41,654 bases of DNA. Origin: Opitutales bacterium (GTDB lineage Bacteria > Verrucomicrobiota > Verrucomicrobiia > Opitutales > Coraliomargaritaceae). Below are positions 1 to 41,654 of this stretch, one piece after another; the first letter of the stretch is position 1; each line of letters starts with the position of its first letter. The stretch covers positions 1 through 41,654 of the forward strand of contig JBMYNR010000014.1 in assembly GCA_049598495.1 (NCBI GenBank). The letters are read 5' to 3'. The notes under the pieces were generated by a model. It saw only the letters and a program-made list of their open reading frames with translations, was not told the origin of the DNA and searched no databases. Both the position numbers and the translations under genes were made by a program.

Positions 1-158
1 TCCACGCGAAAATTTGCAACCGCTCACGTGAGCACCGTCAACCTAAAAGGCGCGGTGGTTGTCCGAAATCCGTTCTTCCAAATGATAGGCTAGACAAACA
101 AAGCATTTTAAACCTTACGGTGGCTTGCTGTTTATCATCCAACCCAAACAAACAAACT

Positions 159-1501
159 ATGTTCGCACTTGAAATTGTCTTATTTATTGTCGCCGTTGTC
201 GGCGTGATTGCCCTCGGTATCTGGAAGAGCCGGGACGAAGAGCTAAAAGGTGAAAAAGGCGCCACCGATTACTTTCTCGCGGGTCGCGGTCTGACCTGGT
301 GGGTGGTCTGAAAGCCTGTGCATGGACCGACCTGATCTGGGGTGCGGCTCTCATCGTCGGGGGCGCGATCGTCATGGTGCTGGCGTTTAATGTGCTCGCG
401 GAGAAGCCAGCAGAGGAGTTGATTCTCACCAAGGTGGCCAACTCCGAAGCCACGGTCGAGATGATTGAAGAAGCCGGACCCTGGGAGCGTTTCATGCTTT
501 TGAACGACGGGGTCGAAGGTGAGGCCGTGGCACAAAACGGACCAAACGGTTCGGGCGGTAAACTACACATGATCCGCCCCAAGGAGGACTCCGATATCCC
601 GTGGACGGCCCTTCTGATTGGGCTCTGGATCCCGAACTTCTTCTATTGGGGCCTGAATCAGTATATCGTCCAGCGAACGTTGGGTTCGAAATCGCTGGCG
701 GAGGGGCAGAAGGGTATCGTCTTCGCCGCCTTCCTCAAACTGCTCATTCCCTTCGTCGTGGTGATACCGGGTATCCTGGCCTACAATCTCTTCAGTGGCG
801 ACCTCCTCAATGCGTCGACGGGCGAATATGACTACGACCGGGCCTTCCCTGTGCTCGTGCGCAACTTGATCCAGCCGCTGCCGTGGATTTCCTGGTTCGT
901 GCTCGCCGCCTTAAGTGGTGCCGTCATCAGCTCGCTGGCCTCGATGCTCAATTCTGCCTCGACCATCGCGACGATGGACCTCTACTCCAAGTTCACCAAG
1001 GAGAAGGATCCGGCCAAGCTGGTGAAAGTCGGGCGTTTCTTTGTCGTGCTCTTTGTCGTCCTTGCGGGGCTTGTTGCACCGGTGCTCGATAACTTCACGA
1101 GTATTTTCGCCTACATTCAGGAGTTCCAGGGCTTCATCTCGCCGGGTATTCTCGCAGTCTTTATCTTCGGCTTTTTCTCGCCGAAGACGCCACGCTACTT
1201 CGGCGCGGTGGGTATCGGCCTAAATGTGGTCTCCTATGGTGCCTTCAAATGGTTAATTGGTCCATGGCTGGTCTCCAACGGTTGGTGGTATGCTGACCAG
1301 ATCGCCTTCCTCGACCGCATGGCCATCTGCTTCTTTATTGTGCTGAGCGCAGGTCTCCTGCTCACGATCCTCAGGCCGATGCAGGCACCTGTCGAAATGC
1401 CGGTCAACGACGAGATCGCTCTGGAGAGCTCTTCCGGTGCCAAGATCGTTGGCGTCGGCGTGGTCATCGCGACAATCGCGCTCTACGCGGCTTTCTGGTA
1501 A
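159..1501 (+). pseudogene. Sodium:solute symporter (SSS/SLC5, sugar-type), disrupted by an internal deletion with frameshift
   Basis: The 159..311 frame encodes the SSS N-terminus (TM1, then DYFLAGRGLTWW) and stops at TGA 309-311. The 299..1501 frame resumes at GGLKACAWTDLIWG and carries FFYWGLNQYIVQRTLG and SSLASMLNSASTI. The intervening TM segments of the family are absent. Confidence 0.8.
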
Positions 1502-1522
1502 GCAGCAGAGTCGCATTCTTTC

Positions 1523-1555
1523 AAAAAGGTCGGGCCAGGGTGCCCGGCCTTTTTT
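1523..1555. terminator. Intrinsic terminator, probably bidirectional
   Basis: AAAAAGGTCGGGC-cagggt-GCCCGGCCTTTTTT, just downstream of the SSS stop codon. Confidence 0.85.
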
Positions 1556-1644
1556 GTGCGAACCATCCAATGCCCCGATGGAATCTTTGAATAACGAGTC
1601 TGATTGACTCGACGCGGGTTCGATTCGTGTGAAAGTAAACGCCC

Positions 1645-3627
1645 ATGCATGCCGCATCCATCAACCGAAAAAAAGGTCCTGCCGTCGTATGCCGGGATGC
1701 GGCCAAATGCGATGACTTGGATCTACGACTCTCAAAAATGTGGCTGCGGATCGCGATCGCGGGGGTTTTTGCCGGTCAGGGCATGATGTTCTCATTGGCC
1801 CTCAATATGACGCCGCCAGCTTATGGATCGACTGCCTACTGGATCCTCCACGGCGGCCTCATCTTCTCTAGCCTCGTCGTGATGGCCTTCCTCGGGGGGC
1901 CGCTCTTTGTTTCTACATGGAATATGCTCCGAAGAAGGCGCCTTTCGATTGAAGGCCTCTTCACCCTGAGCTTGGTTGGCGCCTTCACGGGATCGGTCGT
2001 CGGATCGGTTTCCGGGCGGGGGGACGTGTTTTACGAGGTCGTTGCCGTTGTCATCGCGATCTATACTTTTGGGCGAATCCTGAGCGAGCGTTCAACTGCG
2101 AGATTACAAATGGAGAGCGCACGTTTAAGAGAACGCTTCGATCACGCGAAGATTCGCGATGCGGGTGGCGCATGGCAGCGTGTTTCACTCTCCGAAGTCT
2201 CTGTCGGTGCGACTGTCCGAATCGAACCGGGCGAGGCCATCACGGTTGATGGCGCGGTTGTGGAAGGGGAGGGTTACGTGCAGGAAACTGCCCTTTCAGG
2301 AGAACCGTTACCTGTAGTGAAACGGGCGGGGGATTACGTTCGGGCCGGCACTCATACGATTGACTGCCGACTTGAGGTTGAAGTTCAACAAACGAAGGGT
2401 CAGCGGGAAATTGACAGTATTATCGGGATCGTCGAATCCACGGATGGGCGACCCTCCGAACTACAGACCCAAGCGAATGCCTTGATTCAGAAATTCCTGC
2501 CCCTCGTTGTGGGGGTTTCGCTGACGACATTCGTTTTTTGGGCGTTCGCCGGCATCTGGATCGATGCCGTCCTCAACAGTATGGCTGTGCTTCTTGTCGC
2601 TTGTCCCTGTGCGCTCGGTCTTGCAACCCCGGTTGCCATCTCGCAGGGTCTCTATCGATTGGCACGGCTTGGCCTTGTTAGCCGCGACGGTGCACTGATC
2701 GATGTTTTGGCACACACACGAAACGTGTTTTTTGATAAGACCGGAACTCTCAGTGAGGGGCATCTTCGGGTCACGGAGACTCGCTTTGTTGAGGCGCTAC
2801 CCATTCCGCGCGAGACGGTGCTGGCCTCGATCCATCATGTGGAATCACCCCTGAATCATCCCGTTGCTCAGGGACTCAGTCGCTATATCGAGTCTTTGAA
2901 TTTGGAACTTCGGGAAGCGGTGGGGTCGAATCTTCGCCTGATCCCAGGCCAAGGTCTTGAGTTTAGGCTGGGCGATATACAGGTGCAGGTAGGCGAGGGC
3001 AGCCTCGCAGAAAGAGCCGATGATTTGAAGGCGTTAACGGGGCAACTGCGCGAAAGGACAGGGAAGCGGGTTTTCGTATTCATGGACGGACGGGCCGTTG
3101 TGTGTTTTGTTCTTAGGGAACGACTGCGTGATGGGGTCGGTGAAATATGGCCCCGCCTGCAGGGACTGGGGTTAAAAATGAAGGTCCTGACCGGTGATCC
3201 GGATCCCCAACTTTTGCTACCACCGGGGGTCGAGCTGAGGTCGTGTTTGCGGGCGGAGGAAAAGGTTGCTGAAGTCATGCGTTCTAATGAATCGGGCGAG
3301 CTGCCGATCTTCGTTGGTGATGGAATTAATGATGCAGCCGCGATGTCCGTCGCACGAGGCTCGATTGTTATGGATTCGGGAGCCCGTCTCCCTTCGTCTG
3401 TCGCGATGGGTCGTTTGCGAGGGGATTCCATTGCCATTTTGCCTGAGTGCATCTCGCTTGCGCGAAGCACTCATTCACGTCTGCGCGGCAATCTTATCTT
3501 CGCGGTCTCCTATAATATCCTTGGGATCTCTCTGGCCGCGATCGGCTTGCTTCATCCCATCGCGGCCGCGTTCATCATGATCGTTTCGAGTTTTCTCGTT
3601 ACATTTCGAGCGCTGTGCCTTCGATAA
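1645..3627 (+). CDS. ccoI: P1B-type heavy-metal (Cu+) translocating ATPase, CcoI/FixI-like
   Basis: SGEP, ACPC, DKTGT, HP, TGD, GDGIND, YN and MIVSS motifs; lies next to a cbb3 oxidase cluster. The symbol is assigned from context. Confidence 0.85.
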   Translation: MHAASINRKKGPAVVCRDAAKCDDLDLRLSKMWLRIAIAGVFAGQGMMFSLALNMTPPAYGSTAYWILHGGLIFSSLVVMAFLGGPLFVSTWNMLRRRRLSIEGLFTLSLVGAFTGSVVGSVSGRGDVFYEVVAVVIAIYTFGRILSERSTARLQMESARLRERFDHAKIRDAGGAWQRVSLSEVSVGATVRIEPGEAITVDGAVVEGEGYVQETALSGEPLPVVKRAGDYVRAGTHTIDCRLEVEVQQTKGQREIDSIIGIVESTDGRPSELQTQANALIQKFLPLVVGVSLTTFVFWAFAGIWIDAVLNSMAVLLVACPCALGLATPVAISQGLYRLARLGLVSRDGALIDVLAHTRNVFFDKTGTLSEGHLRVTETRFVEALPIPRETVLASIHHVESPLNHPVAQGLSRYIESLNLELREAVGSNLRLIPGQGLEFRLGDIQVQVGEGSLAERADDLKALTGQLRERTGKRVFVFMDGRAVVCFVLRERLRDGVGEIWPRLQGLGLKMKVLTGDPDPQLLLPPGVELRSCLRAEEKVAEVMRSNESGELPIFVGDGINDAAAMSVARGSIVMDSGARLPSSVAMGRLRGDSIAILPECISLARSTHSRLRGNLIFAVSYNILGISLAAIGLLHPIAAAFIMIVSSFLVTFRALCLR

Positions 3628-3677
3628 AAATAGCCCTGCTTATAGTGGGCATTCGGAGAGCTTATTTTTGGACAGAC

Positions 3678-3721
3678 GGATGATGTTTCCGATGAGCACG
3701 GCTGCCATCGCAAACATCTCC
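3678..3721. other. Intergenic inverted repeat / hairpin
   Basis: GATGTTTCCGATG (3682-3694) pairs with CATCGCAAACATC (3706-3718) with one mismatch; no U-tract. Confidence 0.5.
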
Positions 3722-3779
3722 TAGACAGGGCCATGGCGAGTATCCATGCGGTTTAAACGAAGTTTCCGAAAGCGCGATA

Positions 3780-3798
3780 AATGAGACTGAAACTCATT
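3780..3798. promoter_or_regulatory. Palindromic operator resembling a Fur-family box
   Basis: AATGAG-actgaaa-CTCATT. The core TGAGACT-G-AAACTCA resembles the 7-1-7 Fur-type box; it lies ~100 bp upstream of the ACIII operon. Confidence 0.45.
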
Positions 3799-3899
3799 CG
3801 CTCGGGTATGTGGCGTTCTTCTCGATACTGTTTTTAAAAGCCCTGCAAAAAACAATTGCCATGGCTTTTCTGTCCACTTTTAAGAAGTGTCCATTACTG

Positions 3900-4100
3900 A
3901 TGGAAAGCGAATCCAAGATTAACCGAAAGAGATTTTTGAAAATGGCAGGGCTGGCATTTGGTGCGGTTTTTGCCTTTGCAACGGCTTCCGGCCGCAACGC
4001 AAAGACCGGCTCTGGACAGCAGAGTCGATCAGACAAGATGCCGAGGGAGATGTCGCGGGTGCGCACAGCAAAAGGGGCTGTCGTTCGCGAGATCAGCTGA
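3900..4100 (+). CDS. Small protein (66 aa) with a Tat-like signal
   Basis: MESESKINRKRFLKMAGLAFGAVFAFATA: RK-x-FLK followed by a hydrophobic stretch; 40 bp upstream of actA. ATG 3900 is preferred over 3810. Confidence 0.55.
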   Translation: MESESKINRKRFLKMAGLAFGAVFAFATASGRNAKTGSGQQSRSDKMPREMSRVRTAKGAVVREIS

Positions 4101-4140
4101 GTTTGTTGGCTGGGCGCGTTTAATTTTCTGATTACAAGCA

Positions 4141-4794
4141 ATGGCGAATGTATTTCCTAAGTGGGTCAACACGGTCCCAATCAAGGTACTTATTGGTATC
4201 TCTCTTATCGGAACCGCAGTGGTTCTCGGGGTGACTTATTACGCGACACCAAAGTATACACGGGTGGGGTATGCTCCGACGCAGCCGGTTGCCTTCAGTC
4301 ACGAGCTCCACTCCGGGCATCTGGGTATTGACTGCCGCTACTGTCATACCTTTGTCGATCGTTCCGAGCATTCAAACGTGCCAGCGACTCAAGTATGTAT
4401 GACCTGCCACAGTATGGTTCGCAAGGATGATCCTATGTTGGCGCCGGTCCGCGACAGCTATGAGTCCGGCGAACCGATTCCTTGGGTTCGAGTCCACAAG
4501 ACGCCTGACTACGTCTATTTCAATCACGCCGTACATGTAAACCGAGGTATTAGTTGCGTGGAGTGTCATGGCCGTGTCGATCAAATGGAAGTGGTCGAAC
4601 ACACCAAGTCCTTCAGCATGGCCTTCTGTTTGGAATGTCATCGCAATCCTGAGGAATACATCCGTCCGGTGGATCAGGTCTACAATCTGGACTGGGAGCG
4701 TCCGGAAACTGAAGAATATGCGACCGAGGCCGAGGGTTTCGTGCACGACTGGAAGGTGAATCCGCCGCAAAGCTGCTCGGGCTGCCATCGTTAA
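4141..4794 (+). CDS. actA: Alternative complex III pentaheme cytochrome c
   Basis: N-terminal TM helix; five CxxCH motifs (CRYCH, CMTCH, CVECH, CLECH, CSGCH); [10 protein letters not shown] and PDYVYFNH. Confidence 0.93.
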
Positions 4795-4811
4795 ACCAAT
4801 TTACTGAAGCA

Positions 4812-7800
4812 ATGAATAACTCTGATTTTTCAGGTCCACGCTACTGGAAGAGCCTCGATGATCTCGCTGAAACGCCCGCCTTCAAGGATTGGGTTGAGCG
4901 GGAGTTTCCGGCCGGTGCCTCTGAGATGGAAGGCGTCAATCGCCGTCAATTCATGAAGGTGATGGCTGCATCCTTCGGTCTTGCCGGTTTGGGTATGGCA
5001 GGTTGTCGTCGCCCCGAGCAGGTCATTCTGCCATATTCCAAGCAGCCGGAAAATGTCATTCCGGGGATTCCTCTATACTACAGCTCTTCGCAACCGGGTA
5101 TCCGTGAGAATATCCCAGTGATTGTGGAAACCCATTCGGGGCGTCCCACAAAGATTGAGGGTAATCCAAGCTATGAGCCCTTTGGTGGTGCCACGTCCGT
5201 CTACACGCAGGCAAGCATTCTCGATCTATACGATCCTGATCGTGCAACCAGGAGCAGTGTCAGTGAAACCGCGGTCCGCGATCACTTGACGGAGATCCGC
5301 AAGGCGCATACTGAAGATAAGGGAGCTGGGCTCGTCTTTCTCGCTGAGCCGAGTACCTCCCCGAGCCGTGCGGCACTCGCTGCCAAGATCAAGCAAACTT
5401 TCCCTAAGGCGGTTTGGTCGGAATTTTCAGCCATAGACCGGAGTAACTCCGAAAAAGCTGCCAAGGTCGTCTACGGAAAAACGCTTCGCTCCATCCCTGA
5501 TTTCGGCAAAGCCAAGCGTGTTCTCTCTTTAGATGCGGACTTCCTTCACGATGCCGATGGCGCGACTGGGATGGCACGCAGCTTCGTTAAGACCCGCAAA
5601 GTCAAGGACTCGAAGGATGCGGGCAAAATGAGCCGCCTGTATGCGGTCGAAAGCACGATGACATCGACGGGTTCCATGGCGGATCACCGTCTCCGTCTGA
5701 GCAGCAAGCAGATGGGTGCTTTCATCGCTCAGATTGCTGCCGCGCTTGGTGTTGCGCTTCCATCTGCTGCGGCCAAGTCGGCCAAGTCGCTGCAAGTCGA
5801 TGGCAAGTGGGTCGAGGAATGCGCAGCCGATCTTAAGTCCGAAGTAGGCCACTCGCTGGTTGTGGCGGGTGACCATCTCCCGGTATCCGCTCACGCGATT
5901 GTCTTTGCGATCAACGAAGCGCTTTCAGCTCCCGTCAAATATGTCGAACTGGCTGATGCTGAAGCAGGCATCTCAGAAGCGGTTTCCCGTCTGAATGATG
6001 GTTCCGTGAAGAACCTTGTGATTCTTGGGGGCAACCCGGTCTACAATGCACCCGCTGATCTCGACTGGGCCGCAGCGCAAGCAAGGGCCGAAACGAGTGT
6101 TTATTTCGGCTCAGACAAGAATGAGACCGCGAAAGCAGCCAGCCTGACAATTGCCGCATCCCATTATCTCGAGAGCTGGGGCGATGGCCGCACCTTTGAC
6201 GGCGTATTGGTTCCGGTGCAGCCAATGATCGAGCCGCTGTTTCCGACTTTTAATGAGTTGGAAGTCCTCGCGCGTCTTGCCGGTGCGGATGTAAGTGATG
6301 CTTACTCTATTGTTCAGGCGACCTTCAAGGCACAGGGTGGTTCCGATTTTAATAAGTTTCTCAGCGACGGCCTCTTGGAAGGATCGGCCTACAAAGCCGT
6401 CAAGGCCCCATCCGGCGATTATGCCGCCGCGATCGATGCGAGCGAGCTTCAGCTGAGTGACTTGAGTGCTTCGAGTGTCGAAGTGCGCTTCACGGCGAGC
6501 TCCCATGCGGGAGATGGGCGCTATGCGAACAACGGCTGGATGATGGAATGCCCGGATCCCATGACGAAGCTCACTTGGGATAATGCGATCCTTATCAGCC
6601 CCCGCTTGGCAAAAGAACTCGAGGAGCGCGATGGCGTTCAAATCTTCCCGAGTAAAAAGCCGATGAACAAGGACAGCGAGTTCTTCGAAGGCGCCAAAGG
6701 AACTCTTCAAACGAATAAGGCGACATTCAAGCGCGGCAAGGAGCAAGCCGTGGTTGCCGAACTCACCCTCAATGGCCGCATGGTCAAGGCACCGATCCAT
6801 GTGGTGCCAGGTATGGCAAATTACACGGTTGTCCTACCTCTTGGTATGGGCCGCAGAGAAGTAGGACGTGTCGGTCAGGGTGTCGGTTTTGATGCTTACG
6901 CTGTCCGCAATTCCGATGGCCTCTCCGTCGCATCGGGTGCCGCGCTCAAGCTTACTTCCGAGGTCTACGATCTCGCCAATACTCAAGAACACTGGTCCAT
7001 GGAGGGCCGCGCCATCGTTCGAGAAGGCACTGCTGATTATTATAAGAAGCATCCGAACTTCGCGAACAAGATGGGTGTCGAGTCGCACGCACCTGCTAAT
7101 TACGGTAAGGATGACGGCAAGTCGCTTCAGGAGAAGGTCACCAACCAATACCGCGGCAATTCCTCCTACGATCATCCCAAGTTTACGGATCCTCCGCCCA
7201 ACGTTAAAGTCTGGCAGGGCGAGGAGGCTCGCGCCAAGTTCCCCGACGTCCAGCAATGGGGTATGGCGATTGACATGAACAGTTGCACGGGCTGTACCGC
7301 TTGTGTCGTCGCCTGCCAAAGCGAGAACAATATTCCCATTGTTGGTAAGGATCAAACCCTACGCGGGCGTGAAATGCACTGGATGCGGATCGACCGCTAC
7401 TTTTCTGCAGAGAAATACGATCAGGAGGAAGTTCCCGAGGATGTGCAGGTTTCTTTCATGGGCATGATGTGCCAACACTGCGAAAACGCTCCCTGTGAGC
7501 AGGTCTGCCCGGTCAACGCGACCGTCCATGATCGGCAGGGTCTCAACACAATGGCCTACAATCGTTGCGTTGGCACCCGTTACTGTGCGAATAACTGTCC
7601 CTACAAGGTGCGCCGCTTCAATTTCTTCGATTGGAATAAGCGCCAGATTGGTGAGTTCTACAAGGGGCCCCTAGGTCCCGTAGACGAGCCTGAGTTGCAG
7701 AAGATGCAGAAGAATCCTAACGTCACTGTCCGTATGCGTGGCGTCATGGAGAAGTGCACTTATTGCACGCAGCGTATTGAGGCAGCCAAGATCGAGCAGA

Positions 7801-8174
7801 AGCGTCTCGCGAGTGACTCCGGTAACATCAAAATTGCTGACGGCACGATCAAGACAGCCTGCCAACAGGTTTGTCCGACCGATGCGATTACTTTTGGTGA
7901 TGTTTCGGACGTCAATTCGGAGGTCTCTCTGATGAAGGCGAGCGACCGTAATTACTCCGTCCTCGGCTACTTAAATGTCCGCCCCCGCACGACCTACCTC
8001 GCGCGCCTACGGAACCCGAATCCCAAGATGCCTGATGCCTACAAAAAACCGTATGCATATTCCCAATACAAGGAACGCTATGGCTCCAAATCCAAGGGTA
8101 GCAGTGATCACGACAGTAAGAATGGCTCCCATGGCCATTCGCACGTCCACGAAACGACATCTACTGCCCATTAA
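4812..8174 (+). CDS. actB: Alternative complex III subunit B (molybdopterin-oxidoreductase-like domain fused to an Fe-S domain)
   Basis: YWKSL..REFP N-terminus; Tat lipoprotein signal RRQFMK...[15 protein letters not shown]-terminal [35 protein letters not shown] and MEKCTYC. Confidence 0.93.
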
Positions 8175-8198
8175 TTCCTAACTTGCGAATTCACTAAC

Positions 8199-9700
<1,502 letters not shown>

Positions 9701-9701
<1 letters not shown>

Positions 9702-10231
9702 TGTCTGAAAAATACGGAATGATTGCTTCTTTTCCTGACACACCTTCGTTCTTCCATGCCGCGGAGAAGGTGAGGGACGCCGGTTACAAAAAGTGGGATA
9801 CCTATTCCTCTTTTCCGGTCCACGGTATGCCTGCGGCGCAGGGTCAACCTCGCTCCAAGGTGCCAATCTTTACCTTTCTGGGTGGCATCACAGGGTTCTG
9901 CGTCGGGCTCGCCATGGTCTGGTATATGAACGCCTTCGATTATCCACTGATCGTCCGCGCACAGCCGTTCTTCAGTCCGGTGTTCCCGTTTCCCATTATG
10001 TATGAGTTGACCATCCTGCTCTCCGCATTCGGAACCCTGGGGGGTATGTTCATTACAAATCTTCTTCCGCAGCACTACAACTCGCTCTTCAACAGCGAGC
10101 GTTTTCTGGAGGTTTCTGGAGACCGACTCGTGATCGCGATTGAAGCACGCGATGATCAATACGACCCCGAAGGAACCCGCCGCTTTCTCGAGGAGATTGG
10201 CGGCCGGGATATAGAGGAGGTCTCAGCCTAG
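9701..10231 (+). CDS. actD: Alternative complex III subunit D (DUF3341)
   Basis: [10 protein letters not shown], two TM helices, [14 protein letters not shown] overlap with actC. Confidence 0.9.
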
Positions 10232-10240
10232 GTAAATCTC

Positions 10241-10894
10241 ATGCGCATTTTCTTAGCAATTTACGTATTCGCGATCATCGCGACGGTCTCGATCCTCGGT
10301 TTCCGTGGGTCGACCAGCACCAAGCCGCCGCTTGAGGTCTTCCCTGATATGGATCGCCAGGCGCGCTACAAGCCACAGGCCGAGAATGAGTTCTTCGGAG
10401 ACGGGCGCAATGACCGCCCGATCCCGATCGGCACAGTTGCCCGCGGTGATTACTATAATCAAGTCAAAGTGTTTTCCGCAGATTTCGTAGACAAGCGCCT
10501 CGGCGATTCCGTTTTTAATGACGGCCGCAATCCGGACGGTTCTTTGGTCGAGACAATGCCCCTTGTGCCGACCTACCAACTCATAGAGCAGGGTCAGGAA
10601 AAGTACGAGATCTTCTGTGCGGCCTGTCATGGCTCTGCGGGTGATGGTAACGGTGTGACCAAGCCTTACGGTGTGCTCGCTGCAAGCTATCACACGGACC
10701 TGCTTCGCAATGTCGAAGACGGCCATATCTACGACGTCATTATGAACGGTAAAGGCCTCATGCTTCCCCTTTCTGACCGAATTTCTCCGGAAGAGGCTTG
10801 GTCGATCGTTCTCTATGTTCGCGCCCTTCAACTCTCCCAAAACGCCGATGCTGAGCTCCTCAGTGAAGCACAACGCAGCGCCTTAGGATTATAA
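10241..10894 (+). CDS. actE: Alternative complex III monoheme cytochrome c
   Basis: PDMDRQARYKPQ, GTVARG, CAACHG and a distal Met in GKGLM. Confidence 0.9.
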   Translation: MRIFLAIYVFAIIATVSILGFRGSTSTKPPLEVFPDMDRQARYKPQAENEFFGDGRNDRPIPIGTVARGDYYNQVKVFSADFVDKRLGDSVFNDGRNPDGSLVETMPLVPTYQLIEQGQEKYEIFCAACHGSAGDGNGVTKPYGVLAASYHTDLLRNVEDGHIYDVIMNGKGLMLPLSDRISPEEAWSIVLYVRALQLSQNADAELLSEAQRSALGL

Positions 10895-10899
10895 TTATT

Positions 10900-12171
10900 A
10901 TGAGTTCGGATACAACTAACTCCAAGGGTAGCAATGTCGGGCTGATCGCGTTGGTGGTCGGTATCATCGGCAGTGCGATCGCGCTCTTTGGTTTCAAACA
11001 GGGCTGGGATACGGGCGATGTGCGCCCGATTATGAGCTGGCTCGTGGCGCTTGCCTTTTGGCTCTCGATTGCGGTAGGCATGCTCTTTTTGACACAAATC
11101 TGGTATGTCTTCCATGCCCGCTGGCCCACGATCATTCGTCGTCAGTGCGAGCATTTTATGGCAGCGTTTCCATATTTGCTGTTACTCTTCCTGCCGCTTC
11201 TTGCGATCCCATTCTTCCACGAAAATCCGGGCTTGCTCTGGAAATGGATGCATGGAGTCAACCCGTTGCCGGGCCATGGTACCGTTGGAGAGGATCCACT
11301 CTATCTCTGGAAGTCTCCCTACCTGAATATCACCTTCTTCGCTGTTCGCGCGATCGGTATCTTTGTCGCATTTATCGCGATCGCTTCGATCCTCCGTAAA
11401 TGGTCCTTCAATACGGATACCACCGGTGACGTGAATAACACGCACAAAGCTCGTCGCCTTTCATCGCTTGGACTTTTTATCTGCGCGATTGCGGCAACAC
11501 TGGGTGCGATCGACTGGTTTAAGTCACTCGAATATCACTGGTTCTCGACCATGTATGGTGTGTGGTTCTTTGCTGCCTGTATGCGTGCCGCTCTGGCGTC
11601 CATCATCATCCTTTGTGTGATTCTGGCGGCTCGTGGCTACCTAAAGGGTATCCTTCAGCAGGCGCACCGATACGACATTGCCTGCATGATGCTGGCATTT
11701 ACCGTCTTTTGGGCCTATATCAGTTTTTCCCAGTATTTTCTGATCTACAGTGCCAACATCCCGGAGGAAGTCTTTTGGTATAATATTCGGGAAAAGAATT
11801 TCTCCGGAGAGCTCAACAGTTGGTGGTGGGTGAGCATGGGACTGGTCTTTGGCCACTTCCTTATCCCGTTCCTGGTTCTCCTTTGGTATAAGACAAAGAT
11901 TGTCGTGTGGCGAACTGTCGCGATTTCCGTGTGGATTCTCGCTTTTCACCTGCTCGACCTCTATTGGAATATTATTCCCGGCAAACTCGTCGCTCCGGAT
12001 CATACTCCCGGTTACATCGTTCGCCAGTTTTCTGTGACACCATATGACCTTGCCGCTCTAGTTGGGATCGGTGGGATCTGCATCTTTGCAATGTGCCGCA
12101 GTATGACGAAGGCTGAGCCGATTCCGGTCCGTGACCCTAACATCGCTGCCTCACTTAACTACACCGAGTAA
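10900..12171 (+). CDS. actF: Alternative complex III subunit F
   Basis: Multi-TM protein with DWFKSLEYHWFSTMYG and WAYISFSQYFLIYSANIPEE. Confidence 0.9.
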   Translation: MSSDTTNSKGSNVGLIALVVGIIGSAIALFGFKQGWDTGDVRPIMSWLVALAFWLSIAVGMLFLTQIWYVFHARWPTIIRRQCEHFMAAFPYLLLLFLPLLAIPFFHENPGLLWKWMHGVNPLPGHGTVGEDPLYLWKSPYLNITFFAVRAIGIFVAFIAIASILRKWSFNTDTTGDVNNTHKARRLSSLGLFICAIAATLGAIDWFKSLEYHWFSTMYGVWFFAACMRAALASIIILCVILAARGYLKGILQQAHRYDIACMMLAFTVFWAYISFSQYFLIYSANIPEEVFWYNIREKNFSGELNSWWWVSMGLVFGHFLIPFLVLLWYKTKIVVWRTVAISVWILAFHLLDLYWNIIPGKLVAPDHTPGYIVRQFSVTPYDLAALVGIGGICIFAMCRSMTKAEPIPVRDPNIAASLNYTE

Positions 12172-12176
12172 TCAAG

Positions 12177-12662
12177 ATGTCTGACACGCAAGTATCCAAG
12201 AGCAATGCTCTGCTCACCTTTCTGGGGAGCCTCGGTGGTATCCTCATCTTTGTCCTAATTATCTGGGTCGCCTATCTTCCGAATCGCCCCGAGCCTGTGA
12301 ATGCACAGGTCGGAGCCGAGCGTAAGGCAAAGGCCGATGAAGCACGGGCCGCTGGTATCAGCAAGCTGACCGGCACAGAGCTCATCGATGCCGGATCAGG
12401 CAAGGTTCGTATCCCGATTGAGGAAGCGATGAAGCTAGTTGTCGATAATTACGAGAGTCTTGGCGTGGCACCCGAGCCGAAAGCACCTACTCCCGCTATG
12501 GTGGAGGCAATCGATACCGCCCGTTTGGGAAACAAGACCTCTGCGGGGGTCGCCGTTGTCGATGAACCTATCGAGGAAGGCGGCGGCGAGGTTGAGAACC
12601 TCGGCGTTGACCTGGGAGCAGTTGTACCCGCCGCAGAGGGTGCGGTTGATGCTGTTGAATAG
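12177..12662 (+). CDS. Single-TM protein, ActG-like
   Basis: One TM helix, then the GKVRIPIEEAMKLV motif seen in ActG-like proteins; directly follows actF; acidic low-complexity tail. Confidence 0.65.
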   Translation: MSDTQVSKSNALLTFLGSLGGILIFVLIIWVAYLPNRPEPVNAQVGAERKAKADEARAAGISKLTGTELIDAGSGKVRIPIEEAMKLVVDNYESLGVAPEPKAPTPAMVEAIDTARLGNKTSAGVAVVDEPIEEGGGEVENLGVDLGAVVPAAEGAVDAVE

Positions 12663-12671
12663 AAAGCCAGG

Positions 12672-12875
12672 ATGGATGCGGAGAGCTACACGGACCTAAT
12701 ACCGATTATCTTCCTCGGAGTTGTCTTCTTTATCGTCGCGGTCAGCGCACTCTATTGGAGCGCGAAGAGGGGACAGTTGAGAGACTTCGACGATCAATCC
12801 AGAACCATCTTCACCGACGAGGAACCCGAAGGAGAGATTTCCGATACCTTTCCAGAAAAGAAAAATAAGAAATAA
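12672..12875 (+). CDS. ccoS: cbb3-type oxidase maturation protein (CcoS/FixS family)
   Basis: TM helix followed by WSAKRGQLRDFDD, matching the W-x3-GQ(F/L)xD pattern. Confidence 0.75.
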   Translation: MDAESYTDLIPIIFLGVVFFIVAVSALYWSAKRGQLRDFDDQSRTIFTDEEPEGEISDTFPEKKNKK

Positions 12876-12968
12876 GCAGTTATTATTAGGTGATAAGCAG
12901 TGATGTTATCCATTTTTCGCTCTTGTTCACTCTAGCAACCTGGCTTTGAATTCTACCTTATTTGCGCA

Positions 12969-14441
12969 ATGAGCAAGTCTCCGACAATGACACAGAGCAA
13001 TAGCCCGTATTCCACCACGAGTTTGGCGGAACGAGCAGAATTGAGTCAGATCGATGCTTCGATCCGCACCGCAGCACTCTTTTTTGTCATTTCGTCAATC
13101 GCTTGGTTGATGATTGGCACCGTTTTCGCACTTTTGGCCGCCTTCAAGGCGCACGAACCGGATTTTGCCAGTAGTTATGAGTTCCTGACCTTCGGCCGCG
13201 TTCGCTCGGCTCATCTTAATGCCATGGCGCTCGGTTGGGCGAATAATATCATTTTTGCTGTCGGCCTTTGGATTATGGCTCGCCTCTGTCGCTCGCCCAT
13301 CAATCACAAAGGTCTGCTCCTCGTCGCTGGTGTTTTCTGGAACATCGGTGTGAGCGTCGGCGTTTTCGGGATTCTTCGTGGTGATATGACCTCAGTCGAG
13401 TGGCTCGAAATTCCGAAATATGCCACGCCGCTCCTCGCGATTTCATACACCTTAATCGGGGTGTGGGGTATCATGGCCTTCCGCTTTCGTAAAGGGGACC
13501 ATGTGTATGTTTCCCAATGGTATATTCTGGCGGCGCTCTTTTGGTTTCCGTGGCTCTACATCGTCGCGCAGATGATGATCATCTGGTTCCCGGTCCGCGG
13601 GGTTGTTCAGTCTGTTACCAACTGGTGGTTTGCTCATAATGTTCTCGGGCTTTGGTTCACTCCGATGGCGTTAGCGACGGCATACTACCTGATTCCGAAG
13701 GTGTTGGGGCGGCCGATTTACTCCTACTATCTTTCCGTTCTGGGCTTCTGGTCTCTGGCGATCTTCTACAACTGGGCCGGCATACATCACTTGATTGGTG
13801 GACCGATCCCGGTATGGTTGATTTCCGCTGGTATTGTTGCCTCGGTCATGATGGTGGTGCCGGTTGTCGTGGTTGGAATTAACCACCACATGTCGGTCGT
13901 ATGGATGCACAAGGAGGTATGGCGAAGCCCGACGCTTCGCTTCGTGGTCTTCGGCGCGATCTCCTACACGTTCGTTAGCTTAATTGGGTCGGCGATGGCG
14001 CTCCGTTCGGTCAATGAGGTCACGCACTTCACGCACTTCACAGTCGGTCACGCCCACCATGGGGTCTATGCCTTCTTTACCATGATCATGTTTGGTGGAG
14101 TCTATTACATGATGCCGCGCTTACTCGGTCGGGAATGGCCCTCTGCGACATTGATCCGCCTTCATTTCTGGGGATGTGCCATCGGTATTACCGTGATGGT
14201 GGTTGCCCTTCAAGCGGGCGGTTGGATACAGGGCCTGCAAATGAACAACGCGGAGATTCCTTTTCTTGAGACGGTTCAGAATACGATTCCCTGGCTGAAA
14301 GCTCGTTCGATATCCGGCCTCTTCCTAACCGTGGGCCATATTTCCTTTGCTGTTAATGTCTTCTGGATGCTCTTTGCGGCCGGTGCCGTCCGAGCCAAGC
14401 AGGGGCCGACACTCTTGACTGAGGAAGGAGGTGCCGCCTAA
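12969..14441 (+). CDS. ccoN: cbb3-type (C-family) heme-copper oxidase subunit I
   Basis: [30 protein letters not shown] (helix-VII Tyr) and TVGHAH; all six His ligands are present. The start may be the second Met. Confidence 0.88.
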
Positions 14442-15133
14442 TGAAAAATCTACCACTTCTTTTCTGCGGTATTTTCTTCGCCTTGGCGTTCTCGTTCTGC
14501 GGCCTAATCCTGACCAGTAATATGCAGATCGGTCGTCTCAGCCCGACAACCGAGACGCTGGTGCCCTCGGATACGGAGGTCGACAAAAACGGCCAACCCC
14601 TCATGGTTATGGCCGAAGGTGAACCGCTTTTCCCGCGTGCGCCTGTGGGGCTCGCGCAACAGGGCAAGGAAGAATACATCTCACTTGGCTGTATGTATTG
14701 CCACACCCAGCAAGTCCGCCGGGCAGGCTTTGGAGCCGATTCCGAGAGGGGGTGGGGCCCGCGCCAGACTGTGGCCCGCGACTATATTTTGCAGGAACGA
14801 GTTCTTTTGGGCACCATGCGCACGGGCCCGGATCTGGCTCATCTGGGCGGCCGCTATGCTGGCGATGCCGGCCGTGATTGGAACCATCTGCATCTCTACA
14901 ACCCACAGATCGTTTCGGAGGGTTCAACAATGCCTCCGTTTGCCTTCCTCTATGATGTGAAGGAGATTGCTGGCAGCCCTTCCAAAAACGCGCTGATTTT
15001 CCCACCCGACTCCCCCTATGCACCGGAACCCGGTTACGAGGTCGTCCCAACGCGACGTGCCGAAGCATTGGTCGAGTATCTCTTGAGTCTCCGAATTAAC
15101 TACAGCCTGCCTGAGGCGCCTATCCCAGAGTAA
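14441..15133 (+). CDS. ccoO: cbb3-type oxidase subunit II (monoheme)
   Basis: [23 protein letters not shown] and STMP; TAATG overlap with ccoN. Confidence 0.9.
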
Positions 15134-15909
15134 TGAGCGACGAAGAAAAGTTTTCAGCTGAGCAGCAAGGCAACAGCCGAGAGGCTTTGGAAAAAGCTGC
15201 TATGCAGGATCAGCAAATGCAGGATGTTCACGCGCAACTCATGCGTGAAAAGGAAGAGCCGACCGAGGGGTTCTCCCCCGTACCGATTCTTCTGATGTTC
15301 ATGTTTGCAGCACTCTGTTTCTGGGGCGGCATCTATCTTGTTCATTATTCGGGCGGATTTCAGTGGAACGCCTATTCGCCTGACTACGTGGCAGGAGCTG
15401 ACGCCCCCAAGCCTGTTGAGATTTCTCTCTTTGACCGCGGTGCGAAGGTTTACCGCAACCAATGTGCACAGTGCCACCAAGCCGATGGCAATGGTGTGCC
15501 TGGTGTCTATCCACCGCTCGCGGGCGCTGAATGGGTGACCGGTCACCCTCAGGTTGTGTCCCGTATCCTCATAAATGGCTTGAATGGACCGATTGTCGTC
15601 AAGGGCAGTACCTACAATGGAAACATGCCGGCCTTCGGGCCAAGTGGGTTGGGGCTGAGTGATAAGGATATCGCCGGTGTGATCACTTACATCCGGCAGG
15701 AGTGGGGCAATGCTGCTTCTGAGGTCAGCGTCGAAACGATCGAAGAATACTCGGCACTCTACGCAGGTCGTTCGACTCCATGGCAGGCAGCGGAATTGAA
15801 GGAAGGGCTAGGCCCACTCCCTGAGGTGGCTCCAACCCTCGAAGAGCCCAGTGTCGAGGGCGATGAAGCCGAGGCACCCGAGGCCAGCACGGAAACAGCC
15901 TCGATCTAG
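15133..15909 (+). CDS. Membrane-anchored monoheme cytochrome c in the CcoP position
   Basis: One TM helix, a single [13 protein letters not shown] and YNGNMP; TAATG overlap with ccoO. Confidence 0.85.
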
Positions 15910-15983
15910 GGTGTATTTTGGTGCATAGAAGGCATCCGTAGGAGCTGTACTCTTGGAGCGCTGAGATACGACGTTTTCACTGT

Positions 15984-16706
15984 ATGGACGCCATCCTCTT
16001 TTGTCTTCCTTTTTTCGCCGTGGCGCTCCTTTACGCCAGCGTCGGGCACGGAGGTGCCTCCGGGTATCTTGCGGTTATGGCTTTGCTCTCGGTGGAGGTC
16101 GCGCTTTTGCGCCCAACTGCGCTTGGATTGAATGTTGCCGTTTCATTGATCGGCACTGTCGCCTTCTTTCGCGCAGGATACTTTTCAGCGCGACTCTTTC
16201 TGCCTCTGGCTTTGGCAGCCATCCCGTTTGCCTACCTTGGTGGCGCGCTTAGAATCGATGAGGGTGTCTTCCGGTATATACTCGGCGCGGCGCTGTGCGT
16301 TGCGCTGCTTCGACTTTTTATCTCTGAAAAAGAAGGTCGGCCGTTCGGGGTGCCGAAGCCGTGGCTCTTAGCAGTATGCGGTGCTATCATGGGAATTTTG
16401 TCCGGCCTTGTTGGCGTAGGGGGCGGCATCTTCCTCACACCGCTGGTGATATTGCTGCGATGGGGAAGTGCAAAGACGGCGGCAGCGATCTCCGCGCCGT
16501 TTATTCTGTTAAATTCGATCGCGGGTCTTTTGGGGCTGCAACCGAGTCCGGAAGACTTTCATCCATATTTCGCCGAAATTTTGGGCTCCGTTCTTATCGG
16601 AGGTTTGATCGGTAGCACTATTGGAAGTGGCGTGGCTTCCAGTCGCCAAGTCCGGATTGCGCTAGCGCTCGTTTTGGCAGTCGCTGCCTTTAAGCTATTT
16701 CTGTAA
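15984..16706 (+). CDS. TauE/SafE (TSUP) family permease
   Basis: YASVGHGGASGY and SGLVGVGGGIFLTP repeated motifs; ~8 TM helices. Confidence 0.9.
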   Translation: MDAILFCLPFFAVALLYASVGHGGASGYLAVMALLSVEVALLRPTALGLNVAVSLIGTVAFFRAGYFSARLFLPLALAAIPFAYLGGALRIDEGVFRYILGAALCVALLRLFISEKEGRPFGVPKPWLLAVCGAIMGILSGLVGVGGGIFLTPLVILLRWGSAKTAAAISAPFILLNSIAGLLGLQPSPEDFHPYFAEILGSVLIGGLIGSTIGSGVASSRQVRIALALVLAVAAFKLFL

Positions 16707-17160
16707 CTCGGAGAACGCCGTCGGTAAGGATGCGGGCGCGGAGACCTCCGGAGCCTTTCAGTGCTTCGTGCACACCCGGGGTCACGGATTCATCCATCCA
16801 ATAGCAGGGTCTGCATTCCTCGCTTCCCTCAAATTGAAGTCCTTGAATCTCAAAGCGCTGACCGATCAGCGTATTTAAATCCACTCCGGACGTAATTACG
16901 TTCCTGCGAAAGAGCTCCGGATCGAGGTTGGGCAGTGAGAACTGTGTCATTATACGTTCATAGACCGCGAAATCAAAGAAGGTGATCTGCCCTTTGTAGT
17001 CCTCCTTGTGATCGAAGTAGCGATCTCCGAGGATACCCGATCCGGCCACACACTGGATCGTGTTCACTTTTTCAATTCCGTGGTCGAGTCGGCCCTTCCC
17101 ATGACGTCCTACGAAGTCATGCCCCTTGGAGATGTAGATCGCTCTTATCTCAATGTTCAT
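16690..17160 (-). CDS. MOSC-domain protein
   Basis: GILGDRY, QITF, FRRNVITSGVDLN, CRPCYWM and GGLRARILTDG. The start MNIEIR at 17160 overlaps the moaE end. Confidence 0.85.
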   Translation of the reverse strand: MNIEIRAIYISKGHDFVGRHGKGRLDHGIEKVNTIQCVAGSGILGDRYFDHKEDYKGQITFFDFAVYERIMTQFSLPNLDPELFRRNVITSGVDLNTLIGQRFEIQGLQFEGSEECRPCYWMDESVTPGVHEALKGSGGLRARILTDGVLRVTEIA

Positions 17161-17617
17161 GGTGATGGCTGTGTTCCAGATTCTTCGGGTCGGCACAACC
17201 ACAGTGATTGTTCTCGATCCATGCTTCGGTTCCGTCACGATATACCTCTTTTTTCCAAATCGGAAGCCGGTGTTTCACATTATCAATGATGTAGCGGCAG
17301 GCGAGAAAGGTATCACCGCGATGGTGTGCAGTTACGCCTACCCAGACAGCGATTTCACCGACTCCGAGATTACCGACACGATGAAAGATGGCGGCATCCT
17401 CGATATGGAACTTTGCTTTTGATTCGTCTAGTATCGCTTGAGCAACAGAAGGCGCCAATTCGGCATAACCGCTGTAGTGCAATTCCTGAACAGGTTTGCC
17501 TTCGTTGTAGTCACGCACCCAGCCTTCATAGCTATTGTAGGCACCCGCACTTGATGAGAGGAGACGTGCCCGAAGCTCGGTCGGCTTGATGGTTTGCTCG
17601 GTCAGTGCAAAGTGCAT
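17150..17617 (-). CDS. moaE: Molybdopterin synthase large subunit
   Basis: GWVRD, HRVGNL, HHRGD and LPIWKKE. Confidence 0.93.
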   Translation of the reverse strand: MHFALTEQTIKPTELRARLLSSSAGAYNSYEGWVRDYNEGKPVQELHYSGYAELAPSVAQAILDESKAKFHIEDAAIFHRVGNLGVGEIAVWVGVTAHHRGDTFLACRYIIDNVKHRLPIWKKEVYRDGTEAWIENNHCGCADPKNLEHSHHHEH

Positions 17618-17618
17618 A

Positions 17619-17858
17619 TCAGCCGCCTGTCATTGGAGGAAGGAAAGCGATTGAGTCGCCGTCCTGAAGTTCGGTCTCGTGAGCGCTCAACTCATGATTA
17701 ATGGCCACTTGAATCTGGGTGAACTCGTGGGGAAATCCGTATTGTTCTCTTAGGCTTCCATAGAGCTTCTTGGGGCAAGGATCATCGAGCTGAACGATCT
17801 CACTTCTATGGCCGGCTAGGTCGCCCAGTTGTGCAAAATACAATATGTTAATCTTCAT
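17619..17858 (-). CDS. moaD: Molybdopterin synthase sulfur-carrier subunit
   Basis: ILYFA, VAIN and C-terminal AFLPPMTGG. Confidence 0.93.
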   Translation of the reverse strand: MKINILYFAQLGDLAGHRSEIVQLDDPCPKKLYGSLREQYGFPHEFTQIQVAINHELSAHETELQDGDSIAFLPPMTGG

Positions 17859-18445
17859 TGTTTGAATGTGGCTTCGAATTCAGCGGCGGTGTTGATATTA
17901 TCGAGACTGGAAGGGTCATCCTGATCAATCAGAGTCGCTTCTTTGAGAATAAGCAGCTTGCGGGGGCAACTTTTGCCGATCTCTTTCGAAAGTGTGAGTA
18001 GTTCAGCATCGGAACCTGCGGGATAAACCGCACAAAGTGGCTCGGGGAGACCATTGTGACTACTCCGGTAGGCCGTAAGTGATGGTGCGCTCCCGCGGAA
18101 GGCATCACAGAGCTTTTTGAGCGTTGTGACTTCAATCCTAGGCAGATCACAGGCCAGAACCAGCCAATGCACCTCCGGGTGAGCGTGCATCGCAGACAAA
18201 ATGCCACAGAGCGGTCCCTTTACCTGATCCATACAGTCGTGAATGACCTCCGTGCCCGCCGGTAGGGGGAATGCCTGGCTTCTTCGCTGAGACACCAAAA
18301 CACGGGAGCAAACCGATTGCAGCAGTGCGGATGTTTTCTCGAGTTGGGTTTGCTCACCATCGTAGGAAAGGAGCGCTTTGTCCCGTCCCATGCGAGTACT
18401 TTTGCCACCGGCCAGAACGAGGCCATAGATCTCCGCTTCGCTCAT
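17855..18445 (-). CDS. mobA: Molybdenum cofactor guanylyltransferase
   Basis: LAGGKSTRMGRDKA, GPLCGI, ACDLP, EPLCAVY and NINT. Confidence 0.92.
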   Translation of the reverse strand: MSEAEIYGLVLAGGKSTRMGRDKALLSYDGEQTQLEKTSALLQSVCSRVLVSQRRSQAFPLPAGTEVIHDCMDQVKGPLCGILSAMHAHPEVHWLVLACDLPRIEVTTLKKLCDAFRGSAPSLTAYRSSHNGLPEPLCAVYPAGSDAELLTLSKEIGKSCPRKLLILKEATLIDQDDPSSLDNINTAAEFEATFKQ

Positions 18446-18915
18446 GAACGCTTATAACCCGACTTTCCACCCGTTTTCTCAACGAGCCGCGTGCATTCAA
18501 TGACGATTCCTTTTGAAGCGGCCTTACACATATCGTAGATCGTGAGTGCGGCGACGCTGCTCGCTGTGAGCGCCTCCATCTCGACGCCCGTTTGGTCGAG
18601 CACCTTCACGCGTGCTTCCACCCGCAAACGCGCTTCATCCACAGGCTGGATCTCAATCTTAACCGACTTGAGATTCAATGGGTGGCAGAACGGGATCAAT
18701 TCGGATGTCTTCTTCGCAGCCATCGTGCCTGCGACAATCGCGGTATCGAGGATCGGTCCTTTCTTCGAATGCCAACTGGCCTCCGTGAGTGTCCGCATAA
18801 TCTCCTCGCCGAGGAATACGAAGGACTCCGCCGTGGCTGTGCGGTCGGTCGCTTCTTTGGCCGAAACATCGACCATTGTCGGTCGCTCGTTTTTGTCGAT
18901 ATGGCTAAACTCCAT
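18442..18915 (-). CDS. moaC: Cyclic pyranopterin monophosphate synthase
   Basis: MVDVSAK, LIPFCHPL, TGVEMEAL, IYDMCKA and KTGGKSG. Confidence 0.95.
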   Translation of the reverse strand: MEFSHIDKNERPTMVDVSAKEATDRTATAESFVFLGEEIMRTLTEASWHSKKGPILDTAIVAGTMAAKKTSELIPFCHPLNLKSVKIEIQPVDEARLRVEARVKVLDQTGVEMEALTASSVAALTIYDMCKAASKGIVIECTRLVEKTGGKSGYKRS

Positions 18916-18928
18916 AAATCAGTGTCAT

Positions 18929-20134
18929 CTAATACCAGGGGAAGAATTCGAATTGGCTGCCAGCAGGATAGCTCTTTTCATCCCTCGGTGGAAGAACGAT
19001 ATAACCATCACTCTCCAGAATTCCAACAAGATCACCTGAATTATTGACCAATTGAGGTGAAATGAGGTTCCCCGGTGACTTTTTCACCGGAAGTAAGACG
19101 GTCATATCGTCACGCGTTTTGGCATCGGTGCGAAGTGTAAGTTCGACCGCCGGGCAGTTCGCCGTCTTCCCCGAGGCGTCGAAGAGCGAGGGGATCACAT
19201 AGTGGTGGAGGCAGGAGAGACTGGAGAGAGGATTTCCGGGAAGTGCAAAAACCGCGGAGTCCTCGTTCGTCCAGAAGCCGAAAGGCTTGCCCGGCTTTTG
19301 CGCAACTCCATGAAAATGACAGGTAAACCCAAGCTCCTGCAGGGCCTCAGGGATAAAATCCTTCTTTCCCATGGAGATACCTCCGCTGATGATGATCACG
19401 TCGTTGTTCTCGAGCAGCAGCTTCAACTCGTTAATACTCTGCGCACAATCATCTTTAAGGTGCACAAATTCCCGGACGTTCAGCCCGATCCGTTCGAGCG
19501 CGGTATCGATCATCAAATGATTCGAGCGGCGTATTTGGTGGGGTTCCGGTTCATCGCAGATGTTGATGAGTTCATCACCCGTGCTCACTACGGCAAGGGC
19601 CGGTTTTCGGGAAACAAGAAGGTCCGCGTAGCCACAGCTTGCGGCAATTGCGGTTTCCCTTGCGCCGATGGTCGCGCCTTCGTCCAGAAGGATGGCATCC
19701 GCCGCACGATCGCTTCCGAGTTTGTGGATGCAATCACCTGCGGCGTGCTCCGTAGGGGACTTGAGCTGCATTTGCGTAGTGTGCGGTCGCGTTGTGGTCT
19801 CATAGGGGACCACGCAATCTGCGTTTTCGGGCAGGATGGCCCCCGTCATAATCTCGGCGCAGGAGAGTGGCCTGCTATCCAGAGTGATCTGCGGGTCACC
19901 TGCCGAACACTCGGCAACAATGTTGAAGAGAGCATTTCCATCGATATCCGAAGCACGAATGGCATAACCATCCATCATCGAGCGGTTGAAAGGTGGAAAA
20001 GGGCGGTCGGAAAGAACCTGCTGGCGTAAGATACGCCCGGCACATTTATCGAGTGGACAAAGAACCTGAGGCATCTTGTTCAGGTTCTCTTGAATCAAGC
20101 GTCGTGCGTCTTCCGGTGTAATCAGCGATTTCAT
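18929..20134 (-). CDS. moeA: Molybdopterin molybdenumtransferase
   Basis: PPFNRSMMDGYA, IMTGA, STGDEL, SGGISMGKKD, KPGKP and LPGNP. Confidence 0.95.
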   Translation of the reverse strand: MKSLITPEDARRLIQENLNKMPQVLCPLDKCAGRILRQQVLSDRPFPPFNRSMMDGYAIRASDIDGNALFNIVAECSAGDPQITLDSRPLSCAEIMTGAILPENADCVVPYETTTRPHTTQMQLKSPTEHAAGDCIHKLGSDRAADAILLDEGATIGARETAIAASCGYADLLVSRKPALAVVSTGDELINICDEPEPHQIRRSNHLMIDTALERIGLNVREFVHLKDDCAQSINELKLLLENNDVIIISGGISMGKKDFIPEALQELGFTCHFHGVAQKPGKPFGFWTNEDSAVFALPGNPLSSLSCLHHYVIPSLFDASGKTANCPAVELTLRTDAKTRDDMTVLLPVKKSPGNLISPQLVNNSGDLVGILESDGYIVLPPRDEKSYPAGSQFEFFPWY

Positions 20135-20181
20135 TCTGAATTTACGTGCAAGCTTGGAATTAATGGGTTTGTTATGCGTCG

Positions 20182-21186
20182 ATGGTCAAGGATAAGAGAG
20201 GGCGCCGCCTCACCGATTTGCGAATATCACTCACGGATCGCTGTAATCTGCGTTGCACATACTGTATGCCAAAAGAGGTCTTTGGTAAAGACTATGTCTT
20301 CCTGAAGAAAAACGAATGGCTGCGCTTCGGTGAGCTGTACGATTTAGTCGCCGCCTTCGTTCAACTGGGAGTTAGGAAGATTCGTTTGACCGGAGGCGAG
20401 CCGCTGCTGAGGCCCGGTCTGAATAAATATATCCACGGACTGAAGCACCTTCATAAGATCGAGGATATTGCTCTTACCACGAACGGGCTGCGTCTCGCTG
20501 AGCGGGTTTCCGAACTGAAAGAAGCGGGCTTAGACCGGATTACAGTGAGCTTGGATGCGCTGGATCCGGAGATTGCAGGTAGAATGAACGGGCTCGGCGT
20601 AAAGCCCAAATCGGTGATCGCAGGAATTGATGCGGCCCTGGATGCGGGTTTTCAAGTTAAGGTGAATATGGTGGTTCAAAGAAGTGTGAATCGCGGCGAA
20701 ATTCTCCCGATGGCACGTTACTTCAAAGACCGGGGCGTGAACTTACGCTTTATTGAGTTTATGGATGTCGGGAATCACAACGATTGGAAAATGGATGAAG
20801 TAGTTCGTGGAACTGAAATCCTGGAGACGGTCGGATCTGAACTGGATTTCGAACCGGTCGATGTCTCCTCCAGTAACGAAGTCGCCAAACGGTATCGCTA
20901 TCTGGACGGCTCTGCCGAATTCGGATTAATTACTTCGGTGACCCAAGCCTTCTGCGGTTCCTGCACACGGGCACGCATCTCAGCCGACGGCCAACTGTAT
21001 ACCTGTCTCTTTGCGAGCAAGGGAATCGACTTGAAGTCGATTCTTCGAGCACCCGACTACCGCGCCGGGAATCTTTTGGATACTCTGGCGGGCTTCTGGG
21101 GGCAGCGTGAAGACCGCTATTCCGAGCTCCGCTCGGAAACGGGTTCTACTGGTGAAAAGGTGGAGATGTCCTATATTGGGGGCTAA
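20182..21186 (+). CDS. moaA: GTP 3',8-cyclase (radical SAM)
   Basis: LRISLTDRCNLRCTYCMP, TGGEPLLR, FCGSCTRARI..TC and C-terminal MSYIGG. Confidence 0.96.
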   Translation: MVKDKRGRRLTDLRISLTDRCNLRCTYCMPKEVFGKDYVFLKKNEWLRFGELYDLVAAFVQLGVRKIRLTGGEPLLRPGLNKYIHGLKHLHKIEDIALTTNGLRLAERVSELKEAGLDRITVSLDALDPEIAGRMNGLGVKPKSVIAGIDAALDAGFQVKVNMVVQRSVNRGEILPMARYFKDRGVNLRFIEFMDVGNHNDWKMDEVVRGTEILETVGSELDFEPVDVSSSNEVAKRYRYLDGSAEFGLITSVTQAFCGSCTRARISADGQLYTCLFASKGIDLKSILRAPDYRAGNLLDTLAGFWGQREDRYSELRSETGSTGEKVEMSYIGG

Positions 21187-21187
21187 A

Positions 21188-22141
21188 TCAGGACGTTTTC
21201 TTTTTCGTCGGCTTCGGCTTCTCCTTAGCCAGTGCCGGTCGCATGGTGCTGGCCACGGATTCACATATCCCGAGAAACGTCTCTTCTGTGATCGAGAGCT
21301 TCTTGTCTTTTGCGTAAGAAATTCCCCAGGTGCGGGTGATCTTTCGGCGCCCTGTAGGAATATGCACCAGACTGCCGGCGTTGATTTCGTTTTCGACGAT
21401 CCAGGATGCGAGGAAGCTGACTCCGTAGTTGATCTTAACCAGCTCTTTGATCGCCTCCATACTCCCCAGTTCGATGTAGTTCTCGAGGAGTAGCTTCTTC
21501 TGCCGGAAAAAATGCTCGATTTGATCAAAGGTGTAACTGCCTTTATTGTATAAAACCATGCGCTCCTGAGCAATTTTGTTCATTTTTGCCGTGCCAATTT
21601 GTGCAAATTCGTGAATCGGTGAGCTCACTAGAATAAGCTCATCGGAAAAAAGTGGCTTTACCTCCACGTCGTTCAACCCATCCGGCGCGACAATAATCGC
21701 CAAGTCGATCTCGTGTTTACGGGTCATTTCGAGCAGTTCATGGGTGTCTGCAGGGGTGATCGTGAGGATGCAGTCAGGGAAGCACTCATTGAACTCCCGA
21801 AGGACGTTAGGAAGTATGTGCTGGCAGGCTGTTGTACTCGCTCCTATGCGCAGGCGCCCGCGCCCCCAATTGGCCCGGTCCTGGATCCGGAGCCGTACCC
21901 CTTGCATCTGATTAAGAATGTTTTGTGCATCTTTATAGAGTTCCTCGCCGTCTTCTGTGATGTTGATTTTTCGCCCCGTTCGCGTGACCAATTGGCAGCG
22001 CAAATCGGTCTCCAAATTTTTTACGGAATGACTAATCGCTGACTGAGTAAGGCTCAGGATTTTTGCGGTTTCAGTGAAACTCCCAGTCTGGACAAGCGTG
22101 CAGAAGGCGAGGAGTTGACGGCTATCGATTGTTTCAAGCAT
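21188..22141 (-). CDS. LysR-family transcriptional regulator
   Basis: N-terminal HTH ([25 protein letters not shown]), GRLRIGAS and EAIKELV; divergent from the nitrate operon. Confidence 0.95.
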
Positions 22142-22154
22142 GAGGGAAATTCAT
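22140..22154. promoter_or_regulatory. Putative LysR box 1 (ATGA-N7-TCAT)
   Basis: ATGAGGGAAATTCAT: a T-N11-A dyad overlapping the LysR start codon; the same motif recurs at 35698. Confidence 0.6.
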
Positions 22155-22222
22155 TCAATTCATTACTACATTTATTTCGTTTATTTGGGAGATGGGTATG
22201 GTCAATGCTAAATTGGCACGCG

Positions 22223-23281
22223 ATGGCGCGACGCAGCACAGACAACGTAACTCAAACACGACAAGGGACACTGGTCCGTCTTGGATACGTGCGTCTGCTC
22301 GACGCGGCCCCGCTGATCATCGCTGACAAGTTGGGCATGTTCCGCGACGCGGGTCTTCACGTAGAACTTTCCCGAGAAGTGGGTTGGGCTACGATTCGCG
22401 ACAAGCTTGCGTTCGGGGCGCTCGATGTGGCTCAAGCGCTGAGCCCCATGCCTCTCGTCATGCAGATGGGAATCAACGTGGCCCAGACCCAGTTGATCAC
22501 TGGAATGGTCCTTAACTGTAACGGGAACGCGATCACACTTTCGATGAAGCTTAGAGAGGAGGGCATTGAAGATGGCAATGGCCTTCGCCGATATATCAAG
22601 AGCGGCTTCCGGCCGAGAAAGCTTGTTTTTGGTGTCGTTTCCCATGCTTCCTCCCATCACTTCATTCTATGCCGCTGGCTCGAGGAACACGGCATCCGTC
22701 CGCATGAGGACGTGATTATTTCTGTGCTCCCGCCGGAGCAGATGGTTCGAAACCTCGCGGCTGAGAATATTGACGGATTTTGTGTCGGCGAGCCTTGGAA
22801 TTCATCCGCAGTTGAAGAGGGGCTGGGATGGGTTGTTGCCACCAGCACCGAAATCGCGGAAGGGTATCCGGAGAAAGTGCTCGCTGCGACGGAGCGCTTT
22901 TATTCCTACCGGGGCCCCGAGTATGTCCAGATGATCGAGGTTTTGAAGGAGGCCTGTGTCATCTGTGACACACCAGACCGACGGGACGAAGTTCTCAACA
23001 TTTTGGCCGCACCCGAATATCTGAACTGCAGCCGTAAAACGCTCGCAAACGCTCTTTCGGGTTCATTTCCCATGGGGGACGGCCGCGTGATTGAAGGCGC
23101 CTTTATCCGATTTAGTGGGGATGAGGTGAACCGACCTGATGCCGACTGGGCCAAGCATATTTACGAAGACCTTCGCCGTTACATGCCCGATGTTGGCTAC
23201 GAGACCGTCTTCAAGCGCTCCATTACAAACGTGTATCGCAGTTCAATTTACGACCAGGCAAACGTTCCTGCCGTGATCTAA
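22223..23281 (+). CDS. Cytoplasmic CmpA/NrtA-family protein, NasS-like nitrate sensor
   Basis: [42 protein letters not shown] and PEKVL; no signal peptide. ATG 22223 was chosen because 22115 overlaps the LysR gene. Confidence 0.8.
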
Positions 23282-23303
23282 TAGACAACTACCAGAAAAT
23301 AAT

Positions 23304-24674
<1,371 letters not shown>

Positions 24675-24700
24675 AAGGATTTTCTATCCAACCACTAACC

Positions 24701-24730
24701 AGCCTCCTTCCCGACGGGAAGGGGGCTTTT
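24701..24730 (+). terminator. Intra-operon hairpin with a short U-tract after nrtA
   Basis: AGCCTCCTTCCC-gac-GGGAAGGGGGCT-TTT. Confidence 0.65.
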
Positions 24731-24769
24731 CGGGTGACAGACCTAATTTTTAACAAACACGAATCTACC

Positions 24770-26398
24770 ATGGCTGAAAAAACAGCAGACGCGATCAAGT
24801 ATAAGATCCTTAAATTCCTAGATGTGACCGGCTTCACCGTTTTCGACCCGATGGTGCGCCTTGCCTTTGGCGAAGAACCAAAGAAGCAGGTCGAGGCGAT
24901 AATGAAGTATTTCGTTACGCCTCTCATCTTCCTGTGCTTCTGCCTTTGGGCTTGGTGGACGGTCGCGCCGAACCACAAGACGAAGTCCGGTGAGGTGCCG
25001 ACGCCCGACGTGGTCGCCAGTGCGGCAAAGATCAATCACACCTTCGCTGCCCGCGAAAAGACTAAGGAATCCGACTTTCTGTTGGTCGATGAGGAGCGTA
25101 TCCAAGCGCTCGTAGAGGTCGAAGCGATGATTGCAGAGAATGAGATCATTCTTGCCGAGTTGAGCGCGAACCTGAAGGAACAGGAGGCCGCTTACGAGGC
25201 ACAGCTCAATGAACGCCTCGCTCCGCTGCAGGCCGAACTGGATGATTTGAAGGCGTTCAACCGCGCCGCTTCCGATGCCCGCAAGGAGTCTATCAGCGCG
25301 ATTGCCACCGAAGTCGAGACAGGCGAGTCCGACTCCGCTTTTCTCGTCGCTGTCATCCGTGAGGACGGTGATGCCAAGGATGCCGAGCGCGCCGCTGAGT
25401 CGGTGATCAAGGACCAGATTGACGACATCCGGTCCGAGAAGTTCAAGCCTATGGAGATCGCCCGCCTTGAGGTGAATGCCGTGGCCGATGAGATCCAGTT
25501 CCTGAAGAAGCGCGTGGATTTTCTTTCCGATGCCAACCGCAGTGTTAAGGTCGAGGAAACAAAGATCAAGCTGGCTGAAACTGAGGAAAATCTCGCCACT
25601 GCAACCACTGCGAAGAAGGCACTGCTCGAAGCCAAGAAGGTTGTGCGGACCGAAGACTCGATCGCACGCCTCGAAGAGCAGCAGTATGCTTCTGCGATGA
25701 CCGTCTACCTGCAGATCAAGCGCAGTCTATTCACTGTTTTCGTAGGCTTTTTCATGGCGGCTTTTATCGCGATTCCAATCGGAGTCCTCTGCGGACTCAA
25801 TCGCATCGCGATGGCCTGTCTCACTCCAATTATATCGGTTTTCAAACCAGTCTCGCCTGTGGTTTGGCTCCTTATCTTCCAGATCATCGTGGGTGCCTTT
25901 TTCCCGGATCCGGAGTCACATCCTTTCTTTCTCTTTTTTAACAGTCTGCCTTTTTTCGGGGGTCTCGGAATCAATCCGGCACTTGTCTTCTCTGCATGCA
26001 CGGTTGCCATGTGCGCGGTATGGCCAGCGCTGGTGAACACCGCTCTCGGCGTATCCTCCATTGACAAGGATCATATTAATGTCGCTCGCGTCCTCCGTCT
26101 CGGCTTCTGGGATCGGCTGACCAAGATCATCATCCCTTCGGCGCTTCCTCTGGTTTTCGCCGGTTTGCGTATCTCGCTCGGTGTGGGCTGGATGGTGTTG
26201 ATTGCTGCGGAGGCGCTGTCGTCCTCCGACGGTCTCGGTAAGTTTGTTTGGGATGAATACCAGAACGGTTCGTCCTTCTCCTTCGCCAATATTCTCTACG
26301 CCTGCTTCGTCGTTGGGATCATCGGCTTCCTGCTCGACCGTATGATGATTGTTCTGCAGCGCTTCGTCGCCTTCGACGGCGGCGGAACCTCTCTATAG
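24770..26398 (+). CDS. nrtB: Nitrate ABC transporter permease with a large helical insertion
   Basis: [18 protein letters not shown], the EAA-like loop NVARVL, and [20 protein letters not shown] 24770 is preferred. Confidence 0.9.
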
Positions 26399-26399
26399 C

Positions 26400-26427
26400 C
26401 TAACTTCTAGATTCTAACTTATAACTT
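26400..26427. repeat. Degenerate heptamer tandem repeat
   Basis: CTAACTT-CTAGATT-CTAACTT-ATAACTT, between nrtB and the first ATPase gene. Confidence 0.6.
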
Positions 26428-26436
26428 CTTAGAATT

Positions 26437-27360
26437 ATGGCTTATTTAGAAATCGACAACGCGTCCATCGGCTTCGGTCCGCATGACAACCGCTATGAGG
26501 TGCTCACGGATATTAACCTCTCGGTCGAAGAGAACGAATTTATCGCTGTGGTGGGCTTTTCAGGTGCAGGGAAGTCGACGTTGATCTCGATGCTTGCGGG
26601 ATTGCTCTCTCCGGACAAGGGCGAGATTCGTATTCATGGTGAGGTGATTAAGGAGCCGTCTCCACGGCTTGGAATCATGTTCCAGAATTACTCGCTTCTG
26701 CCTTGGCTGACGGTGTTCGAGAATGTTGCACTGGCTGTGCAGCAGGTTTTCCCTAAATTCTCTAGGGCCGAACTCAAGGAGCATGTTGAGAAGTATGTGG
26801 CGATGGTGAAGCTCTCGCCCGCACTTGGTAAAAAGCCGTCCGAACTCTCCGGGGGGATGCGCCAACGTGCCTCACTTGCGCGGACACTGGCCATGCAGCC
26901 GGAGATTCTCCTGCTCGACGAACCGCTGTCAGCACTCGATGCCCTCACACGCGCTGAAATTCAGGACGAGATTATCAACATTTGGGAAAACGATAAACGG
27001 ACGATCGTCATGATTACCAATGACGTGGACGAAGCCGTTCTTATGGCCGACCAAATCGTGCCTCTTACGATGGGTCCATCCGCCACGCTTGACGAACCGT
27101 TCCCGGTTAACCTCGAGCGCCCGCGTAACCGCACTACGCTCAACACCAATCAGGAGTTCCGCCGACTTCGTAATGACATCTCAAAATACATGGTTACACT
27201 CAACGAAGAGACTAAAGCGCTTAGTGCCCATGAAGCGGTCGCCGACCTGCCCGACATGATGCCGCTTGATTTCACAAGCCTACCAGTCGGACCGGCACGC
27301 GGCCGGCGGCGTCGGAAGGTCGCTGACGTAATGAACCCGACCGTCACCTTTTTTAAGTAA
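26437..27360 (+). CDS. nrtC: Nitrate ABC transporter ATP-binding subunit 1 (NrtC-like, no fused regulatory domain)
   Basis: [25 protein letters not shown] and LLLDEP; the H-loop reads ITND. Confidence 0.88.
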
Positions 27361-27379
27361 ATAAAAACCGGATAGAAAA

Positions 27380-28234
27380 ATGTTAAGTGAACGCTACGTA
27401 GATATTTCCGATCTTGTTAAAGCTTACCCGAACCCATTCGGAGATGAGATAAAGGTCGTCGACGGCTTTAATCTCAAAGTCCCGCAGGGTGATGTCGTCT
27501 CGATTATCGGCCACTCCGGCTGTGGTAAGTCCACTGTGCTCAATATGATCGCCGGCCTCATCCCAATCTCAGCTGGCGGCATCATTGTTGCAGGCAAAGA
27601 GATTGATGGCCCGGGCCCGGATCGTGCGGTTGTTTTTCAAGCACCCTGTTTGCTCCCATGGATGACCGCTTTCGGCAATGTCATGATCGGTGTGAAGGTC
27701 AGCTACCCGCACGTCTCCAAGGCAGAGCGTACGGAGATGGTTGAAGCCGCACTCAGCATGGTGGGCCTCAAGGACTCCATGTATAAATACCCGCGTGAGA
27801 TGTCGGGTGGAATGCAGCAGCGAGTGGGTATCGCCCGAGCCATCGCGCTGAAGCCGCGTATGCTGCTTCTCGACGAGCCACTCGGCCGCCTCGACTCGCT
27901 CACGCGGATGGAGCTCCAGGATGTGATCCTTCGCATTCTTGATAAGGAAAAGATTACCACGATGATCATCACTCACGATCCTGATGAAGCCGTCTATATG
28001 TCGGACCGGATTTGCATGATGACGAACGGTCCGCATGCAAAAGTCGGTGAGGTCATGGAAATCGAGTTTGAAAGGCCCCGTGATCGCGCGGCCATAGTGG
28101 AAACCGATCAGTTCTACGAATATCGCCGTCGCCTTCTTGCCTTCCTTGATGAGTGCGAGGCTGAGAAGGAAGAACGTCGTATGCTCAAGGCTTCCAAAAC
28201 GGAGGAAAAAGAGCCAGTTCGCAAGGCTAGCTAG
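27380..28234 (+). CDS. nrtD: Nitrate ABC transporter ATP-binding subunit 2
   Basis: [26 protein letters not shown] and MMTNGP. Confidence 0.88.
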
Positions 28235-28252
28235 ATTTGCAAGGAGGCTTTC

Positions 28253-29995
28253 ATGTCCGAATCTTTCAGCACGACCCAGAAGCAGTATCTCGAGGGTTTT
28301 TTCGCAGGCGTCAACCAGCGTCCGCAGATGCCCTTTCTTGGCCAAAACACCGCGGGTCAGTTCACCGGGGATCCGGCCGAGGCGGTTGAGGAGACAGTCT
28401 ACGGAACACCCGTTGATGAGCTCTGCAAAGAAGAGCAGATCAAGCACGAGCAGAACGGTCTCGATGTATGGGACACCATCGTCAAGGACTCGGAGATCGG
28501 TCAATTCCCGCAGGGTGGGGACCTTTTTCGGTATAAGTTCTACGGGCTTTTTCATGTGAAACCCGCGCAGGACTCGCTCATGTTACGATGTCGTATCGCT
28601 GGTTGCGCGCTAAAGGCGCATCAAATGGTGGGTCTCGCGGAGATCGCGGAAGACTGGGGTGGCGGCTATGCCGACATCACGACGCGTGGCAACTTCCAGG
28701 TGCGGGAGATCATGCCAGGCGACACGGTGTCGACACTAATCAAACTGGATGAGCTCGGACTTACCTCAAAGGGCTCTGGCGCAGACAACCTTCGGAATGT
28801 TACGGCGAGCCCGACTAGTGGCTTCGATCCTGATGAAGTGCTCGATGTGCTGCCTTATGCAAAATCCATGCACCATTATATTTTAAACAACCGCGACCTC
28901 TACGGTCTGCCACGTAAGTTCAATATCTCCTTTGATAACGGTGGCCGCGTCTCTGTTTGTGCCGATACGAACGACATCGCCTTTTATGCCGTGCGGGTGG
29001 GGGAAGGGCAGGTGGTGGAGCCAGGAGTTTACTTCAGAGTTCAACTCTGCGGGATCACGGGGCATAAGCAGTTCGCCTCCGATTGTGGACTTCTGATCAA
29101 ACCGGATCAGGCCGTACCTCTCGCTGCAGCCATGATCCGCGTCTTCATCGAGAACGGCGACCGCACGAACCGGAAAAAGGCACGTCTGAAATACTTGGTA
29201 GATAATTGGGGTGTTGAGAAATTCCTCGAAGAGACGAGTAAGAAACTTGCGTTTGAGCCGACGCGTCTCGCGCTTGAAAATTGTGAACCCCGAATGCCGG
29301 TCTACAAGCATGGCCACGTGGGTGTCTACAATGAGCGTGAAGAAGGCCTAAACTATGTTGGCGTCGTTATTCCTGTGGGGCGGATGCTGCCGGATCAAAT
29401 GCGCGCCATCGCCGCCATTGCCTCGAAGTATGGACGCGGAGATATTCGCCTGACTGCTTGGCAGAATCTGATCATTCCCGGAATTAGGGACGCAGATCTC
29501 GATTCGGTGAAAAAGGCGATCACTGCGGCTGGTTTCCACTACAAGAATACGACGATCTCGGGCGGTCTTGTTGCTTGCACCGGTAATGTCGGCTGCAAGT
29601 ATGCAGCCAGCAACACGAAGAGCCACGCACTCCAGCTCACCAAGTTCCTAGAATCTGAAATCGAATTAGATCAACCGATCAATATTCATCTCACCGGGTG
29701 CCATCACTCCTGCGCACAACACTACATCGGCGATATTGGCTTGATCGGTGCCAAGGTCAAGGTGGGGGAAGAGAGCGTGGAGGGTTACGCGGTCGTTCTT
29801 GGCGGAGGTGTGGACGATCAACAGGCCATCGCCCGCGAGATCTTTCCCGGCACAGCTTTTGAGGAACTCAAGCCCCTGATTCTCCGGGTCTTGAATACTT
29901 ACCTCGCGCAACGCCAAGAAAAGGAAACTTTCTGGCAATTCACCCGTCGGCACAGTGCCGACGAATTGAAGAGTCTTTTCTCTGTGGCTGCGTAG
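28253..29995 (+). CDS. nirA: Siroheme nitrite reductase, NirA family
   Basis: [22 protein letters not shown], and the siroheme/[4Fe-4S] motif CTGNVGC...TGCHHSC; lies in a nitrate operon. Confidence 0.9.
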
Positions 29996-30019
29996 AGTGC
30001 GCAACTAACAAACATCATC

Positions 30020-31609
30020 GTGTCCTCTACGCTCACAGTCGAAGATTCTCCCCTGGAGATTCTTTTGAAGGAACAAGGGACCCTCCGGACTCCGGTTGGA
30101 CTCTTTTCCGAAGAGCACGACGCTGGTCTCGTTGAGCCCGAGCAGGCGCAGTTTTACAAACGATTGCTGCCGCTTTCAAAACCGGGCGAGGGCGAGCAAT
30201 ATGCCTTTAAAGTCGACCTGGACAAGTGTACGGGCTGCAAGGCATGCGTATCAGCCTGCCACAGTTTGAACGGGCTCGACGAGAACGAGACATGGCGGGA
30301 TGTCGGCACCATTCATGGAGTGGATTTTTCGGGGGCTTCATATACCCAGACGATTACCACAGCCTGCCACCACTGTGCCGATCCGGGATGTCTGAATGGC
30401 TGCCCTGTCCTGGCGTACGAGAAGGATGAGGATAGCGGGATTGTCCGTCATTTGGATGACCAGTGCATCGGTTGCCAATATTGCGCCCTTAAGTGCCCTT
30501 ACGATGTTCCCAAGTACTCGAAGAGCTTGGGCATTGTTCGCAAATGCGACATGTGCCATAGCCGCTTAGCGGATGGAGAAGCTCCCGCCTGCGCTCAAGC
30601 CTGCCCAACGGAGGCAATTAGTATTACTATCGTGAATACGGCTGCGGTCAGTGAACTGGCAGTTGGCGGAAAGGGCTTTCTTCCGGCAGCACCCGAACCG
30701 GGCTATACGATACCGACCACTCAATATGTGACCGAGAAGACGATACCGAAAAATGTGGAGGCGGCCGACTTGCGTGCGCTCCGCCCAGAGCACGCTCACT
30801 TCCCCCTGGTCTTTATGCTCATACTGACTCAATTGTCCGTCGGTTTGTATCTTTTCTCCATGATCGATCCGGAGTCCGCGACATCGGTCGGCACAAGAGT
30901 CATAGCATTTTTGGCGATGGTTCTAGGGCTCGGCGCCTCGACTTCACATTTGGGACGTCCACTTGGTGCGTGGCGTGCCTTCCTTGGCTTGAAACGTTCG
31001 TGGTTAAGCAGGGAGATTGTAGTGTTCGGGATGTTCTCGATGGCGGCGGCGGTTTACACGCTCTCGGCTTTCCTTGAAGTAATTCCCTTGGGTATTGCCA
31101 CCTTTTCGGCGATCTCTGCCGCGGTCCTCGGCGTTGGGGGTTTGGTCACCTCTGTTATGATCTATCACGACACCCAGCGCCCGTTCTGGAATCTTCGGCT
31201 TGGAGGAGCGAAGTTCTTCGGCAGTGCGCTCTGTCTTTCTGCATCGGCATATTTTCTCGTGGCGACGTTCAATGGGGCATCTCCGACCTGGGCGATGTTC
31301 CTGATGGCCGTGGGTCTGATGCTGAAACTCGTTTTGGAAGGTGCCACGCTCACCAATTGGAATGAACGGGGAATGTCGCCGGCACGCAAGTCAGCCATGC
31401 TCCAACTGTATCCGCTGCGATTGCTCGTGATCAGTCGTTTCATCCTGGCGGCGATTGTATTGCTCCTTACGAGTACCTTAATCCTGCAACCTATGAACTG
31501 GATCATGGCGGCCATCGTGTCTGCAGCCCTGCTCCTGTCTGAACTACTCGAGCGTACGTTGTTCTTTAAAGCTGTCGCTGCTCCAAAGATGCCGGGAGGT
31601 GTCTACTAA
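30020..31609 (+). CDS. Four-cluster Fe-S protein fused to a DmsC/YnfH-type membrane anchor
   Basis: [30 protein letters not shown] and KCDMC..PAC..CP, then PLVF..TQ, HLGRP, SWLSRE and ~8 TM helices. GTG start. Confidence 0.88.
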
Positions 31610-33837
31610 TGAGCCTACTTGAGATAGCCAAGGATCAGATGCGTATTCGCGCTCATGACGGTGTGCTGACCGAACGCCTCGTCCAGGATCCGGCGTCGCA
31701 TGGGTTGGGACGGCTGCCGAAATCCGTGAAACCGGATGCGACCGTGAACAGTATCTGTGGTTTCTGCGGAACGGGCTGCTCACTCAAGGTGCACTTAAAG
31801 GATGGTGAAGCGGTAAATTTGAGCGCGCAGACAAGCTATCCCGTTAATATCGGAATGGCTTGCCCGAAGGGCTGGGAATCATTGACGCCTCTGAAGGCAA
31901 AGGATCGGGCGACCACACCTTTACTTCGTAATGAGTATGGTGAGTTGGAGCCTGTGTCCTGGGAGGTGGCAATGGATGCATTCGTGCGCAACTTCAAGCT
32001 CACTCTGAACGAGCACGGTAGTGGTGCGGGTGCGTTTCTAAGCACGGGTCAGATTGTAACCGAGGAAATGGCCTTCCTTGGTGCGCTGGCAAAACTTGGC
32101 ATGGGCATGCTTCATGGCGATGGGAACACACGCCAGTGCATGGCGACCGCGGTTGTGGCTTATAAGCAATCCTTCGGCTACGATGCGCCGCCATTTTCCT
32201 ACAAGGATTTTGAGGAATCGGATGTTCTCGTGTTTGTTGGCGCCAACCCCTGCATCGCACACCCGATCATGTGGCAGCGTGTGATGCTCAATAAGAGGAA
32301 CCCGGAGATCATCGTGGTGGACCCGCGAAAGACCGAAACCGCGATGGCGGCCACCACGCATCTGCCGATTGCGCCCAAGTCTGATCTCACGCTTTTTTAC
32401 GGGATCGCGGCTCGTCTGATCGAGCTGGATTTGATCGACAAGGATTTCATCGCCTCGCACACCAACGATTTTGAGGCCTTCAGGGCATTTCTTAAGTCGC
32501 ACAATATCGATCGCGCATCTGAGCTGAGCGGTATCGATGCTTCTGAGATTGATCGCATCGCCCGACTGATTGGATCAGGCAAACGAGTCTCCTTCTGGTG
32601 GACGATGGGGGTTAATCAGAGCTATGAGGGAGTTCGTCTGGCCCAGTCGTTGATCAACCTCGCTTTGATGACTGGAAACATCGGAAAGCCTGGGACGGGT
32701 GCGAATTCGATTACGGGTCAGTGTAATGCGATGGGTTCCCGTCAGTTCAGCTTCACCACGAGCCTTCCTGCGCTGCGCGAGTTCACGTCAGCGAAAGACC
32801 GCCAGGAGGTTGCGGATATTCTCAATATCCCGGTTGAGCGTTTCCCTACTGAAAACAGCTATGCTTACAACGAGATCATCGAGGCAATTGACCGTGGGGA
32901 GATCAAGGCGCTCTGGATGGTCGCCACGAATGCAGGGCATTCATGGATCAACCAGAAAAAATTTAGGAGGATTCGTGAGAAGCTCGATTTCTTCGTTGTG
33001 CAGGATATGTATGGCAACACGGACACAGCGCAGATTGCCGACCTTGTTTTGCCTGCGGCTGGTTGGGGTGAAAAAGATGGCGTCTTTATTAATTCGGAGC
33101 GTCGTTTAGGACTGACCCGCAAAGTCCGAAAAGCGCCCGGCCAGGCGCTCTCTGATTTCAATATCTTCCGCTTGATCGCGCACTATTGGGGCTGCGCCGA
33201 TTTGTTCGAGGAATGGTCGTCGCCTGAGGCGGTTTTCCATATTCTTGCGCGACTCAGTAAAGGTCGCCCCTGTGATTTCACGGCTGTGGAAGGCTATGAT
33301 TTCCTCGATCAAAGCGGTGGGGTGCAATGGCCCTTTCCAGCTTCGCTTGGAGTGAAAGTAAAGAGTGGAGAGTACGAATTGGCGAAGGAACGTCGTCTCT
33401 TCGAGGATGGGGAATTCTATCATGCGGACGGGAGGGCGCGATTTGTCTTTGAAGAACCGCGGAGCATGCCCGAGCCTCCGGATGAATCCTATCCCTTCAT
33501 TCTTTTAACAGGCCGGGGCACTTCCTCGCAGTGGCACACGGGTACCCGTACGAGAAAATCGGACGTCCTGCAGAAGCTCTATCCCAAATCCCCGTATGTA
33601 GAGATTAGCCCAGTTGATGCGGAACGCCTCGGTATCAAGCCCGAAGATTTGGTTTTTGTTCGTTCGAGACGCGGAACCGCCAGGGTCAAGGCGGTTGTGC
33701 TTGGGAGCTTGCAGGAGGGTCAGGTCTTCATGCCGATGCATTACCCGGAAACGAATCAACTCACGCTGGATGCCTTCGATCCGTATTCCAAGGAGCCTTC
33801 TTACAAAGCCTGCGCCGTCAAAATTGAGAAGGCCTAG
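31609..33837 (+). CDS. nasA: Mo-bisPGD nitrate reductase catalytic subunit, assimilatory (NasA/NarB) type
   Basis: [19 protein letters not shown] (Mo-ligand Cys), [24 protein letters not shown] and EPSYKACAV; no Tat signal and no C-terminal BFD domain. Confidence 0.88.
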
Positions 33838-33872
33838 AGCAAACAATTTCATCAATTTTAGAGAATCATTCT

Positions 33873-35609
33873 ATGACAAACGCACCATATATTCCAGATA
33901 GCGCACCCTTCAGCGAAGATCAACGCGCATGGCTGAACGGATACCTTGCGGGGCTTTACTCGTCCGATGGCAACGCGGACAACTCCGCGCCCGTTGCTGC
34001 CACTCCGGTTACGATTCTTTTCGGCTCGCAGACGGGAACCGCAGAGACACTCAGTAAAAAAGCGGCCAAGCAACTCAAGGCCTCGAATTGCGAACCGACC
34101 ATCGTGGATATGGGCGATATCTCGGCGGAAGAACTCCAGGCCGTGGAGAACCTATTGATTATTACGAGCACTTACGGTGAAGGAGAGCCGCCCGATAATG
34201 CTCAATCACTCCATGCGGCCTTGATGAGCGACGGAGCTCCGAAACTAAAGGCAACCCGCTTTTCCGTGATGGGCCTGGGCGATTCGTCTTATCCGGATTT
34301 CTGTCAATGCAGCAAGGAGTTCGATGCGCGACTGGAGGCTCTCGGCGCACAACGTTTTGCGCCAATGGTCGAAGCGGATGGTGATCCGGATGATGCTTTT
34401 TCTGAGTGGCTCGGGGCTGTCCAAGGAGTATTGGGCGAAGCCGGTTCGAGCGCAGCAGCCGTCGTTGAGTCTGAAGGCGACAGTAATGAGCCGGAGTTTC
34501 ACAAGAAGAACCCATTTCCCGCTACATTACTCAAGACAGAGAATCTAAACAAGGAAGGCTCGTCGAAGGTGACACACCATGTTGAGATTTCCCTCGAAGA
34601 CTCGGGACTCGATTACGAAGTCGGTGATGCGCTGGGGGTGTATCCCGAAAATAATGCACGACTCGTCGATGAGATTATCGAAGCGGCGGGCTTTGCGCCC
34701 GAGGAGTCGGCACCCGTTCCGGCTGGTGACGATTTACCTGTTTTTGAGGCACTTCGCTTCCACTACGATGTGAGCGTGCTCACGGAAGCATTTCTTTTGG
34801 CATGCGCCCGTTTGACGAAAAACGAGGAGCTGCATTCGATCGTTTCTGATGAATCCAAGCGGGAAGAGTATCTTTCCGGTAGGGGGCTCGTCGATCCGAT
34901 CATCGATTTCGGGGTGAAATTCCCAACAACCGAATACCTCGTGGCCCCGCTCAAGAGTCTCAATCCGCGTCTCTATTCAATCTCATCCAGCCCTAAGGCG
35001 CACCCGGGCGAAGTTCATTTGACGGTAGGAAAGGTGACTTACGATCTGCATGGGCGCGAGCGCATGGGTGTTTGCTCTACCTATCTTGCTGAGCACAAGC
35101 TCGATCGTCCGGTGAGAATTTACGTGCACGCAAACAAGGCCTTCCGACTCACAGAGAATGACGATGCGCCGGCGATCATGATCGGACCGGGCACCGGGAT
35201 TGCACCATTCCGAGCATTCCTTGAAGAACGGGAAGCGCGCGGCGCGAAGGGGAAGAATTGGCTATTTTTCGGCGACCAGCATGCGGCCACTGATTTTCTC
35301 TATCAGGATCAAATCGACTCGTGGATGAAGTCCGGCCTGTTGACGAAACTCGATACCGCCTTCTCTCGCGACCAGCAAGAAAAGATCTATGTGCAGAACC
35401 GTATCATTGAGCATGCCAATGAATTCTTCCAGTGGCTGGAAGAGGGCGGCAGCATTTACATCTGCGGGGATGCCAGTCGTATGGCGAAGGACGTCGATGC
35501 TGCCATCCACAAAGCGGTTGAACTGGCGGGGAATAAGTCTGAAGACGAGGCCAAGGCCTACGTAGAGGCGTTAAAGAAAGAGAAGCGTTACCTTCGCGAC
35601 GTCTATTGA
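33873..35609 (+). CDS. CysJ-like NAD(P)H diflavin reductase (flavodoxin + FAD/NAD domains)
   Basis: FGSQTGTA, STYGEGEPP, LGDSSY, RLYSISSS, GVCSTYL, GPGTGIAPFR, YICGDA and RYLRDVY. Confidence 0.92.
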   Translation: MTNAPYIPDSAPFSEDQRAWLNGYLAGLYSSDGNADNSAPVAATPVTILFGSQTGTAETLSKKAAKQLKASNCEPTIVDMGDISAEELQAVENLLIITSTYGEGEPPDNAQSLHAALMSDGAPKLKATRFSVMGLGDSSYPDFCQCSKEFDARLEALGAQRFAPMVEADGDPDDAFSEWLGAVQGVLGEAGSSAAAVVESEGDSNEPEFHKKNPFPATLLKTENLNKEGSSKVTHHVEISLEDSGLDYEVGDALGVYPENNARLVDEIIEAAGFAPEESAPVPAGDDLPVFEALRFHYDVSVLTEAFLLACARLTKNEELHSIVSDESKREEYLSGRGLVDPIIDFGVKFPTTEYLVAPLKSLNPRLYSISSSPKAHPGEVHLTVGKVTYDLHGRERMGVCSTYLAEHKLDRPVRIYVHANKAFRLTENDDAPAIMIGPGTGIAPFRAFLEEREARGAKGKNWLFFGDQHAATDFLYQDQIDSWMKSGLLTKLDTAFSRDQQEKIYVQNRIIEHANEFFQWLEEGGSIYICGDASRMAKDVDAAIHKAVELAGNKSEDEAKAYVEALKKEKRYLRDVY

Positions 35610-35630
35610 GCCACTTGGGAACTAATCTTC

Positions 35631-35660
35631 AAAACCGAAGCGGGAACGCTTCGGTTTTTT
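35631..35660. terminator. Intrinsic terminator ending the nitrate operon
   Basis: AAAACCGAAGCG-ggaa-CGCTTCGGTTTTTT. Confidence 0.9.
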
Positions 35661-35697
35661 CTGCCTTCGAATGGTTCAAAAGAAATTCAATCGAACT

Positions 35698-35712
35698 ATG
35701 AAAACGGTTCAT
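35698..35712. promoter_or_regulatory. Putative LysR box 2 (ATGA-N7-TCAT)
   Basis: ATGAAAACGGTTCAT, a dyad upstream of the porin gene. Confidence 0.6.
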
Positions 35713-35801
35713 GTTCAATTCGTTTCAAATGAATACAATTGGCACAGATGGTGTTACTAAACATTTCGGGAAAAGGCACTCTTTCCAACAACAAACTAGA
35801 A

Positions 35802-37037
35802 ATGAATACAGTATATAAACTCACTACTATGGCAGCCCTCGTGGCTGTTAACACAACCGGCCTTCTGGCCGATTCTATCGAGTCCGCCCTCGACGACTCC
35901 AAAGCAAAGCTTTCCGAGGCGGTTCCGGGCAAATTCTCGATCAACTCCCGCGTGCGCTACGAGGTTTTTGACGTGGATAATGGCAATCCAGCCCTTGACC
36001 GCGACGGAACTTCGCTCCGTGTCCGCTATGGCTACACTACGCCGAATTTCGAAGGATTCACAGCGATGGTTGAAGGCGAGACTTTAACGCGCCTCGGTGG
36101 TGATCCTGCAGACATACACCCGCTTGACGATGCCGGTGACGGCACCGATCTAAACCAACTCTGGGTGCAGTATGCTGACGCGGACAATGGTAAAGTTAAG
36201 GTAGGACGCCAGATTTACGCACTTGATGACCAACGTTTTATCGGTCATGTTGGATGGCGCCAAAATATCCAGGTTTTTGATGCCGCTACCTTCGACTATA
36301 CTGGTGTTGATAAAGTCTCCGTGAAGGGCTTCTTTATCGATGAACGTCATCTTGTGGGCGGAACGCATAATAAAACGGATACATGGGGCCTGAATGTATC
36401 CTACGCTTTTGCTCCTTCATTTAAGCTTACAGGTTTCTATTATGATATCGAGGGTGAAGATGCGGCTGCTACAACAAGTCAGACTATTGGTCTGCGCGCC
36501 ACCGGTTCCTACAAGATTGAGGATGTGAAGCTGGCTTACTCTGTTAGCATCGCAGAGCAGGAAAATGACGGTTCACCGCTTGCGGACTATGATGCCGGTT
36601 ACTTTGCCGGTGATCTGGCTGCGACATTCAGTGGCCTTACCCTTGGTGGTGGCTTTGAGATTCTTGAGCCGAGTTTCCGCACACCGTTTGCGACGGTCCA
36701 TAAGTTCAATGGTTTTGCCGATGCACTGCTTCCTCTGGGAGGTTTCGCGGAGGGACTTGAGGATATGTATGTCTATGCGGGCTACAAAATCCCTGTGGGT
36801 AACGGCATTGCTTTTAAAGTTATCTATCACTGGTTCGATGCTGAAGATTCGGCTCCTGGTCGGGATGGTGGTGAAGAACTCGACTTTGTCGCTTCATACA
36901 AAATCAATAAGTATTTCAACATACTAGCTAAGTATGGAAGTTACGAATCCGATGGTGGTCTTACTGCGCCTGACCCAGCTTGGTCTGGTCGAGCTGATAA
37001 GGATATGTTCACCCTCGAGCTCAATTTCGTATATTAG
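35802..37037 (+). CDS. Outer-membrane beta-barrel porin, alginate-export-family-like
   Basis: Signal peptide, RVRYE, KVGRQ..LDDQRFIGHVGWRQN, FRTPFATVHKFNG, and a C-terminal aromatic residue (ELNFVY). Confidence 0.8.
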   Translation: MNTVYKLTTMAALVAVNTTGLLADSIESALDDSKAKLSEAVPGKFSINSRVRYEVFDVDNGNPALDRDGTSLRVRYGYTTPNFEGFTAMVEGETLTRLGGDPADIHPLDDAGDGTDLNQLWVQYADADNGKVKVGRQIYALDDQRFIGHVGWRQNIQVFDAATFDYTGVDKVSVKGFFIDERHLVGGTHNKTDTWGLNVSYAFAPSFKLTGFYYDIEGEDAAATTSQTIGLRATGSYKIEDVKLAYSVSIAEQENDGSPLADYDAGYFAGDLAATFSGLTLGGGFEILEPSFRTPFATVHKFNGFADALLPLGGFAEGLEDMYVYAGYKIPVGNGIAFKVIYHWFDAEDSAPGRDGGEELDFVASYKINKYFNILAKYGSYESDGGLTAPDPAWSGRADKDMFTLELNFVY

Positions 37038-37062
37038 GTTTAGGCGTTATTGTTTAGGTTTG

Positions 37063-37092
37063 AGCGAGGTCGCTACGGCGGCCTCGCTTTTT
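37063..37092 (+). terminator. Intrinsic terminator after the porin gene
   Basis: AGCGAGGTCGC-tacg-GCGGCCTCGCT-TTTT. Confidence 0.8.
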
Positions 37093-37136
37093 CGTTGTCG
37101 GAAATCCCGTATCTCTGTGCACTGAAAGGCAGCCGA

Positions 37137-38216
37137 ATGTCCTACAACGCACGAATCGCAGAATGCTACCAAGAGGTCTCACTCAGTCGTGAGGAGCTGG
37201 CCTACTATGCACGGCATATCTTGCTGCCAGGTGTCGGTCTGGACGGGCAACGAAAGCTGAAAGCGGCTCGTGTTCTTGTTGTGGGTGCAGGAGGGCTCGG
37301 GTGCCCCGTGTTGCAGGGCCTCGCGGGCGCAGGTGTCGGGCAGATCACGGTGGTCGATGGCGATCAAGTCTCGAAGTCAAATTTATCCCGGCAATGGCTC
37401 CACGACTATGCCGAGGTCGGGCGAAATAAGGCAGACTCCGCAGCCGCGAGTATCGAGAAACGGAATCCGTTTATTTCCGTGCTGGCTGTGGCTGAGATGC
37501 TGGCGGAGACTAACGCCCGGACGCTCATTGAGTCCTGCGATCTTGTGGTCGATGCCACAGACGATCTCGAGGTTCGTTATCTAATTGATTCGGTCTGTGC
37601 GGCTCAGGGTCGTCCGTGGATTCATGCGGCGCTCTACCGAGAGTCCTCTCAGATGACCGTTTTCTGGGCGTCATGTGGCGCGACCTTTCAGAGTCTCTAT
37701 CCGGACCCTTCAATTGCGCCTTCCTGCTCAGGGGCCGGGATGTTGGGTGCGAGCGCCAGCCTGACGGGCAACCTGCAAGCCTTGGAAGCAATCAAACTCA
37801 TTACCGGCACGGGGAGACCAACTGTTGGCGAAGTGGTCTCGATTAACTCGGCCGATCTTGTGATGGAGCGATTCCGCATGGCTGGCATTTCTCAACCCAA
37901 ACCGATCACATCGGAGGCGGCCTCCTCATCACCATGGGCACTTTCGGCCAGCGAGCTAAAACAAGCCCTCTCAATACACCAATCGCTGACTCTAGTCGAT
38001 CTTCGCAAAGAAGGAGAGGCATTGGTTCAGAATTCCATCCGCATGACAGAGGAGCAAGTGCTGGAAGCGGGCCTTCCTGAACAGGTCTCAGGGAGGACGG
38101 TGCTTGTCTGTGAAAAGGGGATTATCAGTGCGATGCTTGCTGATGCGCTATCCCGTTATCACGAACAACTTTACTTTCTCGAAGGCGGCACGCAGGCCTT
38201 CGAGGAACTAGCCTAA
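37137..38216 (+). CDS. moeB: MoeB/ThiF adenylyltransferase with a C-terminal rhodanese-like domain
   Basis: YARHILL..GQRKLK, VGAGGLG, D..SNLSRQ, DATD and PSC..GMLG; C-terminal VLVCEKG and LEGG. Confidence 0.85.
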   Translation: MSYNARIAECYQEVSLSREELAYYARHILLPGVGLDGQRKLKAARVLVVGAGGLGCPVLQGLAGAGVGQITVVDGDQVSKSNLSRQWLHDYAEVGRNKADSAAASIEKRNPFISVLAVAEMLAETNARTLIESCDLVVDATDDLEVRYLIDSVCAAQGRPWIHAALYRESSQMTVFWASCGATFQSLYPDPSIAPSCSGAGMLGASASLTGNLQALEAIKLITGTGRPTVGEVVSINSADLVMERFRMAGISQPKPITSEAASSSPWALSASELKQALSIHQSLTLVDLRKEGEALVQNSIRMTEEQVLEAGLPEQVSGRTVLVCEKGIISAMLADALSRYHEQLYFLEGGTQAFEELA

Positions 38217-38222
38217 GTCCCT

Positions 38223-38588
38223 CTAGAGAGCACGGATCCCTGCCGAAAGGACTTCGGCGGCCTTTTCAATATCTGTACCGTCGTGAGCGGTGCAAACGAA
38301 GCAGGTCTCGTAGGCCGACGGGGGAAGGTAGACACCGTTGGAGAGGGAATATTTGAACAGCTTGGTGAATTGTCCCGTCTCGCTGCTTGTGGCATCCTCA
38401 AAATTCCGAACAGGCGTTTCGCTGAAAAAGAGCGCAAACATAGAGCCGACCTGAGGGACCTGAAGGGCCAAACCTTTTTCCTTGGCCGCATCAACCAAGG
38501 CATCCCTGATCTGCTCGCCGAGTGTCTCAAAGAGCGGGTAGGGGTTCGTTTCTTTGAGCTTTTTGAGTGCCGCGATTCCTCCTGCCAT
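38223..38588 (-). pseudogene. hemL: 3' remnant of glutamate-1-semialdehyde 2,1-aminomutase
   Basis: [43 protein letters not shown] matches the last ~120 aa of HemL. The PLP-binding N-terminal part is absent before oppC. Confidence 0.8.
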
Positions 38589-38679
38589 GCGAAAACTCGT
38601 GATACAGCTCAACACGATCATCAAAAATTTAGATGATGAGCTTGTTCGAGGCACAGTTCTTCACTGAGTGTCTGGAAAT

Positions 38680-39579
38680 TCACTGGGCTTTCACTGGGTG
38701 TTTTACTGAGTCTTTCGGGTCGAGGGCATCCCTCAAGCCGTCACCTATAAAGTTGAGAGCAAAAATTGTGAGTGAAAAGAAAAGTGCGGGGAACAGCAAC
38801 ATCCACGGATAGATATCAAGTTTGACAGCACCCTCGTTAATCAGGATGCCCCACGAGCTCATGGGTGGTTGCACGCCGAGCCCGAGAAAGCTGATAACGG
38901 ACTCAAGAAGAATGACGGCCGGTATGGTCAATGTCGTGAATACAATAACAGGACTCAGTAGGTTGGGCAGGATGTGACACCTCAGAATTCGGCAGGTTGG
39001 CACTCCGGTTACAATTGCGGCATCGACAAATGTCTGTTGGCGTAGAGCCTTGCTTTGCCCGCGAACAATACGTGCCATGGTCAGCCATTCGGCGGCACCG
39101 ATTGCGAGGAAAATGAGCAGGATGCTGCGACCAATCAGCACCGTGAGTAGAATGACAATGATGGTAAAGGGCAGGGCGTAGAGCGTATCGACGAAGCGCA
39201 TCATGAAGGCTTCGATCCGGCCGCCGTAATAGCCTGCAATCATACCGTAAGTCACACCGATGATGAGTGCGACGGCTGTGGCGGCGAAGCCGACGCCGAT
39301 TGAAATTCTTCCTCCAACCAGTGTTCGCACAAGTATGTCACGACCTAGTTCATCGGTGCCAAACCAGTGTGCAGCCGAGGGGGGCTGTGCGCCGTAGGCG
39401 AGCTGGGTCGTCTCATGCGAGTAGGGGATCAGTATCGGGCCGAGCAGGCAGAGCAGCGTGATCGAGACAAACAAGACGCCCCCGATTTGCGCCATACGGT
39501 TGCTACGCAATCGTTCCCATGCGTCACGCCCGAGGGAATGGGCCTTGTTCACGGTCTGCTCGCGTTCAAGTTTAGTCAT
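38680..39579 (-). CDS. oppC: Oligo/dipeptide ABC transporter permease
   Basis: HWFGTDELGRD, GGRISI, ARIVRGQ, HILPN and SFLGLGVQPP. Confidence 0.93.
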   Translation of the reverse strand: MTKLEREQTVNKAHSLGRDAWERLRSNRMAQIGGVLFVSITLLCLLGPILIPYSHETTQLAYGAQPPSAAHWFGTDELGRDILVRTLVGGRISIGVGFAATAVALIIGVTYGMIAGYYGGRIEAFMMRFVDTLYALPFTIIVILLTVLIGRSILLIFLAIGAAEWLTMARIVRGQSKALRQQTFVDAAIVTGVPTCRILRCHILPNLLSPVIVFTTLTIPAVILLESVISFLGLGVQPPMSSWGILINEGAVKLDIYPWMLLFPALFFSLTIFALNFIGDGLRDALDPKDSVKHPVKAQ

Positions 39580-40489
39580 GCTGGGTGCGCGGGTTCATCC
39601 ACATTTGGATCAGGTCGACGAGGAGGTTGAAGAAAAGAATTAGAACGGCATAAAACAGTACTGTACCCATCACCATGGTGCTGTCTCGATTGAATGCAGA
39701 ATTCACAAAGAAGCTGCCGAGGCCGGGGATAAAGAAGATCGTCTCCACCACAAATGAACCGCTGATCAGGCCGGCAACGGCTGGCCCGAGATAGGCGACT
39801 ACCGGGTAGAGTGCTGTCCGTAGGGCGTGCCGCAGGATGACGATCGTTTCAAACAGACCTTTGGCACGCGCGGTCCGTATATAGTCCATCCGCATGACAT
39901 CGAGCATGCCGCTGCGCGCGAGGCGTGCGATGTAAGCCGCGTAGAAGAGCCCAAGGGTGATGGCAGGGAGAACACGATCACTCGGGTGGTTCCAGCCGAA
40001 GGGATTAAACCAGCCGAGTTGCATGCTGAAAATCAGGATCAGGACGGGCCCGAGAACAAAGGTCGGGAGGCAAATCCCAAGCATGGCAAATCCCATGAGG
40101 AAACTCTCCGATGGGCGCTTATGCTTAATCGCAGCAATGACGCCGATTGGGGTGCCTACGACAATGGCCACCAGCAGTGCGTAAAACCCAAGTTCGAGGG
40201 AGACAGGAAAGCTCTGTGCGATGATCTCGTCGACATCCCAACCGGCATACTTGTAGGAGGGGCCGAAATCGCCACTCAGTCGCTGTAAGAGGAAGCGAAA
40301 ATACTGCTCATAGATGGGCAGATCGAGACCGTAATGGGCGTTGATGCTAGCTTGCACCTCTTCGCTGACGTCCTTCTCGGTATCGAAGGGGCCGCCTGGT
40401 GTCAGATGGAGTAAAATAAATGTCGCCGTTGCAATCACCCAAAGCGTTGGGATCGCTTGAAGCAACCGTCTGATAATGATCGTGTGCAA
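39572..40489 (-). CDS. oppB: Oligo/dipeptide ABC transporter permease
   Basis: PGGPFD, GDFGPSY, DYIRTARAKGL and VVETIF.IPGLG; TTG start. Confidence 0.93.
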   Translation of the reverse strand: MHTIIIRRLLQAIPTLWVIATATFILLHLTPGGPFDTEKDVSEEVQASINAHYGLDLPIYEQYFRFLLQRLSGDFGPSYKYAGWDVDEIIAQSFPVSLELGFYALLVAIVVGTPIGVIAAIKHKRPSESFLMGFAMLGICLPTFVLGPVLILIFSMQLGWFNPFGWNHPSDRVLPAITLGLFYAAYIARLARSGMLDVMRMDYIRTARAKGLFETIVILRHALRTALYPVVAYLGPAVAGLISGSFVVETIFFIPGLGSFFVNSAFNRDSTMVMGTVLFYAVLILFFNLLVDLIQMWMNPRTQHD

Positions 40490-40585
40490 ACTAGTTAACC
40501 TGTCTGAACGACTGGGCCGCTAAATCAACCCCATATAGTGACATTTGCTCAAAAGACAGCGCCTACAGTCAAGGCGCAGATCGAT

Positions 40586-40615
40586 TTGAAATGAAATTTT
40601 TCGAAGTGCTATAAT
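40586..40615 (+). promoter_or_regulatory. Sigma70-type promoter with extended -10
   Basis: TTGAAA-18 bp-TATAAT with TGn directly before the -10; 40 bp upstream of the exonuclease ATG. Confidence 0.65.
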
Positions 40616-40655
40616 GTATCGACCTCGCCTCGGCTGTGTCCAATCATGATCCTGA

Positions 40656-41315
40656 ATGCACGAAGTGCCGATCCATTTCATTGATTTTGAAGGTAGCCGC
40701 CAAAGCGGGGTGGTTGAGTATGGATTTGTCACGCTTTTACGAGGGCAGATAGTCGACTCCCAAACTCGGGTTTGTTCACCAGTTGGTAGGATTACCGATG
40801 TGGATCGTGGGCAGCACGGAATATCCGAGGAGCTTGCAGCCCGGGAGTCCCTCTTTGAAACGGAATGGTCGCTGTTTGCAGATCTCCGAGAAAGTGGGCC
40901 GTTTTGTGCGCACAATGCAGTGGTCGAGGACAGATTTCTGAGAGCTGTCTGGCCCTATCCGCGCACATCGCCCGACTTTTCGAAAGAGGGTAAGTGCATT
41001 CCATCGTGGGGGCCCTGGCTCGATACCCTGCACCTATATCGCCGGATTTATCCACAATTGGAGAGTCATAAGCTCAGTGTCTTAATTCAGGCCTTTGATC
41101 TACAGGCACGGCTCGATTTGCAGGCTTCGGAGCTTTGTCCGCCGGAACGTTGCCGTTTTCATTGTGCGCTTTATGATGCCTTGGCGTCGGCGCTCCTGCT
41201 TCAGAGACTTGATGAAGAGTCCGAACTGCGCGAAGCAAGCCTGCGCTGGTTGTTTTTACAAAGTGCTGGGTCTGAATCCACCCGTGAAGCTATGGGCCAA
41301 CAGGAATTGCTCTGA
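40656..41315 (+). CDS. DEDDh 3'-5' exonuclease (DnaQ-like)
   Basis: IDFE, AHNA, LDT and HCALYDA motifs. Confidence 0.88.
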   Translation: MHEVPIHFIDFEGSRQSGVVEYGFVTLLRGQIVDSQTRVCSPVGRITDVDRGQHGISEELAARESLFETEWSLFADLRESGPFCAHNAVVEDRFLRAVWPYPRTSPDFSKEGKCIPSWGPWLDTLHLYRRIYPQLESHKLSVLIQAFDLQARLDLQASELCPPERCRFHCALYDALASALLLQRLDEESELREASLRWLFLQSAGSESTREAMGQQELL

Positions 41316-41318
41316 GTC

Positions 41319-41434
41319 GGTGGGGCGTGCTTGCCGAGCGCGCCATTCGGCAATCGAAGCCGCATTTCCACATCTTAAACACAGGCCCTCAATTTCACTC
41401 GGCGAATGGCGGTTTCGGGGCAAACCGCGCTACC
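41319..41434. repeat. Inverted REP-like doublet (GTAG/GTGG type)
   Basis: Left unit GGTGGGGCGTGCTTGCCGAGCGCGCCATTCG; right unit (reverse complement) GGTAGCGCGGTTTGCCCCGAAACCGCCATTCG. Each is GT(A/G)G followed by a GC-rich hairpin. Confidence 0.65.
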
Positions 41435-41544
41435 TTTATGCTTAGAATTAAGAAAAAATAGATAGCAGCGATCGTCTCTGGTCGCCATCGTTAGCGAAAA
41501 TGCTGTTTCCTGTTGGCAATAGCCCAGTAGATTCCCTCAATCCG

Positions 41545-41654
41545 ATGTCCAGTTTACCTAAAATCGTCTATTTCGGCTCCGATGCCATCTGTCTCCCGGG
41601 CCTTATCTACCTCTTTGAAGGGGGGCACAATCTTTGTGAAGTCGTGGGGGTGGT
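41545..41654 (+). CDS. fmt: Methionyl-tRNA formyltransferase, N-terminus (runs off the window)
   Basis: MSSLPKIVYFGSDAICLPGL...EVVGV resembles the Fmt start KIVFMGTPxF..L..EVVGV; only 36 codons are visible. Confidence 0.7.
   Translation, partial: MSSLPKIVYFGSDAICLPGLIYLFEGGHNLCEVVGV

Follow-up and report, generated by a model that had tools for sequence, protein, structure and literature searches.

In a 41,654-nucleotide stretch of DNA from an Opitutales bacterium (hereinafter, the window), the siroheme nitrite reductase NirA and a CysJ-like diflavin reductase share an N-terminal motif, and this similarity is real and far beyond chance. Because both proteins begin with a CysJ-related helix and are encoded in the same operon, they probably represent a single NADPH-driven nitrite reductase. 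The interpretation we favor, and consider fairly likely, is that an NADPH-dependent assimilatory nitrite reductase is made up of NirA and the CysJ-like protein, its two subunits, which are tethered by paired helices; we infer the pairing of the helices, the stoichiometry and NADPH as the electron donor.

The nirA locus and the shared N-terminal motif

The nirA gene (28253..29995, forward strand; 580 aa) is located directly downstream of the nrtABCD nitrate ABC transporter genes (23304..28234, forward strand), of which nrtA and nrtB were named by Pfam matches, and nrtC and nrtD by ORF translations and synteny with related loci. Downstream of nirA, on the same strand, are genes for a DmsB-like 4Fe-4S dicluster protein fused to a DmsC-like membrane anchor (30020..31609; Pfam Fer4_11 and DmsC), a NasA-type molybdopterin-containing assimilatory nitrate reductase (31609..33837; identified with Pfam and NCBIfam) and the CysJ-like NADPH diflavin reductase, the proposed electron donor of NirA (33873..35609; 578 aa). 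The gene for the membrane-anchored Fe-S protein is thereby placed between nirA and the reductase gene. The motif profiles produced no alignment with NasA or, even at E <= 1000, with the Fe-S/DmsC fusion protein.

The NirA protein belongs to the NCBIfam family NF007126 ("NirA family protein"; 868.1 bits, cut-off 523), with a match that spans aa 1-578 (model positions 3-589) and includes the N-terminal helix, whereas its match to the ferredoxin-nitrite reductase equivalog NF007125 starts only at aa 56 and remains below the cut-off (375.7 bits against 594). The only Pfam domains detected in NirA are NIR_SIR and NIR_SIR_ferr, which, together with a fold match at Z 47, identify a sulfite/nitrite reductase hemoprotein fold; of the NirBD-type domains, neither the Pyr_redox_2 FAD/NAD domain nor the BFD [2Fe-2S] domain nor a Rieske-like NirD is present in it. 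These assignments bear out the original prediction that this enzyme is neither NirBD-like nor a ferredoxin-NirA equivalog. Four cysteines (C442, C448, C483 and C487) are invariant across 86 sequences and are read here as the likely cluster ligands. The AF2 model of aa 47-577 matches plant NiR and Mycobacterium tuberculosis NirA (Z 46-47), and from aa 50 the protein aligns to 9c91_B (Z 39.4), which includes a region equivalent to the SiRHP N-terminus. The plant and cyanobacterial ferredoxin-dependent NirA (2AKJ, 3B0G) share this catalytic fold (Z 46-47, about 30% identity over aa 47-556), but differ in that the first ~47 residues of the NirA studied here, including the helix, lie outside the alignment with every solved homolog, and in that a dedicated reductase gene accompanies nirA.

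The reductase has the Pfam domain order Flavodoxin_1, FAD_binding_1, NAD_binding_1 of a CysJ-like diflavin reductase, and its AF2 model has a mean pLDDT of 90.2. It scores narrowly below the cut-off of the cysJ model TIGR01931 (650.8 bits, cut-off 668.15) and also below that of NF008197 (517.5 bits, cut-off 838); a separate, canonical cysJ adjoins cysI on another contig (C10) of the same genome.

The motif of NirA, F-[ST]-x-E-Q-K-x-Y-L-x-G-F-x-x-G, occupies aa 5-20 (28265..28312, forward strand) within a predicted helix (aa 7-22, pLDDT 75-83). As originally described, and at exactly the predicted coordinates, it aligns without gaps to aa 13-28 of the reductase (33909-33956), with 7 of the 16 residues identical as counted from the translations. 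The original prediction overlooked that the reductase copy is longer, extending over aa 5-30 (33885..33962, forward strand; core 33909-33956; predicted helix aa 15-29, pLDDT 77-86) and including a conserved P-[DE]-x-A-P-F cap in its consensus P-x-[IL]-P-[DE]-x-A-P-F-[ST]-x-x-Q-R-A-W-L-N-G-[FY]-[LF]-A-G, and that the motif occurs throughout the NF007126 family. In 86 NirA orthologs, Q9 never varies, and conservation reaches at least 90% for F5, Y12, L13 and G15; among 84 partners of three different architectures, P12 and G23 are invariant, and P8, A11, F13, Q17, R18, W20, L21, N22 and A26 are conserved in at least 90%. The five best-conserved positions of NirA (F5, Q9, Y12, L13 and G15) fall on conserved positions of the partner at an offset of 8. 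The common consensus, F-x3-Q-x2-[YW]-L-x-G-[FY]-x2-G, is by its sequence a GxxxG-type packing motif. Flexible linkers had been proposed to follow the helix in both proteins. In the reductase, the segment between the helix and the flavodoxin domain (aa 31-39; 33963..33989, forward strand) is indeed predicted to be disordered (pLDDT <50) and differs in length and sequence among orthologs; for NirA, the claim holds only in part, given that aa 21-50 have pLDDT values of 63-80 and show partial conservation within the Verrucomicrobiota and the Acidobacteriota.

Comparison of the N-terminal profiles of the 86 NirA and 84 partner orthologs with hhalign yielded a match over 24 ungapped columns with a probability of 97.5% (E 6.1e-12). 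When a regular expression for the motif was run through all six frames of the complete 1.75 Mb genome, three matches were found, namely NirA, the CysJ-like protein and the canonical CysJ; by a rough estimate, this genome is large enough for about one chance match to be expected. When profiles of the orthologous N-termini were searched against the six-frame ORFs (at least 30 aa) of the genome, the top non-self matches were the other two motif-containing proteins, reciprocally and with E values of 0.005-0.016. The profile-profile match and the genome-wide reciprocal matches support the original proposal that a single element is carried by two unrelated folds. When the two motif profiles were searched against solved structures, no match was better than E 0.57, and no Pfam family covers the N-terminus of either protein.

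The conservation pattern differs between the two helices: the reductase copy is conserved on all faces and the NirA copy on one face only, so that they cannot be regarded as equivalent, and a binding target besides the NirA helix may exist for the reductase helix. The mutual information between the two motifs, calculated for 70 distinct nirA/partner pairs, is low and confounded by phylogeny. In a hand count that the mutual-information script reproduces in part, Q17 of the partner is lost only alongside F5 of NirA (4 loci from at least 2 lineages), and a single case shows loss of F5 with Q17 retained; we regard this joint loss as a weak lead for covariation.

Distribution of the motif and of the gene pair

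To the extent of the genomes sampled, the motif follows the NirA type. Among 201 Verrucomicrobiota genomes, which are related such that the counts overstate independence, a strong match of a single-motif reductase (at least 41.9 bits) was detected in 21, namely the 20 genomes with an NF007126 protein above the cut-off and one (G165) in which NirA is cut by the contig end; no match at this level was found in the other 180. For nirA genes without an adjacent partner, an unlinked gene for a single-motif CysJ-like protein was identified in 4 of the 5 genomes searched; the fifth (G204) contains only a double motif match on one 617-aa frame, which, by analogy with the double match of the CysJ encoded in the genome of the window, we read as a canonical-type CysJ. 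At 12 of 12 loci of ferredoxin-type NirA or of sulfite reductase, both the motif and a CysJ-like neighbor are absent. Among 150 cluster representatives, 27 contain the motif, and none of the 7 representatives fused to their own reductase domains does; the 2 NasA-NirA fusions retain it. One sequence (P0158) was considered as a natural fusion of NirA and its partner and rejected: its middle and C-terminal parts are garbled before it continues into an N-terminus of the partner type, and we read it as a frameshift-ridden gene call.

The gene pair was compared across 99 loci, 19 from Verrucomicrobiota and 80 from other genomes (80 kept of at least 598 related stretches), which cover Verrucomicrobiota, Acidobacteriota, Planctomycetota, several classes of Proteobacteria and other lineages. 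A motif-bearing reductase is encoded near nirA, mostly directly downstream, in 88 of these loci (18 of the 19 from Verrucomicrobiota and 70 of the 80 from other genomes, within the fetched stretch). Judging from the locus lengths and gene positions, we attribute 5 of the 10 misses to loci that break off shortly behind nirA or, in one case (L020), ahead of the usual site of the partner gene. The pair is kept across phyla, and stop and start codons often overlap: among the 67 of 73 nirA/partner pairs with a spacing value, there are 19 ATGA overlaps and 5 longer ones, and in 31 the partner starts no more than 50 nt past the end of the nirA ORF. Many loci hold just nirA and the reductase gene, without the DmsC fusion or any other common neighbor. 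The motif is highly specific: in the 99 loci (1.73 Mb, 29,675 six-frame ORFs), the matches at E <= 0.01 comprise 98 NirA and 88 reductase ORFs, one frameshifted NirA N-terminus and one probable chance match, a 47-aa ORF (L036; E 0.0093 among the 29,675 ORFs) that was inspected and rejected.

The partners display three architectures, a diversity that the original prediction did not include: flavodoxin with FNR, a small Fe-S domain with FNR, and flavodoxin alone. The N-terminal helix is the sole part common to all three. The partners that lack FNR (loci L028 and L029) keep the motif, as does the adjoining NirA.

Relationship to CysJ and competing interpretations

The closest known system is the E. 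coli sulfite reductase, CysJ8-CysI4 (SiRFP/SiRHP), which likewise consists of a siroheme/[4Fe-4S] hemoprotein and an adjacently encoded NADPH diflavin reductase. Like the nitrite system, it catalyzes a six-electron reduction. The substrate enzyme here is of the NirA type, unlike E. coli CysI, and carries the helix, which is lacking in both E. coli CysI and the CysI of this genome. In a preprint from the Stroupe laboratory, the N-terminal 51 residues of E. coli CysJ are reported to make the octamer. A related and oligomerizing CysJ N-terminus had been invoked in the original prediction, and the motif HMM does align to aa 29-60 of E. coli CysJ, albeit weakly (12.8 bits), placing the helix motif within the octamerization segment described in the preprint. 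In the NirA-linked reductase, too, the motif precedes the flavodoxin domain and falls within the first ~50 residues. The canonical CysJ of this genome matches the motif HMM twice, and its N-terminus carries two copies in tandem, first a capped helix and then another helix to which the NirA profile matches, in contrast to the single copy in the NirA-linked reductase. We take the NirA/reductase helix to be a homolog of the second of the helices in the oligomerizing segment of CysJ.

One alternative is that the two proteins cooperate without pairing of their helices, such that each helix makes the protein that carries it self-associate, in the manner of the CysJ octamer, and the NirA core or aa 50-110 contacts the FNR domain. 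E. coli provides a precedent: according to the same preprint, the stable CysI-CysJ contact involves the N-terminal 80 residues of CysI and the FNR domain rather than the octamerization segment, and NirA possesses the region structurally equivalent to the SiRHP N-terminus noted above. However, some NirA partners have no FNR domain, and these flavodoxin-only proteins and their NirA still bear the motif; furthermore, two helices that present the same conserved face should intermix in a single bundle. The NirA relatives that use ferredoxin or are fused to a reductase lack the helix, which ties it to the presence of the partner and not to self-assembly of NirA. On balance, we consider self-association unlikely, although it is the strongest of the alternatives to helix pairing.

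Less likely still is that each helix docks on a conserved surface of the other protein's body, for instance, the cap and helix of the reductase in a groove of the NirA core, with the resemblance reflecting common descent and not mutual contact. The conservation of the reductase motif on every face, along with its P-x-x-A-P-F cap, exceeds the needs of a simple helix pair and would fit such docking. Yet all lineages require the NirA helix although the bodies of their partners vary (flavodoxin or Fe-S domain, FNR present or absent), so that there is no common body surface for it to bind.

Microcompartment targeting peptides have a comparable anatomy, in which several enzymes of the same pathway carry an amphipathic helix at the N-terminus with a linker behind it. 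In the manner of such encapsulation peptides, both helices could bind a third component, be it a membrane, the DmsC-anchored Fe-S protein, whose gene sits between nirA and the reductase gene, an assembly chaperone or a compartment shell. This seems very improbable, given that many loci consist of nirA and the reductase gene alone, that no shell-protein family was detected by Pfam in the 31 larger ORFs of the window that were scanned, that NasA and the Fe-S/DmsC protein lack the motif, and that the invariant Gln and Gly residues favor a specific protein contact. Finally, a chance or compositional similarity in a coincidental gene neighborhood, for which one could cite the shortness of the motif and the expected chance match of the regular expression, has a negligible likelihood in view of the profile match at E 6e-12, the near-exclusive specificity in the 99 loci and the matching presence in the 201 genomes.

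Proposed organization and implications

In the favored two-subunit enzyme, the plan would be that of the CysJ/CysI sulfite reductase, with a different tether. The NirA helix would pack on the reductase helix, possibly within a larger bundle with further reductase copies, and the disordered linker behind the reductase helix would let the electron-carrier domain (a flavodoxin domain here; other lineages have a small Fe-S domain instead) move back and forth between the FAD/NADPH domain and the [4Fe-4S]-siroheme site of NirA. This carrier domain would take the role of the free ferredoxin in plant NirA.

A more far-reaching idea, which we offer tentatively and deem possible rather than probable, is that the helix serves as a portable assembly code that has been split, in which the two tandem copies of CysJ have been divided between the two proteins, the capped copy on the reductase and the other one on NirA. 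The two helices would then rebuild the N-terminal unit of CysJ, the rebuilt units would bundle into a hetero-oligomer of fixed stoichiometry, and one NirA socket could take interchangeable donors (flavodoxin-FNR, Fe-S-FNR or flavodoxin alone).

Pyridine nucleotide-dependent siroheme enzymes are known in the form of the NADH-nitrite reductase NirBD, but NirB carries its own FAD/NAD domain and a BFD-type cluster in one chain, and such representatives lack the helix. To our knowledge, heterotrophic bacteria with an annotated "ferredoxin-nitrite reductase" usually have no identified donor. The NirA of Bradyrhizobium japonicum (bll4571), to which we liken the present enzyme by its assimilatory role, has been characterized genetically and is required for growth on nitrate and nitrite; in that study, its physiological donor is unidentified, Flp is dispensable for growth on nitrite, and the authors term the enzyme "putative ferredoxin-dependent". 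In NasA/CysJ-type nitrate reductases, a CysJ-like diflavin module is also reported to serve nitrate assimilation but is joined covalently to the molybdenum nitrate reductase, whereas here it is a separate protein that shares a helix with the nitrite reductase. A literature search, with most subscription journals outside its reach, retrieved no paper on the NirA/CysJ-like pair or the shared helix.

If the split assembly code is real, it would constitute a modular plug for electron-transfer partners of a kind not described for siroheme enzymes. The favored interpretation, if it holds, would also imply a first functional, partner-binding role for the N-terminal segment of CysJ, which is structurally unresolved, and would provide a small transferable tag to wire reductases to siroheme enzymes. 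Most generally, if our interpretation is correct, NirA of the NF007126 type would be, across many lineages, one half of an NADPH-linked two-subunit enzyme, and readings of the nitrate-assimilation potential and of its reductant cost from genomes and metagenomes would change.

A shared N-terminal helix in NirA and a CysJ-like reductase

Translation of the window places two related 16-residue segments exactly where the original prediction had put them, at aa5-20 (28265-28312) of the 580-aa NirA (gene at 28253-29995) and at aa13-28 (33909-33956) of a 578-aa CysJ-like protein (33873-35609). A search of all six frames of the 1.75 Mb genome, of which the window is contig C14, with a loose regular expression for this motif yielded three matches: the same two proteins and the canonical CysJ. 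When the N-terminal alignments of 86 NirA and 84 reductase orthologues were compared profile to profile, the two families matched over 24 ungapped columns (probability 97.5%, E 6.1e-12), and when each motif HMM was run against all six-frame ORFs of the genome that are 30 aa or longer, its best non-self matches were the other two motif proteins (E 0.005-0.016). Together, the profile comparison and the reciprocal HMM matches strongly support the claim that the tags of the two proteins are homologous. The conserved residues F5, Q9, Y12, L13, G15 and G19 of NirA line up with F13, Q17, W20, L21, G23 and G27 of the reductase, always 8 positions apart; the pairs G15/G19 and G23/G27 form the G-x-x-x-G spacing, which is a helix-packing motif.

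NirA matches the NCBIfam family NF007126 ("NirA family protein") over its full length (868 bits vs a cut-off of 523) and falls below the cut-off of the ferredoxin-nitrite reductase equivalog (375.7 bits vs 594), to which the match begins only at aa56; its best named homologues come from Opitutales and Puniceicoccaceae, such as Coraliomargarita and Lentimonas. In the AF2 model (mean pLDDT 93.8), aa47-577 can be superposed on nitrite reductases from plants and on the NirA of M. tuberculosis (Z 46-47), and the first ~47 residues, which are covered by no solved homologue in this comparison, include a predicted helix at aa7-22 (pLDDT 75-83) whose position-wise conservation is confined to one face plus K10. 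The model of the reductase shows a helix at aa15-29, a disordered segment at aa31-39 (pLDDT <50) and a flavodoxin domain from aa44. Conservation in this helix extends over almost all positions from Q17 through G23 and takes in A26 and G27; ahead of F13 lies an invariant cap rich in proline. These conservation patterns suggest that the two helices are asymmetric; because the reductase helix is capped and almost fully conserved and the NirA helix is conserved on one face, the former may serve as a hub with contacts beyond the NirA helix.

The putative NirA/reductase enzyme would be of the CysJ/CysI kind. The canonical CysJ of the same genome (contig C10, ~45728-47293, locus L128), which is divergent from the adjoining cysI, carries two matches to the reductase-motif HMM on two consecutive helices, the second of which is also matched by the NirA HMM, whereas the NirA-linked reductase has one helix copy. 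The same reductase HMM aligns weakly with E. coli K-12 CysJ (12.8 bits, aa29-60) and has no match in E. coli CysI, and the motif is absent from CysI in two canonical cysI-cysJ loci. According to a preprint from the Stroupe laboratory, the octamer of E. coli CysJ is formed by its first 51 residues, and the hemoprotein CysI (SiRHP) contacts the FNR domain, the FAD and NAD(P)H half of CysJ, via its own N-terminal 80 residues.

Linkage of nirA and its partner

Among 201 Verrucomicrobiota genomes, 20 encode a protein above the NF007126 cut-off, and a CysJ-like gene lies within the stretch in 18 of 19 Verrucomicrobiota loci (window excluded), with both motifs conserved. When the reductase motif was searched for in all 201, matches of at least 41.9 bits appeared in 21 genomes, namely the 20 above the NF007126 cut-off and one more (G165), whose NirA match is truncated by a contig end; these counts overstate independence because the genomes are related, the motif carriers nevertheless falling in seven families. 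Three of the weaker matches (28-36 bits) are on the N-terminus of NirA itself; the other six we take to be canonical CysJ, because the frames are 602-626 aa long and three are accompanied by a CysI-type match on the same contig.

A scan of one genome per species gave at least 598 related stretches. Going by record titles, the best 80 of these include members of Verrucomicrobiota, Acidobacteriota, Planctomycetota, Alpha-, Beta- and Gammaproteobacteria, a Salinivenus and a Spirochaetaceae MAG; the motif is in frame in 79 of the 80 NirA N-termini (in locus L078 it is in another frame), and 70 loci contain a motif-bearing reductase. Judging from locus lengths and gene positions, five of the ten loci without a partner either stop just after nirA (L062, L085, L087, L092) or do not reach the position where the partner normally lies (L020); the other five are of the Verrucomicrobiales type (L031, L032, L033, L035, L038). 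Five genomes, those of L031, L033, L035 and L038 plus G081 (locus L011), were searched for partners of orphan nirA genes, and four of the five contain an unlinked gene with a single strong motif, encoding 591-606 aa with 49-52% identity to the window reductase. In the fifth, G204, the only match is double and lies on one 617-aa frame, which we read as a canonical-type CysJ.

Spacing values were obtained for 67 of 73 nirA/partner pairs. In 19 of these, the nirA stop and the partner start share an ATGA overlap, in five the overlap is longer, and in a further 31 the partner begins no more than 50 nt from the end of the nirA ORF, a pattern that would be expected of subunits whose translation is coupled. 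The window and its closest relatives have the partner 3.9-4.2 kb downstream of nirA, after the Fe-S/DmsC and nasA genes. Across 99 loci (the 19 from Verrucomicrobiota and the best 80 of at least 598), comprising 29,675 six-frame ORFs, the motif matches at E <= 0.01 were 98 NirA ORFs, 88 reductase ORFs, the frameshifted N-terminus of L078 and one 47-aa ORF; the last, with E 0.0093 among so many ORFs, is taken as a chance match. The predicted functional pairing of NirA with the CysJ-like reductase is strongly supported.

In a hand count from the listing of pairs, for which a script covered part of the loci, every loss of partner Q17 (to E or A) coincides with a change of NirA F5 to L or A (L017, L066, L071 and L089; four loci in at least two lineages); in L019, F5 is L and Q17 is kept. 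F5 and Q17 are a possible contact pair, but the sample is far too small.

Neither a motif match nor a CysJ-like neighbor occurs in twelve control loci that hold a ferredoxin-type NirA or a sulfite reductase. Among 150 cluster representatives found with NirA, 27 have the motif; it is present in none of the seven that are fused to reductase modules of their own (NirB-like Pyr_redox_2/BFD, Rieske plus FNR-like, or cNMP-binding plus FAD_binding_6). Two NasA-NirA fusions, P0123 and P0125, keep the motif internally, at the junction of the two enzymes. In L015 and L016, ferredoxin-type NirA paralogues without the motif occur beside a motif-bearing NirA and its reductase; these loci also encode an unusually long NasA-like ORF (~1180 aa).

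Partner architectures and genomic context

The window reductase consists of flavodoxin, FAD and NAD(P)H domains and scores just below the CysJ equivalog cut-off; its FNR half matches NF004859 ("sulfite reductase subunit alpha"). Pfam analysis of 30 partners revealed three architecture classes: the window type; a type with a small PF04060 "putative Fe-S cluster" domain followed by FAD and NAD domains, mostly in Proteobacteria and Planctomycetota; and a flavodoxin-only type of 192-203 aa (L028:6371-6946, L029:2024-2632). The layout is always the motif, a variable linker and the carrier domain, and the N-terminal motif is the sole element common to all classes. By regular expression, 42 of 88 partners are flavodoxin plus FNR and 28 are Fe-S plus FNR; five have an FNR with the carrier missed, and the other 13 are truncated, frameshifted or without an FNR signature, among them the two flavodoxin-only proteins and three full-length ones simply missed by the FNR expression. 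The proteins without an FNR domain in L028 and L029 come from an Akkermansiaceae and an unclassified Verrucomicrobiota MAG. In loci L058-L099 (e.g. L068:11791-13365), most proteobacterial and planctomycete loci have the PF04060-type domain in place of flavodoxin, with the pattern C-G-x-C-G-Y-x-C ... C and a conserved P-W-H-D segment before it.

The genes of the cluster lie on one strand in the order NMT1-like, nrtABCD, nirA, DmsB-like/DmsC-like fusion, nasA, CysJ-like gene, porin and ThiF/MoeB-family gene. In the product of the fusion gene (30020-31609), a DmsC-like membrane anchor is joined to a DmsB-like 4Fe-4S dicluster domain, and in many loci the gene shows synteny with nasA; its location between nirA and nasA, with this synteny, suggests an assimilatory nitrate reductase that is cytoplasmic, membrane-anchored and quinol-linked. 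The N-terminus of the fusion protein has a conserved helix of its own, L-[IV]-D-x-L-L-x-E-Q-x-x-L-Q-T-P-V, which neither the NirA nor the CysJ motif HMM recognizes; the window's NasA, like the fusion protein, yielded no further copy of the NirA/reductase helix. The NrtB permease (24734-26398, 554 aa) has ~330 residues, many charged, ahead of its BPD_transp_1 domain (aa346-540); this length is common to the closest relatives, more distant loci having ~270-350 aa. Molybdenum-cofactor genes (MOSC, MobA, MoaC, MoeA, MoaA, ThiF/MoeB-like) and the porin flank the nitrate-assimilation cluster (16690-21186 and 35739-38216), and a LysR-type regulator is encoded at 21188-22141. At 4141-15909 lies an alternative complex III cluster (multihaem cytochrome, Fe-S protein, NrfD-like, ActD, cytochrome c); after it come genes for a haem-copper oxidase that has FixO-like and cytochrome c subunits.

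A putative two-subunit nitrite reductase

The component families are already catalogued, as NF007126 and, for the FNR half, NF004859; in full texts drawn mostly from outside the subscription journals, we found no paper that describes the shared helix or an enzyme made of NirA and a CysJ-like protein. Fusions of CysJ-like modules to nitrate reductase are already known, and the genetic work on Bradyrhizobium NirA terms it "putative ferredoxin-dependent". The original prediction, co-assembly of the two tagged proteins into an NAD(P)H-dependent nitrite reductase, is, as a whole, partly supported. The data show motif homology, co-occurrence, synteny and the anatomy of the two N-termini. The best-supported interpretation is that NirA and the CysJ-like protein are a two-subunit NADPH-nitrite reductase, for which we infer the helix contact, the stoichiometry and the electron donor. 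In such an enzyme, the homologous helices of the two subunits would tether NirA to the reductase, and the linker would give the carrier, flavodoxin or Fe-S, the freedom to ferry electrons between FAD and the cluster of NirA.

Follow-up and report, generated by a model that had tools for sequence, protein, structure and literature searches.

A two-gene module in a 41,654-nucleotide stretch of DNA from an Opitutales bacterium (GCA_049598495.1 JBMYNR010000014.1:1-41654; hereafter, the window) probably encodes a membrane-bound, cytoplasm-facing nitrate reductase that is fed by quinol. In this enzyme, a fusion protein that joins a ferredoxin to a membrane anchor would carry a Nas-type catalytic subunit (Nas), and the nitrite reductase NirA would be served separately by a CysJ-like flavoprotein. 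Quinol is the probable donor because the catalytic subunit is paired with an iron-sulfur wire fused to what appears to be an inward-facing, quinol-binding anchor. The architecture, topology, residue conservation, strict gene pairing and predicted interface presented below are observations made on sequences and structural models. The setting is that of nitrate assimilation in a marine verrucomicrobium, and here and in related loci an NrtABCD or MFS transporter, NirA and Moco genes are found around Nas. In the window, the relevant features are:

16690..21186, Moco genes: MOSC, MoaE, MoaD, MobA, MoaC and MoeA on the minus strand, MoaA on the plus strand
21188..22141, minus strand, LysR-type regulator, divergent from the operon
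22115..28234, plus strand, nitrate ABC transporter, assigned from domain and family matches
22115-23281 and 23304-24674, plus strand, two NrtA-like binding proteins
24734-26398, plus strand, NrtB permease, long
26437-27360 and 27380-28234, plus strand, NrtC/D ATPases
28253..29995, plus strand, NirA-family sirohaem nitrite reductase, 580 aa (NF007126, 868 bits against a cut-off of 523)
30020..31609, plus strand, fusion gene (ferredoxin and DmsC-type anchor), GTG start, 529 aa
31595..31611, plus strand, translational coupling element: GGAGG at 31595-31599, then the TAATG stop/start overlap at 31607-31611
31609..33837, plus strand, Tat-less Nas/Nap-type Mo-bisPGD catalytic subunit, ATG start, 742 aa
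33873..35609, plus strand, CysJ-like NADPH diflavin reductase, 578 aa, a paralogue dedicated to the operon
35739..37037, plus strand, porin-like outer-membrane protein, within the operon
37050..38216, plus strand, MoeB/ThiF-family adenylyltransferase (molybdopterin synthase activation)

The initial annotation had described a fused DmsB-DmsC-type gene coupled through TAATG to a Nas-type gene. Both reading frames were found, and the stop codon of the first (TAA, 31607-31609) overlaps the start codon of the second (ATG, 31609-31611) by one base. The fusion protein consists of an N-terminal extension (residues 1-59), a ferredoxin domain for four [4Fe-4S] clusters (about 60-206), a linker, and an eight-helix membrane domain of the DmsC/SoeC type (about 255-529). 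Pfam recognizes Fer4_11 at residues 112-202 (73.5 bits) and DmsC, PF04976, at residues 260-516 (64 bits against a cut-off of 22.3). The four motifs of the ferredoxin domain contain 16 cysteines, every one of which is invariant in 89 aligned relatives. An AF2 model of the protein reached a pLDDT of 89.8 and a pTM of 0.88; in Foldseek comparisons, its N-terminal domain resembled FdnH, ArrB and PsrB, and its membrane domain ActC and PsrC.

The catalytic protein has the Pfam domains Molybdop_Fe4S4 (PF04879), Molybdopterin (PF00384) and Molydop_binding (PF01568), and its FS0 cysteines (C50, C53, C57, and C85) are invariant among relatives. The top NCBIfam models were haloarchaeal NasA (486 bits), Fdh-alpha (477), NasC (414), and NapA (372), all below their cut-offs (for the equivalogs NF041323 and NF047855, 486 against 1000 and 414 against 1100). 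The nearest solved chain is NapA from D. desulfuricans (380 bits); in this alignment, Cys177-Met178, Met333, and Arg378 of Nas correspond to Cys140-Met141, Met308, and Arg354 of NapA, and all are invariant. Cys177 is presumably the Mo ligand, and we take Met178, Met333, and Arg378 to have active-site roles. These features suggest that the molybdoenzyme is a nitrate reductase with a cytoplasmic, Cys-ligated active site of the Nap/Nas type.

As the initial annotation had noted, neither protein carries a Tat signal. The N-termini of the fusion protein and of Nas both lack a twin-arginine motif with a hydrophobic stretch, and the open frames upstream of the two start codons add only 8 codons (537 vs. 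529 aa) and 13 codons (755 vs. 742 aa), respectively. Similarly, the distribution of charges argues for an inward orientation. The membrane domain has eight hydrophobic helices, and lysines and arginines are more numerous on the loops of the Fe-S-domain side in 70 of 70 relatives (median 13 vs. 2). This bias is the opposite of that in the control, E. coli DmsC (2 vs. 6), and an Azospirillum SoeC-like anchor encoded next to xsc shows 10 vs. 0. In silico, the positive-inside rule thus supports a cytoplasmic location of the Fe-S domain and the catalytic subunit, the point on which a topology check had been recommended, and the anchor appears to be inserted N-in, C-in, inverted relative to E. coli DmsC.

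In E. coli DmsC, residues of the quinol site or gate are reported to include His65, Ser82, Glu87, and Arg271, and replacement of His65 is reported to block quinol oxidation (PMC8076601). These residues are H60, S77, E82, and R266 in the current gene model. The first three align with His310, Ser327, and Glu332 of the fusion protein, which are unchanged across 89 sequences with identities as low as 40% and form a putative quinol site; Arg271 aligns with Arg512 in TM8, conserved in at least 90% of sequences.

The two proteins are also predicted to form a complex. Co-folding of Nas with residues 1-250 of the fusion protein gave a score of 0.74, against 0.35 for the best of three controls, a pass that may partly reflect likeness to known structures, because similar complexes have been solved (FdnGH, PsrAB, ArrAB). 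Of 157 solved complexes, 116 attain the pass mark, as do 2 of 215 mismatched pairs. At least 70% of the contacts agreed between runs, with a partner pLDDT of at least 79, so that the co-folding suggested at the outset came out in favor of an interaction at the level of models. The contact brings residues 81-90 of Nas, around the FS0 cysteine Cys85, against residues 69-85 of the fusion protein, which include its first Cys motif. In addition, Nas has a conserved N-terminal extension of about 44 residues, of which residues 14-40 lie at the predicted interface with the Fe-S domain and are conserved in 64 partners. This extension, which is predicted to clasp the Fe-S domain, is missing from NasN-type enzymes, from mature NapA, and from a standalone Nas (52% identity) in one sampled genome, G076.

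The pair is conserved as a unit. The fusion gene is located directly upstream of Nas, on the same strand, in all 75 related loci that contain both. Where at least 1500 nt of sequence was available downstream of the fusion gene, Nas was found there in 71 of 71 loci, at less than 1 kb by best HSP in 69; a split HSP and an additional copy of Nas account for the two exceptions, L070 and L073. Of 201 sampled Verrucomicrobiota genomes, 17 contain the fusion gene, and precisely these 17 contain a Nas with 52% identity or more. A phylogenetic distribution had been among the proposed checks, and these counts bear out the pairing. NirA and the CysJ-like gene take five different orders around the invariant fusion-Nas pair. 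A scan of genome contigs gave 561 confirmed stretches, and the best 80 of these were all verrucomicrobial by context. Two loci labeled "Bifidobacterium" (L048) and "Yoonia" (L005) look like mislabeled Verrucomicrobiota. Cultured carriers among the database matches belong to Coraliomargarita, Cerasicoccus, Rubritalea, Oceaniferula, and Chthoniobacter, with Cerasicoccus arenae, Rubritalea marina, Oceaniferula spumae, and Chthoniobacter flavus as examples. Look-alike fused clusters listed in the Atlas for Planctomycetota, Pseudomonadota, Acidobacteriota, Actinomycetota, and Chloroflexota are candidate leads only. On plasmids, tblastn gave only split DmsBC and SoeBC-like sets and none of the fused form.

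Two apparent triple fusions were rejected. A ferredoxin-anchor-Nas protein (P0361, 1157 aa, one member) has an unmatched middle of 160 residues and is likely a frameshifted gene call. The other, P0277 from EukProt (2189 aa; a NirA-like part, the fusion, and Nas), looks like a eukaryotic gene model that was drawn across DNA of bacterial origin.

LysR genes also adjoin the pair in L065 and L018, and homologs of the porin-like gene come after the cluster in L002, L007, L015, L024, and L034. The window's genome has a second CysJ gene, divergent from a bona fide CysI (TIGR02041, 764 bits), and the CysJ-like gene of the operon is therefore an extra paralog. As regards the quinone, MenB and MenD are present in the genome; no MenA turned up in the assembly (95% complete), where the only UbiA-family match is haem O synthase, and a search with PF02621 found no futalosine pathway. 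Genes for an alternative complex III and a cbb3 oxidase are present in the window. No Rfam family matched the window at gathering thresholds.

NasA, NasC, and NarB are described as soluble enzymes that receive their electrons from NAD(P)H-dependent flavoproteins, from ferredoxin, or from flavodoxin. Like the window's enzyme, they are cytoplasmic, Cys-ligated Mo-bisPGD proteins with FS0, encoded in nitrate-assimilation operons; unlike them, the Nas described here has an extra N-terminal extension and is partnered by a fusion of four-cluster and anchor domains. NarGHI has the organization proposed here, that of a cytoplasm-facing, quinol-fed nitrate reductase with a four-cluster subunit. However, NarG is Asp-ligated, and its anchor NarI is a dihaem b protein with a P-side quinol site, which makes the enzyme electrogenic, whereas the window's anchor is of the DmsC type and the narH model scores only 41 bits against a cut-off of 524. 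Nap-type enzymes can also take electrons from quinol, through a ferredoxin-type protein and a membrane protein (NapGH). NapA, although the closest solved relative of Nas, is periplasmic and Tat-dependent, NapH is not of the DmsC/NrfD type, and the only match to a Nap accessory protein was a weak one to the napF model (22 bits). The Nas clade is stated to lack any association with the canonical four-cluster and anchor subunits (PMC7331816), and N-side Cys-type enzymes are stated not to use quinols (PMC13381448). In NasN of Mycolicibacterium smegmatis (MSMEG_4206), an assimilatory enzyme, a Nas-type subunit is joined to a CysJ-type FMN/FAD/NADPH module (PMC7816997). Unlike the window's enzyme, NasN is a single fused chain without a membrane part; its identity to Nas is 33-38%, and the alignment starts only at residue 45, without the N-terminal extension.

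The closest characterized analog is SoeABC, which faces the cytoplasm. This complex of Ruegeria pomeroyi and Allochromatium vinosum is a membrane-bound Fe-S molybdoenzyme with a cytoplasmic substrate and a haem-free, NrfD/DmsC-like anchor (PMC6335251; PMC8076601). A SoeABC-like set from Azospirillum, so called because of its architecture and its position next to xsc, shares with the window's fusion protein both the inward charge bias and an HLGRP..AWRA..SSWLSRE motif. In BLASTP comparisons with the fusion's membrane domain, its SoeC-like protein gave an E-value of 1e-6, against 0.002 for E. coli DmsC. However, SoeA belongs to another catalytic clade (24% identity over 254 residues) and oxidizes sulfite, passing electrons to quinone, and SoeB and SoeC are separate proteins, whereas the B and C parts are fused in the window and the direction would be from quinol to nitrate. 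DmsABC and YnfFGH are complex iron-sulfur molybdoenzymes (CISMs). The window's pair has the Mo-bisPGD subunit with FS0 and the 16-cysteine, four-cluster part of this architecture, to which its putative quinol-binding anchor may add the third. DmsABC and YnfFGH resemble the pair in their four-cluster subunit, their PF04976 anchor, the quinol-site His, Ser, and Glu with the TM8 Arg, and the collinear alignment of DmsC. In contrast, DmsA is exported by Tat (SRRGLV in its N-terminus), the charge bias of the DmsC anchor is reversed, DmsB and DmsC are encoded as two proteins, and the catalytic clade is a different one. The fusion protein scored 131 bits with the DmsB model TIGR02951 (cut-off 214), and Nas scored 123 with the dmsA_ynfE model TIGR02166 (cut-off 778). 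The background given in the initial annotation, that Nas-type enzymes are soluble and use NADH or ferredoxin and that DmsBC modules generally serve exported enzymes, was incomplete, since cytoplasm-facing anchored molybdoenzymes (SoeABC, NarGHI) and the diflavin-fused NasN exist.

Three other readings must be weighed against a quinol-fed reductase. In one, which we regard as unlikely, Nas is fed by NADPH: the CysJ-like protein would serve both NirA and, via the four-cluster domain, Nas, and the DmsC-type domain would be a mere tether, for example beside the nitrate transporter, with a structural or regulatory quinone site. The CysJ-like gene does belong to the operon, and in 17 of 57 four-gene loci, those of the clade to which the window belongs, it directly follows Nas and is not beside NirA; NasN shows that transfer from a diflavin module to Nas works, and such fusions are common. 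Moreover, in G076 the Nas copy nearest to the window's (the 52% one) is not adjacent to the fusion gene and lies near a gene of the NAD(P)H-flavoprotein type, which speaks against the quinol reading. A NirA ortholog and the CysJ-like gene are found in 15 of the 16 other sampled genomes that have the pair, which is in line with NADPH feeding, but co-occurrence at this level cannot separate a quinol from a diflavin donor. However, quinol-site residues that are invariant in 89 sequences, and kept even in a 36%-identical relative, are hard to square with a passive tether, and NasN-type subunits, distant in sequence, lack the N-terminal extension. Gene content also argues against this reading. The operons of L065 and L079 comprise an MFS transporter, a kinase, the fusion, and Nas (plus LysR in L065 only), with neither NirA nor CysJ. 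When the cluster splits, the CysJ-like gene goes with NirA: in three of the five genomes with flavoprotein-less operons, it is located elsewhere and adjoins NirA. Finally, G076 carries the pair, but its sole CysJ adjoins a CysI-like gene.

A dual-entry arrangement, in which quinol (via the anchor) and NADPH (via a CysJ-like protein docked on the ferredoxin domain) both feed Nas, or in which the module equilibrates NADPH electrons with the quinone pool, seems more doubtful still. It would be consistent with the joint presence of the four genes in most genomes and with the ability of four-cluster and anchor modules to run either way, as SoeABC reduces quinone and DmsABC oxidizes quinol; but it is the less economical explanation. 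The sub-threshold NasA, NasC, and NapA scores, with Fdh-alpha nearly equal to NasA, might suggest that the molybdoenzyme is not a nitrate reductase, and export of the complex, with a periplasmic orientation, might also be imagined. Both ideas are very improbable: the Nap/Nas-type Cys-Met, Met, and Arg positions, to which active-site roles are ascribed, are invariant, and in every arrangement the gene lies among those for nitrate transport, nitrite reduction, and Moco. Furthermore, the frames upstream of the starts are too short for a signal peptide, and the positive-inside bias holds without exception.

Under the favored quinol-fed reading, Nas would bind the fusion protein's four-cluster ferredoxin domain, using both its FS0 face and its conserved N-terminal extension. 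Menaquinol would be oxidized at the His310/Ser327/Glu332 site, where TM2 and TM3 end on the cytoplasmic side, and electrons would pass from FS4 to FS1, then to FS0 and Mo, where Nas would reduce nitrate to nitrite in the cytoplasm. As the quinol site and the active site would both be on the N side, the step itself should be non-electrogenic, and nitrate assimilation would draw on the respiratory quinol pool. By analogy with CysJ-CysI, the six-electron reduction of nitrite would be carried out by NirA, with the CysJ-like NADPH diflavin reductase as its probable donor. The CysJ-like gene is usually beside NirA (adjacent in 40 of 57 four-gene loci) and a second CysJ is next to CysI, which suggests two modules, one leading from quinol through the fusion protein to Nas and the other from NADPH through the CysJ-like protein to NirA. 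The quinol donor, the direction of electron flow, and the NirA-CysJ pairing are inferred. Regarding the quinol:nitrate oxidoreductase originally proposed, the complex, its cytoplasmic facing, the DmsC quinol residues, and the conserved pairing were all supported in silico, whereas gene order and co-occurrence did not single out quinol over the diflavin protein.

In textbook and recent schemes, assimilatory N-side Cys-type reductases draw on NAD(P)H, ferredoxin, or flavodoxin, and quinols are reserved for respiratory enzymes (PMC13381448; PMC7331816). In our literature searches, no description of the wiring proposed here was found, nor any biochemical or genetic data for any member. We lean slightly toward regarding it as a possible fourth wiring class: an N-side, Cys-ligated, Nas-type enzyme coupled to quinol through an inverted, fused ferredoxin-DmsC/SoeC anchor, in which the first two electrons would come from menaquinol and NADPH would be used for the nitrite step only, and which could also, at low oxygen, pass surplus quinol electrons to nitrate. 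If this is true, the repertoire of inverted anchor modules, which has so far rested on SoeABC, would be widened, and metagenomic "nasA" matches could no longer be safely read as purely assimilatory and soluble. More generally, the electron and energy cost of nitrate assimilation would have to be counted anew in the abundant Verrucomicrobiota of marine and soil environments.

The window belongs to a marine member of the Verrucomicrobiota whose genome is 1.75 Mb in size and 95% complete, with closest named relatives in the Opitutales/Puniceicoccaceae (e.g. Lentimonas, Coraliomargarita, and Thalassobacterium). Its plus strand carries a single long nitrate-assimilation cluster, flanked by a divergent LysR gene and by a full set of Moco genes, encoding MoaA, MoeA, MoaC, MobA, MoaD, MoaE, and a MOSC protein (16690-21186).

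Genes of the nitrate-assimilation cluster
+ strand, two NrtA-like binding proteins
24734-26398, + strand, NrtB permease, long
+ strand, NrtC and NrtD ATPases
28253-29995, + strand, NirA-family nitrite reductase (NF007126, 868 bits)
30020-31609, + strand, fusion protein, 529 aa
31609-33837, + strand, molybdoenzyme (Nas), 742 aa
33873-35609, + strand, CysJ-like diflavin reductase (TIGR01931, 651 bits)
+ strand, porin-like protein
37050-38216, + strand, MoeB

The NrtB permease is of unusual length (554 aa): its transporter domain covers residues 346-540 only, the N-terminal ~340 residues have no Pfam match, and relatives align over the full length at 46-50% identity.

The initial annotation described a fused DmsB-DmsC-type gene coupled by TAATG to a Nas-type gene, and this stands as written: at 31607-31611 the fusion stop and the Nas start overlap by one base, with GGAGG nine bases upstream. 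The fusion opens with a ~60-residue N-terminal extension. There follow 16 Cys in four motifs, as is typical of four-cluster subunits in complex iron-sulfur molybdoenzymes, and, behind a linker, a membrane domain of the DmsC family (PF04976, 64 bits vs a cut-off of 22.3). Its AlphaFold2 model (89-row alignment; pLDDT 89.8, pTM 0.88) has eight long membrane helices, in agreement with the hydropathy scan; in Foldseek, the N-terminal half matches FdnH, ArrB, and PsrB, and the membrane half matches PsrC and ActC of alternative complex III. Database names for the fusion are generic, e.g. "DmsC/YnfH family molybdoenzyme membrane anchor subunit" or "formate dehydrogenase iron-sulfur subunit".

In Nas, the N-terminal Fe-S cluster (FS0) has C50, C53, C57, and C85 as its cysteines. 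The nearest solved relative is NapA of D. desulfuricans (380 bits), on whose Cys140-Met141, Met308, and Arg354, putative active-site residues, align Nas residues Cys177-Met178, Met333, and Arg378, all invariant in 64 relatives. NCBIfam scores (NasA 486, Fdh-alpha 477, NasC 414, and NapA 372 bits) all fall below the curated cut-offs, which places Nas among enzymes of the Nas/Nap type but beyond the curated equivalogs. That neither protein has a Tat signal, as proposed from the initial reading, is borne out: only 8 (fusion) and 13 (Nas) codons of open frame precede the starts, and neither N-terminus has a twin-arginine motif with a hydrophobic stretch, so that a signal peptide is impossible on either protein.

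The two genes form a fixed pair. A one-genome-per-species scan found 561 stretches that encode fusion relatives; among the best 80 of these, the fusion lies directly 5' of Nas on the same strand in all 75 loci with both genes, and a Nas gene follows in 71/71 loci whose sequence continues for 1.5 kb or more past the fusion. Around this pair, NirA and the CysJ-like gene occur in five different orders in the same best 80 loci.

Gene orders among the best 80 of 561 loci
NirA-fusion-Nas-CysJ, 17 loci
CysJ-NirA-fusion-Nas, 16 loci
NirA-CysJ-fusion-Nas, 15 loci
fusion-Nas-NirA-CysJ, 6 loci
fusion-Nas-CysJ-NirA, 3 loci

Of 201 evenly sampled, high-quality Verrucomicrobiota genomes, the window's own included, 17 have the fusion, and exactly the same 17 have a Nas of at least 52% identity. 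The Nas matches of 14 further genomes reach only 29-38% identity, and several carry an in-frame TGA, as selenocysteine formate dehydrogenases do. There are exceptions to the pairing: in genome G086 the two genes are on separate contigs, and in genome G076 the 52% Nas copy is 12 kb away from the fusion, whose adjoining Nas is only 43% identical. The latter locus (L104, G076:C1:430500-450400) is a distant verrucomicrobial nitrate cluster with two Nas-type genes: a standalone copy of 52% identity that lacks the N-terminal extension, and a 43%-identical copy behind a 36%-identical fusion. It also encodes NrtABCD, a Pyr_redox_2+BFD reductase, a multihaem cytochrome c, and a globin reminiscent of the Bradyrhizobium NasC-Flp-globin system (cf. 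PMC4724949).

Some copies appear under unexpected names. The 2189-aa EukProt model g10243.t1 (P0277) joins an MFS domain to parts that resemble NirA, the fusion (45% identity), and Nas (61%), and is most likely a gene model over contaminating verrucomicrobial DNA rather than eukaryotic. Bins titled "uncultured Bifidobacterium sp." (L048, 7.5 Mb) and "Yoonia sp." (L005, 2.4 Mb) hold verrucomicrobial-type copies of the cluster, and look wrongly titled or mis-binned.

Nas (64-row alignment) was co-folded with fusion residues 1-250 (89-row alignment), as the initial annotation had suggested. The score was 0.74 (runs 0.74, 0.86, and 0.63; best of three controls 0.35) and passed a mark attained by 116/157 solved complexes and 2/215 mismatched pairs; since complexes of the same kind have been solved (FdnGH, PsrAB, ArrAB), this pass indicates likeness and is no proof of binding. 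The runs agreed in at least 70% of contacts, with a partner pLDDT of at least 79. In the models, Nas 81-90, around the FS0 ligand Cys85, contacts fusion 69-85, at the first Cys motif, which corresponds to the predicted canonical FS0-FS1 junction. Also at the predicted interface is a ~44-residue N-terminal extension of Nas, conserved in 64/64 partners, with Gly18, Thr21, Pro28, Gly32-Leu33-Gly34, and Pro37 invariant. This extension is missing from NasN-type fusions (alignment from residue 45), from mature NapA (from residue 41), and from the standalone 52% Nas of G076.

The orientation of the fusion was deduced from Lys and Arg counts in the membrane-domain loops, compared through the alignment.

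Lys+Arg in loops, Fe-S-domain side and opposite side
Family members (n=70), median 13 (10-18) and median 2 (0-6)
E. coli DmsC (control, partner subunits exported), 2 and 6
Azospirillum anchor (neighbors: a Tat-less molybdoenzyme and xsc), 10 and 0

The excess lies on the Fe-S side in 70/70 family members, which indicates that the membrane domain is upside-down relative to DmsC and that the Fe-S domain, hence Nas, is in the cytoplasm. SoeABC, which is membrane-bound and oxidizes sulfite in the cytoplasm, is described as having the same inward arrangement (PMC6335251). The Azospirillum set (L103, Azospirillum sp. TSH58 plasmid, 3999-8725), three molybdoenzyme genes annotated only generically and adjoining xsc (sulfoacetaldehyde acetyltransferase), is a putative SoeABC as judged from its features: a Tat-less catalytic subunit, an inward-facing DmsC-family anchor, and the xsc neighbor.

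In E. coli DmsC, the quinol-site residues given by Calisto and Pereira (PMC8076601) are Ser62, His65, Ser82, and Glu87, with Arg271 as a conserved TM8 residue, and His65 replacement is reported there to block quinol oxidation. The current DmsC gene model numbers five lower, and its H60, S77, E82, and R266 align with fusion His310, Ser327, Glu332, and Arg512. The first three are invariant in 89 sequences (identity down to 40%), and 90% or more of these retain Arg512. A 36%-identical relative from another class has all four equivalents and all 16 Cys, with the same charge bias, and the motif HLGRP..AWRA..SSWLSRE is entire in the Azospirillum SoeC-like protein too. With the deduced topology, TM2 and TM3 would carry these putative quinol-site residues at their cytoplasmic ends, beside the Fe-S domain.

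Electrons would pass from quinol through the fusion anchor and Fe-S domain to Nas, in the cytoplasm. Alternatively, by analogy, Nas could be fed by the CysJ-like NADPH diflavin reductase of the same operon, as reported for NasN of M. smegmatis, in which a CysJ-type module feeds a Nas-type subunit (PMC7816997). In Actinomycetota and Pseudomonadota such fused forms are common; their identity to the window's Nas is 33-38%. In favor of this route, the CysJ-like gene directly follows Nas in the window's own clade, which makes up 17 of the 57 four-gene loci (among the best 80 of 561). NirA and CysJ-like genes occur in 15/16 other sampled genomes with the fusion-Nas pair, a co-occurrence that cannot tell the quinol route from the diflavin route. 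Against the diflavin route as the main one, the window's genome encodes another CysJ, whose gene is divergent from that of a genuine CysI, which makes the operon's CysJ-like protein an extra paralogue. The CysJ-like gene also adjoins NirA in 40 of the 57 four-gene loci, and where clusters are split, the CysJ-like gene remains with NirA in 3/5 genomes examined (L083, L085, L086). Moreover, the pair is accompanied by an MFS transporter and a kinase in loci L065 and L079, and in G076 it is present without a NirA orthologue, the sole CysJ adjoining a CysI-like gene.

Of the original proposal of a quinol-fed, cytoplasm-facing nitrate reductase, complex formation and inward topology are well supported and very probably correct; that quinol is the donor we consider probable, with moderate confidence. 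The overall mechanism is plausible but unproven.

In L065 (5054-6847) and L079 (5096-6838), from Oceaniferula and Rubritalea, the gene between the MFS nitrate transporter and the pair encodes a PP2C phosphatase::Ser/Thr kinase fusion, which may regulate the transporter.

Two respiratory gene sets also lie in the window, at 4141-15909: one is like alternative complex III, and the other encodes a cbb3-type oxidase. A second haem-copper oxidase is present elsewhere in the genome.

Respiratory genes and their flanks
1645-3627, P-type ATPase (flanking)
4141-4794, cytochrome c7-like protein (complex III-like)
4812-8174, Fe-S subunit, 1120 aa (complex III-like)
8199-9701, NrfD-type subunit (complex III-like)
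10241-10894, cytochrome c (complex III-like)
10900-12171, 423-aa protein, no Pfam match (complex III-like set)
12969-14441, CcoN (cbb3-type oxidase)
14441-15133, FixO (cbb3-type oxidase)
15133-15909, dihaem-type cytochrome c (cbb3-type oxidase)
15984-16706, TauE-family protein (flanking)

In this genome MenB and MenD exceed their cut-offs and a search for futalosine genes gave none, so the quinone is probably menaquinone. MenA was not found in the 95%-complete assembly, whose sole UbiA-family gene is a haem O synthase (C31); its gene is either in the missing 5% of the genome or codes for an unusual prenyltransferase.

By analogy, the module would work like a complex iron-sulfur molybdoenzyme, most like SoeABC turned reductive. 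It differs from DmsABC in orientation, Tat signal, and equivalog scores and is not a member of that family, nor is it one of SoeABC, NarGHI, NapAB/GH, or NasN. In the full-text literature searched, which covers few subscription journals, a Nas with a quinol link or a membrane anchor is not described. Wells et al. describe an Fdh/Nas/Aio/Nap clade without association to canonical four-cluster or anchor subunits (PMC7331816), and a 2026 paper with a P/N-side and Cys/Asp scheme assigns low-potential donors to N-side Cys-type reductases, not the quinols of respiratory types (PMC13381448); a quinol-linked, anchored Nas would be the opposite of both statements. When Nas was used to search the 1.75-Mb genome, no other relative was found, so the Moco pathway of this organism may be maintained mainly for Nas. 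The Nas-fusion module is real, conserved, and uncharacterised.
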